From a virus (taxonomy: Duplodnaviria; Caudoviricetes), in IMG/VR virus record IMGVR_UViG_3300042924_001589, positions 1-58,266 of that record: DNA of 58,266 nucleotides. One strand, written 5' to 3'. Shown here piece by piece: positions 1-58,266 of this stretch (within the stretch, counting starts at the first letter, position 1; each line of letters begins with the position of its first letter). The position numbers and the translations under genes were made by a program. The notes below the pieces were generated by a model. The model saw nothing but the letters and a program-made list of their open reading frames with translations, did not search any database and was not told the origin of the DNA.

Positions 1-127
1 CATCAAAATAGTTCCCCCACCCCGTCTGCGAGAACGGCGAGAACGTACCCTGCGTGGTGTTGCCGTTGCGGGTGATGCTGAAGGCATTGGTAGAGGAGTC
101 TAGGAACGTATTGTTCTGCGCTCCGTT
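1..127. repeat. Terminal direct repeat identical to 58140-58266 (circular assembly overlap)
   Basis: Bases 1-127 match the last 127 bases. The overlap lies inside a CDS whose frame continues across the join, and 127 is a common assembler k-mer. Confidence 0.95.
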
Positions 128-2161
128 CGTGCCGTTACCGGGCAGCAACAGAGTCGTGTAGTCGAAGTACGGATCGGCAGTTAGCGTGACCGTGCCGCCA
201 ATGTTGGGGAACTCTGCCGTTGGGGGCGTGAAGTTGTAAGCGTACCGACCAATACCATTTGACGAGCGGAAGTCGTCAATGTAGCCGTTTAGCGATCCCG
301 TGCTGTCAATGTACTGACCAAGTTGCAACGTCCTGTCGCTGAAGTTGCTGGTGTTTGCCAGCGTACCGACAACCGTACCGTTGACAAAAATCTTAATGAT
401 TCCAGCCGTTCTGGTAACCGCAATGTGATACCAAATGCTTGCTGACAGCGCCAAACCGCAAGTCAGGATTGTGGAGTTGGTATACAGCGCAATCTGGCTG
501 CTGCCGTTTAACAAGCAAGCAAACCCTGTCGTGTTGTTGTTTACCGCACGGGTGTCAAACAGGCAGGCGTTAGACGACGTATTAGCGTAAAACCAGAACT
601 CGTAACAGAAGTCGCCCGTTCCCGGTGCGCGAGTCTGAATCGGGGCTGCTACCAGTCGATCCCCCGTCCCATCAAACGCCATCGACCCCGTGCCGTACTT
701 TTTCACGCTAGTGCTGATCTGGGCATTGCCCACAGTCTCGTAGTCGGCAACAGCAGCGTTGTCGAAGATGGCTCCGTTGGTGAAGTTGGTGAGCAGGGAT
801 GTGTTTGTGATGGCGGTGAGAGGGGCGGTTGGGACTGCGGTGTTAGCCGTTCCCTTAAGAATCCGAATATCCGCAAAGTACCCTTGGAATACTGCGGCAC
901 CCGCATCTGATCCGAGGTTAACGCTTTTGTTAGACGACGTTGGAACAGATGTAGTAGTTCCAAGAGAAACGCCGTTCAGATACAGGGTCGTTGTACTTCC
1001 GCTCTTGACCAAAGCAAAGAATGACCAAGCATTAAGCGGTGCCTTTGTTGAGGATGTAATAACGGGTGAACCATTCAGCAAATAGTACAGTCCGCTGCCG
1101 CCAGTTGAAATATCCGCAATGACAATTTTATCTCCCGCCGACGTTCCTACATAAATAAGTACGTTGTTTCCGGCAGAGTAGGCCGTTGGGTAATACCAAC
1201 CTTGAATCGTCCAATCTCCGCTTGAAAGGTCAAACGCGGAAGAAGTCGTGGTGGTCAGGTAATCCCCACTCCCATCGAAATACCCGCTGCCGCCATTCGT
1301 CGAGGCAGACCAAGCAGCCGTGGGGTTGAACGGGGAGAAGGCTTGGACGGAGGGGGAACCGTTTACGGTAATGGCAAAAGCATTTGTACTGCTATCCGCA
1401 AATCTGCTGGATTGGCAAGTTAAAAGCGAGGTGCCGCTGATGGCCGTGAGTGGGGTAGTGCTGGGCGTGAAGTTGGAGGTGTAGACGGCGGTGCCTTTGA
1501 CGATACGAATATTTGAAATATATCCAATCCATATTTCGCCAGCAGTTGTTGAGCCTGCAATCTTCGGCCCGGTCGTGCCGCCGTCACTTTGCGTTGAAGA
1601 ATTGGTAAATGACCCGCTTGATGTGCCGTTAATGTAATACGTCCAAGTATTTCCGCTTCTTACTAATGCAACGTGATTCCATTGATTAGTGGCAATAGAG
1701 CCGGTTGACGCTCCTGCAAATCCGCCATTTGTGTACACGTTCAGCGTAGTTGCGCCGGACTGACTTAAAAGTGCAAATCCGGTTGAATTTGCGGCAGACG
1801 TACGAATTTCAACAATAGGTCGGGTTCCAGATGTGGATGTGGGATATACCCATCCTTCAACGGTAAAGTCGCCGGTTCCAAAATTAAATGCTGTATTTGC
1901 GACGGTGTTTAAGAACTGCCCGCTTGTCCCATCAAAGTAGTTCCCCCACCCCGTCTGACTAAACGGGCTAAACGAGCCTTGGGTGGTATTGCCGTTGCGC
2001 GTGATGGTGAAGTTGTTGGTAGACGAGTCCAAAAACGTATTGTTCTGGCCGCCATTGGTGCCATCGCCGTGCAGCAGCGAGGTGACCGAATAGAAGTAGG
2101 GGTCTACAGCAGGAGCTGCACCCTGACCACTTCCCAAAAGAAGCTGCTGGCTACCAGACAT
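1..2161 (-). CDS. 5' part of a ~1320-aa multi-LamG (concanavalin A-like) tail fibre/receptor-binding protein; continues across the junction into 58139-56338
   Basis: ATG at 2161 (MSGSQQLLLGSGQGAAPAVDPYFYSVTSLLHGDGTNGGQNNTFLDSSTNN...). 2161 + 1802 nt = 1321 codons, in frame with the 56338..58029 ORF. Repeated FDG.GDYL, GDFT.E.W and W.H.A motifs. Missing from the ORF track because it runs off the end. Confidence 0.85.
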   Translation of the reverse strand, partial: MSGSQQLLLGSGQGAAPAVDPYFYSVTSLLHGDGTNGGQNNTFLDSSTNNFTITRNGNTTQGSFSPFSQTGWGNYFDGTSGQFLNTVANTAFNFGTGDFTVEGWVYPTSTSGTRPIVEIRTSAANSTGFALLSQSGATTLNVYTNGGFAGASTGSIATNQWNHVALVRSGNTWTYYINGTSSGSFTNSSTQSDGGTTGPKIAGSTTAGEIWIGYISNIRIVKGTAVYTSNFTPSTTPLTAISGTSLLTCQSSRFADSSTNAFAITVNGSPSVQAFSPFNPTAAWSASTNGGSGYFDGSGDYLTTTTSSAFDLSSGDWTIQGWYYPTAYSAGNNVLIYVGTSAGDKIVIADISTGGSGLYYLLNGSPVITSSTKAPLNAWSFFALVKSGSTTTLYLNGVSLGTTTSVPTSSNKSVNLGSDAGAAVFQGYFADIRILKGTANTAVPTAPLTAITNTSLLTNFTNGAIFDNAAVADYETVGNAQISTSVKKYGTGSMAFDGTGDRLVAAPIQTRAPGTGDFCYEFWFYANTSSNACLFDTRAVNNNTTGFACLLNGSSQIALYTNSTILTCGLALSASIWYHIAVTRTAGIIKIFVNGTVVGTLANTSNFSDRTLQLGQYIDSTGSLNGYIDDFRSSNGIGRYAYNFTPPTAEFPNIGGTVTLTADPYFDYTTLLLPGNGTNGAQNNTFLDSSTNAFSITRNGNTTQGTFSPFSQTGWGNYFD

Positions 2162-2163
2162 CT

Positions 2164-3315
2164 TTAGCTCACATTTCCAGTGATGACGCAGACCGTGCCT
2201 GAGAGGAATAGTATCGTGGCTACGCCCCTAGTAGCTAGTGTGACGGTGGCTTTGTCACTATCCGTGCCGGCAATGTAGGCAGTGGTAATAGTGCAGGTGA
2301 TCGTGACGTTACCCGAGGTGTTGTTGAACACCGAGACGACATCTCCCGCAGAGAAGGTAGCATCCGGGATCGTAATGGAGCCTGATGCGCCGACACCAAT
2401 GAATTCACCTACGTCGCTAGTAGCGAGGGTGTACGAGGTGGTCTTGTCACTGCCTGATTGCGGGACGTTGCGATAACCCACCTTAAACCCAGTACCGCCT
2501 TCAGCAAAGCCTACCGTGTCAGCGGCGGGGAAGTAGATACCGGTGTTGGTATCGCCAGTCGTGGTAATCGCAGGGGCTGAGTTAGTGCCTGCCTGAACCG
2601 TCGTGACGCCGGTGGCGGAGAGCGTAGTGAACGCACCAGATGAAGCCAAGCTAGAGCCGATAGCGACACCATCGGCAGTGCCGCCGTTAATGTCTGCCGT
2701 GGTAAGGACGGCTGAGTTAAGGGTAACAACGCCTGTTGAGTTCGCAATCGAACCCGCTGCCGTGCCGTCCTTGGCCTTGAGGTTTGTCACCTCTAGATTG
2801 GTAGAATCCACCGTGGTCGCATTGACCGTGGTGATGTTGCCAGTCGTGGCATTCAGCGTGGTGGTTGTGACAGCAGTGTTAGTGAAGCTATCCAGAACCC
2901 GCGTAATAGCTCCTGCGCTGGCTCCTGCGCCATCGGAGTAGATGATGGCACTCTCGCCATTGGCTACCGTAACGGTGGCTCCAGAGGAGCCTTGTTTGAA
3001 CGTCAGGGACTGCCCGCCGGTCGTGGCGTTAATGACCACCCATACCTTCTGCAGATCATCAGGGGCAAATGTGCAAGTACGGGTGGCTGCTAACGAAACC
3101 GAGGTAAACTTGATAACGGCGTGTCGCGCATCGCTAGATGTTGCGTCCGATACCGTTAGGGTGAAGTTAGCGTCGCTGCCGATGTTGTACGTGATGACAC
3201 CGGCAATGGCCTCGTCAATTACATCGGAAAAGTTGTTGTTGGTGCTAGTACCCCAAGTACCGCTTTCATCGCCCGTGGTAATCAGCTTGATACCAAGGTT
3301 GCTATAAGTTGCCAT
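2164..3315 (-). CDS. Tail fibre/structural protein (Thr/Gly/Ser-rich)
   Basis: 383-aa ORF with N-terminal TGDESGTWGTSTN motif typical of fibre-base proteins of this phage group; lies in the tail module. Confidence 0.7.
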   Translation of the reverse strand: MATYSNLGIKLITTGDESGTWGTSTNNNFSDVIDEAIAGVITYNIGSDANFTLTVSDATSSDARHAVIKFTSVSLAATRTCTFAPDDLQKVWVVINATTGGQSLTFKQGSSGATVTVANGESAIIYSDGAGASAGAITRVLDSFTNTAVTTTTLNATTGNITTVNATTVDSTNLEVTNLKAKDGTAAGSIANSTGVVTLNSAVLTTADINGGTADGVAIGSSLASSGAFTTLSATGVTTVQAGTNSAPAITTTGDTNTGIYFPAADTVGFAEGGTGFKVGYRNVPQSGSDKTTSYTLATSDVGEFIGVGASGSITIPDATFSAGDVVSVFNNTSGNVTITCTITTAYIAGTDSDKATVTLATRGVATILFLSGTVCVITGNVS

Positions 3316-3325
3316 TCAATTACCC

Positions 3326-4156
3326 CTATGCAGCAATCTGCGTCCAATTAGGCGACTGGGTGGTTGAGATATTAACCCAATTCGCTGACTGTAAAGTTCC
3401 AATATCTTGCCAAGAAGCGTTCTGTGTGGTGTCCACCAGAGACCAGATGTTGTAGTAGCCAATGATCCCTTGAGCCTGAACTCCGCTCGTCAGAATTACC
3501 TTGCCTTGGCCACTGACAATAACTGACCCTGCGGTAACTGTCGCCTGTACGCCAGTGGCGTATACAGTGAAGCCAAGGGCTATCGAGACGGTGCCAGCAG
3601 AACCAGTGGCAGATACCCCTGTGACATCCAGAATCTGGTCAGTCTGGACATCAACAGATCCGGTAGCGCCTGTTGCTGAAACTCCCGTCTCGGCAACCAG
3701 CGCATTTCCAGTGACAGTGACATTGCCTAGAGCAGTAGTGCCTGCCGCTCCAGTTACCGATACAACCTGCTGAGTCCTGACGGTAACCGAGTTAACAGTG
3801 GCAGTAGCCGAGTTACCCGTTACGGTTACATTAGCTACACCAGAAACAACAACGGTGCCAATAGCAGGGGTTGCCGAAACCCCGGTAACAGATAAGACCT
3901 GATCAGTAAGTACAGAAACGGAGCCAGTCGCGCCAATCGCCTGAACACCCGTAGCGTTAACTACGATATTCGTGACAGCGTCGACAAAAACAGTGCCAAC
4001 CGCCCCAGTACCGGTCACATTGGTGTGGCCTTCACCCCATCCCTGATCCCCCCAGGCTACGCCGGAGGCATTCCAACCCTCAAACGCAATGGTGACATTG
4101 TTGACTGAACCCCAACCGGATTCACCCCAGCCACCTAATCCCCAGCCTGTAGCCAC
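3326..4156 (-). CDS. Virion structural protein with VTGVSAT/G.VG.V beta-repeats
   Basis: 276-aa ORF with a WG repeat N-terminus and Val/Thr/Gly repeats; structural module. Confidence 0.65.
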   Translation of the reverse strand: MATGWGLGGWGESGWGSVNNVTIAFEGWNASGVAWGDQGWGEGHTNVTGTGAVGTVFVDAVTNIVVNATGVQAIGATGSVSVLTDQVLSVTGVSATPAIGTVVVSGVANVTVTGNSATATVNSVTVRTQQVVSVTGAAGTTALGNVTVTGNALVAETGVSATGATGSVDVQTDQILDVTGVSATGSAGTVSIALGFTVYATGVQATVTAGSVIVSGQGKVILTSGVQAQGIIGYYNIWSLVDTTQNASWQDIGTLQSANWVNISTTQSPNWTQIAA

Positions 4157-4167
4157 TGGGTTCCTAA

Positions 4168-4617
4168 TTAAGCGATGCGAATGATCGCGTTAGAAGCGTC
4201 AGCGGTCGGGAACTGAATCGTGAAGTCACCAGCGGTGGAGGTCTTGTCACCACCAAATGCCAGCACAGCCACTGCCTTGTTGGACTGGGTGCTATTGTAA
4301 ATCAACGCTCCATTGGCGGTGATTGTGGCAGTAGTCCAAGTCGTGTCCGCAAAGTCCAAAAACGCGGTCGTGCCGCTCGATGTCGGGACTTGTGAAACGG
4401 TGAGCGTGTTGCCGCCTGTGCTGTAGCCAGTGCCGCTCACTTCGTTCGTGACTGAATATGCCGTGGTCGCCGCATCCAAAGACGCAGACGAGGTGTACAG
4501 CGCAATCTTGAACGTGTCAGCGGTGGTAGAACCGCGAACAACTGAAGTTCCGAACGCATGAATACCGTTGAGGATCTCGACCTTAAAGCTGGTCGCCATT
4601 GCTTGGCTAATTGCCAT
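4168..4617 (-). CDS. Conserved virion/tail structural protein
   Basis: 149 aa with FKIALYTSSASL...GDKTST.GDFTIQFP motifs familiar from uncultured phage tail modules. Confidence 0.65.
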   Translation of the reverse strand: MAISQAMATSFKVEILNGIHAFGTSVVRGSTTADTFKIALYTSSASLDAATTAYSVTNEVSGTGYSTGGNTLTVSQVPTSSGTTAFLDFADTTWTTATITANGALIYNSTQSNKAVAVLAFGGDKTSTAGDFTIQFPTADASNAIIRIA

Positions 4618-4907
4618 TACAGTTCTCCTATGATCTTTGCCAAATCACTATGCCCTTGCAAAGTGAGCTTGGCACAAATGGTCGTGCGTTCGCTTTGCTG
4701 AGCCTCTTTCAAATACTTGACTAGCACTTCCCGGATATATTCCTTGTAGGCTTTTGCCTGCTCCAAGATGGCAGGATGACTTTGATCACCTACATAGATG
4801 ATCTTATCTAAAGCCCTATCTGCAATCTCTTCTGCCGTAAAGCCACGGTTTTGCGTGGTAAAAACATTGACCGGGCCTATCTGCATGCCGCCGCTAAACC
4901 CACTCAT
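4617..4907 (-). CDS. Hypothetical phage protein
   Basis: 96-aa ORF translationally coupled to both neighbours. Confidence 0.7.
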   Translation of the reverse strand: MSGFSGGMQIGPVNVFTTQNRGFTAEEIADRALDKIIYVGDQSHPAILEQAKAYKEYIREVLVKYLKEAQQSERTTICAKLTLQGHSDLAKIIGEL

Positions 4908-5560
4908 GTCACAGGAATCCTAGCCTGCCCACTGCGATAAGCGTCTTGACGCTCCATGCCATCGCCAAGTCTCTTGGCAAGCAGGATTGCTTCCTTGTAC
5001 TTGTTCTCATATTGAGTCTGCAAGTCAGGGTCGCCTTTAAGGTATGTGTAGGCTTCAACTAGGGAGCCATACAGCAATACCGGATCAAAGTTATCGCCAA
5101 GCCAGCTTGTACCCGTATCTACGATCGACGAGGGGTAGAAGAAGTAGTGCAGTTCCATTGTGTAGGCAGCATTCGGGGTGGGGCCTAACAAGAACGTGAG
5201 TTCAGTTGCTTGATCTGAACGAGGGCCGAACAATGCGTAGTACGCAGGGGTGCCAGTGGATGTTGGAGTGGGATAGGACTCGCGAATAAAGTTCACATCT
5301 TTATTCAGAAGATACTCATAGCTTCCATCAGCCAGTATCACCGCCAAAGAATACGGGGCCAAGAAATCATCAGGGCATGCTAAGTACTTATTGCCTGATG
5401 AGGTAGTACCCGTCACATTCTTGCGAAGCGACGGAAACTGTATCATGTTGTAGATACGTTTCTCGGCCTGCTTCACGAAAGTCGGAATGTTTGCAACAAA
5501 CGACGTTTCGGTCGATTGGCAGTACTCTTGGATAGCGGCGCTTAATTGTGCGTAGTTCAT
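4904..5560 (-). CDS. Putative head-tail adaptor / tail tubular-like protein
   Basis: 218 aa with F..QAEKRI, GTP.YYA, GPTP...Y and LLYGSL.EA motifs; position after the capsid genes. Confidence 0.6.
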   Translation of the reverse strand: MNYAQLSAAIQEYCQSTETSFVANIPTFVKQAEKRIYNMIQFPSLRKNVTGTTSSGNKYLACPDDFLAPYSLAVILADGSYEYLLNKDVNFIRESYPTPTSTGTPAYYALFGPRSDQATELTFLLGPTPNAAYTMELHYFFYPSSIVDTGTSWLGDNFDPVLLYGSLVEAYTYLKGDPDLQTQYENKYKEAILLAKRLGDGMERQDAYRSGQARIPVT

Positions 5561-5567
5561 GGTTATC

Positions 5568-5945
5568 TCAAGTTGTACTTACGGTGACAGTGCCTACACC
5601 GCCAGTGGCTACTAGATCGTTTGGCGTAAGACCATTATCCCACGCTCTGGCACCGCCTACAGGGTTCCATCCCCACTGAATCATGCGGCTGCCTCCAGCG
5701 CCATTGGCTCCGACAGCGTAGTAGCTGGTATCTGGGCGAGGGTTTCTAACCGCTTGCGGGTCTTCGATTGGGTACATACCCAGAGACAACTGCGGCTGGT
5801 CGGGTTCCCAGCATTCTTGGCAAACCAGAATGTTGACATTCTGCGTCTTGATGACCAGCTCTTTTAACTCGCTGAGTTTGTATTGAAACCCACAGCGATC
5901 GCATTCGGCTATCGAATGCCTGCCTGATGCAAAAGGCACCGGCAT
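5568..5945 (-). CDS. Conserved Zn-finger (CxxC...CxxC) morphogenesis protein
   Basis: CDRCG...VCQECWEPDQPQL motif. Confidence 0.65.
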   Translation of the reverse strand: MPVPFASGRHSIAECDRCGFQYKLSELKELVIKTQNVNILVCQECWEPDQPQLSLGMYPIEDPQAVRNPRPDTSYYAVGANGAGGSRMIQWGWNPVGGARAWDNGLTPNDLVATGGVGTVTVSTT

Positions 5946-5948
5946 GGC

Positions 5949-6659
5949 TTAGCCCGTCAAGAACTGTTGTCGAGGAACGAAACGCACCGCAGCCTTTTCA
6001 CGATCCTCGCCAGCTGCAAGTTCCCAGCTCTCATCGTACATAGCTTTTAATGCGACCATACGATCCGGTGCGATCTTCACTGACAAGAAATACGACAACC
6101 CTGCTACCAAGCAAGGCAAGAATCTGAATGGCACGTCCTGATTGGTCACGCCAGTGCCTGCATCTAGCATGCGGCGCAAGCGCCAGTACACGAAAGTATA
6201 AGTCTGGCTGTTATCAGGGACTGGCCACACCGTGAAGGTGGGGTATTGCACCACACTCGCGGAGTTAGTCTGTCCTGACTTGCGATCAATCCAAACTTGA
6301 ATAGGACGTCCTTGGGCAGTCTTGTTTGGGATAGACGCGAAGGTACTGACAGAGATTCTCGTGATGTCGATGTCAGTTTGGTTCTGCCCAGTGCCAGTGC
6401 GAATCACATGCTCTAGCAAATCGACCGTGTCAACGGGCAGATTGTAAGTGGCAGTGCCGGGCGTCAGCACTTGGCTGCCTTGCTCTACCGTCCAGAGATT
6501 CACTCCCCGATTAGCCCATTCCATTAGCATCAGATTCAGGCTACGCCGCGCAGTCCGCAGGTCGTAGCCCGATCTGAGTTCAGCGCCACAACGCTCAAAC
6601 GCCTCTTCAACAATAGCGTTGAGGTCGAGATTGAACGTCGATGTTGCGCTAGTGGTCAT
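5949..6659 (-). CDS. Putative head-tail connector protein
   Basis: 236 aa with EEAFERCG...ARRSLNL...WANRG.NLW and WPVPD motifs. Confidence 0.6.
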   Translation of the reverse strand: MTTSATSTFNLDLNAIVEEAFERCGAELRSGYDLRTARRSLNLMLMEWANRGVNLWTVEQGSQVLTPGTATYNLPVDTVDLLEHVIRTGTGQNQTDIDITRISVSTFASIPNKTAQGRPIQVWIDRKSGQTNSASVVQYPTFTVWPVPDNSQTYTFVYWRLRRMLDAGTGVTNQDVPFRFLPCLVAGLSYFLSVKIAPDRMVALKAMYDESWELAAGEDREKAAVRFVPRQQFLTG

Positions 6660-7144
6660 TAGCAGCTCTTACCTTTCATCTTGCGCTTGACCATCTTGGC
6701 CTTGGCTTTTTTCTTAAACTTAACTTTACCGCCGCGTTTCATGCCAGTTTCTTCAACGGTAATAACGCCCTTCTTATCAGGTAATCCGCTAGTCGGCATA
6801 CCGCGAGCCATAGCGCCACCAGAACCGATGCCCATGCCACCGCCACTACCGGTGTTTCTAACATTAGGGCCTTTCGTCTTACTTTCATAAAAACGAAGAT
6901 GCTGCTTGGCAGCTGAAGCAGCTTCATACTGCTTTGCTTTTTCTCGCATAGCAGCCCGGGCTGCATCGCTCAAAGGCTGATCTTTCACGTTCGGAGTTAC
7001 CATTCTAAACTTATCGTTAGCCCAAGAATTAGTTGGCTTATACCCACTAATTCCTGTGCCTTGAGCATAGCCCTTGAGCTTACCCGGAATCTTTTTCCCC
7101 TTGGCTTTCTTGGTAACCGCACCCATACCACGACAATTCATCAT
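6659..7144 (-). CDS. Lys-rich basic protein with MKRGGKV motif
   Basis: 161-aa ORF with an upstream AGGAG RBS; coupled to the downstream gene. Confidence 0.65.
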   Translation of the reverse strand: MMNCRGMGAVTKKAKGKKIPGKLKGYAQGTGISGYKPTNSWANDKFRMVTPNVKDQPLSDAARAAMREKAKQYEAASAAKQHLRFYESKTKGPNVRNTGSGGGMGIGSGGAMARGMPTSGLPDKKGVITVEETGMKRGGKVKFKKKAKAKMVKRKMKGKSC

Positions 7145-7153
7145 TTCAATCTC

Positions 7154-7576
7154 CTATTTACCTTGATTGTAGAACTTACGGCGGGCTTCCCGCATCTTGC
7201 GAGTCATCTCGGCATCCTTGACCTCTTGCATGGCCTGCCGCTCTTTCTCGCTGTACTTAGGAGCATCCATAATAAATCGACCGGCATTGCGCATTCCGGC
7301 ACCCGGCTTGCGCGGGTCTTCCATCATGTCGCCAAATCGACGATCTACCGAGTCCTTGTACATGGTAATGCCCTTGCCGCCATACTTACGCTGCATGGCG
7401 CCACGGGCTTCAGACAACGCAATGGCAACAGCCTGATCACGGCTCTTGACCTTCTGGCCAGAACCCGACTTCAGCTTGCCACGCTTAAACTCACCCATTA
7501 CTTTCTCAACCTTCTTCTTCGCCTTGGGCGAAGCAGGGGCTTTCATAATCTCTTGTTTCATATTCCCTCTGTTCAT
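7154..7576 (-). CDS. DUF6496-like basic protein
   Basis: KVEKVMGEFKRGKLKSGSGQKVKSRDQAVAIALSEAR matches the DUF6496 pattern. Confidence 0.7.
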   Translation of the reverse strand: MNRGNMKQEIMKAPASPKAKKKVEKVMGEFKRGKLKSGSGQKVKSRDQAVAIALSEARGAMQRKYGGKGITMYKDSVDRRFGDMMEDPRKPGAGMRNAGRFIMDAPKYSEKERQAMQEVKDAEMTRKMREARRKFYNQGK

Positions 7577-7582
7577 GGGAGC

Positions 7583-7942
7583 TTACCCCTTACGAAATCG
7601 AGAGCCGCCCGGAGGCGACGCTTTACTGCCGCCAGAACCCGCCCATAAAACTTTTCTTGCCCAGTAGTTGGCTGAGAAGGGATCGCTGGCGGTGTTGCGT
7701 CCACCTTTGCCTTTGATCCCCGCGCTGCGCGCAAGATAATTTTTCCGCGCTTCCGGCGAGTAGTTGTGGCCATAGCCTCTCCGTCCAAAACGAACCAGTT
7801 TAACTTTGTCGCCCTTCTTGGCTAACACCACCTTCTTGTGGGTATCACCAGCCGGGGCGTTCTTGGGCTTATTAAACCCCGAGAACTTTTCACCGCGATA
7901 TTCGACGCCGCCAGACGGCAGTCGTTTTACGCCCTTCACCAT
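7583..7942 (-). CDS. Small basic phage protein
   Basis: 119 aa with KKVVLAKKGDKVKLVRFG...YLAR...SANYWARK, a recurrent phage family. Confidence 0.7.
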   Translation of the reverse strand: MVKGVKRLPSGGVEYRGEKFSGFNKPKNAPAGDTHKKVVLAKKGDKVKLVRFGRRGYGHNYSPEARKNYLARSAGIKGKGGRNTASDPFSANYWARKVLWAGSGGSKASPPGGSRFRKG

Positions 7943-8343
7943 TAGGTGTACTTCTTGCTCAAGTACAGGATGATCGTGTATCGATCACCAGAGGCCGCGC
8001 CAATGGTGCTAAACAAAACGTCTCCCGTCTTGCCGGCACCAGAGTTATTCCAGAGACCGCCGATATCATCGAACTGATACTCATAGAACTGATCGGGGCC
8101 GAGCGTCATTGCCACCACATCGGTCGTGGCATCCCACAGGATGTCCACACCCATGCCAACCGTGGAGGCGTAGATACGGTCGATTGACACCGTGCTGCAC
8201 ACCTTACCGGCAGGCGCAGCAAGAGCCGATACGTCGACCTTCACAACACCGGTCTCGCCGGTGCCATCGCTAATGTTCGTGAATTTAAGAATAGCAACGC
8301 GATCTCCATCGATCAGCGTTTGACTTGCTACTGCATCTGCCAT
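7942..8343 (-). CDS. Conserved virion protein
   Basis: 133 aa with KFTNISDGTGE..V.KVDVSAL motif; GGAG RBS. Confidence 0.7.
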   Translation of the reverse strand: MADAVASQTLIDGDRVAILKFTNISDGTGETGVVKVDVSALAAPAGKVCSTVSIDRIYASTVGMGVDILWDATTDVVAMTLGPDQFYEYQFDDIGGLWNNSGAGKTGDVLFSTIGAASGDRYTIILYLSKKYT

Positions 8344-8361
8344 GTATGTCTCCGAAGGATA

Positions 8362-8381
8362 GCGGGGAGAACTCTCCCCGC
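8362..8381. other. Intergenic GC-rich hairpin
   Basis: GCGGGGAG-AACT-CTCCCCGC between two late genes; no U-tract. Confidence 0.5.
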
Positions 8382-8409
8382 ATACCTAAAGGCTAATTTA
8401 GTGACTTTA

Positions 8410-8811
8410 TTAGGCGGCAACAGCGCCGTTCAAAGCCACAATGCTCCAACCAACTGACGTGTAGATCAGCATCGCACTTTCGCCCACACCCGTGAACGTG
8501 ATCGTGCTGAAGCCAATCTTCGTGGTCGGCGTAAGAACCGCCGAACCGCCATCAACGGTGTGGACAATAATCTTAACTTCACCCACAGAACCATTAGCCA
8601 ACGTCAGGGCTTGCGCAGCACCCGTCGTGGTGAGAGAAGTGAATGCATTGACGATATCTACCGCACCAGCGCCAGAGAGCGACTGGGTGCCAAGAATAAC
8701 GTCCTTGCCAAAAGAAGAATTAACAGTTACGGCACCAGTGCTGCCATCAACAGTGACGCTCTGAAAGCCATTTTCTGATCTAACCGGGCCATTAAAAGTT
8801 GTGCTAGCCAT
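8410..8811 (-). CDS. Putative head decoration/minor capsid protein
   Basis: MASTTFNGPVRSENGF N-terminus; first gene downstream of the major capsid gene. Confidence 0.6.
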   Translation of the reverse strand: MASTTFNGPVRSENGFQSVTVDGSTGAVTVNSSFGKDVILGTQSLSGAGAVDIVNAFTSLTTTGAAQALTLANGSVGEVKIIVHTVDGGSAVLTPTTKIGFSTITFTGVGESAMLIYTSVGWSIVALNGAVAA

Positions 8812-8820
8812 TTAATCTTT

Positions 8821-8894
8821 CCTCACATGCGAGATACCCATATCCGTCTGCATGTCGTCAGCCTAGTCTGTCTGATATGGGAGGTAAACCTAGG
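8821..8894 (-). ncRNA. Structured RNA element downstream of the capsid gene, probably the Mu-gpT-DE motif
   Basis: Minus-strand pairings CCTAG/CTAGG, CCCATATC/GATATGGG and ACATGC/GCATGT are interleaved (pseudoknotted). Location directly after a Mu-gpT-like capsid gene fits the described motif. Confidence 0.55.
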
Positions 8895-8896
8895 AT

Positions 8897-8927
8897 AAAG
8901 AAAAAGAGGGGGTCTTGCGACCCCCTC
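8897..8927 (-). terminator. Rho-independent terminator after the major capsid gene
   Basis: GAGGGGGTC-GCAA-GACCCCCTC followed by TTTTTCTTT on the minus strand. Confidence 0.85.
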
Positions 8928-8938
8928 CTATTTGCTTC

Positions 8939-9847
8939 TTACGAAGCGCCGGGCGATCCGAAGATGCCAAGCGGATCAGACACGCCGAACGAATAACGCT
9001 CGCGGGCCTTGTACCGCACATTCCCGGTATCGAAGTCTCCGTCCATGCTCGTCTCAAGAGGCGCGCGGACAAAGTGCTTCATGCCATTGGGAACGTCGGT
9101 CATCAAGAACCAAGCGTTCGTGTCAGTCAGGTAGTGGTTCACAGAGAACCCTTCCGGAATGACACCCATCGACTTCAGGGCGTTGATGTCGTTGTCAGCG
9201 GTCGCCGGACGGAGTTCCGTCGCGAGGATACGCTGAGCTACGAACATCAGGTCAGGCGGAACGATGAGCTTGCGCGGGCGGGCAGCGATCAAAAGACCAC
9301 GCTCGTCCGTCCAGTCAGCGATCTGAATGACTGCCGCTTCCAACGACGTCTCGTTCAGGTCAGTCCCCGTCGCAGGACGGTTGGAGTTGACGCCACCCGA
9401 CACCAAGGGGTGCGAGGTGCTGAACAACGTAACACCGTCGCCCGACTGGTACGTGTTGAAGCCAGCGTTCAGCGGGTAAGCCGCCTTGACTTGCTTCGTG
9501 TACGCCATCGCACGAGCGAGAGCCTTGGTGTAACGCGACGAAAGCGAGTCATAGAGGTTGTCCTCCATGGCTTCTTCCGTGATCGCGAAACCCATAGCAA
9601 TCGTTTCGTGGTTGTAGCGAGCGGTGAACGACTCTTGGGCGTTGTCGTAGGAGATCGCAGAGCCTTCGTTCTTAACCGGCGCAGCGCCGAATCCCGAAAG
9701 CTTCACTTCCTCTTCGAACGAACGCTCGGAGTTTTCCGTCTCATAGATCTCCGCATGCTCGTCTTCGTACTTCTTGTACTCAAGGCCGAACAGGGCGTTA
9801 AGGCCCGGAAGGAGTTCCTTGAGCAACTGTGCGCGTGAAATTGCCAT
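8939..9847 (-). CDS. Major capsid protein (Mu-like gpT family, HK97 fold)
   Basis: MAISRAQLLKELLPGLNALFGLEY, GDGVTLFSTSHP, LIVPP.L and RYKARERYSFG.SD motifs; strong RBS and downstream terminator. Confidence 0.9.
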   Translation of the reverse strand: MAISRAQLLKELLPGLNALFGLEYKKYEDEHAEIYETENSERSFEEEVKLSGFGAAPVKNEGSAISYDNAQESFTARYNHETIAMGFAITEEAMEDNLYDSLSSRYTKALARAMAYTKQVKAAYPLNAGFNTYQSGDGVTLFSTSHPLVSGGVNSNRPATGTDLNETSLEAAVIQIADWTDERGLLIAARPRKLIVPPDLMFVAQRILATELRPATADNDINALKSMGVIPEGFSVNHYLTDTNAWFLMTDVPNGMKHFVRAPLETSMDGDFDTGNVRYKARERYSFGVSDPLGIFGSPGAS

Positions 9848-9862
9848 TGCTAGTTACTCCTA

Positions 9863-10435
9863 TTAAACGCCAGTGAGCGTGGTCAACTGGTGATTGTTGA
9901 ACTTAACAATCACATCAGTGTACGCATCGCCTACTGCGCTATTGGGGCCATCCACAAACGCGACAATACGCAACGGGAGCGTATCGGTCGTGTTGATCGT
10001 GGAACCATCCAGAGCGTTCTTGCTGTTACCGATAGCGGTAGAGCCAGCCGTCTGAACGATAGCCGCATTGTTACCCAGAGCCGTCTGAGCGAGAGTCTCG
10101 TCAGATTGAATCTGGAAGACCGCCCACGGATCATCAACAACGTAGGCGAACGCATCGGAAGCCACAGTGCCGGTCGGCCAGTACTGAGCAAACGTGAGTT
10201 CCTTCGTCGTCGGATTCGTATAACGGCAGCCGACAAAAACGCCGATCGGGGTCAAAGTGGAAGTTCCGGTATCTTTTTCAACAACACCGGTGGACACCAG
10301 CTTTACAACGTCGCCGTAGAAAATGTTAGCAGCATAGCCGCTAGCAATCTTGTAGCTGTTGAAAGCATTGTTGTCCGGACGACCACCAAGAACGCCCACG
10401 GGCCGCATCCCATACGGGGTAGCAGTGCTAGACAT
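9863..10435 (-). CDS. Capsid cement/decoration protein
   Basis: 190 aa with PYG.RP, IFYGD.V, GVF.GC.Y and VVDDP motifs; immediately upstream of the capsid gene. Confidence 0.65.
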   Translation of the reverse strand: MSSTATPYGMRPVGVLGGRPDNNAFNSYKIASGYAANIFYGDVVKLVSTGVVEKDTGTSTLTPIGVFVGCRYTNPTTKELTFAQYWPTGTVASDAFAYVVDDPWAVFQIQSDETLAQTALGNNAAIVQTAGSTAIGNSKNALDGSTINTTDTLPLRIVAFVDGPNSAVGDAYTDVIVKFNNHQLTTLTGV

Positions 10436-10481
10436 ACTTGATACTCCTATTAATTAAAAAGACGGCTGCCAGGAACCATTC

Positions 10482-10940
10482 CTAGTTGCCGCCACCAAAC
10501 GTGACTCTCGTCTTTCGTTCCGGCTTGAGCATCGGCATGCGCGGGTCGTTTTCACGCAGGTAGTTGTTGTCGATAGAGTTCACTTGCTGCTCGGCCTTCT
10601 GTGCATAGAAGTCCTGGCGAGCTTGTGATTTTTCCACCGGCATCTTGCATAGCAAGAGACCACCTACTTCAATTGCTCCACGCTTAGCCCACTCCGAATT
10701 GTGATCAGACATGATCTGCAGTTCGGGATGATCTTCAGCTCGTACAGGCTCCCAGCCCTCACGAAGGCGCATGGAAGTGTTTTTGTTATCTAGGTTACCT
10801 AGAGATGCAGTACGTACCCACCGAAATACCCAACCGTCTTGCGGGATGGGATCTGGCAGAACCGAAGGGGGTTTCCAACTCTCAGGCCGAGTTTCGTTAG
10901 CACGAGTTTCAATTTCGCGAGGTTTGCGCACATTAGCCAT
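10482..10940 (-). CDS. Conserved head-module protein
   Basis: W.PPS.LP.P...G..FRW.R...REGWEPV...GGLLLC motif. Confidence 0.7.
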   Translation of the reverse strand: MANVRKPREIETRANETRPESWKPPSVLPDPIPQDGWVFRWVRTASLGNLDNKNTSMRLREGWEPVRAEDHPELQIMSDHNSEWAKRGAIEVGGLLLCKMPVEKSQARQDFYAQKAEQQVNSIDNNYLRENDPRMPMLKPERKTRVTFGGGN

Positions 10941-12003
10941 TTTTCATCTCCTTCATAACTTGCATGGCGTACTGTTGAGGAGTCAATCCAAGTCGCTTGG
11001 CGAGGGCAACTTGCGTGGCCGTCAACTGCACTTTGCGTGGGGCTGATCCGGTATTACGAGTAGCCGGGGCCACAACGGGCATCCGTTTGGATGCTTTTTT
11101 CGGGGTCGCAGTGCGAGCTTCGACTTCTTCTGCCTCATCAGCATCAAAGTCTGACTCATCATCCTCCGAAAAACGGTCAGGGAATACCTGACGCATTCTT
11201 TTATTGATGGCGTTGTAGTACTCATCCGTAGATGCGAAGTCGACACCATTCTCCGAGATGAGCTTCTTGTGTACGCCATAAGCCAAACTGGTCATCTCAG
11301 GGTCTTGGCCAAACCACTGATTCTCTGACTGCCAACGGGCAGCTCGCGGATCAGGTCTTGGCACTGATTGGGCTGCTTGCTGAAGGACATTCGGCGGAGC
11401 TTGCTCTGCCTTGGTCTCTCGCAGCTTTGCAGCAATTTGACTAGCGTAAGTCGGAGCGGCTGCCTCAGTCAGCTGTGCGCGAGTTAAACTCTGTTGAGCC
11501 TTGACAATCGCATCAGCATCACCGGCTTCATGTGCGCGGCGCAGATCAGATTCAGCTAATGAAGCGGCAGCTTTAGCTCGCTCCACAATCTGCTGCTGAA
11601 TAGCCTTCTGGCTGTCCGTGACAAGAGCAGAGAGACGCTTGTTCTCTTCCTGCACTCGCTGGGCATACGTAATGGCTTCATCGCGCAATCTGGCAGCATC
11701 TTCTCGCTGCCGCCGTTCCTCGTGGTAGTCATACTTGAGCTTATCGATGCGCTTCTTAACTCGCGCACTATAGCTCTCTACTTCGTCATTACCCTCATCG
11801 CTTTCCTTTACGGCCTCTGCCTTCTTCGGCTTGCGATCCTCTGGCTTGCGAGGATCAATGACTTCGACCTTGATTTCGTCGTCTTGATCGGAGTCGCCTG
11901 CTCGGGGAAGGATTTGGGTTTTGATTCCGAAGAATTTGCTTTCTTCGGACTGAGGGGCAGAATCTTCTGCCACTGATTCAACTTCATTGTTCTCGGTACT
12001 CAT
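10933..12003 (-). CDS. Putative capsid scaffolding protein
   Basis: Acidic N-terminus, coiled coil, W...N.WFG and C-terminal LT..QVALAKRLG; lies between portal and capsid. Confidence 0.7.
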   Translation of the reverse strand: MSTENNEVESVAEDSAPQSEESKFFGIKTQILPRAGDSDQDDEIKVEVIDPRKPEDRKPKKAEAVKESDEGNDEVESYSARVKKRIDKLKYDYHEERRQREDAARLRDEAITYAQRVQEENKRLSALVTDSQKAIQQQIVERAKAAASLAESDLRRAHEAGDADAIVKAQQSLTRAQLTEAAAPTYASQIAAKLRETKAEQAPPNVLQQAAQSVPRPDPRAARWQSENQWFGQDPEMTSLAYGVHKKLISENGVDFASTDEYYNAINKRMRQVFPDRFSEDDESDFDADEAEEVEARTATPKKASKRMPVVAPATRNTGSAPRKVQLTATQVALAKRLGLTPQQYAMQVMKEMKNG

Positions 12004-12395
12004 ACTCGCTCGACTCCACGCGGGTCATCAACCACGGCCTCAACCGAGTCGTCATTGATGATGCGGAACTCTTTGCCATGAATTTTGACGCGAGTGCCGC
12101 TGTATGCCCGAAACACCACCCAGTCACCTTCTTTACAGTAGGCGCCAGTGGGGAATCGCTTTTCATCCTTGTAAGCATCCGGCCCGAGCTTCAAAACAAA
12201 ACCCACCACGGTGGCCACTGTTTCGTTGCGAACGGTCTCAGTCGCCTTGAGGATGCCACCTTCCGTCTTTTCTTCGACTTCCGGTAGAGCAATCAAGAGC
12301 TTAAATCCCTTCGGGTCGGGCAATTGCGTTGCCTTCTTCTCAGGGGGCGATTTCGCTTCTTTTGGAAGCGGATTAACGAGAGCAATACTTGTCAT
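12000..12395 (-). CDS. groES: Phage co-chaperonin GroES-like protein
   Basis: P.G..LLI...EEKTEGGI...G.V..LGPDAY...GDWV.F..YSG......G.E.RIINDD.V.AVV matches Cpn10. Confidence 0.85.
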   Translation of the reverse strand: MTSIALVNPLPKEAKSPPEKKATQLPDPKGFKLLIALPEVEEKTEGGILKATETVRNETVATVVGFVLKLGPDAYKDEKRFPTGAYCKEGDWVVFRAYSGTRVKIHGKEFRIINDDSVEAVVDDPRGVERV

Positions 12396-12438
12396 TACTA
12401 CCTCTTTGCGTGGAACATTCCACGTTTGCGCTAAATCA

Positions 12439-12630
12439 TTAGCTATTTTCGAGACGATCCTTAATGTCTAGGATTTCTCGTTCTGCAAGGGCTAAGCCCT
12501 CGATTACTCCGCACAGTCTTTTGTACTCTGCGAAGTCTTGGCATGAACCCGTAGCGACATTGTCTGCATACTCGTTCATGTATTTCCGGAGTTCTGATCT
12601 CAAAAACTCCAACACTTGTTCAGCTTGCAA
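12439..12630 (-). CDS. Small conserved protein between portal and GroES
   Basis: 63 aa with the DFAEYK.LCG.I.GL motif. Confidence 0.65.
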   Translation of the reverse strand: MQAEQVLEFLRSELRKYMNEYADNVATGSCQDFAEYKRLCGVIEGLALAEREILDIKDRLENS

Positions 12631-12636
12631 GAGAAA

Positions 12637-15114
12637 TTACTCTCCAGTTATGCGACGGCCTAATTCTAGGCCCACATCCACACCTTTTTGCATCTCGTCG
12701 GAATCGATCTGCTTGCGATCGGTTTCTGCGCTGATGACGGTGTCGATCATACGCTGTTGTACTGCTGCTTGTGCAACTCTCTCTTGTGAACGGATGCGTT
12801 CGACTTCGATAGCGTTGCGAGCAGCAGAGTTTTGAGCGGCTTGGTTGAGCTTGGCAGCAGCTTCCTGAGCTTTTCTTTGCACATCCGCTGCCCGAATCTG
12901 CAGTTCCTTTTCCTTCTGCATGACAATCGGGTCTTGCAGTAGGTCTTGGTTTTTCTGCATCTCGGCAATTTTGGCCTGAGCAATCGACATCTGGCTTGCA
13001 GCTGCTGCAATGAGCGGGCTGAGTCGCTTCTCGACATCGGCTGGCAGCACTTCGCCTTCGGTCGGCAGCGGGATACCCATCTGCTTTTCGACATCTTGGC
13101 GATACTGGAAGGCCAAGTGTTCGCGCACATGCGCATCGAGAGCGGCAGCCATGACCGGGAACGCCGGTGTGTTCTGCAGCATCTGGAATGCTTGGCTTTG
13201 CGAGAGAGACATGTGAACGGCAATGTGAGCCGCGTGATCTTGGTACGCAAAAGCCTTGATTGGCTTCTGATTGATCACGTTGGAGTTCTCTTGCACCGGG
13301 TCTACCGGAATTTCCGACTCATCCGGCTTAATGATCTCATCGACATTTTTGATGCCCATGCTTTCGAGCATCTGGCGGTGCAGCACCTTCATGTCATACA
13401 GCTGCGGCGCGGTCGAGGAGAGCTGCAATGCTGCCTGACTCTGCATAATCCGCTGAGCCATGCTGTTGGCATTGGGGTCACTGACCGGAATGACATCAAT
13501 ACGATCGTCGAAATCTTCGGACTTAACTTCGACGCCACCCTCTACTTCGTAGGGATATTCGGGTTCGTCGTAGTCTTTGATGATTCCTGAGAGGAGCTTT
13601 AACTCCTGTCGGAACGAAGCATGCAATCGCGCCTGAATTGCACTCATGACCTTCATGGTGCGTTCAAGGATGGCGAGCGTGGTGCCGACCGGAGCCTCGG
13701 CATTCATGTCCGCCACCTTCATATCGGCAAGGGAAGCAAAGCGCCTACCCTCATCGATAATGTTATTCAGAAGGCTATAGAGAACCGCCGATGGTTCCTT
13801 GTACGGAAGGAACGTGATGTTGTCGCGGATACTGCCACCCGGGACATCGACATCACGGAACTCACCCGGTGCGATAGGCGTGTCATCGCCTTTGATGCGA
13901 AGACCACGCGCCTTTAGGCCGCCCGGAAGGTTGGACAAAGTGCCTGCATCCACCAACTGCCGCAGGATGCTGGTCGCACTCTTTGCCAACCCACCAATCA
14001 GGTGGATGAGGCCGAAGGCATAGAAGCCCACCCCCGGCAGATAGCGGTAATGCACAAAATGATCGCGCTTCTTCTTTAGTGGATCGGACTCGTCCCAGTT
14101 GCGACGAATCGCCAAGATCTTTCGGGAACTCTTGTCGATAGTCACGACGTAAGGCAGTGCAATCCCCGTCTGTGACCCATCCTCGCCTTGATCTTCAAAC
14201 CCTGCAAGATCAAGATCAACCAGCATTTCAATAATCTGATACCGGCTATCGCCCTCTCCACCCGGTGACACACCGGACAGTTCGTCCTCTTTGGTGCGAA
14301 TGTCGCTGGAGATGTTGACCGGATCAGCTAAATCGATGTCGCGGTAGAACCCGCCGACTTGCAGCTTGCGAACATCATTGCGCGTCTTGCGCATGACATG
14401 CGATACACGCTCGGCAGTCTCTAAATCGCTAGCGCCGTAAGAGACCACAAGGTCTTCAGCCGGCACAAACATCGACACCGGACGATTTAGATGCGGGTCG
14501 AAGTAGACCTTGCGGAAAGCACTGCCTGCCAAAGCCAGCGAGAACAGCATTTTCTCCGTCTCGGAGCGATATTCCACCATCCGCTCGGTGAGCAGATAGT
14601 TCATGTAATCCTGAACTCTGACCGCCTGTCGGTCTTTCTCTTCGGTATGCTTACCAATGACCACACCGCGGACAGGGCCTTGAGCCGGGAAGATTTCGGT
14701 AATCGCCTGCGCTTGAAATCTTACGACTGCCTCGGTAAGAAGCGGGTGGAACACACCGCAAGCACCCGGCCATGGCTCAGTGCGTTCTTCGATCTTAAGG
14801 CCAAGTAGGTTTAGACCATTAACATAGGTCTTTTCCCAGTCTGAACGGGAGTCCTTATCGGATTCAAACAAGCCAACCAGTTCGTTAGAGAGCGAAGAGA
14901 GATCCCCATCACTCATGAAGTCGGCAATGTTGGCATCATGATCGGTGGCAATAGCGGCTTCAGCGCCATCGAGATCAATCTCAATGCTGCCATCTTCATT
15001 GATCGTCATGGCCGGGGCAGCATCGCCCATCGCAATGACATCGATCTCAAGTTCTGCGACTTGAGCATCAGGATCATCTGCAATTAGCGGAACCAATGCC
15101 TTGTCGATGGCCAT
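12637..15114 (-). CDS. Portal protein (P22-like, long C-terminal coiled coil)
   Basis: 825 aa with SR.DWE, HP.L.EAVVRFQA, GSAF.KVY.D and GFY.FGL.HL motifs; follows the terminase. Confidence 0.88.
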   Translation of the reverse strand: MAIDKALVPLIADDPDAQVAELEIDVIAMGDAAPAMTINEDGSIEIDLDGAEAAIATDHDANIADFMSDGDLSSLSNELVGLFESDKDSRSDWEKTYVNGLNLLGLKIEERTEPWPGACGVFHPLLTEAVVRFQAQAITEIFPAQGPVRGVVIGKHTEEKDRQAVRVQDYMNYLLTERMVEYRSETEKMLFSLALAGSAFRKVYFDPHLNRPVSMFVPAEDLVVSYGASDLETAERVSHVMRKTRNDVRKLQVGGFYRDIDLADPVNISSDIRTKEDELSGVSPGGEGDSRYQIIEMLVDLDLAGFEDQGEDGSQTGIALPYVVTIDKSSRKILAIRRNWDESDPLKKKRDHFVHYRYLPGVGFYAFGLIHLIGGLAKSATSILRQLVDAGTLSNLPGGLKARGLRIKGDDTPIAPGEFRDVDVPGGSIRDNITFLPYKEPSAVLYSLLNNIIDEGRRFASLADMKVADMNAEAPVGTTLAILERTMKVMSAIQARLHASFRQELKLLSGIIKDYDEPEYPYEVEGGVEVKSEDFDDRIDVIPVSDPNANSMAQRIMQSQAALQLSSTAPQLYDMKVLHRQMLESMGIKNVDEIIKPDESEIPVDPVQENSNVINQKPIKAFAYQDHAAHIAVHMSLSQSQAFQMLQNTPAFPVMAAALDAHVREHLAFQYRQDVEKQMGIPLPTEGEVLPADVEKRLSPLIAAAASQMSIAQAKIAEMQKNQDLLQDPIVMQKEKELQIRAADVQRKAQEAAAKLNQAAQNSAARNAIEVERIRSQERVAQAAVQQRMIDTVISAETDRKQIDSDEMQKGVDVGLELGRRITGE

Positions 15115-15121
15115 GAATTAC

Positions 15122-15559
15122 CTATTTGACGGGGCCGCCGACAATCCATGCATCGCATGTCCTGTCACCAGCACACTTAAAATGAAAGAACTCACAATAC
15201 CCTAAATTAGATGCTTCGATAACATCTTTGGCATTGCTTTCATGCGGCTCATCACCACCCTCTATCCCCTTGGTGATGCACTCCATCATCTGTGGAGTCT
15301 GGATAAAGGCGGCACAGTTACCGCATCGGGACTTCTTGGCTTCTACTGCGGGAACCATCCACATATCTGACTTCGCTTGCCAGAACTTGCGGCTTGGTTC
15401 GTTAGGATTTAGTGGGCCATAACCATATTCCTTGATCGCATGGTTACGGTTTTTCAGATTTACATGGACATCTTGCGTGGCAACCGGGCAAGCCTTGAGT
15501 CCTTTCTTGTAGGACTTGCGAATTTCGCTGGCCACTGCCTCGCGTTTAGCCGATGCCAT
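15122..15559 (-). CDS. Cys-rich conserved phage protein (possible Fe-S/Zn binding)
   Basis: CGNCAAF...GYC..F.FKC...RTCDAW. Confidence 0.7.
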   Translation of the reverse strand: MASAKREAVASEIRKSYKKGLKACPVATQDVHVNLKNRNHAIKEYGYGPLNPNEPSRKFWQAKSDMWMVPAVEAKKSRCGNCAAFIQTPQMMECITKGIEGGDEPHESNAKDVIEASNLGYCEFFHFKCAGDRTCDAWIVGGPVK

Positions 15560-16326
15560 TAGATCATCTTCCTGTCTATGTAAACCTTCTCTACATTGCC
15601 GCCAATAGCCTTTCTTTTAGGGGCCATAGCAGTGCTTATGAAATCTACTAACGCTCTATTTCTTGGGTGGCTCACTGCCTTTTCAAATTCGCTCAAAGAG
15701 TCAACATACTGTTGGCTGCTTTCGTAACCGCTGTTTCCAGTTCCAACCCAAGCAGATCCGAGGGGTATGCCAAGTCTCTTGGCCACCTTGTCTTTATTCG
15801 CCAGCCTTACTGCAAATGCAGCTGCTTGTCCGGTAATCCCTTGCTTCAGAAGCTTTTCGTAAAGCTCCCTGTCACCTTTCATGGCAGGATCATAGTTTAC
15901 ATCGTTCTGAAGTGCGTACTTGACACCCTGTGGATCACCCTCAAGGGCAGACTTTGGCACAACAGGATCTACGCCAAAAACACCAGACATTCCCTGGCCT
16001 TCCTTCAAGGCTAAAGCAGCAAGCTGCTCAGGAGATAACTGTGGAACTCCATACGGCTCCCCCAGTTTCATCGCTCTTACTTTTGCGTAAAGTTCCGGGG
16101 CATTTAGCTTTGTTGGCAGAGTTTCTATTCCACTTTTCCCACCATATTTTCCCGTGGGATCTGCCCTATAGCCACTAACATTGTCAGGGAAGGCGTCTAG
16201 ATTTACATCTAACCCTTTTAGCCAGTGACCCAGATTAGTCTGCCTCTCCCATTCTTTAAGACGATTCTTTTCAGCAATCTCTTTTCTAATGGTTTCGCGG
16301 CTCTTTGGAGGGTTTTTTACTGGCAT
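15559..16326 (-). CDS. Hypothetical protein, possibly a degenerate lysozyme/transglycosylase fold
   Basis: 255-aa ORF, visibly more AT-rich than its neighbours; C-terminal KAIGGNV motif. Confidence 0.55.
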   Translation of the reverse strand: MPVKNPPKSRETIRKEIAEKNRLKEWERQTNLGHWLKGLDVNLDAFPDNVSGYRADPTGKYGGKSGIETLPTKLNAPELYAKVRAMKLGEPYGVPQLSPEQLAALALKEGQGMSGVFGVDPVVPKSALEGDPQGVKYALQNDVNYDPAMKGDRELYEKLLKQGITGQAAAFAVRLANKDKVAKRLGIPLGSAWVGTGNSGYESSQQYVDSLSEFEKAVSHPRNRALVDFISTAMAPKRKAIGGNVEKVYIDRKMI

Positions 16327-16338
16327 TGTTGCAACCCT

Positions 16339-17823
16339 TCAGTAGTAGTTGATGCGACGGCGGCGAATCTTTTCCATCGGCTCATCGCTATCAATGGATA
16401 TGAACCCGCCCTGCCTAAATCTCAGCAAGGCTTGGGTGCTGGAGTCCACCAAGTCATCATGCTCGGCATTGGGGAAAGACGCGAATTCCTCCACGACTTC
16501 CTCTGCCCAGCGAGTCTCTGGTGTCCACACGACCCCGCTAGAGAACAAATCGCTGACCGCGTTGACTCTGGCCACCTTGTCATTACCGCGACTTGGGGTG
16601 AACTCCGATACCGGAATACCCATGGCTCTTAGCTCGTAGATCAGCGGTGCGCCAGCGGCCTTGGCTTCGACAATGAAGGCATCTGGGTTGTACTGCATGT
16701 ACATCTCATATGCCTTCTTCTTTAGTTCCGGAAATTCCATGCGTTCTTTCACAGCGTCCAGAAGGATGATGTTGTTCTGTGTTACGCCGGTTTCCGGATT
16801 TGGATACTTAAACACGCCCCACGTAGTGCAGGCGGAGAAGTCCGAGGTTTGCTTCTTGGTGAAAGCGGTGTCCCAGGACTGAATCAAAAACTCACAAGGC
16901 GGTGGGTCTTCTCGCTCCCATACCCGCCACCATTCTCGCTTAACAATCGCCCCTTCTTCAGAGGTCGGATTCTGCTGGTACTGAGCCGACCACTTACCTG
17001 TCGGCAGTTCCGATCGAATGGCCTCTAACTCACCTAGCGACCAGAACTCTGGCCACAACGCATTGCCCGAGGGCAAGATCGCGGGAAGCTCAATCACTTC
17101 CCATTCATCGGTGCCGCCTCGCTCAATGGAGGCTTTTAGCACCCTACCTGTCAGATCCCGCTGATGCCAGCGGGTCATCACGATAATGATGGCACCACCT
17201 GGCTGCAAACGCTGCCGAGGGCCGGAGGTGTACCACTCATAGGTCTTGTTGTAGACCGCAGGATCGCCTAAGGCAGCCTCCTGCTCACTATGAGGGTCAT
17301 CGATGATGAGAAGATCTGCACCCTTACCGGTGACAGCACCCCCAATACCGATGGCGAAATACTCACCACCTTTGTTGGTACTCCATCGGCCTGCGGCCTT
17401 GGAGTCTGCCTGCAAATCCACATCGGGAAAGATCTTGTGGTAGTCATCAGATGCAACAAGGTTACGAACCTTTCTACCGAATCCCACTGCCAGTTCCGCT
17501 GTGTGCGAACACTGAATGATCTTCTTGTTCGGGTAGTTACCCAAGAACCAAGCCGGCAGCATGTAAGAAGCAAACTCAGACTTGGTGTGACGAGGAGCCA
17601 TGTTGATGATCATGCGTTTGCACTCACCATTAGCCACTCGCTCAAAAGCCTTGGACATCACCTTGTGATGACTGCCCTCGATGAAGGCTGGCCACTGGCT
17701 TTTCACAAACTGGAGGAAGCCCCGCTGAGCTTTCTCGATCTCGCGGGCTTTCTCTAGCTCTTCGACTAGATGCAAGATCTCTGCCTTCTGAGTATCAGGC
17801 AGCAACGAAATCTTGCCAAGCAA
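16339..17823 (-). CDS. terL: Terminase large subunit
   Basis: Walker A-like MAPRHTKS, Walker B LLIIDDP, MTRW coupling motif, nuclease SWDTA and HDDLVDS. The start codon is uncertain (TTG). Confidence 0.93.
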   Translation of the reverse strand: MLGKISLLPDTQKAEILHLVEELEKAREIEKAQRGFLQFVKSQWPAFIEGSHHKVMSKAFERVANGECKRMIINMAPRHTKSEFASYMLPAWFLGNYPNKKIIQCSHTAELAVGFGRKVRNLVASDDYHKIFPDVDLQADSKAAGRWSTNKGGEYFAIGIGGAVTGKGADLLIIDDPHSEQEAALGDPAVYNKTYEWYTSGPRQRLQPGGAIIIVMTRWHQRDLTGRVLKASIERGGTDEWEVIELPAILPSGNALWPEFWSLGELEAIRSELPTGKWSAQYQQNPTSEEGAIVKREWWRVWEREDPPPCEFLIQSWDTAFTKKQTSDFSACTTWGVFKYPNPETGVTQNNIILLDAVKERMEFPELKKKAYEMYMQYNPDAFIVEAKAAGAPLIYELRAMGIPVSEFTPSRGNDKVARVNAVSDLFSSGVVWTPETRWAEEVVEEFASFPNAEHDDLVDSSTQALLRFRQGGFISIDSDEPMEKIRRRRINYY

Positions 17824-17999
17824 ATTAGGGTCGAGGTTGAGAATAAGAACTGCCTAGTAAGCCGCGCGGTACAGCGTATATATATACACCATGCCGAGGG
17901 GCTTCAATAGCCCCGAGGCATAACCCCCTGCAAACAGTACTGACTTAATACAGACTTTACGTTGGAATACCCGGGGGTTCTTAGGGGGGATTTCCCTCG

Positions 18000-18027
18000 A
18001 TTTTAGCATGCTACCCCCCCTTGACAA
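18000..18027 (-). promoter_or_regulatory. Putative sigma70-type promoter for the late operon
   Basis: Minus strand TTGTCA-16 nt-TAAAAT with an extended -10 TG, ~180 bp upstream of terL. Confidence 0.5.
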
Positions 18028-18503
18028 GAAATTCAACAAGAGTTTTTTCACAAGTAATCCTAATTAGATTCATGTAGTTAGGAGATTCAGTAGGCAGTTT
18101 TATACGATTTCACTTTGCGTTCACCTAGTGGATATAGGTATGAACGATGTGTGTACGTTGTACGTACATCACATACAGACGCTACGCGTCTTTCTGCACA
18201 AATACCCCCCGTGGGGTAGGGGTTCCTATGACTTTATTGCAAATAAAAAAGGGGAACTGCCTGTAGGAATAGGGTGTGGTTTTTAAACAACGGGGTGGGG
18301 GTTGGAGTTACAAGCTGTAGTGAGGGGAATAGTGTACGGGTCGCGCGCGGGTACCGTCACGCGCAGCGGGGGGTCGGGGGTATGTCCAGACGCGCGCCAG
18401 CGTCACGCGAAGCGGGTAGGGGTGATTTCTTTGAGAATTCTTTGACGTCTCCAGGGCGAGACTGGCAGTTGCTGTGAAATTTCACAACTGTCCGCAGAGT
18501 GGT

Positions 18504-18518
18504 CATAACATTGTTATG
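18504..18518. repeat. 15-bp dyad CATAACATTGTTATG (copy 1)
   Basis: Read directly; just upstream of the promoter at 18530. Confidence 0.9.
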
Positions 18519-18529
18519 CAAAAAAGTGC

Positions 18530-18557
18530 TTGCATATGTATATACATATGAGAGAAT
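18530..18557 (+). promoter_or_regulatory. Putative early promoter with an 18-bp palindrome in the spacer
   Basis: TTGCAT-16-GAGAAT overlapping the perfect palindrome CATATGTATATACATATG; closely resembles the promoter at 19869. Confidence 0.6.
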
Positions 18558-18644
18558 AGCGAAGCGGTAGGTTCACCCTGTCGCTTGCTCTGTAAAAATC
18601 TGGAATTGGCGCGGATTCACCACACAACCATGGGGAATCCGAAA

Positions 18645-19127
18645 ATGACTATCAACATAAAGCCCGTAATTACCGCCTTTGACGCGACCGTGAAAGCACA
18701 CGGCTCTTTCAAGGCGAAAGTCCTCGAATTGTATTCGGGATGCAAGGCCGCCTCTGACTACCTTGCGCGACGCAAGGCCGTGAATGAGGCGATTGATAAG
18801 GCCGTGTCCGATAAGGGCAAGGCCTCAAAGGTAAAGGCCGCGATTAACACGGTATTAAACCGTGACGTTCTCGCGGCCGCTAACATCAAACTGGTAGCCC
18901 GCAAAGGCGGCCGCAAGGCCGCACCAAAGGCGACACCAAAGGCCGCGACCAGTACCGCGAAAGGCGGTAAGGCCGCGACCAGTACCGCAACGATTCAGGC
19001 CGCAACGCCTACCGATTTTCTCTCGGTGGTGTCGGCATGGGTAGCGGGAAAGAGTAAGGCCGAATTGACCTCGATGCGTTCGCGTATCGATGGCCTGTTC
19101 GCTTCTGCAATCGTCAATAGCAAGTAA
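18645..19127 (+). CDS. Ala/Lys-rich basic early protein (160 aa, histone H1-like linker)
   Basis: ATG at 18645 after GGGGA; KAAPKATPKAATSTAKGGKAATSTA tract encoded by a 20-bp direct repeat; has its own promoter and terminator. Confidence 0.75.
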   Translation: MTINIKPVITAFDATVKAHGSFKAKVLELYSGCKAASDYLARRKAVNEAIDKAVSDKGKASKVKAAINTVLNRDVLAAANIKLVARKGGRKAAPKATPKAATSTAKGGKAATSTATIQAATPTDFLSVVSAWVAGKSKAELTSMRSRIDGLFASAIVNSK

Positions 19128-19158
19128 AAACTAAAACGTCCGCGCCGATTCCATCACC

Positions 19159-19198
19159 AAGCCCCTAGGATTCACGTCCTAGGGGCTTTTTGCTTTTT
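19159..19198 (+). terminator. Rho-independent terminator
   Basis: AAGCCCCTAGGA-TTCACG-TCCTAGGGGCTT followed by a T-rich tract. Confidence 0.88.
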
Positions 19199-19199
19199 G

Positions 19200-19214
19200 C
19201 ATAACATTGTTATG
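19200..19214. repeat. 15-bp dyad CATAACATTGTTATG (copy 2), overlaps the terS stop codon
   Basis: Read directly; extends to GCATAACATTGTTATGC. Confidence 0.9.
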
Positions 19215-19770
19215 CGGAATCGCTCTCCGATTCCTCGCCATCCTCGCTGTCATCGCACTCGATGACGTCATCCTCATCATCCGTTTCGTCAGGGCTGACA
19301 GGCGCTTGCACTAACGCAGACAGACGGGCGATCAGTTCGCTCTCCACCTCGGCAGACGGACGCATGACGTTCGCCACGTTCACGTTCACCTGCTGACTGC
19401 CAGTCTCGATCAGTTTCGATGCCCTCGCCAGAATCGATAGGGCAGACACACGAGAGGCAGGCGGGCTGTTGCCATCACTTGCCTCCTCCTTCAGACGGGT
19501 GAGCGTCCACTCCCGCAGCCCGATGCTCTGCTCCAGCAACGTCTTCTCGCTCTTTCGCTTCAGCCCCTCGATGTGTCGCTGCACCCTCGGATCGCCCATC
19601 AGACGGGCGGCAGCAGAATGTATAGACGCTTTCTTCGCATTGTCTCCAGGGCGATACGCTGTGGCATACGCCTGCACCGGACGGTCGCCCTTCACCACTA
19701 ACTCGCAGAACTTGATGGCATTTTTAGTAAGAGGCTTCAGCCCTTGCATAGTCGGTTCATTGCTCGGCAT
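19210..19770 (-). CDS. terS: Terminase small subunit
   Basis: LT....KFC...V.G....QAY..AY...A.RL...P.V...I HTH-like N-terminus, SRVSAL..LA and acidic tail; upstream of terL on the same strand. Confidence 0.75.
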   Translation of the reverse strand: MPSNEPTMQGLKPLTKNAIKFCELVVKGDRPVQAYATAYRPGDNAKKASIHSAAARLMGDPRVQRHIEGLKRKSEKTLLEQSIGLREWTLTRLKEEASDGNSPPASRVSALSILARASKLIETGSQQVNVNVANVMRPSAEVESELIARLSALVQAPVSPDETDDEDDVIECDDSEDGEESESDSA

Positions 19771-19868
19771 GACGTTATGACCTTATAACGAATTTCGGAT
19801 GGTCGGAATGTACAGGGTGTGATAGGCGGCAGGCAATAGGCAGACGGGTGGATAAGTGTCAGTGGGTA

Positions 19869-19897
19869 TTGACATATGTATATACATTTGCTATAAT
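19869..19897 (+). promoter_or_regulatory. Perfect consensus sigma70 early promoter
   Basis: TTGACA-17 nt (TATGTATATACATTTGC)-TATAAT. Confidence 0.92.
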
Positions 19898-19930
19898 GGC
19901 GGAGCCAAAGTAGGAAATCACTTAACTCTA

Positions 19931-19945
19931 CATAACATTGTTATG
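19931..19945. repeat. 15-bp dyad CATAACATTGTTATG (copy 3)
   Basis: Read directly; ~30 nt downstream of the -10 box. Confidence 0.9.
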
Positions 19946-19949
19946 TGAA

Positions 19950-20460
19950 CTTCTACCGGTAGGCGGGATGGGCGAGCCTAGTTATGGGCGGTGACCCCTG
20001 AAACGATCTGGAAGAGGATCGGGACAGACTGACAATCTGTTCGGGCGTGAAGGCTGCTAGGTAGAAAGACGCGATAGCGTCTGTATGCGTAGCGAAGCGT
20101 AGCGCGCTGGCGTGTGGGCTGCACACGCAAGGAGTGAAGTCGTGACAAGTCGGTTTCTGTGTACACACACAAAAAGGTATTAGACAGCCCTTTAAGGGTA
20201 GACGATTGACGATAGATGGACTGAGGTCTGTCAGGTCACACCACCGGATAGCCGGTTCGATCGTGTTAAGCCTGTGTACATAGACGCCTAGATGACTCAC
20301 TCCGTAGCCGATACGGACAGGCAATGTATGTCCTGCGGCGTTAATGGCTGAAGCGCATAACAATGTTATGTCGCTGCCACCAGTATCCGCATATATCGCT
20401 GTACCGCATTATTGGACAGCCTAGGCTGCCTTGTTGGGAGATAGGGCAGCCGTGGGTGTT
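19950..20460 (+). ncRNA. Candidate large structured non-coding RNA / leader
   Basis: No credible long ORF. At least eight stems, including long-range pairs 19951-19957/20060-20066 and 20156-20167/20273-20284. Lies directly behind the consensus promoter. Confidence 0.5.
20356..20370. repeat. 15-bp dyad CATAACAATGTTATG (copy 4)
   Basis: Read directly. Confidence 0.9.
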
Positions 20461-20480
20461 CAACAAACCGGAGAGACGCA

Positions 20481-20702
20481 ATGCAACTGGATAAAGGTAC
20501 TTACGGTCGCCTCCAGACAGGCGGCACTACTGCCCGCGTGATGGACAACCTCCGCAACAAGGGTGCATCCCGTTGGGCAATCAAGATCAAGGGTCAGGTG
20601 ATTGTGGTGGGGGACAAACTCCACGCCGTCGCCCTGTATGAGAAGGCAGTGGCTCTGGGTGCAGAGCCTGCCCTAGTTCGCAGCGGCAAAACCGTTGCAT
20701 AA
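20481..20702 (+). CDS. Hypothetical early protein
   Basis: 73 aa with GGAG RBS; stop codon overlaps dyad copy 5. Confidence 0.7.
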   Translation: MQLDKGTYGRLQTGGTTARVMDNLRNKGASRWAIKIKGQVIVVGDKLHAVALYEKAVALGAEPALVRSGKTVA

Positions 20703-20712
20703 CTTTGTTATG
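20698..20712. repeat. Dyad variant CATAACTTTGTTATG (copy 5)
   Basis: One mismatch to consensus; overlaps a stop codon and precedes the AAAGGAG RBS. Confidence 0.85.
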
Positions 20713-20729
20713 TGAAAGGAGTGAAGGAA

Positions 20730-21089
20730 ATGGGTATTGATTATCAGGGTTTAGTGAACAAGGCACATGACGCGGGAATGTCGGCACTCAATGCCATTGT
20801 TCCCACCCCCATGGTGGTACGAGGTGGCGTACCTGGAGGTGAACAGCGGACATGGTACGTCGATGAAGGTGCGTGTGGATTCGCATGGATCGAGTTCGCA
20901 GGTAACACTGCCTTCGGTCGATGGGCGAAGAAGGCAGGCGTGGCTCACCCGCATTACCCGAAAGGGCTGTGTGTATGGGTGAGCGAGGGTGGGCAGTCGA
21001 TTGCTCGCAAGGAAGCCTATGCCATCGCCTTCGCCAAGGTGCTTAACGAGGCGGGTATTTCAGCCCGTCCCAATTCCAGACTGGATTGA
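20730..21089 (+). CDS. Conserved phage early protein (G.CGFAW family)
   Basis: GACGFAWI...QS..RKEAYA.AFA.VL...G.....SRLD motif; ATG at 20730. Confidence 0.75.
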   Translation: MGIDYQGLVNKAHDAGMSALNAIVPTPMVVRGGVPGGEQRTWYVDEGACGFAWIEFAGNTAFGRWAKKAGVAHPHYPKGLCVWVSEGGQSIARKEAYAIAFAKVLNEAGISARPNSRLD

Positions 21090-21097
21090 GGTGACGT

Positions 21098-21265
21098 ATG
21101 ACGCGCAAAGTAAGTAATCAGATTCTCGAAATGATCGAGGACGGCACCTTGAAAAAAGACATCGTGATCCTTGCCTGTCTCCAATACATGAGTGAGGACG
21201 AGGTGGCAGACATGGCTCGTATGAATGAGTTTCTGTGCGAGGAGGAACCAGATGATGAAGGCTAA
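21098..21265 (+). CDS. Small acidic early protein (55 aa, not in the ORF track)
   Basis: GAGGTG RBS; MTRKVSNQILEMIEDGTLKKDIVILACLQYMSEDEVADMARMNEFLCEEEPDDEG. Confidence 0.75.
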   Translation: MTRKVSNQILEMIEDGTLKKDIVILACLQYMSEDEVADMARMNEFLCEEEPDDEG

Positions 21266-21452
21266 AAAGTTACAGGTGACTATCGTATTTGAGTATGACG
21301 GCATCGACAACGCGGATAGTGTCGAGGCAGACGGGTGGATCGAAGGCATCAACGAGGATTTGATGGCATTCGGCATAGCCTGTGGCGCAAACCATGTATG
21401 GGTAGACGACGCCAAGGTCGTGGAGGTGGATCGGTCTACTACCTTGTCTTGA
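21252..21452 (+). CDS. Small acidic hypothetical protein
   Basis: GGAGGA RBS before ATG at 21252/21255. Confidence 0.65.
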   Translation: MMKAKKLQVTIVFEYDGIDNADSVEADGWIEGINEDLMAFGIACGANHVWVDDAKVVEVDRSTTLS

Positions 21453-21476
21453 CGTATATACAAAAGAGAGTATAAT
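21449..21476 (+). promoter_or_regulatory. sigma70-type early promoter
   Basis: TTGACG-16 nt-TATAAT with a GTATATAC core shared with the other two early promoters. Confidence 0.75.
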
Positions 21477-21539
21477 TTGCGTGTTGAATAATTATTAAAC
21501 GGAAACCCGCAAAGCGGGTGAACGCGGGGCTTGTCCCCA

Positions 21540-21554
21540 CATAACAATGTTATG
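21540..21554. repeat. 15-bp dyad CATAACAATGTTATG (copy 6)
   Basis: Read directly; immediately before the AAAGGAG RBS of the amidoligase gene. Confidence 0.9.
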
Positions 21555-21570
21555 CAAAGGAGTGAAGACC

Positions 21571-23034
21571 ATGCATATTTTCGGTTCTAAGTATTTCGCT
21601 TGGGCTTTTGACGATCCGCATGACCTATCGCGTTTCAGGCAGCGATCGTTTATCAATGCCTACCTAAAACTGTACAGCGAGAATCGTGAGACTGCTGTCA
21701 GTCTCATGGAGAAGTTCGTCAACTCCACGCCATCCTATCGTACCAACGAGTACCAAGGTACTGACGGGCGGCACAACATCACACGCCATCACTGCGTGAC
21801 TTTCATCCTGCGACCGTTGACCGACGCCTGCAAGGACGAGGGCTTCATGCTGCCATGGGTGATGTACCAAAACGAAGTCAGTTATCGGGATGAGTCCATC
21901 TCGACAGATCGACTACGCCTGTGGCATGGGTTCTGCAACGAACCCAATGTATGCGATGGCGACGATGCTGTTGAATACATGCAGAACGCAATCGGCATGT
22001 TCACCTGCGAGGACTGCGGTCACCCCACCGCAGAAGATGACTGTCCCAGCGTGGGCGACTACACCAGCATCTGCACGAGCTGCTGCGACATTAGTTATAC
22101 ATGGTCAGACTACGAGGATCGCTACATCCACAACGACGATGTATGCACTGCCCTCGATCAGTATGGCAATGGGGTGTCCATCAGTTCTAGCAACACTGGT
22201 GATTTCACCTATGATGAAGATCGCGAGATGTACGTCCACGACGAGTACGAGCCGCCGCTCATCCGCGATTACCACTCATCCAAGAGCAGCATCTCGTACA
22301 AGCCAGACGAGTGGACTGCTAGGTATGACCGATACCTGGGCGTCGAGTTGGAAGTCGAGTGCGTCGAGACCAGTCGCACTTCACAGGCGCAGATGATCAA
22401 GGATTACGTCGAGAACAGCGGTCATCGTCTGTTCTTCGAGCGTGATGGTTCGCTACAGAGCGGCTTTGAGATGATCACTGATCCCATGTCGCTACCCGCG
22501 CACCGTGACCTGTTCTCTTTCCTCAAGGAGCGACCGATCACTCGCGGTATGCGTAGCCACAACACCACCACTTGTGGTCTCCATGTCCATGTCAGCCGCT
22601 CCGGTCTGACTGACCTTCAAATCCAGAAGGTCGTGGCGTTCGTGAATTCGCCAGACAACGAATGGTTCATCCGCGCATTGGCTCGCCGCTACTCATCAGG
22701 TTTCTGTGTGGTCAAGTCCGACAAGAAGATCGGCAAGTCCATTCATATCGGACTCGACAGATACGAGGCAGTCAATCTCACTAACCGCCGCACTATCGAG
22801 TTCCGCATCTTCCGAGGCAGTCTCAAGTACGAGGCCGTGATTGCAGCAATCGAGTTCTGCCACGCCATACTCGAGTTCTGCAAGCCAGCCAACACTGGCA
22901 TCAACCAACTGTCAGCCGGTGCGTTCCTGACCTTCTGCTCAAAGCAGTTGGCAGCAGACACCAAAACCCTGCGAGCGTATGTATCGCAGCGCATCAGCGG
23001 ACGAGCAGAAGTAACAGAAGAAGAAGCCGCATAA
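21571..23034 (+). CDS. Putative amidoligase (COOH-NH2 ligase type 2) with an N-terminal Cys-rich region
   Basis: GVELEVE, DGSL..GFE..T.P, TCGLHVHVS, RY.AVN and TIEFRIF motifs; ATG at 21571. Confidence 0.85.
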   Translation: MHIFGSKYFAWAFDDPHDLSRFRQRSFINAYLKLYSENRETAVSLMEKFVNSTPSYRTNEYQGTDGRHNITRHHCVTFILRPLTDACKDEGFMLPWVMYQNEVSYRDESISTDRLRLWHGFCNEPNVCDGDDAVEYMQNAIGMFTCEDCGHPTAEDDCPSVGDYTSICTSCCDISYTWSDYEDRYIHNDDVCTALDQYGNGVSISSSNTGDFTYDEDREMYVHDEYEPPLIRDYHSSKSSISYKPDEWTARYDRYLGVELEVECVETSRTSQAQMIKDYVENSGHRLFFERDGSLQSGFEMITDPMSLPAHRDLFSFLKERPITRGMRSHNTTTCGLHVHVSRSGLTDLQIQKVVAFVNSPDNEWFIRALARRYSSGFCVVKSDKKIGKSIHIGLDRYEAVNLTNRRTIEFRIFRGSLKYEAVIAAIEFCHAILEFCKPANTGINQLSAGAFLTFCSKQLAADTKTLRAYVSQRISGRAEVTEEEAA

Positions 23035-23044
23035 CATTGTTATG
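23030..23044. repeat. 15-bp dyad CATAACATTGTTATG (copy 7), overlaps the amidoligase stop codon
   Basis: Read directly. Confidence 0.9.
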
Positions 23045-23082
23045 TAAGGCTCGACAATCAAATCAACCAAGGAGTAATGACA

Positions 23083-24018
23083 ATGTGTTTGTTAGTAGAA
23101 CAAAAGCAAGATACCCAATTCGACGACGCCTTCCTGCGTGACGTGTACAGCAAGAACCGTGACGGCATCGGCATCATGTACGCCGAGGCTGGTCATGTTG
23201 TAGTCAAGAAGTTGCTGCCCAAGACAGCGCAGGACTTTGTCGAGTTCTATCGGCAGTACGCCGATGGCCGCGACTGCATCTGGCATGCCCGTATGCAGAC
23301 TCACGGCGACATCGACCTCGACAACTGCCATCCCTACATGGTGACCAAGAACATCTGGATGGCACACAACGGCATCCTCACATCAGGCAATGACAACGAC
23401 AAGAAGAAGTCCGATACCTGGCACTTCATCCGCAATGTCATCGAGCCTGCTGTGTCGTACAACCCTGCGCTACTGCTCGATCCGCAGTATCAGGCGTTCC
23501 TTGGCGATCTAATCGGCGGCACTAACAAGTTCGGATTCATGACACACACCGGTGAGTCCGTCATCATCAATCGCAGTGCAGGCGTGACCTTCCAAGGTGC
23601 GTGGCTCTCCAACACCTACGCATGGTCTGCCGGTAAGTACGGACTGGGCGGTAAGACTTCAGGTCTGTCCGTATATTCATCCTATGGCAGTCGCTATGCC
23701 GGTGAGTATTCCTACTACGACTGGGAGGAGGGCTATTCCTACAACAAGAAAAGCAAGGAGGTATCGCGCAACTCACCGACCGAAATGAAGACGGTGGTCA
23801 AGGCTGCCTACAACTCATGGCTCAACAACAACCTACAGCAGTGGGTCAACGATGCGCCGTGGAAAGCTAGCGCCTTGTTGGAGTTCGCCTACGAGAGTGC
23901 CGAATGCGAGGACATCGTGGCAGATGATCCGGTTATGGCAGCGCAGTGGATCGAGGAGTTGTTCACCGAACACGGTCTGACACCGTTCAACATGCAAATC
24001 AACTGGGATGCGGCATAA
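23083..24018 (+). CDS. Class II (Ntn) glutamine amidotransferase
   Basis: Start at 23083 (8 nt after AAGGAG) gives Met-Cys, the N-terminal nucleophile; N.DG.G, HAR..THG, NCHP, HNG and SDT motifs. Confidence 0.87.
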   Translation: MCLLVEQKQDTQFDDAFLRDVYSKNRDGIGIMYAEAGHVVVKKLLPKTAQDFVEFYRQYADGRDCIWHARMQTHGDIDLDNCHPYMVTKNIWMAHNGILTSGNDNDKKKSDTWHFIRNVIEPAVSYNPALLLDPQYQAFLGDLIGGTNKFGFMTHTGESVIINRSAGVTFQGAWLSNTYAWSAGKYGLGGKTSGLSVYSSYGSRYAGEYSYYDWEEGYSYNKKSKEVSRNSPTEMKTVVKAAYNSWLNNNLQQWVNDAPWKASALLEFAYESAECEDIVADDPVMAAQWIEELFTEHGLTPFNMQINWDAA

Positions 24019-24033
24019 CAAGGGAGTGATGAC

Positions 24034-24444
24034 ATGGGACTAGATATGTATCTAACTGGTGAGAAGTCTTTCACCAATGATTTCAATGAGCCAGCAAACA
24101 ATGTTATGGAAGATGGCTTCCGACTGAAGTCAAAGCGATATGAACTGGGCTACTGGCGCAAGCACCCGAATCTGCATGGCTACATCGTGCAGAGTTTCGC
24201 CAGTGGTGTGGATGATTGCCGAGAGATATACCTTGCTGAACCTGACATCAGGGAAATCATATCGGCTATCAAGACTAGGAAACTGCCATTCACTGAAGGC
24301 TTCTTCTTCGGCGTCTCTCAAACAACCGATGAAAGGATTGCCGAGGATGTGGCTATCTTTCAATCCGCTTTGCTCTGGATGACTAACATGGAAAGCAGAA
24401 TGCCAGGGGAATACCGGATGGTGATCTATCAGGCCAGTTGGTAG
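24034..24444 (+). CDS. Conserved phage protein (MGLDMY...YWRK...Y.ASW family)
   Basis: Characteristic motifs; GGGAG RBS. Confidence 0.75.
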   Translation: MGLDMYLTGEKSFTNDFNEPANNVMEDGFRLKSKRYELGYWRKHPNLHGYIVQSFASGVDDCREIYLAEPDIREIISAIKTRKLPFTEGFFFGVSQTTDERIAEDVAIFQSALLWMTNMESRMPGEYRMVIYQASW

Positions 24445-24475
24445 CCGCGTTGCGGCTGTATGCAGCCATCGGCTG

Positions 24476-24490
24476 CATAACATTGTTATG
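24476..24490. repeat. 15-bp dyad CATAACATTGTTATG (copy 8)
   Basis: Read directly; preceded by two tandem hairpins and followed by an AGGAG RBS. Confidence 0.9.
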
Positions 24491-24505
24491 TAATAGGAGA
24501 TAAGC

Positions 24506-24739
24506 ATGAGCCAGTACAGTGACGATTATTACTACAACGACGATTACGATATGCATCGTGCATATCATGAGCAGAGTCAGCATCAACAGCGAGTGCTGGA
24601 GATACAGACACTGATTCGATATCACAAAACCCTAGTGGATTGCTTAGAGACGGAACTCAAGGTGATGGAGTTAGGCTTTGGTAAGAGGAAGTTCTCTGAT
24701 GCTATCCGCAGCAAACCGAATACAGACATCCCTTTCTAA
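24506..24739 (+). CDS. Hypothetical protein
   Basis: 77 aa; AGGAG RBS. Confidence 0.7.
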   Translation: MSQYSDDYYYNDDYDMHRAYHEQSQHQQRVLEIQTLIRYHKTLVDCLETELKVMELGFGKRKFSDAIRSKPNTDIPF

Positions 24740-25160
24740 GTTGTCTCGCAAGTTTCTTGGCTTGTCTGACTTCATCGAGGGACTGCCTATCGAGCATGCT
24801 CCACACCTGGCCGTGGCTGGCACTGACGGCAGCCGCCTGATGTTCAACTTCGACCACGTGGATATGCTCGATGACGATCAACTCGATGGGCTTGTCATGC
24901 ACGAGATCATTCATGTGATCGATATGCATGCCGAGCGAGCAACAGACAAGAACCTGACCCTGTGGAACTCCGCCTGTGATCTACGCAGCAACTACATTGT
25001 GCGTAGTGTGCAGATGCGAGTCCCGCAGGGTACGGCGGACAACGCAGCCTATGATGGCATGAATGTCGACTCCATCTATGGTGATCTGCTGTCGCAGTAT
25101 CGCCGGATGCGTAGGCAGTTTATGCCTAGGGCTAAAGCAATCAAAGGTAAGTTAGTGTGA
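24699..25160 (+). CDS. Stand-alone DUF2201-N-like putative metallopeptidase
   Basis: AGTDG..L.FN, HEIIH (HExxH), H..R and WN.ACD...N motifs; probable ATG at 24699. Confidence 0.7.
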   Translation: MLSAANRIQTSLSKLSRKFLGLSDFIEGLPIEHAPHLAVAGTDGSRLMFNFDHVDMLDDDQLDGLVMHEIIHVIDMHAERATDKNLTLWNSACDLRSNYIVRSVQMRVPQGTADNAAYDGMNVDSIYGDLLSQYRRMRRQFMPRAKAIKGKLV

Positions 25161-25342
25161 GAAAGAAAGATCAAACCATAGACAGGAAGATCAACGAGAT
25201 CGCCAGTCTTCGCAACCAGATAGCGGAGATGGAGATCGCGATCAACAAAGAACGCGGTGAGCGTTTAGTTGCAGAGGTGATGCTATGCGCCATGTTGTTT
25301 GGCGCTGGTGTTGTGTTGGGTTACTGGTTAGCAGGAGTGTGA
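25157..25342 (+). CDS. Small coiled-coil protein with a C-terminal transmembrane segment
   Basis: 61 aa with a hydrophobic C-terminus; coupled to its neighbours. Confidence 0.6.
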   Translation: MRKKDQTIDRKINEIASLRNQIAEMEIAINKERGERLVAEVMLCAMLFGAGVVLGYWLAGV

Positions 25343-25343
25343 C

Positions 25344-25580
25344 ATGTCATTTTCAGATAGACAGAAAGCAGCAGTGGGTTTGGCGCTTGGAATTATGTGC
25401 ATCACTGGCGGATTCATCGGTGGCTACTACGTGACACAGACCATCAATGAGATTCAGGCAGTGCAAAGTTGCGGTGCGATGTATCACCCGAAAACCGCTA
25501 AATTCCAGTGGATTCCATGCGATCCCACCAACATGACGATCATCTCTGAGGAGGACAGAGCGTGGCAGGAAAAGCAGTAA
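25344..25580 (+). CDS. Small membrane-anchored protein
   Basis: N-terminal hydrophobic helix; AGGAG RBS. Confidence 0.6.
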   Translation: MSFSDRQKAAVGLALGIMCITGGFIGGYYVTQTINEIQAVQSCGAMYHPKTAKFQWIPCDPTNMTIISEEDRAWQEKQ

Positions 25581-25828
25581 AGAAGAACAAGGCGCTGGAC
25601 GATCTGATCGTGGTACTGAATAGCCACACCTACGAGATGATCCAGTCTCTGATTGTGGCTGAACTCATGTCCACTCTGGACTGCCTTGAGCATGACCTGA
25701 AGAAGCGCAAGGCTGGTGGATATGAGTACGGTGTCTTCTCGTCTGACAAGCGGGAGGACATCAAGATAATCCAGCAGCACATCGACGCGATGAAGTTGGT
25801 CACCGCCTACTTCGGTGTCAAGGAATGA
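25562..25828 (+). CDS. Hypothetical protein
   Basis: 88 aa; GGAGGA RBS before a GTG start. Confidence 0.6.
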   Translation: MAGKAVKKNKALDDLIVVLNSHTYEMIQSLIVAELMSTLDCLEHDLKKRKAGGYEYGVFSSDKREDIKIIQQHIDAMKLVTAYFGVKE

Positions 25829-25831
25829 GAT

Positions 25832-26050
25832 ATGGAACGCAAGTACACCAAGATATCCAGGTACAACCCGCGCATATCGTTTGATCAGTACGCAACCCTA
25901 CTGCAGCGCAAAGCCAATGCCGTCAACAATAGGACTAAGTATCGTGATCTGGTGAAGGCGTGGGGCATAGGGCAGTCTGTATTGGGGACTGCCCTCAAGC
26001 GCGGTATCAAGCAATACGACTACAAGATATGGAAGGAGACGCAAAGATGA
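25832..26050 (+). CDS. Small basic hypothetical protein (possible HTH)
   Basis: 72 aa; YRDLVKAWGIGQSVLGTALKRG resembles a helix-turn-helix. Confidence 0.55.
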   Translation: MERKYTKISRYNPRISFDQYATLLQRKANAVNNRTKYRDLVKAWGIGQSVLGTALKRGIKQYDYKIWKETQR

Positions 26051-26232
26051 ATGGCAAACCAAGAGCCACTCTGGTCGGTTTCAAAACACTACCGGAAGCA
26101 CAGCAATGTTTGTATCAGTTGACTAAGGACTACATGATTTCGGTAGTGACCGAAGGCACATTCGATGGTACGCCGCTGGCCTACATCGTGGTGCGTAAGG
26201 ACTACGAGCCGATCGTGAAGGGGCAGTTATGA
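26047..26232 (+). CDS. Hypothetical protein
   Basis: ATGA overlap with the upstream gene; AAGGAG RBS. Confidence 0.6.
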   Translation: MNGKPRATLVGFKTLPEAQQCLYQLTKDYMISVVTEGTFDGTPLAYIVVRKDYEPIVKGQL

Positions 26233-26417
26233 AACTCTATGACGTTCCAAGAAACAGTCGCATCAGATTGCTAGGCGACACGCTATCGAGTGACATGGAA
26301 TTAAATTTCCACCACATCGATGGCATGTATTCCTATTGCACAGATGATGATGGGAATGTAATGCATCTGGCAGCATGGACTGAGATTGAATTAGTTAAAC
26401 AGGAGCAACCGCGATGA
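26229..26417 (+). CDS. Hypothetical phage protein
   Basis: MKLYDVPRNSRI...FHHIDGMYSYC...G...HL family; ATGA overlaps. Confidence 0.65.
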   Translation: MKLYDVPRNSRIRLLGDTLSSDMELNFHHIDGMYSYCTDDDGNVMHLAAWTEIELVKQEQPR

Positions 26418-26620
26418 CCCGCGATGACATTTTTAGAATGGCTCACGAAGTCGGATTAAAAACGCCATGGGATTTGATGGAATATCAATGGAAATTTGCC
26501 GCCCTCGTTGCCGCCGCCGAGCGGGAGGCGTGTGCGAAAATCTGCGACAAAATCCCTGCGCTAGCCATCAATCAAGCCAAAGCAGCGGCTAAACAAATTC
26601 GGGCGAGGGGTGGAAAGTAG
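26414..26620 (+). CDS. Small phage protein of the AAAEREACA family
   Basis: FAALVAAAEREACAK.C...A..IRARG motif common in proteobacterial phages. Confidence 0.7.
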   Translation: MTRDDIFRMAHEVGLKTPWDLMEYQWKFAALVAAAEREACAKICDKIPALAINQAKAAAKQIRARGGK

Positions 26621-26623
26621 ATC

Positions 26624-27106
26624 ATGCATATAACATTGAGCGAAGCAGAGCAGAGGTTAGCTAAGTACTTAGCTAAGCAGCGGTATGACAGCGCCAGAGA
26701 GAAAGGTCTGCCTAATCGGAAGATAGGGGATCAGTCCAACGAACTCACCGATCTGGAGGGTATCGCTGCCGAGATCGCCTTCTGCAAACTCGCCAATGTC
26801 TACCCCGACCTAGACCTTGATCACACCAAGGCAGAGGACTGCTACCTTCGAGACGGCAGGTCAGTGGATGTCAAGTCCACCACCTATGAGAGCGGCAGGC
26901 TATTGGCAGTCAAATGGAAAGATGCCACACAGGTGGATCTGTTTGTCCTGATGGTGGGCAAGTTCCCCAAGTACCGGTGTGCCGGCTTCTTGACATCGAC
27001 CGAGTTGCTCGATGCCAAAAGGTTGACTAACCTCGGGCATGGAGAGGGCTATGCCGCTACCCAAAACGAGTTACATGATCTATCCATACTGAACATAGGA
27101 GATTGA
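26624..27106 (+). CDS. Putative PD-(D/E)xK nuclease-fold protein
   Basis: G..AE.AF...D......VDVKST pattern. Confidence 0.5.
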   Translation: MHITLSEAEQRLAKYLAKQRYDSAREKGLPNRKIGDQSNELTDLEGIAAEIAFCKLANVYPDLDLDHTKAEDCYLRDGRSVDVKSTTYESGRLLAVKWKDATQVDLFVLMVGKFPKYRCAGFLTSTELLDAKRLTNLGHGEGYAATQNELHDLSILNIGD

Positions 27107-27107
27107 C

Positions 27108-27413
27108 ATGATCGATGATGAGTCACCTCCAGGTAGCTGGCAGGAGGAGATGAACCGGATGCCGTGGAAATGGGGGCAGCACCCCTCTATCCCACCGAAT
27201 GAAGCACTAGCCAGACTGCAAGCAAGGAATCTGTACGTTGAGTACACGGCACTGAGCGACGAGATCCGAAGACTTCAATCCGATTTGTTCTTAGCAAGAG
27301 AGAGGTTAGCAAGATATGTCGAACAAGAACGAACTCAAAAAGCAGATCTATCAGGAAATCAAAGCCCTTCACGGCAGGATTCAAGCCCTCAATGCCAAGC
27401 TGACTCGACTTGA
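27108..27413 (+). CDS. Hypothetical protein
   Basis: 101 aa; AGGAG RBS. Confidence 0.55.
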   Translation: MIDDESPPGSWQEEMNRMPWKWGQHPSIPPNEALARLQARNLYVEYTALSDEIRRLQSDLFLARERLARYVEQERTQKADLSGNQSPSRQDSSPQCQADST

Positions 27414-27498
27414 GATTGACTCACCCGAGCCGTTCCATTTCGATGATGACTACATACCACCCTTCTTGAGAAAGAAAGATGTCCCCTATACCCATTGA
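27316..27498 (+). CDS. Small coiled-coil hypothetical protein
   Basis: 60 aa; GAGG RBS; overlaps neighbours. Confidence 0.5.
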   Translation: MSNKNELKKQIYQEIKALHGRIQALNAKLTRLEIDSPEPFHFDDDYIPPFLRKKDVPYTH

Positions 27499-27931
27499 GA
27501 TGAGACTACGTGCAGAGCAACTGATCTATGAGTTGCATGGCTGGTCTTCAGCACACCCCGCCACTGCCTACTCCGACTGCATGTCCGAGGCGGCCTATCT
27601 GCTGTCCGACATGATGAAGGTACTCAACGCACGGCCTGTCAAGGGATTGACACCCGAGGCTGTATTGCAGGAAGCCAAGGACATGATTGCCGAGCGTGGC
27701 AAGCGCAGGGACAACGGGCAGGAACGCTCGATGCAAAGGATTGTCAAGACCTTCGAAGCCCTCACCGATCACAAGATGACCGAGGTCGAGGGCTGGTTAT
27801 TCATGGTGGTTCTCAAGCTCTGCCGAGAACGCACCGGATCTGACATCGATAACTGGATAGATGGGGCTGCCTACATGGGGTTGGCAGCCGAGGCTGTGGA
27901 AAAAAGCAGGGGCAATGCCCCCTCTGCATAA
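27479..27931 (+). CDS. DUF6378-like domain protein
   Basis: L.EA...I.ERG...I...F....G..FM..LK..R....D.W.D.A.Y..LA pattern. Confidence 0.7.
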   Translation: MSPIPIEMRLRAEQLIYELHGWSSAHPATAYSDCMSEAAYLLSDMMKVLNARPVKGLTPEAVLQEAKDMIAERGKRRDNGQERSMQRIVKTFEALTDHKMTEVEGWLFMVVLKLCRERTGSDIDNWIDGAAYMGLAAEAVEKSRGNAPSA

Positions 27932-27941
27932 CAATGTTATG
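27927..27941. repeat. 15-bp dyad CATAACAATGTTATG (copy 9), extended by TTAAAT into a XerD-like arm
   Basis: CCTCTGCATAA-CAATG-TTATGTTAAAT; overlaps a stop codon. Confidence 0.9.
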
Positions 27942-28004
27942 TTAAATTTCACGCCTCACCACCCCATCTCATGCGTCTTCACTCCGTGGTTGTGGTGAAC
28001 TTTT

Positions 28005-28038
28005 GCCCGTTGGCGTCAAACCCAACGGGCTTTTTTTT
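28005..28038 (+). terminator. Rho-independent terminator ending the early operon
   Basis: GCCCGTTGG-CGTCAAAC-CCAACGGGC followed by eight T. Confidence 0.88.
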
Positions 28039-28048
28039 GGAGTAAGAA

Positions 28049-28429
28049 ATGGCTAGAAAGAAGAAACCCGAGATCCCTGAAGAGATCGACATCAATGTCG
28101 TAATGCCAAGGATCTTGATCATGAAGAACGATGAAGCCTGTCTGCGTTCAGCAGAGAGGTTGGTGGAAGTGCTGGCGCAATGCTGCGCCGCTATCATCTC
28201 GGCCAACAGAGATGCCTCGATCTGCATGGGCATGGTCAACCATGTCTACGAAATCAACGGGACATTGCGGGTAGCCTTGGCGACCCATACCCCGCATGAT
28301 GTGGATCATTTCCGCATGACAATGATCGCCCTGTCGACTGCCTACGAAGAGATCATGGGCGGACACCAGATAGAACTCGTTGACCCTGTGGACTTTAGCG
28401 GGTTCGATGTCGCCCGAATGGAGGCATGA
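28049..28429 (+). CDS. Hypothetical protein
   Basis: 126 aa; GGAG RBS. Confidence 0.65.
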   Translation: MARKKKPEIPEEIDINVVMPRILIMKNDEACLRSAERLVEVLAQCCAAIISANRDASICMGMVNHVYEINGTLRVALATHTPHDVDHFRMTMIALSTAYEEIMGGHQIELVDPVDFSGFDVARMEA

Positions 28430-28659
28430 TGAAGTACAAAGCAGGAAAGACTAAGGGGATTGCCCTAGCGCCAGCTGCGGCAGATAACCCCCTAGCCAAA
28501 AGGATGCTTGAACAGATAGGCGGAACTGACTATCAATTATTAAAGACATTTCAGCAACACTTTGGCGCAAAGCTAGTGCATTACCAAGACAATGCAGGCG
28601 AGGTTGGCAAGCGACCGAAGTGGGCAGACCCCCCTCTGCCCAACCAAAAGGTGGCATAA
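28426..28659 (+). CDS. Hypothetical protein
   Basis: 77 aa; ATGA overlap; GGAGG RBS. Confidence 0.65.
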   Translation: MMKYKAGKTKGIALAPAAADNPLAKRMLEQIGGTDYQLLKTFQQHFGAKLVHYQDNAGEVGKRPKWADPPLPNQKVA

Positions 28660-28685
28660 TCTGTATTGACATATAGGAGGTCGAC

Positions 28686-29075
28686 ATGGCTTACACCAAA
28701 GCGAGCCTGCGTGAGCGGCTCAAGAATCAGATCATGGGCGAGAACGTGGCCGGCACGAAGGCAGGCCAGTGGTCAGCTCGCAAAGCACAGCTCCTTGGCA
28801 AGCGTTACAAGGAGGCTGGTGGCGGTTACTCCGGCAGCAAAACCAAAGCACAGAAGAGCTTAAGCAAATGGACAAAGCAAGAATGGACGACCAAATCTGG
28901 CAAGCCTTCGAGCAAGACTGGCGAAAGATATTTACCGAAGAAGGCAGTGAAAGCCCTGTCCTCGGAGGAGTACGCCAAGACGACAGCCGCCAAGCGCAAG
29001 GGCAAAGCGCAGGGCAAGCAGTTCGTGAAGCAGCCCAAAGCGATCGCCAAGAAGGTTAAGAAGTACCGAGACTAA
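28686..29075 (+). CDS. DUF5872-like highly basic protein
   Basis: GQWSARKAQLL...YK.AGGGY...QKSL.KWT.Q.W.T..G...RYLP; AGGAGG RBS. Confidence 0.8.
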   Translation: MAYTKASLRERLKNQIMGENVAGTKAGQWSARKAQLLGKRYKEAGGGYSGSKTKAQKSLSKWTKQEWTTKSGKPSSKTGERYLPKKAVKALSSEEYAKTTAAKRKGKAQGKQFVKQPKAIAKKVKKYRD

Positions 29076-29079
29076 TCCC

Positions 29080-29421
29080 ATGCCAAAGAAGAAGAACGAA
29101 GACAAGATGCTGATCTTCCGTTGCCATGCCGCAACAATCTTGAAGGTCAAGGCCATCGCAGCAGCTGAGGGGCGGACGGTATCTGCCCAGATCCGTCACA
29201 TGATCGAGGACTACCCCCTCAAGCCCCGCTTCATCAAGGCTGCTAAGAACACCCTGAAGAAGAAGCCCGATGCTAGGCCGCAGGAGATCATCGAGGAGGC
29301 TCTGGCAGCCAAGTACCCTACCGAGGTAGCGACCCCAGACACGCCGCCTGTAAAGCCGTCTCCGCCAACTCAGTGGTGGAACGCACAGACCGACGAGAGC
29401 CAGGAGCCAGCGTCGGGTTGA
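29080..29421 (+). CDS. Putative ribbon-helix-helix (Arc-like) DNA-binding protein
   Basis: MLIFRC....LKVKAIAAAEGRTVSAQIRHMIE matches the Arc/CopG pattern. Confidence 0.6.
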   Translation: MPKKKNEDKMLIFRCHAATILKVKAIAAAEGRTVSAQIRHMIEDYPLKPRFIKAAKNTLKKKPDARPQEIIEEALAAKYPTEVATPDTPPVKPSPPTQWWNAQTDESQEPASG

Positions 29422-29839
29422 AGTAGACCTTGAGTGTATTGAGTCCAGTTCTCAATTCCCTGATCGGGGAAGGCAGTTCTCGGATGACTGAATTCCACAC
29501 CGCCCGGTATCCACTAGGCGGACAGTGGTCTTGCAAGTAACGGTCAGCCGACAGGATGGCCAACGCTCTGGGTGCGCGGTTCCCCACCGACATCTGCACC
29601 CGCTCCATCTGTATCGAAGATGGAAACACCCCAGACCTATGAGCCAGTGAATAGAACGCTATCGCAGCGTCGTACTGATCGACATCGATGGCCTTCTGCA
29701 GGTAGAGGCGATCGACCAGCAGTTGGTCGACCACCTTTGCCCTGAGGAAGACGCCGTCCTCGGACTCCAACCTCACCGTGTGGCGACGGTGTAGTTCGTT
29801 GGAGCCGAGTTCGTTGGCGACTAGATCCCTAGTTGTCAA
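29318..29839 (-). CDS. Hypothetical protein downstream of the primase-helicase
   Basis: Open frame; likely TTG start at 29839 overlapping the end of the primase gene (the track extends it to 29983). Confidence 0.6.
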   Translation of the reverse strand: MTTRDLVANELGSNELHRRHTVRLESEDGVFLRAKVVDQLLVDRLYLQKAIDVDQYDAAIAFYSLAHRSGVFPSSIQMERVQMSVGNRAPRALAILSADRYLQDHCPPSGYRAVWNSVIRELPSPIRELRTGLNTLKVYFNPTLAPGSRRSVRSTTELAETALQAACLGSLPR

Positions 29840-31595
29840 TGTTCCAGTCAAAGTTATCCGGTTTCGCTGCAGCGTATTGCCGATCCGACCATCTTGTGCT
29901 AGCAGGATCAAATTGTAAATACGCCATTCCCATTCTGCCAAGCCACTGCCATCGCGCTTTCCACACATGCGCCTCTGGCCCATCCTCAGTGCGTGTCACA
30001 GTCAGACCAAGATCGGCCTTGGCAAACCATGACATCGACTTGGCAACATCCAATCCTGTAACCACCTTCTGTGTACGATCCATCGGCTTTGCCGGATGCG
30101 CCACAAAGAACACATGCACACCGGATTGCTTGGCAAACTGCTGCACCTTGGTAAGCATGCCGTTGATGGCGTCTGTCTCCAGACGATCCTTAGTGTCCAC
30201 CTCGATGAAGTTGTATGGGTCGATCACCAAGATCCGCACACCCATACGCATCACTGCCGCACGAGCGAAGTCGAGGATGCCCTCGATGTGGGCTGGCGCA
30301 CCGGCCATGTAGTCAAGCCACACGAAGTGATCGAGCATCCAACCAAGCGCGGCATCCCGCTCTTCGATAGACATACGGGGCTTTGTCATGCCATCGAAGA
30401 ACGGTTTGCCGACGATCTTTGAAGCCAACTGCGCCATGTGCAGATGCGGTGGCTTCTCGAAACTACAGAAGGCGGTCTTCCAGCCATGCTGCTGCGCGGC
30501 GTTGAGGCAGACCTGATCGATGAGATCCGACTTGCCACTGCCCGGGAACCCTGTGACCACGGTCATCATCCCCTCCGAGATGTTCATGATCTGATCCAAG
30601 GCGGGGATGCCGGTGCTGACACCTTTGGTGTGACCCTCGTTGTAGAGATTGTCGAACCGCTGCGCGTAATGGTCGGCTCCGTAAAGGCCAGCCATGGGGA
30701 TGGGTCGGGCAGAGTTGAAAGCCGCCAATAGGCCGTCTGTGCCAGCCTGAGCGAGGGTTTCATTGGCATCCTTGCATGGCAGATTGATCTTCCAACACTT
30801 GGCCTTGCCAATCCTGCGAGAGAGTTCCTCGATGAGGGCTTCACCGGCAGGGTCTAGGTCAGGCGAGAAGTAGACGCGGTCTGTGTTGGCGAGAAGCTCC
30901 TGCGCTTCCCAGACATAGGCAAAGCGACGATCATCCTGCGGATCGATGGCGCCATCCTTGACGCGCTGCGGCGCACCGTTCGGGACGCTCACCACGTTGG
31001 CATCCACGCCAGCAGCAAGCCATGACAGGGCATCGATCTCGCCCTCACAGATCAGCAGCGGCTTACCCGCCACTGCCCGATCAATGTTCCAGAAGCTAGT
31101 GCATACCGCTTGCTGACTGAAGTGCTTGTCAGTGTCAGCACTGCGCCACTTGACTGCGAAGATCTTGTTGTTCTCGCGGTAGGGGAAACCAATAGCAGGG
31201 AGACTGCCTACAGAAGCAAAGCCCCACCTGCCAAACACGCAGTACTCCTCGGAGATAGCAGCAGGAATGCCTCGCTCCTTCAGGTAGCGAACGCCCTGCT
31301 CTTTGTCCGTCTCGTTGAGATCAGCCAGGACGATCTCGGGCTTGGGAGCCTTGACTGCCTGTACCTGTCTGATCGGTGTCACGTTGCTTTGAAATCTGTC
31401 CATGCCGCCTTCAACCCCGCAATGCCAGCAAGTCCATCGAATAGATTGGCCATCCACGTAGACCGACAAAGGTCTGTCGTGGCGGTGCTTAGTTCTGGTG
31501 TGTTGGCAGCTAGGACATTCGACCTTGTGCTGCCCGTCATCGAGATGTTGGACTGCCCGTCCAATCATATCGTCATCGTTCGTCATACTTAGCAT
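29829..31595 (-). CDS. Bifunctional primase-helicase (T7 gp4/Twinkle-like)
   Basis: Zn finger CPSC...CWHC, TOPRIM CEGEIDALS and DLD.AG, SF4 helicase GFPGSGKS, VIDP and VAHP.K. Confidence 0.92.
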   Translation of the reverse strand: MLSMTNDDDMIGRAVQHLDDGQHKVECPSCQHTRTKHRHDRPLSVYVDGQSIRWTCWHCGVEGGMDRFQSNVTPIRQVQAVKAPKPEIVLADLNETDKEQGVRYLKERGIPAAISEEYCVFGRWGFASVGSLPAIGFPYRENNKIFAVKWRSADTDKHFSQQAVCTSFWNIDRAVAGKPLLICEGEIDALSWLAAGVDANVVSVPNGAPQRVKDGAIDPQDDRRFAYVWEAQELLANTDRVYFSPDLDPAGEALIEELSRRIGKAKCWKINLPCKDANETLAQAGTDGLLAAFNSARPIPMAGLYGADHYAQRFDNLYNEGHTKGVSTGIPALDQIMNISEGMMTVVTGFPGSGKSDLIDQVCLNAAQQHGWKTAFCSFEKPPHLHMAQLASKIVGKPFFDGMTKPRMSIEERDAALGWMLDHFVWLDYMAGAPAHIEGILDFARAAVMRMGVRILVIDPYNFIEVDTKDRLETDAINGMLTKVQQFAKQSGVHVFFVAHPAKPMDRTQKVVTGLDVAKSMSWFAKADLGLTVTRTEDGPEAHVWKARWQWLGRMGMAYLQFDPASTRWSDRQYAAAKPDNFDWNIDN

Positions 31596-31611
31596 GCGTC
31601 TTCCTCCGATG

Positions 31612-31752
31612 CTAGATATAAATTCTTACTATGTATTATTTCTTAGTTAGTTTCTTAACTGTATTTGTATATATATAACTCCTATGTACTTACTGTTATA
31701 TATATCTAGTTATATATATAACTAGTTATATATTTATATATATCTATCTAGC
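31612..31752. other. Extremely AT-rich intergenic tract, candidate replication origin
   Basis: TA-dinucleotide runs and the perfect 20-bp palindrome CTAGTTATATATATAACTAG (31706-31725), immediately upstream of the primase-helicase. Confidence 0.55.
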
Positions 31753-31964
31753 AGGGACTGAACTTGTTTTCGTCTTATCCCTGTAGGCAGTTTCATGATC
31801 TGGGCAACAAACTTCTTCAGTTGCACAGAGTCCATGCCTGCCTCGGAGCAGGCTTCGATGAAGTCCTGACTGCCTATCCATCGCAGGGCATCCTGCCTGA
31901 TGTCAGGGTCTAGGTCAGTGGCGTCCTCGATAGCCTGAAACACCACCCGCTTAGCAATCTTCAT
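31734..31964 (-). CDS. Hypothetical protein (76 aa)
   Basis: Likely ATG at 31964 (MKIAKRVVFQAIEDA...A.RW....DF...C..AG), overlapping the end of the RusA-like gene. Confidence 0.6.
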   Translation of the reverse strand: MKIAKRVVFQAIEDATDLDPDIRQDALRWIGSQDFIEACSEAGMDSVQLKKFVAQIMKLPTGIRRKQVQSLLDRYI

Positions 31965-32370
31965 CGTGCCAAAAAACACCGAGCTTGTCCTTGAACTGAT
32001 CCTTGAAGTCCGACATGGAGCAGATGAAGATTTCTGCACGAGGGTCATCCTTGTCAAGCCCCCATAGCACAAATCTGCATTTGACTTGCCTGTCATTGGT
32101 ATAGACACGACCCTGAAGTAGATCTAGGATCAGTGACTCATCGAGGTCAGGCCGTCGTGAAGCGTAGTAAATTTTCGCTGCGAAGAAAAGATCTCCTTCG
32201 AGTTTTTCTTCTAGCTCTGGGACTTGAAGCTTGAAAGCCTCGCCGTAACTCAGGGCTTTCTGGCTCTTGATGAACCGAGGCTTGCCCCCGAAGTTGACGA
32301 ACCGACGGGAGTTTGCTTTGCTGGCAGCCTCTCCGTGGATGACGCCTTCCCAAAAATTCTTGACTTGCAA
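31951..32370 (-). CDS. rusA: RusA-like Holliday junction resolvase
   Basis: SKAN, RPDLDES.ILD.LQG..Y.NDRQV and DPRAEI motifs. Confidence 0.75.
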   Translation of the reverse strand: MQVKNFWEGVIHGEAASKANSRRFVNFGGKPRFIKSQKALSYGEAFKLQVPELEEKLEGDLFFAAKIYYASRRPDLDESLILDLLQGRVYTNDRQVKCRFVLWGLDKDDPRAEIFICSMSDFKDQFKDKLGVFWHDEDC

Positions 32371-32388
32371 TTTATTTCTCGCTAATAT
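32360..32388 (+). promoter_or_regulatory. Putative sigma70 promoter for the recombination module
   Basis: TTGACT-17 nt-TAATAT at the divergence point between modules. Confidence 0.55.
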
Positions 32389-32425
32389 TGGCTTTCATAA
32401 CAAAGATCATACTTGGAGTAAAGAC

Positions 32426-32788
32426 ATGCGACAAGGAAATCCTGAGGGGTTTCGATCCCCTATTCCCGAAGACCTACAAGAGATGGCCATTGCCTTTGTG
32501 CATGCGGCCACCCGAGAGAACCTGACAGGCTTTGGCCTCACCTTCATGGTGGACAGGCAGCTGGTCAGGATGCACAAGGTCGATGACCAGTTTAGGGAGA
32601 TTGCCGCCATCACGTTTTACTACGATGCAGTTAGAGATGGCGGGCTAGATTTTTTAATGAACACCGCAATAACGATGGACGAAATGCTCAGCATTCAGGA
32701 GTGGGTAGATGGTGATCAAGGAAATGAAGTTCAAGAAGAAAAAGGCCAACGTGGAGATGAAGGCAGTGGTCAAGCTGAAACTGCCTAG
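32426..32788 (+). CDS. Hypothetical protein
   Basis: ATG at 32426 after GGAG. Confidence 0.6.
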   Translation: MRQGNPEGFRSPIPEDLQEMAIAFVHAATRENLTGFGLTFMVDRQLVRMHKVDDQFREIAAITFYYDAVRDGGLDFLMNTAITMDEMLSIQEWVDGDQGNEVQEEKGQRGDEGSGQAETA

Positions 32789-32951
32789 TGTTGATGTCGG
32801 CAATGGATTCATTGTCGAGTCCACCGCGCAAGGTAAGGCTGGTACACAGGCTACCTACCGCGCCATCAAGAAAGATCTAGCCAATCGCAAGGGCGAGAAG
32901 TACCGGGTGATCTGGCTGATCAAGAGCTTTTTAGTTTATCGAGTGAAGTGA
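32724..32951 (+). CDS. Small basic hypothetical protein
   Basis: AAGGA RBS before ATG at 32724 (track start 32709). Confidence 0.6.
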   Translation: MKFKKKKANVEMKAVVKLKLPSVDVGNGFIVESTAQGKAGTQATYRAIKKDLANRKGEKYRVIWLIKSFLVYRVK

Positions 32952-33694
32952 TGCAGTACACAAACAAACACGATGTCCCGATCGAGGTCATACGGGCAGT
33001 TCAGAACGACCCGTACACCAAAGGCGAAGGCGTAACGCTATCCGTTACGCAGTTGATCAAGTCGCCTAGGATTGTTGCTCTGGCGGAACAGCATGATGCT
33101 GATATCTCGGTGGACTACCGAGACGAGGTGTTCAAGCTGCTCGGAAAGGCAGTGCATTTGGCTTTGGAGAATGCCAACGCTGACGATGAGAACCTAATCC
33201 CAGAGCGTCGACTCTATGCTGAGATCGATGGCTGGCGGATCAGTGGGCAGACCGACACGATGTCGCTCAAGGAGAAGATGCTGACCGACTACAAATGCAC
33301 CAGCGTGTATGCGGTTGGATCAGACAAGCCTGAGTGGGAACAGCAGTTGAATCTCTACACTTGGCTATGGCGCAAGCATGGCTATGAGGTCGAGCGACTG
33401 CGCATCATGGCGATCCTGCGTGACTGGAGGCGTAGCGATGCAGACAAAAAGTTTGACTACCCTCAGTCCCCTGTGGTGTGCTTGGAGATCCCCATATGGG
33501 GCTTCATCAAGCAGACCGACTTTGTGCAGCAGCGAGTGGCGATGCATCAGGCAGCCATGAAAGGCGAACTGCCTGAATGCACAGACGAAGATCGTTGGCT
33601 GCGCAGGGGCAAGAACATTCGGTGCGAAGGTAACTGGTGTCAGGTCGCACCGTTCTGCTCTCAATGGCAAGCAATGAAGGAGGAGAAGGCGTGA
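32948..33694 (+). CDS. PD-(D/E)xK / Cas4-like recombination exonuclease
   Basis: G.A.H, E.R, G..D, DYK and QLN.Y motifs plus a C-terminal Cys cluster. Confidence 0.8.
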   Translation: MMQYTNKHDVPIEVIRAVQNDPYTKGEGVTLSVTQLIKSPRIVALAEQHDADISVDYRDEVFKLLGKAVHLALENANADDENLIPERRLYAEIDGWRISGQTDTMSLKEKMLTDYKCTSVYAVGSDKPEWEQQLNLYTWLWRKHGYEVERLRIMAILRDWRRSDADKKFDYPQSPVVCLEIPIWGFIKQTDFVQQRVAMHQAAMKGELPECTDEDRWLRRGKNIRCEGNWCQVAPFCSQWQAMKEEKA

Positions 33695-34341
33695 GTAATA
33701 CAGAATCCAGTAATGCCAAACAGATTTGGCAGACGCTCAGTAAGCTGAATGTGAATGATCACACAGAGAAGAAAGGTCACTTAACCTATCTTTCGTGGGC
33801 TTGGGCATACCAGACCATGATGGATCACTTCCCCGATATGCAGATCATTTGGTCAACCTTCAGGGATGTAGACGGTATGGACAGGGATGTCCTCTACTAC
33901 CCTGATCGCAGTTGCTCAGTCCATTGCACGGTGGTCGTGCAAGGTGTGACTCGGCATATGTGGTTGCCGGTTATGGATAACCGCAACAACGCAGTGCAGA
34001 ACCCAGATGCCCGAGCTATCTCGGACACCAAGATGCGCTGCCTCGTGAAGTGTTTTGCGTTGTTCGGTCTTGGACTCTACATCTTCGCAGGATCTGACCT
34101 GCCTGAAGAGGAAGAGTTTGTAGCGCCGAATCGAGTGAAGACTCCAGAGGAACACCAAGCGTTCCTAGAGGCAGTCGAGAAGCATGTAGCGAAGTTCAAA
34201 GCCAAGACTGAACTCAACGGATTCTTCCGTAAGTTGGAGCCTTGGTTCTCGGATCTTAGAGAGATCATAGACGGAGACGGAGTCTCCGGCTACGACGATC
34301 TCGTTAAGAAGTTCAAGATGTATGCAACGAAGGTAAAGTGA
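33691..34341 (+). CDS. Sak-like (DUF1071) single-strand annealing protein
   Basis: EKKG.LTYLSWAWA, WLPVMD.RN and MRCLVKC.A.FGLGLYI.AG.DLP motifs; GTG start at 33691. Confidence 0.85.
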   Translation: MSNTESSNAKQIWQTLSKLNVNDHTEKKGHLTYLSWAWAYQTMMDHFPDMQIIWSTFRDVDGMDRDVLYYPDRSCSVHCTVVVQGVTRHMWLPVMDNRNNAVQNPDARAISDTKMRCLVKCFALFGLGLYIFAGSDLPEEEEFVAPNRVKTPEEHQAFLEAVEKHVAKFKAKTELNGFFRKLEPWFSDLREIIDGDGVSGYDDLVKKFKMYATKVK

Positions 34342-34348
34342 GGAAAGT

Positions 34349-34675
34349 ATGGAACAGAGAATTAGTGGCGACGGCCAGATCTACCCGAACAAGTACAAGG
34401 ATGCTCCGAACAAGCCGGACATCACTGGCGAGTTCGTGGTCAACAAGGAAACCCTCAAGCAGTTGGTCAGCCTCCTGAAGGAAGGCAAGGAGCCAGCGTT
34501 GAAGGTCGCTATCTGGAATCGCGTGAGCAAGGCTGGCAACCCCTACCACTACATCAAGTATGAGCCGGTAGAGGCCAAGCCGAAGAAGGAATTCAACGGT
34601 GGTGGATCATCTGGGTACAAGGCAAACCCCCCGCCTACCCAAGCTGAAGATCCGGATGATCCGCTTCCGTTTTGA
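34349..34675 (+). CDS. Putative single-stranded DNA-binding protein
   Basis: PD.TG...VA.W...SKAG..Y core and acidic DDPLPF tail; follows the Sak-like gene. Confidence 0.7.
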   Translation: MEQRISGDGQIYPNKYKDAPNKPDITGEFVVNKETLKQLVSLLKEGKEPALKVAIWNRVSKAGNPYHYIKYEPVEAKPKKEFNGGGSSGYKANPPPTQAEDPDDPLPF

Positions 34676-34716
34676 GATTGATTTGGTATAGTGATAGTTC
34701 TCCTTAGATGGTTGAT

Positions 34717-34746
34717 TCCCCACCCGCCTGCGGGGTGGGGTTTTTT
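34717..34746 (+). terminator. Rho-independent terminator
   Basis: CCCCACCCGC...GCGGGGTGGGG followed by TTTTTT. Confidence 0.8.
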
Positions 34747-34761
34747 ATGGGCGGGGGTATC

Positions 34762-34965
34762 ATGGAAACCAACAAGCTGATCGATGAACTTAGGCAGATC
34801 CCACCATGCTTTGTGATGGCATTGGAGGATCGGTACATCGCAATAGGGGAGTTAGCGCATGCAGCGGCGCGAGCTATTGAAGAAATGGAAAAAACAGTTT
34901 GGCTCAACAAGAAAAGGGAAGTTGAGCTTAACCAGCTTTTCGAAGATCTCGCCGGCAGGGGATGA
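34762..34965 (+). CDS. Hypothetical protein
   Basis: ATG at 34762 after GGGGG. Confidence 0.5.
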   Translation: METNKLIDELRQIPPCFVMALEDRYIAIGELAHAAARAIEEMEKTVWLNKKREVELNQLFEDLAGRG

Positions 34966-35021
34966 ACCGCCCCCAGTCTTGGACTTCAGAGCGATCCATG
35001 GCCTGCCTGTAAAAGACACTG

Positions 35022-36086
35022 TTAGGTGCGTGCTTTGCTCTTGCGAGATTTCCGGGCGTCGGAAGACTTCTTTGCTTTGTTCTCATTGCTTCCAGAGGCG
35101 GAGGCGTCGGGAACGACAGTCTTTGAAACGATCATCTGACCCCTGAAGAAAGCGCCGAGGTTGTTCACATGGCAGATCTCGGCATCCACCATCTGTCCCT
35201 TGTAGAAAGACAGCAGGGCAAAGCCTGAGCAAGCGCCGATGGTTAGCCCTTCTCGGTAGGCAAACTGAGGGCCATCAGGATCAGCCAAGTGGCCGCAGTC
35301 GATACCCCAGAGACGGCCATTGGCATTGTCTACAGGGGTGACCTTCAACTGGTGAAGGTGGCCATGCGCGTAACTCAGTCCGTATTTAAGTGCAGAGTTA
35401 TAACCAGAGTGGACACCACCATTGACAGGCCGGTGTCGCATACCCAGTTGGTTATTCACCTTGCTCATGTAGGTGAACTTCCACTGCTTGAAGTAGTCTG
35501 ATATTGAGAACCCTTCTAGTCCCTCATACTGATAAGTGTTCAGGGCTAGGGTTCGATCGAATCTGGCATCATGGTTACCCACATGCCACACCTTCAAGGA
35601 CTCGGGTGAGGCTCTTTCAAAGTCACTCATCCGTTCCCGACAGGCATCCAACTCGTCAATGACCCTTGGTCGATTCTCCCATCCCAAAGGTGGATGTCTT
35701 GAGACTGTGGCTCCATCGAACATATCGCCTAGAGCGGCGATGATGGTGGGGCGTTCCTGTTTGGCAAACTCAACAGCCGCTATGTGGGCAACCGTGGTGA
35801 TACCCGGCCAGTAATGTGCATCTGATATGCAGAGGATCGTGCCGGTGTCGATCGAGAGGGGGATCTCTAGGGGAAACTGCTGCTTGATTACACCCCAGCC
35901 ATATTTCTGGCTGCTGGTAACTTGCTTCTGAACCGTCTTGAGGACAATCCCTTTGTCCGCCAAGTCCCGCCTACGTTTGTAGACTGCCGATTCTGTGAAC
36001 CCTATGATCTTTGACACTATCGTGGGAGAGCATTGCGCTGCATTCCAGATGTCAATGAACTCTTTATCGGTTATCTTCTGAGCCAT
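35022..36086 (-). CDS. Calcineurin-like metallophosphoesterase with an N-terminal HTH-like region
   Basis: SDAH, GD.FD, GNHD and HGHLH motifs. Confidence 0.85.
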   Translation of the reverse strand: MAQKITDKEFIDIWNAAQCSPTIVSKIIGFTESAVYKRRRDLADKGIVLKTVQKQVTSSQKYGWGVIKQQFPLEIPLSIDTGTILCISDAHYWPGITTVAHIAAVEFAKQERPTIIAALGDMFDGATVSRHPPLGWENRPRVIDELDACRERMSDFERASPESLKVWHVGNHDARFDRTLALNTYQYEGLEGFSISDYFKQWKFTYMSKVNNQLGMRHRPVNGGVHSGYNSALKYGLSYAHGHLHQLKVTPVDNANGRLWGIDCGHLADPDGPQFAYREGLTIGACSGFALLSFYKGQMVDAEICHVNNLGAFFRGQMIVSKTVVPDASASGSNENKAKKSSDARKSRKSKART

Positions 36087-36145
36087 GCCATCAATCCAGA
36101 TTGGAGAGGATGGTGGTTTTTATCAGCAATAACAGGAATTTGCAA

Positions 36146-36394
36146 ATGAAAGATAAAGATCAAAAGGGAAAACTTTCGATCGTTAAAAATGATGGCGAGG
36201 TAACGGAGTTACATCCCAGTGCAGACACTGTGCTGAAAGGATTTATTGGGCAGGGGATTAGTCAAGTGCTGGTGATCAGCCTTGATAACGAAGGCACCTT
36301 CCGAACAGGAAGCAACACCTCATCCAAGGGAGAGATGTTGTTCCTGGTCGAGCAGTTTAAGCACTGCCTACTGGAAGGTGAGTTCGATGCTTAG
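36146..36394 (+). CDS. Hypothetical protein
   Basis: ATG at 36146 after AGGA; LFL.E.FK..LL motif. Confidence 0.6.
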   Translation: MKDKDQKGKLSIVKNDGEVTELHPSADTVLKGFIGQGISQVLVISLDNEGTFRTGSNTSSKGEMLFLVEQFKHCLLEGEFDA

Positions 36395-39300
36395 CCGATA
36401 AAGGCGTCGGCTATTGCGGAAGCAGCCCTTGATGGGATGTCACCTCTTTCTCGCATTACCGGAACGATAGTCATGCGCATATCTCGATCAGCATCTAGCT
36501 GTTCTAGGTAATCGCGCTTTACATCGGCAGGCAGATCGCTGCGAATGATGTCCTCGCGAGTCTGTCGATACCGCTTCAGGTAACGCTCTACCGCCAGAAC
36601 TTCACTCTTGATTTCCAGCAATCCCCGGCGAGTATTCGCATAAGCGTAGTACTCGGCTATGTCGCCTCGCTTCTGGATCTTGTTGAGCGTAGCGACCGTC
36701 TTATCAACTTCATCGCGAAGTTCGTAGAACTCCTGCTGTTGCCGGCTGCCTGCCGTGCCAGCGTTGTAGAAGAAGCGGCGAACAACCGGAAGGTTATTCA
36801 CATCGGTGTAGTCAGCGCGAGTGCCTGCGGTCTTATCGCCAGATGCTTCGCGGATAATCTTGTCGGTCGTTAAGAACAGCGACAGGCCAAGTGAACCACC
36901 GTAGCCACCCGCCAGATAGTCGAGCTTCATCGGGCTGATATTCAGCACACTGCCCAACGCCTTGGAGATTTCTGTGGTGCGTTCGTCGTACTGCTCGGCA
37001 GCCTCGGTTCCTTTATCCACCCAGTAAGGCACGATCTCCTTGCCGGTAAAGCTATCTTTGTTGCGCCACACATCCACCAGCGGCTTCACGATCTGGAAGC
37101 CAGTGACGTCGATGTTGGTTGAGTTGTTCACCTGTCGGACAAGACTATCGCGGAACCCGCGAGCATCCATATCCCCGAACATAAAGTTCAGGAAGGTCTC
37201 TGGAACTGCCTTGAAGAGCATGCCGATTTCGAAGGGGATCGGAATCTTCAGCATCACCTTATCGCCAAGGACAGGCGCAGGGATCAGCCAGTTATCATCA
37301 CGAACCTCACGACGGGTCTTCTTGTACTCCTCGTTGTCCTGCATCAGCATGAAGTAGACGCCCGTGGTGGCGGCCAGCATCGCACCGCGCATCAAGGCTC
37401 GCTTCTGCGTGACAGCGCGATCCTCAAGCCCTTCATAGGGTGAGTACTTGCCGCCGAGTGAGCGGTAGATCACATCGAGACCCTGTATACGGGCGTTCAA
37501 GAACGGGACAGAGGCAGTGACCACCTTCCATATGGGGTTGCCACCACGACGGCTGAAGTTGAGGACTTCGATGGCAGCCTGTCTTGCGGCAGCCTCACTG
37601 CCTGTGCGCTTCAGTACAGCGTTGTAGACAGCCATGCGAGTGGCAGCGTCAGAGCGAGTACTCATATCGCCAAGCCAATCCCACACTCGAGTGACCGCGT
37701 TAGTGCTGGTGATCGCATGATTGCGCATGTCGATACCCTGCTTGCGGTACTGCTTCTTGATGTACTGCTTCAGATCCTGCGGATCAGCAGACATATCGTA
37801 GCCACCGACGATACCCGTCTTCAGTAGGGTGTCGATCTCACCCATGCCAAACTGCTTGAAGGTATCGATGACAGGGACATAGCCTGTGCCGCTGGTGACG
37901 AACGACGAGAGGGTATCGCGAAGCATGTTGGCCATCACGAAGCCCGGATCTCTGGTCACCATTTCACGAAGGACGTTGGCGGGCATTGCCAAGATCTTGG
38001 TCATGGTGTTCAGAGTCGGATCACCGTAGTTCATCATCGACTCATGCAGAAGAGGATCGGCGATCTCGTAGTAGACCTCAATGCCATCCTCGTACACGGT
38101 CTTGATGTAGCTGCCACGCTTGCGAAGCTGAGAAGCTTGCTTGGCCGGGTTCGCGCCGGTGATCTTCCTGGCTTCTCCCACGATCTCAGAGTTACGCAGG
38201 ATGCGGCCAGCGGCCACGTTCTTCAGTCCCGCTTGGATAATCCCGAAGGCGTTCTTGGAGATCATCTCAAACGGATCAGCATCCTCTAGATCCTTGGCAT
38301 TCTCAGACAAGGCTCTGGTGAAGAAGTCCACCTTGGTCATCGAGGACTTGCTGCGGAATCCCTGATCCCGCATGACGGCCTCTTCCATTTCTTGATAGAA
38401 CGGGAAGTAGTCGCCCCACTGCTTCCAACGCTCGGCCAGCTCCTCTGTCAGGATGCCGGTGTCACGTCCAAACTGGATCAGGGTTTTGTTCCAGTTCTGA
38501 TATCCGTTGTACGCTTCGGTGACTTGCGGGAAGTTGGTGTCGATCTCCTCGATCAACTGACTGATCTGCGCATCAGATGGGTTGTCCACCAGACGCACAT
38601 TGTTGGCAGCCATGATGATGTCCCGCAGGGCGGCACGACGGGCTTCTGTGGCAGCGTCCTGCGTCTCCTTCGGCATGTTGCTCAGCTCGAACTGAGCCTG
38701 CTTAGCGCGGTTCCTAAAGCCTTGTACGCGCTTCAGAGTGGAGTAGGTCTTGAACTGCCCCATACCGTTAGGTACAGAACCGTTGACCAGTGGGCCGAGG
38801 ATATTCAGCAAGCCCGGTGTGGATTCATCGACATCGATGTAGCCAGCGAGCTTGTCATTCTCAAACGCACTCGGATCGGCAGCAACGATGTTCGCACCCC
38901 TGACCCACTTGACACCGCCGTAGTTGAAGGCAGATGCCAGCCAACCCCTAGCGCGATCAAGCTGACCCAAGGCAGCACTGGCGGAAGTCTCGGCCAACAG
39001 CATCCCTTCGTTCTCAGTGCCGATGAGTTCGGCTTCCTGACGACGGAATTCGTTGTATCGATCGATCACTGCCTTGCGGAATACGCGGGAGAAGTCATCA
39101 AAGGCAGACTTGAATCCGCCTTCCTTCCAACTCTCTAGGATGAAGATCGCCTTCTGGCCGAACGTCATCTCCTCTGGCTTGATCTTGCCGTAGCGACGGA
39201 CATAATCCGCAATGACGTCGTTCTCAATCGGCTCTTCGGCAATCTCATTGAGCATGAACTGCCGTCCCACATCCGGGAACGGTTCTTCCTTGCCATCCTG

Positions 39301-42300
39301 CTCGAACTTAACCGCAGCAGCAATGGCAGCCCTAGGCGCATTCGGATTCACCTTCGGGATGTAACCTTTTGGTGTGTTGCCGACATGGGACTCTAGGTAG
39401 TCATCGACTCGCTTGTTGTCGGCTGTTGATAACGGTATTTCGAGAGCCAGTGTAGAGGCTTCCTCTTCCGAAAACCCTCCGGCATTTCCAACGGCAGACT
39501 TAACTTGTGTGCCTTCATTCCAAGCGTATACGTCTGAGTAATACGAATACTTCCTGCTTGGGTCTGTTGCTAGGTTTGCTCTCGGCCCGTAGTCAATAAC
39601 TTGTTCCGCAACAAGTACTTCTCCAGGGCGTAATCTTTGAGCTTGGCGGTCAAACTCAAACTTATCGAATGTGCGAATCCCGTCATTTCTAACTCTGACA
39701 GGAAACTCAATTAGTTTGTCCGCTTTTACATAAAGCGGAACCGTTGCCCCAGTCGTGCCATCATCTCCTAAGTTAGGCTGGCCATAAGTCGCCGCAACTT
39801 GAGGGGATGTGCTTGCAAATGTGGCGTAACCTTTTCTTGACTTCCCCTCCAAAGCGCCTTCAGGTATTTCAGGGTAGCCAATAGCCCCTCGATAAAGGAC
39901 GAGCGGTCTTCCGTTACTGTCAACAACTTTGCTATTTCCAAACCACTTACGGAAATTGGCAATGCCCTGAGTTGTTGGATAAATCGGTCTGCCTTCGCTG
40001 TTAAGCTCTTGATCTATGCCAACCTCAAGGTCAGCCTCCTTAAACTTAACAGGGCCGCGAGCGACGTCACCCTTGCGGATAGTCTTCTTGACCTTGGAGA
40101 GTTCCTGATCTGCGAAGTTGAGGGTGCGGATAGTGGCATCAGCACTCGGGTTGAACACCGAGAGTCCCGGTGTGCGCTGCCCAATCTCGCCATCTGCAAT
40201 GGCAGAGAAGATCTGATCTGCCGAGGTAGCGCCTGATCCCTTCCACGCTGTGGCAAAGGAGGTGATGAAGTTGAGGATACGCTGGAAGAGCGAGGCGGGT
40301 TTACCAGCGGCAAACTTACCACCATGCTGTCTCCACAGGCGGAAGCTCTCAGCCACTGCCTCCTCGACGAGTTGCATCTCGTTGAGATTCTTACCCGCAT
40401 AACGGATGCGAACCTCATCGAGCATCGTGGTGATCTGTTTGCCCTTGCCGCCAACAGCCATCAGGCTCTTGTCACCAGCCTGATCAAGGAATGCCTTGTC
40501 GATTTTGGCAGTCCTGACGAAGTTGGAGAGGGTGTTCCACTCCTTCTCGGTGAACATATCGGCTTCACGCATGGCGTGAATAACCTCATGGTCAACCGTG
40601 CCGCTGATACGACGCACAATCTCATCAATGGAGATGTTGGGGTCGTTGATCTGATCGCCGACATTCACGGTAATCGTCTTCTTCAGCGGTGAGAAGTAGC
40701 CCACCCGCATCACAATCTGTCCATTAGGCAGCTTGCGAGTCTTAGCAGCGTCGGTCTCAAGCTGATGCTTGACGAACTTAGCAATTCCGTAGCGGTTCAG
40801 CGCATCAGCGATGATCTTGTCGAATGTAGAAGCAGTGCGTTCCTTCTGTGGATCAGTACCCTGCGCTACCGCTGCTGTTTCGCGAGCATCGATCTCAGCC
40901 TTCACTGCCGGTGTCGGGGACTTCGGCTCAACGGTTTGCTGCTGAACCTGCTTCTCAACTTGCTTGACAGATTCGTCTGTGAATCCAGCGCCACGCAGAC
41001 GAGAGGCAGTCTGCTCGACCGTTTCGTTCTGGATAAGGCCGTCAGCCTTGGCAGTTTTATCTGCCTGATAATCCTGCTCAGAGCGGATCAGCTGGATCTT
41101 GCCGGGAGCAACAGGCTTCACTCGACCACTAAAGAGAAGGTCGCTGAACATCTGCTTGGCGGCAGCACCGGATAATCCAGTTTCCTTTTGAATATCCGAA
41201 ACAGAAAGGGCTGCCGTCTTGCCATCCTTCTCTGCCTGACCGAGCTTGCCCAGCACTGCCTCGAATTGCGGCCTTCTGTACTGCCGCTGAAACAGATTTG
41301 GGAACTTGATCGTCTCTGGCATCGCCGGGTTGTTGGCAATGCGAGTCATCAGGTACAGGCGCTGACCATTGGACATATCTGCCCAGTTCTCAGCACCCGT
41401 CCAGTACTTGGCGTAATCCTTAAACGCCTTGTCCTTGATGTCGATCTTGAGATTCTTATCCTTGCCTAGCTTAGTCAGGGCAGAGGATGTAATGGTTCGC
41501 TTGTTGGGGTTGATGCCGACAGGATCAGCCACGTACTTACGCAGCAGATCATTGGTCTCGGTGATCTGGCCGAAACCCTGCATCATCTCATCGAAGTCTT
41601 TCGGCCCGAGTAGCTTCTTGGCTTCTTCAGGTGAATAGAAATCCTTGAGATCCTTGCGCTTGTCTTTCGGTAAGTACGCAGACACCACCGACTTCTGGAT
41701 CAAACGGTTCTTGGGCGAACGCAGTGATGCGGCCAGTCGGTAAGCCGGATTGTTTTTAACAAGACCGGTGTAGTTCAGAACATTCGCCGCAGAGATGGCA
41801 GCGTTCTGGTCATTGATTTGCCGCAAGCTGGCAAAGGCATCATTGACCGTGGAGTACATGCCGCCGTCAACAGGCATTCCTGTAGTGACATCGACTAAGC
41901 CGAAGCTGCCATTCGGAAGCGGCTGAACTTTGATAAACGAATCTTCGTTCGGGGTGGAGAATCGACCACCTTCCAACTCTGCCTGCACTCGATTGGCATC
42001 GATGCTTGGGATGGCAGCATCCTTGGTGACGCTAAAGCTCTGCTTGATGGCAGCAGTGCCGAGGGCGGGAAGATCTCGGGTAAACCCAAAGTCACCTGCC
42101 ACTGCCATCGCCACAGCGTCTTCCACGCTGCGGCCACGCTGCAGTTCCTCAGTGATATCGAAGTAGCCCTCGCTCTCAGGGCTATACACCATGGTCGACA
42201 AGCCACCCTTGCCATCAGGCGAGGTGAACACCGTCGCTCTAGTGAAACGATCTGGGTTGTTCGCCGGTGATACATTGTAGACACCGTCGATTGTGGGCGT

Positions 42301-43410
42301 GGCAGAGGGAGTGGTGGCCGGAGGCGGCAGCATCAGCACACCTTCTGGCGGCTGACCACGCTTGACCATCTCGTCCATGCGCTGCTTACGCAGCTCTTCT
42401 GCCTGCTCGACGTTGTAACGCTCGATGCGTTGCTTACGGAGCTTTTCCTCTTTGTCTCGGTAGAGCTTGTTGGCGACAGTGCGTCGACCACCCATGGCAT
42501 CTACCACGACATCGGCAATCGCACCGACACCACCGCCCACCATCAGATCATCCAGGAAGGAATCACCCACCTCGATGTCGGCATCGTAGGCCACATTGCT
42601 GACGACGTTCTGCGCCATGCCAGCGAAGCCTTCTTGCAGACCTTCTGCAAAGCCTTGCGAGGCAGCACCCTTGGTCAACCGGATGATGTCATCGGAGATG
42701 GTGCCTGACATCGGGTTGCGCTTATCCAAGCGCGAGAAGATATTCAGCAACGCACTGCCCGTCTCTGGCGTGATCTTGCTGAACAATCGATTGATCGGGA
42801 TCATCTCGGTGGCGCCAACACCCGCACCACCTAATAGGCCAACCATCTCTTGGCCGGCAGAAATCTCAGCGCCTAGGTCACGCTCTTGCTGAATGCGCTG
42901 TGCCTGCTCACCCGCACCGCCAGTGACTGCCATGCCAAGACCAGCCGATCGCGCAGCCACGCCTGTGGCGGAGGCTCCAAGGGCTTTAGCAATACCACCC
43001 GGCATGGCGTAAGTGGCAACAGAGCCAAGGCCAGAGCCGAGTTTGCTAGCGAAGAAGTCTTTGTACGGCTCCTCGGGAGCCAACGCACTTTCGTCTTCGA
43101 TGTATTTTTGCGCAGCGGCAAGGTTAGATTCAAATTCGGTATCTACCCCCGGCGTTACCAATCCCACAGCACCTTGCGCCGCTCCAATCAAGGAGCTAGC
43201 GAAGCCACGTGGGATACCCTTGAAGAACTCGGCAGTACCGCCGCCTAGTGTTTGGTATGGATCAAGCAATGACCCATATTCATCTGGGAATCTCTGAGCG
43301 AGATCCAGTGAGATGCGGTACTTATCTTCCTCAGTGACTACATCCGGCAACTCCAAAAAGGAATTGTCCGGAAGAAGGAATCGCTTCTTCGGGGTCGGCG
43401 TAACTGCCAT
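36391..43410 (-). CDS. Giant internal virion / polyvalent protein (HExxH peptidase-like, ART-like and LPD38-like domains)
   Basis: 2339 aa; DHEVIH + EEAVAE; FRKWFGNSKVVD..G.PL.LY.G; C-terminal NFSRRG, PFLNA.IQG, IP.PFE.G and SP...DY...GY.G motifs. Confidence 0.8.
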   Translation of the reverse strand: MAVTPTPKKRFLLPDNSFLELPDVVTEEDKYRISLDLAQRFPDEYGSLLDPYQTLGGGTAEFFKGIPRGFASSLIGAAQGAVGLVTPGVDTEFESNLAAAQKYIEDESALAPEEPYKDFFASKLGSGLGSVATYAMPGGIAKALGASATGVAARSAGLGMAVTGGAGEQAQRIQQERDLGAEISAGQEMVGLLGGAGVGATEMIPINRLFSKITPETGSALLNIFSRLDKRNPMSGTISDDIIRLTKGAASQGFAEGLQEGFAGMAQNVVSNVAYDADIEVGDSFLDDLMVGGGVGAIADVVVDAMGGRRTVANKLYRDKEEKLRKQRIERYNVEQAEELRKQRMDEMVKRGQPPEGVLMLPPPATTPSATPTIDGVYNVSPANNPDRFTRATVFTSPDGKGGLSTMVYSPESEGYFDITEELQRGRSVEDAVAMAVAGDFGFTRDLPALGTAAIKQSFSVTKDAAIPSIDANRVQAELEGGRFSTPNEDSFIKVQPLPNGSFGLVDVTTGMPVDGGMYSTVNDAFASLRQINDQNAAISAANVLNYTGLVKNNPAYRLAASLRSPKNRLIQKSVVSAYLPKDKRKDLKDFYSPEEAKKLLGPKDFDEMMQGFGQITETNDLLRKYVADPVGINPNKRTITSSALTKLGKDKNLKIDIKDKAFKDYAKYWTGAENWADMSNGQRLYLMTRIANNPAMPETIKFPNLFQRQYRRPQFEAVLGKLGQAEKDGKTAALSVSDIQKETGLSGAAAKQMFSDLLFSGRVKPVAPGKIQLIRSEQDYQADKTAKADGLIQNETVEQTASRLRGAGFTDESVKQVEKQVQQQTVEPKSPTPAVKAEIDARETAAVAQGTDPQKERTASTFDKIIADALNRYGIAKFVKHQLETDAAKTRKLPNGQIVMRVGYFSPLKKTITVNVGDQINDPNISIDEIVRRISGTVDHEVIHAMREADMFTEKEWNTLSNFVRTAKIDKAFLDQAGDKSLMAVGGKGKQITTMLDEVRIRYAGKNLNEMQLVEEAVAESFRLWRQHGGKFAAGKPASLFQRILNFITSFATAWKGSGATSADQIFSAIADGEIGQRTPGLSVFNPSADATIRTLNFADQELSKVKKTIRKGDVARGPVKFKEADLEVGIDQELNSEGRPIYPTTQGIANFRKWFGNSKVVDSNGRPLVLYRGAIGYPEIPEGALEGKSRKGYATFASTSPQVAATYGQPNLGDDGTTGATVPLYVKADKLIEFPVRVRNDGIRTFDKFEFDRQAQRLRPGEVLVAEQVIDYGPRANLATDPSRKYSYYSDVYAWNEGTQVKSAVGNAGGFSEEEASTLALEIPLSTADNKRVDDYLESHVGNTPKGYIPKVNPNAPRAAIAAAVKFEQDGKEEPFPDVGRQFMLNEIAEEPIENDVIADYVRRYGKIKPEEMTFGQKAIFILESWKEGGFKSAFDDFSRVFRKAVIDRYNEFRRQEAELIGTENEGMLLAETSASAALGQLDRARGWLASAFNYGGVKWVRGANIVAADPSAFENDKLAGYIDVDESTPGLLNILGPLVNGSVPNGMGQFKTYSTLKRVQGFRNRAKQAQFELSNMPKETQDAATEARRAALRDIIMAANNVRLVDNPSDAQISQLIEEIDTNFPQVTEAYNGYQNWNKTLIQFGRDTGILTEELAERWKQWGDYFPFYQEMEEAVMRDQGFRSKSSMTKVDFFTRALSENAKDLEDADPFEMISKNAFGIIQAGLKNVAAGRILRNSEIVGEARKITGANPAKQASQLRKRGSYIKTVYEDGIEVYYEIADPLLHESMMNYGDPTLNTMTKILAMPANVLREMVTRDPGFVMANMLRDTLSSFVTSGTGYVPVIDTFKQFGMGEIDTLLKTGIVGGYDMSADPQDLKQYIKKQYRKQGIDMRNHAITSTNAVTRVWDWLGDMSTRSDAATRMAVYNAVLKRTGSEAAARQAAIEVLNFSRRGGNPIWKVVTASVPFLNARIQGLDVIYRSLGGKYSPYEGLEDRAVTQKRALMRGAMLAATTGVYFMLMQDNEEYKKTRREVRDDNWLIPAPVLGDKVMLKIPIPFEIGMLFKAVPETFLNFMFGDMDARGFRDSLVRQVNNSTNIDVTGFQIVKPLVDVWRNKDSFTGKEIVPYWVDKGTEAAEQYDERTTEISKALGSVLNISPMKLDYLAGGYGGSLGLSLFLTTDKIIREASGDKTAGTRADYTDVNNLPVVRRFFYNAGTAGSRQQQEFYELRDEVDKTVATLNKIQKRGDIAEYYAYANTRRGLLEIKSEVLAVERYLKRYRQTREDIIRSDLPADVKRDYLEQLDADRDMRMTIVPVMRERGDIPSRAASAIADAFIG

Positions 43411-43426
43411 TTAAAAACTCCCGCAA

Positions 43427-44845
43427 TTATTGTCCGAGGCCAGCAGAGATATCCTGTGCTGTGGCGAACTGGTTCTGACCACCGAATGGTAACGCGCTAG
43501 TGCCTTTGCCGCGATAGTAATCAGCCTGCGCCTTGAGGAGATCTTGGCGGTCTGCCAGCAACTTCTCGTCAAGATCAGCTGCCCTGCGCTGAATCGCCAA
43601 ACGCTCAGCATCATTTTTGGCTGCCGCCGCACGAGTGGCTGCTTCTTCCCTGAGAGCTATCCGACGCATATCCAGTTCGCGAATCTTAAGATCGGTTTCA
43701 ATTTTGAAACGACCCTCGTCCCTAGCAATAGAGGCTAATTCACGAGCCTCAGCGCGAGTTTCTGCTCGCTCCTGACTCCGAAGCCCCATCATCGCCATGC
43801 GGAAGTCCCGCTCCTCTCGCTGCATCTCACGCTCACCGGCCAAACGTTGACGGGTCAAGGCAGCCAATCCCTTGGCGATATCACCACGCTGGGTAGCGCC
43901 ACCGATGATCTCGCCCAACCCAACCAAAGTCTCAGCACGGCTTCGACGCTCAAAGTCCTCCCGATTCGGAGCGAACTTGTACATCTCACCAGCCGCTTCA
44001 AGGTAGTAGGGATCGGTGCGCTTGCCCGTCACCGCCACTTCCTGCAACTGCTCAATGCCAGCGGGAGCGGCAGCACGAGGCGCAGTCGCCCGAGCTACAG
44101 GCGGGGCAGGCGGCGTTTCAGTAACCGTTGAGCCGCCAACCGGAACACCGCGCAGATAGGAACCCTGCGGGGGATTGACGATGCTAGCTAGGTCGACATT
44201 CTCAGCAGGGATTGATGCAATACCAGGAGCCGAGGACGGCGTTGCCACCGGTGCCTCACCGATCGCAGGTACAGGGGTTCCCTTGAGGCGAGCAAGCTCT
44301 GCCCGAAGAGCCGAGGCATCACCACCCGCCTTTTCAATCTGCTCTATCGAGCGAACCAATCCCACCTCTGAGCGACGAAGAGGAATCATGGATGGAACTC
44401 TGGTCAGAAAAGACCCAAATCGGTAGAAAGGGTCGTCCGGGACACCCTTGCCTTCCTGCATCCGCTTGACCTCACCGCCACTAGACATGGCCTGAACCGG
44501 GGCGGCACCCATGATTCCCACAGGCTCAGCAGGGGCTGCAGAATCCATCATGGGGGCAGCCATGTCCATGCCTGCCTCTGGCTGCATCTGGCCCATATCG
44601 GGCTGTAATGCGGCCTCAGGCGCCATCTGGCTAGCAAACTGAGAAGCCTGCTGCATGGCTACCGGGGGAGCCTCTGCTTGGGCTGCCATAGTCTGCTGCT
44701 GCACCCTAGCTCGATCCTGCTGCCTGCGCTGAATCTCCGATGCCACCAAGAACGGGGGGTATCCCCGCATCGGCTGCATCGCTTCCTGCAGGAGGGCTTG
44801 GTCGCTAAAACTCTCCAGATCTTTCTGCTGGTTAATAAGGCTCAT
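43427..44845 (-). CDS. Putative internal virion (ejection) protein
   Basis: 472 aa, Ala/Pro/Gln-rich with a coiled-coil C-terminus; in the injection-protein cluster. Confidence 0.65.
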   Translation of the reverse strand: MSLINQQKDLESFSDQALLQEAMQPMRGYPPFLVASEIQRRQQDRARVQQQTMAAQAEAPPVAMQQASQFASQMAPEAALQPDMGQMQPEAGMDMAAPMMDSAAPAEPVGIMGAAPVQAMSSGGEVKRMQEGKGVPDDPFYRFGSFLTRVPSMIPLRRSEVGLVRSIEQIEKAGGDASALRAELARLKGTPVPAIGEAPVATPSSAPGIASIPAENVDLASIVNPPQGSYLRGVPVGGSTVTETPPAPPVARATAPRAAAPAGIEQLQEVAVTGKRTDPYYLEAAGEMYKFAPNREDFERRSRAETLVGLGEIIGGATQRGDIAKGLAALTRQRLAGEREMQREERDFRMAMMGLRSQERAETRAEARELASIARDEGRFKIETDLKIRELDMRRIALREEAATRAAAAKNDAERLAIQRRAADLDEKLLADRQDLLKAQADYYRGKGTSALPFGGQNQFATAQDISAGLGQ

Positions 44846-44848
44846 GGA

Positions 44849-46096
44849 TTAGCCCCCTCGCAAGGCATTGTAGAGTCCAAGTCCGCCAACGCCTGCACCC
44901 AGTACTGACTGGAACAAACTCGGCTGCTGCTGGAAGGTAGACACTGTCTGTTGTGGTTGCACCGGCACACCACGCAAGATGTTGGAGTAGAACCCGAGTT
45001 GACCTTGGGTGTAGCCCATCTGGTTCAGGAAGTCCTGATAGCCGACATCGAGCGAGGCTTGGTTCAATGCTCGTTGGCGCTGACCCACGGATTCCTGCTG
45101 ACCCAGACGCTCAATGTCCAAAGCCTGCTGAGCCTGGCCCAAGTTACCCAAGGTCTGAGCAGCAGCCAGTTGCTGCTGGCGACCCGCCAGATCCTGCTGC
45201 AATCCGGCCAGACCAAACTGAGTCTGCTGTTGACGGGCAGCCTCACGCGCTGCCTCCTGACGAGCGGCCAACTCTGCCGACGCCTGACGCTGTTGCTGAT
45301 TGAACTGCCCCGCAGTCAAACCAAACTGAGCTTGAGCCTGACGCGCAGCCTCCTGTGCTTGGAAGCCTGCTAAGCCACTGGCCGCCGCCGCTTGACGAGC
45401 AGCCTCTTGAGTCTGGAACCCGGCCATCTGAGCCTGTCGATCTCGCTCATATTGCTGCATGGCAGATTCGTAGGCATCTGCTCGACCCTTGGCAGTGACA
45501 TCGCCAGTCTGCTCAAGGATGTTACGTTGTAACTCTGATCGCTCCAGAGCCTCGCGGTATCCACCGCGACCACCAGCCTGTGCCGCTGCCTGACTAATGC
45601 CCGTTCTGGCTCGCTCAGCACCCTTCTCCAGTTCACGCACCGCTGCGCTAGTGACTGCCTCTTGGTAGGGCGTCATGTAACGAGAAGCAATCTCTTGGGT
45701 GAATGGGCCTACCGATCCCAGTATTCCCGCCTGATAAGCCGCAGGGCCAACTCCAGCGGCGTAGCCTGCTGAGATATCGGTCGGCGTGAAAGCCGCTGTA
45801 AAGGCTCCTGGCGTGTAGCCCTTGGCGTAGTCGAAAGCACTCGGGCCAGCCTGTGCTGCCTGCGCCGCCACCCCAGTGGCTGCCGCAATCTGGGCTGGGG
45901 TCGCAAGACCTCCAATGCCGGCCTGCGCTGCTCGCTCTGCGGCAGTAAAGTCGGCAAGCCTTGCGCCGGTGTAGGGCTGATACCCCTGCAAACTCTCCGT
46001 CTCTGCACGTTGCAGGAGACGCTCAAAGTAGGGGGCGGCGTACTCAGGCAGTGCCTGTTGGTAAACCGTGGTACTGGTGGGTGCTGTTTCTGCCAT
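44849..46096 (-). CDS. Putative DNA-transfer/pilot ejection protein
   Basis: 415 aa, Gln/Ala-rich; YQPY.G.R.A, YM.PY...V and C-terminal Gly-rich hydrophobic tail. Confidence 0.7.
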   Translation of the reverse strand: MAETAPTSTTVYQQALPEYAAPYFERLLQRAETESLQGYQPYTGARLADFTAAERAAQAGIGGLATPAQIAAATGVAAQAAQAGPSAFDYAKGYTPGAFTAAFTPTDISAGYAAGVGPAAYQAGILGSVGPFTQEIASRYMTPYQEAVTSAAVRELEKGAERARTGISQAAAQAGGRGGYREALERSELQRNILEQTGDVTAKGRADAYESAMQQYERDRQAQMAGFQTQEAARQAAAASGLAGFQAQEAARQAQAQFGLTAGQFNQQQRQASAELAARQEAAREAARQQQTQFGLAGLQQDLAGRQQQLAAAQTLGNLGQAQQALDIERLGQQESVGQRQRALNQASLDVGYQDFLNQMGYTQGQLGFYSNILRGVPVQPQQTVSTFQQQPSLFQSVLGAGVGGLGLYNALRGG

Positions 46097-46107
46097 GACC
46101 TATCCTC

Positions 46108-49100
46108 TTAAGCAGGTAAAACTTTGGCTGAGTTGATGGGTTTCGCCTGCTTGGTTGAACCCGTCTTATCCTGTCTAACGCGAGACATCATCTGTTCAAG
46201 CTTGGTTCTGCCCGAGTCGCTGTTGCCATCACCTAACATGCTGACGACATCAGCGGGGATGATGAACTCCCCCGGTGACACTGCCACCCGTTCGGAACTT
46301 CCAATGACGCCCTCAACCATATCGTCCATGCCGCCAGTATGACCTTCGATCATACCTTCCTTGCGGCTGCCATTCGCAACGGACTCCAGTGTCTTCTCGC
46401 GAAGCTCTCGGAATGCTTTGTTGCCATGAAGGTCAATAAACTTCTGGATGACATCATCGGTTTGATCTTCAGCTAACTGACCGAGGATCGCTGCCTGAGT
46501 AAGTTGGATGAGTCCTCGACTGCCGTCCGTCATCGGGGCTTCTGAGTACTCAGCCACTTCTTCCTCAATGCTTTCTTCGTCCTCGTCCTCGACCTCACCG
46601 CCCTCGTTGTAGCCTTGGATCAAATCCAAATATCCACGAGGGGAATAGGACTTGATCTTCCCGCCTGTGGCTTTGGGTTCGATGCGATCATCGATGGTGT
46701 CGGGTCTGTCGGGGGTTCCCGGGGTTGTTCCGGGAGTGGAGCCGGGTGTGGTGAGATCAACAGCGGGTGGATTGAGGTTCTCAAAGAACATCCACTCAGG
46801 TAAGAATCCGTGTCGGTAATCATCCGTTGCAGCAACATAACGACGCTCTTGACCTTCTGGAATGTAGCCCAAGCCGCCTGTACCAGCGTATCCGCCACCA
46901 CCAGCGCCAACACCGCCGGCTGCCCCGCCAGTCATCGCCCCGGCAAGTGAGCCAAGCAATTGCGATGTGGCTAGATCCGCCAATGCGCCTTTGCCTTTAT
47001 TGATCAAGGTGTCGAGCAATGATGTCTCTGGTTTGGTGATATCAATCTGCTCAACTTCTGGCGTCTTTACAGGCTCGCCCGTAACTGGGTTGACGTTGGG
47101 CTGAGTGAAACCTTGCATAAGTTGGTTGGCAGTCAGGCCTGCCGCTCCGAGTCCGGTGAGAGAAATCGGAAGCGGCCTGCTACCAGTGACAACAACCTCA
47201 TCAAGGTTTGTATCAACTTCTGGCGGAAGCTCTTCGTAAGGTCGGAGCGTAGGCTCCGTGTAGCCTTTAAGTAGTTCAGCAGCAGTTAAGCCGCTAGTTC
47301 CAATTGTGGCCAGATCAAGAATGCCAGGTTGATACTTACTGCCGGTAACAATGACTTCGGCCAGACGATCCTTAAAAGGCTCCTGAGGCTGTTGAGCTTC
47401 CGTTGCCTCAATTTTTCCCTCAGTCAAATCAGGCTGGCCTTCGACTTGGCCATAGATGTCCGTTGGAATATCCGTCATTCCTTGAATCAAATTAGTTGAT
47501 GCAAGAGACCCCGGAACCAATCGCAGCAATGCTGGATCAATCGCCCTGCTTCCTGTAACTACAACCTCATCAAGAGGTGTTTCAAGACCAGTTGGCTGAG
47601 TTGGCGTTGTCTGGGCGACGGTTGTAGCAGGGGCGACTGTGCCGCCAGCTAAAGCTTGGGCGGCGCCAAGTCCAACAGAGCTAATCAGTGCAGCTGCCTG
47701 CGGAATACTCAGTGCCAACTTAGAGGCAATGATGGTTATCTCAGCCAGCGGGACACCGGCAGCTGCCACAGCAGCAGCGGTCGTTCCGGACACCAGACCC
47801 GTTGGCACCACACCAGTCAATGCACCAGCGCCACCGGCAGCGCCTGCTCCGCCAGCGGTTGCACCACCGGCTGTGGCTCCGCCACCTGCGCCGCCAAACA
47901 ATCCCGGGATTGCAGTTGCGCCCATCGCAGCCGCAGCCAAAGCCGCAAGCTCTTTAATCGGCAGTTTGCTCAGCAGAGTCTCTTCTTTCTTAAGACCCAG
48001 CATTGGATCGACATAACCGGCCTGCCCACCAAGCGCAGCAATGTTTCGCTCAATAGCCTGATCCTTTTTGAACTCGTTACCGGGGCCGACATACCGCTCT
48101 ACAAACACATCCTGCGGCATCTCGTTGTAGAACTTGGTGATCTCATCAGCATTCATCGGGCCACGAAGTTCACGCAACTTATTAGCATCAACGATGTTGC
48201 CAATGAAGTCGCCACCCAGTTCACGCTCAGCCTTCAATGCCTCATCAAAGGCCGCGCCGAACTCATTGTTCTTTAGAAGATCACTGATCCTCTGAAGAGC
48301 CTGAACTCGCGGGTTATCTTGAATGGCCTGAATCTCTTCCCGCGTAATCTCTGCAGGTCTTGCCACTTGCTGCAAGGCAGCCGCCATCTCTGGAGAGACT
48401 TCGAAATCGATAGCGGGTTGCTCCGCCTGCGTCGGCGTGGCGAATATGCCAGCGCCAGCCGGAGGCGCTGTAACGCCTGATGTGCCAGTGAAGCCTTGCT
48501 GCAACAAGCTAGGCTCAAGAGCCAGATTCTGCAGCGCCTCTGTCTTACGAAGATTCGCAAACAGATCATCCAGTGCGGCAGTGTTAATGCCAGTGCTTTG
48601 CGGGATATCAGAACCCGGCACAAACAGGCTGTTAATCAATGCTTGATCAATAACCTGTTGTTCGGTCGGAGGTTCCGGCTGATACACCGGCTCTTCAGGC
48701 AGGGTGCGATCTGCAGGCACAGGCTCCTCATTGGTTTCCTGTACCGGCGTTACTCCACCCGGCAGGATCTCATCTGGGATGTATTCATCAAATGAGAACG
48801 GGTCGAAAGAATAGCCATCGTATTTCCGCTCCACCGCCCCACCCTGCGCCATGCCAGGTGGACGATAGTACGGACTCGATGGCGGTAAAATCTGCGGATT
48901 ACGCTCGCGAATCTTGCGGCGGCGTTCAGCCTGATCTTCAAGGAAGTTTTGATACTGCCTTGCGTAGTCCTCTTCGGCTTTGATGCGACCAAGCTCACCA
49001 GCCCCGATCGTAAACGGCAGCATGACGCTCGGCTTTTGCACTTGCTCAAGCAAGTTATCCAAACCGGCTTCACCGGCAGCCTTTACCATCTGAACAGGGT

Positions 49101-49596
49101 TGAACTCTGGAGACTGGAATGCTTCTGAATAGCGTGAGCCGAAGGTGCCGGACTCTGGCTTCTTAAATATGCCGAACTTGTAACCGGTATCAGCGATAGG
49201 TTGGCCAGTGGCCGCGTCTACAGCAGCATCAGGGCCAAGGTCTGACAAGTTCCTGCCAAGGCGACCCAGCGAGGATGACACCAAGCCAGACATGATGCCC
49301 TTCTCAAGGCTGCCACCACCTAACATCGTGGAGGCAGTGGTGGCTAGAAAGCTCGACACACCCGGCGAGAATCCGACTGCCTTGAAAGCAGGGCCGAGAA
49401 AAGCTGAACCCACAAACGGCAGCAGATCCTTAAACTTGAATGCTTCTGGCAAGCCCGTCATCGGGTTCTCGGTAATGCCACCCAAGCCAGCAAGGTACTC
49501 CACTTCACTGGGAGCAACATGCATCAGCATGGTGTCGCCATAGCGACCCTGCTCAGCCAATATCCCGGCAAGTCCTTGCATGTTCTGGTTTGGCAT
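46108..49596 (-). CDS. Putative large ejection protein with TonB-box-like repeats
   Basis: 1162 aa; N-terminal GR.GDT...H....E...L..LGG...NP.TGLPEAF, C-terminal G..D.......S.GEF.IPADVVS.LG.G.S..G, Gly/Ala hydrophobic segments, internal EVVVTGSR repeats. Confidence 0.7.
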   Translation of the reverse strand: MPNQNMQGLAGILAEQGRYGDTMLMHVAPSEVEYLAGLGGITENPMTGLPEAFKFKDLLPFVGSAFLGPAFKAVGFSPGVSSFLATTASTMLGGGSLEKGIMSGLVSSSLGRLGRNLSDLGPDAAVDAATGQPIADTGYKFGIFKKPESGTFGSRYSEAFQSPEFNPVQMVKAAGEAGLDNLLEQVQKPSVMLPFTIGAGELGRIKAEEDYARQYQNFLEDQAERRRKIRERNPQILPPSSPYYRPPGMAQGGAVERKYDGYSFDPFSFDEYIPDEILPGGVTPVQETNEEPVPADRTLPEEPVYQPEPPTEQQVIDQALINSLFVPGSDIPQSTGINTAALDDLFANLRKTEALQNLALEPSLLQQGFTGTSGVTAPPAGAGIFATPTQAEQPAIDFEVSPEMAAALQQVARPAEITREEIQAIQDNPRVQALQRISDLLKNNEFGAAFDEALKAERELGGDFIGNIVDANKLRELRGPMNADEITKFYNEMPQDVFVERYVGPGNEFKKDQAIERNIAALGGQAGYVDPMLGLKKEETLLSKLPIKELAALAAAAMGATAIPGLFGGAGGGATAGGATAGGAGAAGGAGALTGVVPTGLVSGTTAAAVAAAGVPLAEITIIASKLALSIPQAAALISSVGLGAAQALAGGTVAPATTVAQTTPTQPTGLETPLDEVVVTGSRAIDPALLRLVPGSLASTNLIQGMTDIPTDIYGQVEGQPDLTEGKIEATEAQQPQEPFKDRLAEVIVTGSKYQPGILDLATIGTSGLTAAELLKGYTEPTLRPYEELPPEVDTNLDEVVVTGSRPLPISLTGLGAAGLTANQLMQGFTQPNVNPVTGEPVKTPEVEQIDITKPETSLLDTLINKGKGALADLATSQLLGSLAGAMTGGAAGGVGAGGGGYAGTGGLGYIPEGQERRYVAATDDYRHGFLPEWMFFENLNPPAVDLTTPGSTPGTTPGTPDRPDTIDDRIEPKATGGKIKSYSPRGYLDLIQGYNEGGEVEDEDEESIEEEVAEYSEAPMTDGSRGLIQLTQAAILGQLAEDQTDDVIQKFIDLHGNKAFRELREKTLESVANGSRKEGMIEGHTGGMDDMVEGVIGSSERVAVSPGEFIIPADVVSMLGDGNSDSGRTKLEQMMSRVRQDKTGSTKQAKPINSAKVLPA

Positions 49597-49599
49597 TGC

Positions 49600-49935
49600 T
49601 TACTCTCTCGCTGTCTCTACGCCAAAGATGTTGAATGCAACATTGGTGGCGCTGGAATAAACCTTGACCCTATCGGTTTCATTTAGGGTCATCCCGATAA
49701 CAATGAGCAGGGTGTCTTTAGCCCCGATCACATAGTCGTAATAGATGTACTGCTTCACGTTGTCGGCAGCATTAGCCACTGCCACTGATATGCGAATCGT
49801 GACAGGGGAAGATCCTGTGTTGCAGACCGTGATGCTGCTGACTGTGGTCTGCGCTTGGGCAGGCACGGTGTACAAGTCCGTCAGCGTGGCGGCTGACGGA
49901 GAAACTTGACCTAGTACCTTGATGGAGTCTGCCAT
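49600..49935 (-). CDS. Small beta-rich virion protein
   Basis: LGQ......LYTVP......I.VCN motif; paralog of 51230-51565. Confidence 0.7.
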   Translation of the reverse strand: MADSIKVLGQVSPSAATLTDLYTVPAQAQTTVSSITVCNTGSSPVTIRISVAVANAADNVKQYIYYDYVIGAKDTLLIVIGMTLNETDRVKVYSSATNVAFNIFGVETARE

Positions 49936-49973
49936 ATCAAAAACCTATTGAATTCCTAAAAATGCAATGCTTG

Positions 49974-51233
49974 TCATCGACTGATTTCTTCCCAGTCCAT
50001 TGATGCCAAGACATTATCTCCATTCGATGCTGAGGAGCAGGCAATAGTGAGTTCATAAGCGGTTCCGGTAAACGGCTCCCTCTCAAGTTGATTGGCAAAT
50101 AAAGCTTCTTTTAATATATCTACACTGGTGGAACCTTGATTAGACCCTTGGAAGAATCCCGCCGCTAAGATTCGACCCGTGCCTGTCGTAAATGCAGTAC
50201 CAGTAATGTTGTATTCCACTGCTGAATTAGTCCCGGCGCTTACCCACGTACCTCCAGTTGTTGTTCCGGAGCTGATAACCTGCCATTTGTAATTGGCGTT
50301 ATTGGTGGTGCCAAGTATAGAGATAGCAGTTAGGATAACGATCGCATCAAGTCGGGTTGACTTAAGTCGAATTGACACAACCGGATAAAGCGTACCTGCT
50401 GTCGTCAGGGAAAACGGGGTCGTAACTGCTGTGCCAGCTGACAGCTGCGCGCCACGAAGCTCATAACCACCTTCAGAGATAGCAGTGGAACAGACCTGCT
50501 TAAGGGTGCTTGCGCTAGCTGTAGTATCTGTATTAGTCATTTCATATCGCATCGGCAGTGATGCCGTAGTGATATATGTTGTCGTTATTAGGTTGGCATG
50601 GTTAAAGTTATGCGCCGGAACAAATACGCCGTTGATGATAAAACCCATGCGGCAGGTTCCAAGTCCGAGCCACTCAATGTCCATATAAAGGATCTGCGCC
50701 TTGGAAGAATCTAGAGTAATTCCAGATCTTCCAGTCCCATCAAGCGGATCTTGGTTCCAATTGGCTTGAGAAATTCTGGTATTAACAACCGAACCGGTAA
50801 CAGAGCTTCTCTCAACAAAGTATAGAGTTGACCCCTCTCTTTCAAAATACAACCCGTTGTCTGCCCCATAGTATCCAACACGTTGGCGCAGATTTTCCTT
50901 GGCACCACCAAATACAAATGTGGACATTACCAGCAAGCTTTTTCCTGGCTGATATGAAAACACTTTTGTGGTTTCACGAATAATTTGATCCCCGCTGGCA
51001 GTGCCGACGGTCAGATTAACTAGCCCCTCGTTTGCGCTAAATGTGGCAGCTGCGGTGCCGGTTGTGCTGGTTGCCCACAGATTATTGTCGGCATAACGAT
51101 GTGACGAATCGAACAAAGTTAGCGGACTACTAACCCTTAACCTTCCAAAGGCATCTACGTTTGTTCCGCCAATAGACACATAAGAAGGATTAACAATCGA
51201 GCTTCCAAACGGGGGATAGACAGTAATTGTCAC
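49974..51233 (-). CDS. Putative tail/appendage structural protein
   Basis: 419 aa with DAFGRLRVS.P.TLFDS, YQPGKS and EWLG.G..R.GF motifs seen in aquatic phage virion proteins. Confidence 0.65.
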   Translation of the reverse strand: MTITVYPPFGSSIVNPSYVSIGGTNVDAFGRLRVSSPLTLFDSSHRYADNNLWATSTTGTAAATFSANEGLVNLTVGTASGDQIIRETTKVFSYQPGKSLLVMSTFVFGGAKENLRQRVGYYGADNGLYFEREGSTLYFVERSSVTGSVVNTRISQANWNQDPLDGTGRSGITLDSSKAQILYMDIEWLGLGTCRMGFIINGVFVPAHNFNHANLITTTYITTASLPMRYEMTNTDTTASASTLKQVCSTAISEGGYELRGAQLSAGTAVTTPFSLTTAGTLYPVVSIRLKSTRLDAIVILTAISILGTTNNANYKWQVISSGTTTGGTWVSAGTNSAVEYNITGTAFTTGTGRILAAGFFQGSNQGSTSVDILKEALFANQLEREPFTGTAYELTIACSSASNGDNVLASMDWEEISR

Positions 51234-51565
51234 AGAGCCTCCCCGCCTGTTGCGCTAATAGTGCAGCCAGCCGCCGATGCTTTAACTTGAATAGTATCGC
51301 CAGCATTCATAATCTGAACCCCACACCACTGCACAGTGCTATTACCCGGCAACGGGGCGTTGTAGAAAATAGAGTTTGCAGCACCGGCGATGCCGCCAGA
51401 CGGCACAAAAGACACGTAGAAACCAATAGGAGATGCGGTTGTGTTGCAGATATCTATGTCCTTGACATAGGTTCTGGTGCCTGCGGGAACCGTATAGAGC
51501 GTGGCGTAGCTTGTTGTGATGGCTGCCTGCCCAAGCTTTAGGCCGGTGATGTTCTGGAAGGACAT
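51230..51565 (-). CDS. Small beta-rich virion protein (paralog of 49600-49935)
   Basis: Likely ATG at 51565 (MSFQNITGLKLGQAAITTSYATLYTVPAGT...DICNT). Confidence 0.7.
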   Translation of the reverse strand: MSFQNITGLKLGQAAITTSYATLYTVPAGTRTYVKDIDICNTTASPIGFYVSFVPSGGIAGAANSIFYNAPLPGNSTVQWCGVQIMNAGDTIQVKASAAGCTISATGGEAL

Positions 51566-51816
51566 TAGCAGCAGCCTCCCCAACCACCGAGCCATTCCCC
51601 GACGTTGTTAGTCGTTTTTTGGGATGGGTACAAAGGCAGAAATTGGAATCGCTTCATTGCCAAACTGCCCACACTATCTCCCTGCGTCTTGGCTCGCAGC
51701 ACTTCGGATCGAAGCTCTTGAATCTCCAATTCCAAGGTACGACGGGTCAGAGCCTCGTTGAACTTGTCATAGGACGGGGCTGCAATCGGCAGGGTAAGTG
51801 GGATTCGGCCAGCCAT
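51565..51816 (-). CDS. Hypothetical tail-module protein
   Basis: 83 aa, coupled to both neighbours. Confidence 0.6.
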   Translation of the reverse strand: MAGRIPLTLPIAAPSYDKFNEALTRRTLELEIQELRSEVLRAKTQGDSVGSLAMKRFQFLPLYPSQKTTNNVGEWLGGWGGCC

Positions 51817-53645
51817 TAGCGTTGACCGTCCGTGCGAAGATCAAAGCGAAGGTCACCCAGTCGCCAGCCATAGCCTAGGCCAGAACTCTCCACCCGAACC
51901 GCTGCCTGACGCATCCGGTTGCGAACAAAGACCTGATCGGTGGACGAACCCACTGTCGAGGTCGACTTGGTATTTAGGCTTTGCAATGGATAGTCCTTGC
52001 CTTTGATGACAAGGCTAATCATATTTGAACTGGTAGTTCCTTGGAACTTAAAGTCGGGGATAACTCGGGACATAAACATAAAGCTTTGCCCCGGGTCTAA
52101 CTCGAGGCTGCCTGACTCGATATAGGCGCTTAGCGCGCTGCCATCAGCGTCGTAGCCTACTTCATGTTGATAGAGATACCCCTCTCCGTTTACCTTGCCA
52201 GCGGCTACCGGGAAGTTTTTCAGGGCAGAGTCATAGTAGGCAGTGCGATCGAGGGTGCCGATGTACCAGATCTCCTCTTTGTAGTTGTAGGTGACATACC
52301 GATTCACTTCCTGCGAATTACTCGATGGGTAGTACCAAGTCACTTCAGAGAACTTAGAGTTGGTAGCAGCAAAGATCTTGTATGCCTGAACCAAGTTAAT
52401 ATCAGAGAACACATAGTTCAGGACGGTGCAATCTAGGGTCTGCACTGCCCCGTTGTATACATAAAAGTTACCTTCGTCCATAAAGAACACAAGGCCGTTA
52501 GCATCTGCCACGCAGTTTGGCGATATGCAACCATGGTAATCCGAGATTAGTGAAAACGAATACACGAAGGGTGACCCGACGTAGCGCATGCTGTACACGC
52601 CCGCATCGGTGAAGATCAGGATTTCCTGTTTGGTCTTTTGCGCTGTCACAATGTAAGAACCAGCACCTAGCAACTGACCGCCAGCATCGTTGGTCGATGT
52701 CGGCGTCCAGTCTACCGGGCTATCTGATTTTGACCAGCGAACCAAAAGCGGATCTATTGAGGTTGATCCTATGGGGTTGCAGCCAAAGGCCAGCACCTGA
52801 GCTGCCGTCTCACTCACCATTATTTGCGTTGAGGAAACAGGAGCGTCGGATACCCCGCTAACGGCAGATAGCGCCACACCACGAACTGAAGTGCCGGAAC
52901 TTTCATCCCAGTAATAAACGCCGCCGCCTCTGACATTGAATATCAAGTCATTGCCGTAGTTGTCCTGAGACCAAAGTCGAAGTTGGCTAGACGAAGTCAC
53001 TGCCGTGGCAGAACCCCATGCGCCAGAACCCCAAGCACCCACGCCCCAACCAGTGCTTGGGACGTAAACATCCAAGCCGACATTGATCTGATAGGCAGCC
53101 ACTACGGTGGCTCCACCGCCAGATACTGCGCCAGTTGTGCATGGCGTAGCTACAACAATGGTGTAGCTGTTAGCGTTGATAATCATTGTGATCTGATGCT
53201 CTTTGTTCAGATCACCAGCTGGAATCCCATCGAACCCAGTTGCGCCGCTAAACGTCACGAAATCATTAACAACCGCGCCATGAGCTGTGTCTGTCACCGT
53301 GACAGTGGTAGAGCCTGCGGCTCCGCTTGTGAACGGATTGTTCGCCATCGGGTTAACAGTCTTACGAATCGGCGTGATGTCGTAGTAAGAGTTTCCTTCG
53401 TTGACGTAGAACTTCAGGTTAGTACCGAAGCTTAAGTACGTCGTAAAGGCATTAGTGGCCCAGTCAAATATGGAGCGGCATGTCCCAAGAAAGCTTTGGC
53501 TTACATATTTCTGCCAGCCGCCGATCTTTTCTGGCCTGCCCTGCCGAAAACGAACCTTGTCGGAATCAAACCAACCGCCATCAGCGGTGTACTCGGTGCC
53601 TTCCTTATTAACACCAGGCTGAAATTTTGGCTTCGTTAAGGCCAT
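51816..53645 (-). CDS. Tail hub / DNA stabilization protein (P22 gp10 / tubular B-like)
   Basis: 609 aa with F.PG.NKE.T.Y...GGW.D.DKVRFR.G.PEKIGGW, VRWS, beta-propeller-like repeats and WRLG..R.D...DG.R end. Confidence 0.75.
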   Translation of the reverse strand: MALTKPKFQPGVNKEGTEYTADGGWFDSDKVRFRQGRPEKIGGWQKYVSQSFLGTCRSIFDWATNAFTTYLSFGTNLKFYVNEGNSYYDITPIRKTVNPMANNPFTSGAAGSTTVTVTDTAHGAVVNDFVTFSGATGFDGIPAGDLNKEHQITMIINANSYTIVVATPCTTGAVSGGGATVVAAYQINVGLDVYVPSTGWGVGAWGSGAWGSATAVTSSSQLRLWSQDNYGNDLIFNVRGGGVYYWDESSGTSVRGVALSAVSGVSDAPVSSTQIMVSETAAQVLAFGCNPIGSTSIDPLLVRWSKSDSPVDWTPTSTNDAGGQLLGAGSYIVTAQKTKQEILIFTDAGVYSMRYVGSPFVYSFSLISDYHGCISPNCVADANGLVFFMDEGNFYVYNGAVQTLDCTVLNYVFSDINLVQAYKIFAATNSKFSEVTWYYPSSNSQEVNRYVTYNYKEEIWYIGTLDRTAYYDSALKNFPVAAGKVNGEGYLYQHEVGYDADGSALSAYIESGSLELDPGQSFMFMSRVIPDFKFQGTTSSNMISLVIKGKDYPLQSLNTKSTSTVGSSTDQVFVRNRMRQAAVRVESSGLGYGWRLGDLRFDLRTDGQR

Positions 53646-53665
53646 CTATCCTCCAAAAACTGGTG

Positions 53666-54154
53666 TTAGGTAATGCCTGACAGGTATAAGGCTCTCTCAT
53701 CCTGTCGGCGTTTGACTAAGCCGGGCAGCACTCTGCCGCCAGCTTTAGTCCATTTCATGAATTCTTCAGCGGCTTCCTCAAACTCTCCACGATTTGTTTT
53801 CATGCGTAGAGAAGATCTCTGGAGATTGCCTAGTCCCACATTGAAGGCAAAACTGCAGAGGCTATCGAAGATTCCCTGATTGCCATTAGCAGCAGGGCAA
53901 AGTCTAAGAACGCCACGCTCAAACCGGCTAAGATCTTGAACAAGAATAGCGTCCACCTCTCCCATGGAGAGGACGCGATCCCAGCCTGCGGGTATCGGTA
54001 GATTGCGCCGTTCTTCATACTTCACTGCCGCATGAGCGGGGTCAATGACATGGCCCACGCCGACGCTCCAGATTAACGCCGGACATTGGTAAGGTCGCAT
54101 ACGCAAACCTTCATGATGCTTGATCATCTCAATACAGCGAGGGCTTGTCTTCAA
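53666..54154 (-). CDS. Endolysin, GH24 lysozyme family
   Basis: IK.HEG.R..PY.C....W..G.GH, FD.L.SF.FNVG, W.KAGG..LPGL..RR..E; probable TTG start at 54154. Confidence 0.92.
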   Translation of the reverse strand: MKTSPRCIEMIKHHEGLRMRPYQCPALIWSVGVGHVIDPAHAAVKYEERRNLPIPAGWDRVLSMGEVDAILVQDLSRFERGVLRLCPAANGNQGIFDSLCSFAFNVGLGNLQRSSLRMKTNRGEFEEAAEEFMKWTKAGGRVLPGLVKRRQDERALYLSGIT

Positions 54155-54689
54155 TTTTCCACCCCTGCCTAATAGCAATGTTTTTCGCCGTAGCCTTATG
54201 CACCTTTAGATGTCTTGCTAGTGAATTAAACCCAAAAAATATACCGTCTGGTGTGCGAATAATTGATTGCGATCTAGCAATAGTCTGAGTTTGTCTAGTC
54301 TTAGTTGTGTGCGACTTACCAAAAAACGGATTCTCCTGCCCGTATCTAGGGTTCTTATTGCCTATTGGTTTTTCCCTAGCAGCGTAATCAATATACTCAC
54401 TTCTATCTCCGCCGCAGCCGCCAATAGCCTCGTTCCAGCCAATCTGGAACTCTGGGCGCAACTTAGTTTCTAAGGCATAACACTCTTCATCTGTACCGCA
54501 GAAGACTACATCGCACAGTAGATTCTTCCAGCCGTGATATCTAATCGCTCTTCCAAAGTGACAATCGTCACGCGAAGTAATTGAACGGTGCCGGACAAGC
54601 CTGCTATTCAAATCGATAGCAACCCCGATGTATCCATCAGAGTTCATATCAAAATGCTCTTCAAGTCTTATCCAGTAAACAACGCTCAT
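54129..54689 (-). CDS. Free-standing GIY-YIG homing endonuclease with a NUMOD3-like motif
   Basis: VYWI...GYIG......R...H, E......GWN and G.ENPFFGKSHT motifs; ATG at 54689; AT-rich. Confidence 0.8.
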   Translation of the reverse strand: MSVVYWIRLEEHFDMNSDGYIGVAIDLNSRLVRHRSITSRDDCHFGRAIRYHGWKNLLCDVVFCGTDEECYALETKLRPEFQIGWNEAIGGCGGDRSEYIDYAAREKPIGNKNPRYGQENPFFGKSHTTKTRQTQTIARSQSIIRTPDGIFFGFNSLARHLKVHKATAKNIAIRQGWKIEDKPSLY

Positions 54690-55171
54690 TTCTTGTTGAA
54701 AGCTTGGGTTCCAAACCAAAATGCAATTATCGAGGAGAGAATCAACATCTCATCGTCGCTAAACACATTCTCCATTGCGACCGCAAACGGGATGCCCGTT
54801 GTGTAGGCATACCACACGCCTGCGATGTTCAGCGCGACTAACTCCAACACAAAGATGTAGGTGACGACCGGACGCACAGAGGCGCGTAGATTAATCATCC
54901 ACTGACTGGCGCCTTTTCCAATCTCCATGTCGTGCTGGTACAGGGCTTGACGTTCTTCGCCAGCCGTCTGCGTCTGAATCTGCTCCAGCTTGATCTCTTC
55001 GACGCGGGCTTGGGCAATGAATCCCTTCTCCGCCAAAGCAAGCTCACGCTCTTTCTGTGCAGCAACCAAAGCAAGCTCATGCTTCTTATCCTGCTTGTCC
55101 TGAAATATCTGAAGGATCTTCGGGAGACCACCAGCAAGGAATGAAAGAAATGTGCTAACCATCGTCATCAT
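54686..55171 (-). CDS. Holin (GTA-type 3TM holin-like)
   Basis: LRASVRPVVTY...TM...II.FWFG motif; upstream of the endolysin. Confidence 0.75.
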   Translation of the reverse strand: MMTMVSTFLSFLAGGLPKILQIFQDKQDKKHELALVAAQKERELALAEKGFIAQARVEEIKLEQIQTQTAGEERQALYQHDMEIGKGASQWMINLRASVRPVVTYIFVLELVALNIAGVWYAYTTGIPFAVAMENVFSDDEMLILSSIIAFWFGTQAFNKK

Positions 55172-55575
55172 TTGGAAGCCCTCACCACATCTTCGCCTTT
55201 AGTCACAACAACATGATCGCCCTCGACATCAACCCGCATTGGCATTTCCTTGCGATCAAGTTTGTCGAGCTTGGTAATGAGTTCCTTGATAACCGCAAAC
55301 TCGGGCTTCTCTTCCTTCTCTGTTGCCCCGGCAATACCGTTGAGCATGGAGATTAGGGCGGTCAGCGATGCACCGAGCAGACCCATCACAGCGGCGATCT
55401 TGTCGCTATCCAGTACAAGGCTAGACGCCACGCCGATAACAACGATGACGGTGATGTATTTAAGGCCATCCTTACCAATGGCCTTACCAGCCACATCCTT
55501 GGCAGATGAGTTTGCCTCAAGCCTGTTTAGTTCGGCTTGAACCTTAGCCTTGAAGAGTTCAATGTCTTCGCTCAT
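55168..55575 (-). CDS. Two-TM membrane protein in the lysis cluster
   Basis: Two hydrophobic helices; ATGA overlaps. Confidence 0.65.
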   Translation of the reverse strand: MSEDIELFKAKVQAELNRLEANSSAKDVAGKAIGKDGLKYITVIVVIGVASSLVLDSDKIAAVMGLLGASLTALISMLNGIAGATEKEEKPEFAVIKELITKLDKLDRKEMPMRVDVEGDHVVVTKGEDVVRASK

Positions 55576-55736
55576 TTGTCGGCCTTCTTGTTAAAGAGTT
55601 CAAACAAGGTCTTGACCTTTTCTTCCATTACCGCCACGCGCAGATCCAGCTTTGCCAGAACAATGATGAGGGTAATGATGGCCAGCATAATCGGCCACGC
55701 TTTGATGAGAAGTTCAACAACCCCTATCTCTGCCAT
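55572..55736 (-). CDS. Small TM + coiled-coil protein (54 aa, not in the ORF track)
   Basis: MAEIGVVELLIKAWPIMLAIITLIIVLAKLDLRVAVMEEKVKTLFELFNKKADK; fills the gap exactly with start/stop overlaps. Confidence 0.75.
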   Translation of the reverse strand: MAEIGVVELLIKAWPIMLAIITLIIVLAKLDLRVAVMEEKVKTLFELFNKKADK

Positions 55737-55957
55737 TATTTGTCGGCCTTCTCATCCAACTTGTCGAAGATCTTGCTCAGCATGTTCTTGATGTCGTCTA
55801 TGTCGCGTTGATACGTGGTTTGAGTCACATAGTTCAACGGCATATTGCGAACGTCTTTATCCAATCGTTCGATGCTGCGCGTGATCTGATTAAGCGACCA
55901 GCCTCCAAAGAAGGCTGCCACACCGACCACAATGTTAAATAGCACTTGAATATCCAT
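55736..55957 (-). CDS. Small TM + coiled-coil protein
   Basis: 73 aa; N-terminal TM, P..YV....Y..D and KADK end. Confidence 0.7.
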   Translation of the reverse strand: MDIQVLFNIVVGVAAFFGGWSLNQITRSIERLDKDVRNMPLNYVTQTTYQRDIDDIKNMLSKIFDKLDEKADK

Positions 55958-55972
55958 TCACATGCCTCGGTG

Positions 55973-56329
55973 TTATATCGGCTCACCATCAACGGTGATA
56001 GCAAACTCATCACTTACCGCAGCCGAGGCAGTGGGTTCAGTGATCACGGGCTGATCAGGGTCGACGGGTACTTCCGGATCAACCGGTTCCGTGACTTCAG
56101 GCGCGGTAGCTGCGTACTCACACTCCACCCAAGCCATCTCGCCGTGGTTCCAGTTCCATTGGAAACCGGGACGATCCTCGGGCTTCGGGTCACGCACCAC
56201 CCACTCTGCGTTCTCCCACCGGACTTCCTTGCCTTCCGGCGCTTCCGGCTTGGCGGGAACCTCGTACCAACCCTTGTTGTTGTCGATCTGCTCGACGGGG
56301 TAGTGGCCTTTGAAACTATACAGAGCCAT
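55973..56329 (-). CDS. Putative tail fibre accessory protein
   Basis: 118 aa with Trp/Pro repeats and an acidic tail, directly downstream of the LamG fibre. Confidence 0.55.
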   Translation of the reverse strand: MALYSFKGHYPVEQIDNNKGWYEVPAKPEAPEGKEVRWENAEWVVRDPKPEDRPGFQWNWNHGEMAWVECEYAATAPEVTEPVDPEVPVDPDQPVITEPTASAAVSDEFAITVDGEPI

Positions 56330-56337
56330 AAGTCACC

Positions 56338-58266
56338 TTACAGGGTCAGGAACGCCGCAGTCGGCGGGGTGAAGTTGCTGGTGTAACGGGCGATGCCTTT
56401 GGTGATGCGGAGGTCGTCAATATAACCAGCCCAATCCGCGTCACCTGAAATGCCACTTGATCCAATACGAATCTGCGCCGCCGTGCCGTTATCAACGGAA
56501 ACATTAGTGGTGTTTGTAGACTCTAATATCCCGTTTACAAACAGTCGGAAAACGCCGTTATAACGAGTAATAGCAACGTGTTTCCAAGTGCTGTCATTAA
56601 ACGTTGTAGTAGAAACCAACACATCTGCAGGAGAAGCATTATTTATTCCAAGCGTAAATTTGTTGGGGTTTGCTGCGGTAGTCGTAGTTAGAATGTACTT
56701 TCCGCTTCCCCAAGCAGCGCCAGCGCCGTTACCAAACATACGAGCGCCTGTGCTTCCTTGCGATCCTGAGTAAACCCACATCTCAATGGTAAAATCAGCC
56801 GTGCCAAAAACAATGTTTTGAGTGGCAGGAATAGATAGGTAATCCCCCGTCCCATCAAAATACATTGACGACCCGCCGAATTTGCTCTGCGTCGTGCTGA
56901 TCTGCGCGTTGCCCACCGTCTCAAGGTCGTTCTTGGACGTAGCGTCGTAGATGCCTGCGTTGGTTCCGGCCAGCAACAACTGCGTGTTAGAGATAGCGGT
57001 AAGGGGTGCAGTCGGTGGCGTAAACGTGCCGGTGTAAACAGCCGATCCAGTAGCGCGGAAGTCAGCCAAATATCCCGTGAAGTTTTGCGTGGATACCGCA
57101 TCGCCGGTGGTTCCAACCCACCAATAGTCAGCCGTTCCAGTTACGGTGTTGTTACTCGTAAACGTGCCAGCCGAAACGCCGTTGATATACAGCGTGATGT
57201 TGTTGGAGCCGGTTCCGTTACGAACCAACGCGATGTGTGACCAAGCGTTTTTGATGTAATCGGCAGACGACTGAATGGCAGGGAATGTGCCAAACAACGC
57301 TACAACCCATTTGGTTGTTCCAGCAGACGAATGCCCACAGAAGATAGACACGCCCGTGCTAGACGGCCAAGAACTGTAGTTGTTGAAAACGCCTGCAAAC
57401 GCACTTGCTTGCGTCAACGGGTATGCCCAAAACTCAATCGTAAAATTGCCCGTAAACTGCAACGCCGACGTATATGCAAGGCGCAAGTAGTCCCCTGCTC
57501 CGTCGTAATACCCACTTCCGCCATACGTCGCTGCACTCCACGCTGCCGTGGGGTTGAACGGGCTGAAGGCTTGGACAGACACATCACCGTTGCGCGTGAT
57601 GGCAAAGGCGTTGGTGCTGTTGTCTACGAAACGGTTGCTCTGACAGGTCAGCAGGGAGGTGTTGGTGATGGCTGTAAGCGGCGTCGTGCTGGGCGTGAAG
57701 TTGGCCGTATACAAAGCCGTGCCTTTAACAACGCGGATATTGCTTTGGTATCCCGTTATCAGTTCGGTAGTGTTTGCGCTTCGGCCAATAGAGCAACTTT
57801 GATCGCTCCAGTTGGTTGAGTTGCTGACCGAGGCCACTTCGGTGCCATTGATAAAAGCCTTAAGCGTCGTCCCGCTTCTAGCAACAGCAAAGTGATACCA
57901 CTGGTTCAATCCAATGCTTGCGTTGACGTAAACAATGTTAGTGCTGCTATAAACCTGTAAATATCCACTGGTTACAACACCAATAAAGAACCCGGTAGGC
58001 GAGTTGTTTGACGCACGGAAATCAATCATGCACTGAGATGAATTAGATGATGTCAGGTAGAACCAACCTTCTACCGTAAAATCACCAGTTCCAAACTGAA
58101 ACGCCGTATTGTTTGCGGCAGTTAGATAATCCCCTGTACCATCAAAATAGTTCCCCCACCCCGTCTGCGAGAACGGCGAGAACGTACCCTGCGTGGTGTT
58201 GCCGTTGCGGGTGATGCTGAAGGCATTGGTAGAGGAGTCTAGGAACGTATTGTTCTGCGCTCCGTT
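56338..58266 (-). CDS. 3' part of the multi-LamG tail fibre (joins 2161..1)
   Basis: Three LamG domains (FDG.GDYL, FTIE.W, W.H.A, GY.D..RI.KG.ARY..NFTPP); frame stays open up to the contig end. Confidence 0.88.
   Translation of the reverse strand, partial: NGAQNNTFLDSSTNAFSITRNGNTTQGTFSPFSQTGWGNYFDGTGDYLTAANNTAFQFGTGDFTVEGWFYLTSSNSSQCMIDFRASNNSPTGFFIGVVTSGYLQVYSSTNIVYVNASIGLNQWYHFAVARSGTTLKAFINGTEVASVSNSTNWSDQSCSIGRSANTTELITGYQSNIRVVKGTALYTANFTPSTTPLTAITNTSLLTCQSNRFVDNSTNAFAITRNGDVSVQAFSPFNPTAAWSAATYGGSGYYDGAGDYLRLAYTSALQFTGNFTIEFWAYPLTQASAFAGVFNNYSSWPSSTGVSIFCGHSSAGTTKWVVALFGTFPAIQSSADYIKNAWSHIALVRNGTGSNNITLYINGVSAGTFTSNNTVTGTADYWWVGTTGDAVSTQNFTGYLADFRATGSAVYTGTFTPPTAPLTAISNTQLLLAGTNAGIYDATSKNDLETVGNAQISTTQSKFGGSSMYFDGTGDYLSIPATQNIVFGTADFTIEMWVYSGSQGSTGARMFGNGAGAAWGSGKYILTTTTAANPNKFTLGINNASPADVLVSTTTFNDSTWKHVAITRYNGVFRLFVNGILESTNTTNVSVDNGTAAQIRIGSSGISGDADWAGYIDDLRITKGIARYTSNFTPPTAAFLTL
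58140..58266. repeat. Terminal direct repeat identical to 1-127
   Basis: Direct comparison of the two ends. Confidence 0.95.

What the first reader, a model, noticed from the sequence alone, without database searches (positions are those of the whole stretch)
47176..47748. Tandem TonB-box-like motifs inside a predicted DNA-ejection protein: possible TonB-energised injection system
Seen: the 1162-aa protein carries LDEVVVTGSR (47545-47574), LAEVIVTGSK (47335-47364), LDEVVVTGSR (47176-47205) and a degenerate LAEITIIASK (47719-47748), about 53-70 aa apart. The three clear copies follow a Pro/Thr/Glu-rich linker and precede a related helix (SLASTNLIQGMTDIP, GLTAAELLKGYTEP, GLTANQLMQGFTQP). Established: (L)-[DE]-E-[VI]-V-V-T-[GA]-S-R is the typical N-terminal TonB box of proteobacterial TonB-dependent transporters, and group B colicins use their own TonB box to be pulled through the outer membrane. 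Inference: this internal virion protein may expose several TonB handles in the periplasm, so that host TonB-ExbBD (proton motive force) ratchets it, or the ejection conduit, across the envelope. Alternatively it may titrate TonB to block TonB-dependent competitors. I know of phages that need TonB through their receptor, but not of virion proteins with their own repeated TonB boxes.
Basis: partly seen in the sequence, partly recalled or inferred. Interest (0 to 1): 0.9.

Follow-up and report, generated by a model that had tools for sequence, protein, structure and literature searches.

The report
TonB-box look-alikes in phage ejection protein
A large protein that this marine phage probably injects into its host carries three copies of the short tag that bacterial outer-membrane importers use to dock onto the TonB energy motor, so the phage may use that motor during entry, although binding has not been shown.

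Summary
The 1162-aa ORF 46108-49596 (-) carries LDEVVVTGSR, LAEVIVTGSK and LDEVVVTGSR plus a degenerate LAEITIIASK at the stated coordinates.

A matrix built from 30 TonB-dependent transporters (TBDTs) chosen only by their Plug domain ranks the three clear copies 1-3 of 42,391 windows. They score 26.8, 22.0 and 20.7 bits; real boxes score 15.7-38.4, and 20 shuffles reach at most 17.5. In bacterial genomes, 107 of 108 proteins with EEVVVTG[ST]R have a Plug domain just after it. The motif aligns onto the BtuB Ton box.

The motif occurs in 41 of 51 close homologs and 0 of 70 distant ones, in 1-6 copies with divergent flanks. It lies in a stretch modelled without structure, after an uncharged Gly/Ala-rich segment. 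Cultured relatives lack it.

The same motif occurs in tape-measure and tail-tube-cap proteins of other uncultured phages. Earlier notes of this scan report the theme on other DNA.

TonB binding, virion location and host are untested. My searches found no paper on it.

Verdict: a real, selected TonB-box mimic, with the mechanism inferred. Interest 0.8.

The parts
46108..49596 (-). ORF of the 1162-aa protein (P0002), a putative internal or ejected virion protein
   Evidence: No Pfam, PHROG or NCBIfam match. 159 homologs, all from metagenomes.
47545..47574 (-). TonB-box-like motif 1, LDEVVVTGSR (aa 675-684)
   Evidence: Matrix score 26.8 bits, rank 1 of 42,391. This is the most conserved copy in homologs (L675, E677 and V680 invariant).
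47335..47364 (-). TonB-box-like motif 2, LAEVIVTGSK (aa 745-754)
   Evidence: 22.0 bits, rank 2.
47176..47205 (-). TonB-box-like motif 3, LDEVVVTGSR (aa 798-807)
   Evidence: 20.7 bits, rank 3. Differs from motif 1 at 4 of 10 codons, all synonymous.
47719..47748 (-). Degenerate copy LAEITIIASK (aa 617-626), embedded in the hydrophobic segment
   Evidence: 9.1 bits, within shuffle noise. Homologs have PLAEVVITASK[LF]GLTIPQAAAL at this position.
47632..47964 (-). Uncharged Gly/Ala-rich hydrophobic segment (aa 545-655), a candidate membrane-inserting region
   Evidence: Charged residues are 0.00-0.04 per 50 aa. Kyte-Doolittle peaks at aa 549-571, 604-632 and 619-649.
47047..47631 (-). Pro/Thr/Glu-rich linker region carrying motifs 1-3 (aa 656-850), modelled without structure
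   Evidence: pLDDT below 50 and no secondary structure (25-row alignment). Composition.
48007..48339 (-). The longest confidently modelled domain, helical (aa 420-530)
   Evidence: 10-residue block means of pLDDT 62-90, nine of the eleven blocks 73-90. Conserved in close homologs. No fold match.
46867..46989 (-). Second Gly/Ala-rich segment (aa 870-910), after the motif region
46111..46374 (-). C-terminal module (aa 1075-1162, ..VSPGEFIIPADVVSMLGDGNSDSG..)
   Evidence: Conserved in the 25-row alignment. The DGEYV[IM]D pattern was used. Shared with the DSL-LC04 syntenic protein (E 0.016).
49423..49584 (-). N-terminal segment (aa 5-58) shared with the syntenic protein of phage DSL-LC04
   Evidence: 40% identity, E 7e-7
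44849..46096 (-). Downstream neighbour, 415 aa, PHROG 4287 'DNA ejection protein'
   Evidence: E 8.6e-11

Best explanation
The window is a complete 58-kb genome of an uncultured marine podophage related to Pelagibacter phage HTVC023P, Roseobacter phage CRP-901 and phage DSL-LC04. ORF 46108-49596 most likely encodes an internal virion protein that leaves the capsid through the tail at the start of infection.

Its middle part has an uncharged Gly/Ala-rich hydrophobic segment. A flexible Pro/Thr-rich region follows, and it displays three short linear motifs, L-[DA]-E-V-[VI]-V-T-G-S-[RK], plus one degenerate copy. These motifs cannot be told apart by sequence from the TonB box of proteobacterial TonB-dependent transporters.

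Inferred mechanism: once this region reaches the periplasm, the C-terminal domain of host TonB captures a motif by beta-strand pairing, as it does with transporters and with group B colicins and pyocins. TonB-ExbBD would then use the proton motive force to hold or pull the polypeptide inward. That would help extract the unfolded protein from the virion and anchor the nascent DNA conduit towards the inner membrane. Several boxes 53-70 aa apart would give successive handles.

Shown here: the motif's identity with TonB boxes, its repetition, its conservation against divergent flanks, and its placement in a region with no confidently modelled structure.

Inferred only: virion location, periplasmic exposure, TonB binding and energy coupling.
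For: 1. Motif identity.
- In 103 of the 115 frames closed at the 5' end, the motif lies within the first 110 residues (median residue 51), after a signal peptide.
- I dropped 14 matches that had fewer than 200 aa downstream. Of the other 108, 107 have a Pfam Plug domain right after the motif.
- An unbiased set of 30 TBDTs from three marine Gammaproteobacteria shows the same [LI][ED]E[VI][VI][VI]T[GAS]x[RK] box.
- The matrix built from that set ranks the three phage motifs first, second and third in the whole genome, inside the range of real boxes and above all 20 shuffles.
- HMMER aligns EEVVVTGSRIQR of such a TBDT onto BtuB residues 6-17 (DTLVVTANRFEQ) and onto Cir ETMVVTASSVEQ. The BtuB chain of entry 2gsk is among the hits.

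2. Selection.
- 41 of 51 close homologs (P0002-P0052) have at least one motif of 17.6 bits or more, and 0 of 70 distant homologs (P0053-P0122) do.
- There are 95 instances, in 1-6 copies per protein.
- The flanks fall into at least four unrelated classes while the core stays.
- Copies 1 and 3 differ at synonymous sites.
- There is no DNA or translated similarity to 150 TBDT loci beyond the motif itself, about 20-24 nt.

3. Accessibility. AlphaFold2 gives pLDDT below 50 and no secondary structure across aa 537-1022. The motifs directly follow a 110-aa uncharged hydrophobic stretch.

4. Context.
- The gene is in the late operon next to a PHROG 4287 'DNA ejection protein'.
- Its terminal modules are shared with the syntenic gene of DSL-LC04.

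5. Recurrence in other proteins that enter the periplasm first.
- 22 of the 48 IMG/VR stretches with [DE]EVVVTG.. are not relatives of this protein.
- They include three tape-measure proteins (L299, L311, L313).
- They include baseplate tail-tube caps (L133 and L295, 57% identical with the motif kept).
Against: - No binding or genetic evidence of any kind exists here.
- The host is unknown, so neither its TonB nor its TBDT box type is known.
- Virion location rests on gene order only. The protein has no detectable homology to characterised ejection proteins.
- The cultured relatives examined have no such motif in six frames. They are HTVC023P (whole genome), Caulobacter phage RW (12400-62362 of 62362), CRP-901 (3100-53013 of 53013) and DSL-LC04 (1-50000 of 61547). 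Caulobacter is rich in TBDTs of this box type, so the motif is not needed by this phage group as a whole.
- 10 of 51 close homologs lack a motif above threshold.
- In some homologs the later copies read EVVVKG, EVVVEG or EVVIETT. This changes the Thr that 21 of the 30 real boxes keep.
- The residue after [KR] is P, A or Y in the phage, against mostly R or I in TBDTs.
- Low pLDDT with a 25-row alignment may reflect missing information rather than disorder.
- The entropy comparison is biased, because the units were selected by the motif score.
Confidence: 0.45

Rival explanations
1. The motif is a strand-forming short linear motif used inside the phage's own machinery, for example for packing against the portal or core, or for strand-to-strand oligomerisation of the ejected proteins into the trans-envelope conduit. 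Its likeness to TonB boxes would then be convergence on a good edge-strand sequence and would not involve TonB.
For: - In some homologs the repeats form regular arrays: a 48-aa period in P0034 and P0040, and a 37-aa period in L180 and L181. Their later copies drift to EVVIETT or EVVVKG, as expected of a structural repeat.
- A second conserved position (Leu, 0.67) lies 6 residues after the basic residue.
- Relatives that infect TBDT-rich Caulobacter do without the motif.
Against: - Outside phages the 9-residue word is almost diagnostic of TBDT N-termini (107 of 108), so it is not a generic strand.
- The match extends to the L/I before the acidic pair and to the G-S/T-R/K after it, which a plain beta-strand would not require.
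- The flanks are unrelated between subfamilies.
- The region is not modelled as a folded repeat.
- The same word recurs in unrelated proteins that enter the periplasm: tape measures and tube caps.
Confidence: 0.25
2. The boxes bind TonB to occupy it, and they do not drive import. The injected protein would titrate or block TonB. That would shut down TonB-dependent uptake, or exclude TonB-dependent competitors such as other phages and bacteriocins. Alternatively it would use TonB only as a passive periplasmic docking point, as filamentous phage g3p uses TolA (recalled).
For: The sequence evidence is the same as for the best explanation. Several boxes per molecule raise avidity.
Against: - Podophage virions carry few copies of each ejection protein (recalled knowledge of T7 and P22, not tested here), which is a poor match for titrating a cellular pool.
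- Placement right after a membrane-inserting segment of a structural-module protein fits an entry role better than a takeover role.
Confidence: 0.15
3. The motifs are leftovers of a captured piece of a host transporter gene and have no function of their own.
For: The peptide is identical to host-type boxes.
Against: - No Plug domain or other TBDT similarity follows the motifs.
- The motifs are kept in 41 of 51 homologs, in varying copy number and with divergent flanks.
- The copies differ at synonymous sites.
Confidence: 0.03

Closest known systems
TonB box (Ton box) of TonB-dependent outer-membrane transporters, e.g. BtuB DTLVVTA, Cir ETMVVTA, and the [LI]EEVVVTG[ST]R form of marine Gamma- and Alphaproteobacteria
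   Same: The same 9-10-residue word. It scores within the range of real boxes and aligns position by position with the BtuB and Cir boxes through a marine TBDT. It lies in a flexible segment.
   Different: It is not at the N-terminus of a Plug and barrel protein (no Plug). It is internal, repeated three or four times, and encoded by a phage. P, A or Y follows the basic residue, where TBDTs mostly have R or I.
TonB boxes in the disordered translocation domains of group B colicins and pyocins (colicins B, Ia, M; pyocin S2), recalled and not fetched here
   Same: A foreign protein carries its own TonB box in an unstructured region, so that TonB and the proton motive force pull it across the envelope. 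This is the mechanism proposed here.
   Different: Bacteriocins carry one box near the N-terminus and thread it through a transporter. Here there are several boxes in the middle of a putative virion protein, which would arrive through the phage tail. There is no receptor-binding or killing domain.
Filamentous phage g3p binding TolA (recalled)
   Same: A virion protein engages the periplasmic domain of an inner-membrane energy transducer during entry.
   Different: The transducer differs (TolA versus TonB). g3p binds through a folded domain, whereas the element here is a short linear motif. The virus type also differs.
Podophage ejection proteins (T7 gp14/15/16, P22 gp7/16/20) and the syntenic DSL-LC04 gene annotated 'tail tape measure protein'
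   Same: Position at the end of the structural module, large size, hydrophobic and Gly-rich segments, and a neighbour in PHROG 4287. The N- and C-terminal modules are shared with the DSL-LC04 gene.
   Different: No sequence or fold similarity to the characterised proteins. The DSL-LC04 gene and the other cultured relatives lack the motif region.
TonB-dependent phages such as T1 and phi80 (recalled)
   Same: Infection is coupled to TonB and an energised membrane.
   Different: In those phages the dependence runs through the receptor FhuA and its own TonB box. No box on a phage protein is described in the papers listed by my searches.

Membership tests
TonB box (functional motif class) | Sequence fits the TonB-box consensus of TonB-dependent transporters | tested here: met
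   Matrix from 30 TBDTs picked by Plug match: 26.8, 22.0 and 20.7 bits against 15.7-38.4 for real boxes and at most 17.5 in 20 shuffles. 107 of 108 bacterial proteins with the word are TBDTs. Aligns to the BtuB and Cir boxes.
TonB box (functional motif class) | Lies in a flexible segment that is exposed to the periplasm | tested here: inconclusive
   AlphaFold2 gives pLDDT below 50 and no secondary structure for aa 537-1022, but the alignment has only 25 rows. Periplasmic exposure cannot be tested here.
TonB box (functional motif class) | Binds the C-terminal domain of TonB by strand pairing | not testable with these tools
   Needs a binding assay or a structure with the host's TonB. The host is unknown.
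TonB box (functional motif class) | Function depends on TonB-ExbBD and the proton motive force | not testable with these tools
   Needs a cultured host and tonB or exbBD mutants.
TonB-dependent transporter (Plug and beta-barrel) | Plug domain (PF07715) directly after the box | tested here: not met
   No Pfam or NCBIfam family matches P0002 or the 191-aa segment, even at E up to 10 for NCBIfam. No similarity to 150 TBDT loci beyond the motif.
Podophage ejection (internal virion) proteins | Gene in the late structural module beside known ejection-protein genes | tested here: met
   The neighbour 44849-46096 is PHROG 4287 'DNA ejection protein'. Synteny with the DSL-LC04 late structural block that runs from the 'stabilization protein' gene to the 'DNA transfer protein' gene.
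Podophage ejection (internal virion) proteins | Homology to a characterised ejection protein | tested here: not met
   0 PHROG and 0 Pfam families. No match in 50,697 phage records. Fold searches gave nothing usable.
Podophage ejection (internal virion) proteins | Present in virions and released at infection | not testable with these tools
   Needs virion proteomics; there is no cultured isolate.
Tail tape measure protein | Profile match to tape-measure families, in a long-tailed phage | tested here: not met
   P0002 has no PHROG match. Only a distant relative (L287) has weak C-terminal tape-measure hits (E 2e-6). The 'tape measure' label of the DSL-LC04 gene is an annotation. The relatives by portal are mostly described as short-tailed (recalled).

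The most novel reading that the evidence does not exclude
Phages of several unrelated architectures have independently placed host-type TonB boxes on the proteins that leave the tail first. These are podophage ejection proteins as here, tape-measure proteins of long-tailed phages, and tail-tube caps of T4-like phages. The host TonB-ExbBD motor then grabs these proteins in the periplasm and uses the proton motive force to pull them, and the DNA conduit they build, across the envelope. This would be a general, colicin-like, host-energised step of phage entry that has not been described.
Probability: 0.3. Interest if true: 0.9.

Novelty: new variant of a known kind. Interest (0 to 1): 0.8.

Why it matters
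How the first proteins and the DNA of tailed phages cross the periplasm, and what pays for it, is still largely open. This is most acute for short-tailed phages, which must expel large unfolded proteins through a narrow tail.

Bacteriocins are known to use TonB through their own TonB box. Phages are known to depend on TonB only through their receptors. A phage virion protein with its own repeated TonB boxes would give a concrete, testable energy source and docking point for ejection. It would add TonB to TolA as an envelope motor used directly by virion proteins. It would also predict a new route to phage resistance and host-range limits, through TonB-ExbBD variants.

The motif is short, easy to score and easy to mutate. 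It recurs in several phage lineages, so the idea can be tested in any cultured carrier.

Tried and rejected
1. Family searches. Pfam, PHROGs and NCBIfam gave no family for P0002 or for the 191-aa segment.

2. tblastn of P0002 against 50,697 phage records gave no match at E 1e-5.

3. Co-fold. I co-folded the C-terminal domain of a stand-in TonB with P0002 aa 660-705, both given as alignments. The TonB was Congregibacter brevis, L143:1141-1746, aa 105-201. The scores were 0.28 and 0.30 against a mark of 0.32, and the controls were not run. The tool's verdict is 'no answer'. I count it neither for nor against binding. The host is unknown, so this TonB was a guess.

4. AlphaFold2 of the whole protein gave mean pLDDT 42.9. 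It is useful only to say that the motif region is not modelled as folded. Foldseek against the PDB found no match at E 0.001 or better. Against BFVD it gave three rows below E 0.001, but with TM-scores of about 0.05, which are meaningless.

5. phmmer of the 191-aa segment against PDB sequences gave only a chance hit at E 0.8.

6. Host inference failed:
- there are no tRNA genes;
- GC is 49-58%;
- cluster members of five homologs carry no organism names;
- The genome search does not draw relatives for a virus record (an error message);
- TonB_C is absent from the phage itself.

7. The second motif noted by the scan, in the 472-aa neighbour (QEVAVTGKR at 44018-44047), scores 8.4 bits, within shuffle noise. 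In its family of 42 proteins the best score is 12.1, and x[ED]VxVTGKR is kept in 15 of 42. I do not count it as a TonB box. blastp found no homolog of that protein in the 80 viral loci.

8. CRP-901 gp72 (LysM) and HTVC023P gp83 are not detectable homologs of P0002.

9. A captured TBDT fragment is rejected.

10. Literature. For every paper I saw only the search listing and the start of the abstract. I read no paper, and supplements are closed.
- 'TonB box' + 'phage' + 'virion protein' gave 0 papers.
- 'TonB box' + 'virion' gave 1 paper, on T5 and FhuA.
- mixed term sets. The only listed papers that hold 'TonB box' are the two T5/FhuA papers, one on gating of TonB-dependent transporters and a Tol-Pal review.
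- 'tape measure protein' + 'TonB' gave 41 papers, 25 listed. None is about a box on a phage protein, judging by title and abstract start.
- Subscription journals are mostly outside that library.

Statements about the following are recalled and come from no call: BtuB residues 6-12 being the Ton box and pairing with TonB in 2GSK; colicin and pyocin TonB boxes; g3p-TolA; T1 and phi80; copy numbers of ejection proteins; and the short tails of the relatives.
Full report
**What the window is**

The window is a complete virus record of 58,266 bp with direct terminal repeats. GC is about 52% and there are no tRNA genes.

PHROG matches identify a large terminase, portal, head protein, primase/helicase and several virion structural proteins. 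By portal protein the nearest cultured phages are Pelagibacter phages HTVC023P and HTVC027P, phage DSL-LC04, some freshwater cyanophages, Roseobacter phages CRP-901 and CRP-902, and Caulobacter phages RW, GB2A and KcrB. All are below 47% identity.

The finding lies in ORF 46108-49596 on the minus strand (1162 aa, P0002), near the end of the late operon. Upstream lie two 'virion structural proteins' and a 111-aa protein. Downstream lie a PHROG 4287 'DNA ejection protein', a 472-aa protein and a 2339-aa protein.

**The observation**

All four peptides are present at the coordinates given, in frame, 58, 70 and 53 residues apart. The two identical LDEVVVTGSR copies use different codons at 4 of 10 positions.

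**Is it really a TonB box by sequence?**

I tested this in three ways that do not rest on memory.

1. I scanned one genome per prokaryote species for the DNA pattern encoding EEVVVTG[ST]R.
They come from Caulobacter, Brevundimonas, Phenylobacterium, Halieaceae, Porticoccaceae, SAR86, Pseudohongiella, Microbulbifer, Steroidobacter, Woeseiaceae and others.
- In 103 of the 115 frames with a closed 5' end, the motif lies in the first 110 residues (median 51), just after a signal peptide.
- I dropped 14 matches with fewer than 200 residues downstream. Of the other 108, 107 have a Plug domain directly after the motif.

2. To avoid circularity I took 30 transporters chosen only by a Plug match, from three marine gammaproteobacterial genomes that hold 31, 20 and 24 Plug matches.
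- Their boxes read [LI][ED]E[VI][VI][VI]T[GAS]x[RK].
- A 13-residue log-odds matrix built from them ranks the three phage motifs first, second and third among 42,391 windows in all open frames of the genome.
- They score 26.8, 22.0 and 20.7 bits.
- The 30 real boxes score 15.7-38.4 on their own matrix, and the best window in each of 20 shuffles scores 6.1-17.5.
- The degenerate copy (9.1 bits) and the motif in the 472-aa neighbour (8.4 bits) are not significant on their own.

3. HMMER aligns EEVVVTGSRIQR of a Congregibacter transporter onto BtuB residues 6-17 (DTLVVTANRFEQ) and onto Cir ETMVVTASSVEQ. The BtuB chain of the TonB complex entry 2gsk is among the hits. That BtuB 6-12 is the Ton box that pairs with TonB is recalled knowledge.

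**Is it selected?**

A search of 5.8 billion proteins found 159 relatives, all unnamed and from metagenomes. The best 120 were listed and examined, so 39 were not seen.

- With the matrix and a threshold of 17.6 bits (above every shuffle), 41 of the 51 closest proteins have at least one motif. None of the 70 distant ones do; those share only the terminal modules.
- Copy numbers over all 121 proteins are 0 (80 proteins), 1 (17), 2 (5), 3 (10), 4 (8) and 6 (1), which makes 95 instances.
- The core PL[ED]EVVVTG[STN][KR] is kept while what follows falls into unrelated classes. Examples are AIDPALLRLVPGSLASTNLIQG..DIPTDIYG, YQPGILDL..GGLTAAELLKGFTEP, PPL..LLGLG..VPTTTPVDLP at an exact 48-residue period, and APVIPP...
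- Some homologs have one canonical copy followed by drifted copies such as PLDEVVIETTKPT or EEVVVKGSK.
- The entropy profile shows the contrast between core and flanks, but it is biased because the units were picked by motif score.
- blastn and tblastx of the region against 150 transporter loci find nothing beyond the 20-24 nt of the motif, so this is not a captured gene fragment.

**Where the motif sits in the protein**

- Residues 545-655 are almost free of charge, rich in Gly and Ala, and have three hydropathy peaks.
- The motifs follow at once, in a Pro/Thr/Glu-rich stretch.
- A second Gly-rich segment and a conserved C-terminal module come after.
- AlphaFold2 with a 25-row alignment models a helical domain at 420-530 and a few other helices with confidence. 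Residues 537-1022 are almost all below pLDDT 50 (all but three residues), with no secondary structure at the motifs.
- So the motifs are not modelled as buried in a fold, with the caveat of a shallow alignment.

**Is it an ejection protein?**

The evidence is contextual.

- The neighbour matches a PHROG ejection family.
- The syntenic 759-aa gene of DSL-LC04, annotated 'tail tape measure protein', lies in that phage's late structural block downstream of the 'stabilization protein' gene and three genes upstream of its 'DNA transfer protein'. It shares the N-terminal segment (E 7e-7) and the C-terminal module (E 0.016).
- No characterised ejection protein is detectably related.

**What counts against a necessary role**

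- HTVC023P, Caulobacter phage RW, CRP-901 and DSL-LC04 have no such motif in six frames over the parts examined.
- Ten close homologs lack it.

**Recurrence elsewhere**

- The pattern for [DE]EVVVTG.. hits 48 stretches of IMG/VR.
- 26 of them are relatives of this protein and 22 are not.
- I scanned 10 proteins from those 22 stretches against PHROGs. Three are tape-measure proteins (L299, L311, L313). Two are baseplate tail-tube caps (L133, with two tandem copies, and L295). One is a head-morphogenesis protein, one a tail sheath, one a weak tail-fibre-assembly match that stands for a six-member family, and two match nothing.
- Four of the 22 stretches (L128, L290, L293, L308) were neither scanned nor matched by eye to a scanned protein. 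L288 looks the same as L295 by eye, and L303 and L309 look the same as L286.
- L133 and L295 are 57% identical and keep the motif while the next residues differ.
- Most of these extra hits also have L, I or V before the acidic pair. The DNA pattern did not require that, and real boxes show it.
- Earlier notes of this scan report TonB-box look-alikes on a T4-like phage's tape-measure-slot protein, on sphingomonad prophage tape measures, on tail-tip proteins of freshwater T4-like phages, and on a homolog of this very protein in another window. Those notes are unchecked AI notes. My IMG/VR result is an independent observation of the same theme.

**Mechanism**

The best-supported reading is a TonB-box mimic on a protein that enters the periplasm first. 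The inferred chain is exposure in the periplasm, capture by TonB's C-terminal domain, then anchoring or pulling driven by ExbBD. This is modelled on group B colicins and pyocins (recalled). None of these steps is shown here.

The rivals are an internal structural strand motif, TonB blocking or passive docking, and a functionless remnant. Each is given above with its evidence and what would refute it.

**Novelty**

I found no paper describing a TonB box on a phage virion, ejection or tape-measure protein in the held library (listings and abstract starts only). Because bacteriocins already use this trick, I rate it a new variant of a known kind. It would be new for phages if the binding is confirmed.

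Noticed in passing
window 44018-44047 (472-aa ORF 43427-44845, minus strand): IEQLQEVAVTGKRTD follows an Ala/Pro-rich linker, as an earlier scan note said. x[ED]VxVTGKR is kept in 15 of 42 family members. It scores only 8.4 bits (family maximum 12.1) on the TonB-box matrix, within shuffle noise, so it is a conserved motif but not a convincing TonB box.
   Followed up: yes
IMG/VR loci L299:2-2989, L311:8228-9604, L313:5743-7671: Three tape-measure proteins of unrelated uncultured phages carry L[DE]EVVVTG[ST][KR] or IEEVVVTGTK inside the protein.
   Followed up: partly
IMG/VR loci L133:2-1255, L295:866-2095 (and L288): Baseplate tail-tube cap proteins (PHROG 230) carry the motif just before the conserved domain. 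L133 has two tandem copies (QEVTVTGTR, then EEVVVTGRR). L133 and L295 are 57% identical and both keep it.
   Followed up: partly
IMG/VR loci L126, L127, L130, L131, L134, L135: A family of proteins of about 190 aa (..ITYPQQWLAQATPEQKAAIGLEEVVVTGSRADDRFYW..) carries the exact word. It has only a weak PHROG 'tail fiber assembly' match (E 0.0046).
   Followed up: partly
IMG/VR loci L180:5844-8798 and L181:3225-5816: These homologs have one canonical PLEEVVVTGSK followed by four drifted copies (PL[DE]EVV[IV]ETTKPT) at a 37-residue period.
   Followed up: no
window 47632-47964 (aa 545-655 of the 1162-aa protein): A 110-residue stretch almost without charged residues, up to 70% Gly and Ala per 50-aa bin, with three hydropathy peaks. 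It resembles glycine-zipper-like membrane-inserting segments. A paper on glycine zippers in T6SS effectors that also mentions tape-measure proteins appeared in a search listing only (PMC10240207).
   Followed up: partly
window 46111-46374 and 49423-49584: The C-terminal module (..SPGEFIIPADVVSMLGDGNSDSG..) and a short N-terminal segment are what this protein shares with the DSL-LC04 syntenic protein. The C-terminal module is also conserved in the 25-row alignment and gave the DGEYV[IM]D pattern. They may be the parts that tie the protein to the virion.
   Followed up: partly
window 2-2161 and 56338-58266 (minus strand): An ORF rich in Laminin_G_3 (concanavalin-like lectin) domains runs off both ends of the record. 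It is either one gene across the terminal repeat or is duplicated by it.
   Followed up: no
window 36391-43410 (minus strand): A 2339-aa protein at the end of the ejection cluster matches only PHROGs of unknown function over its last 700 residues. An earlier scan note suggests an ADP-ribosyltransferase-like insert at 39480-40030, which I did not check.
   Followed up: no
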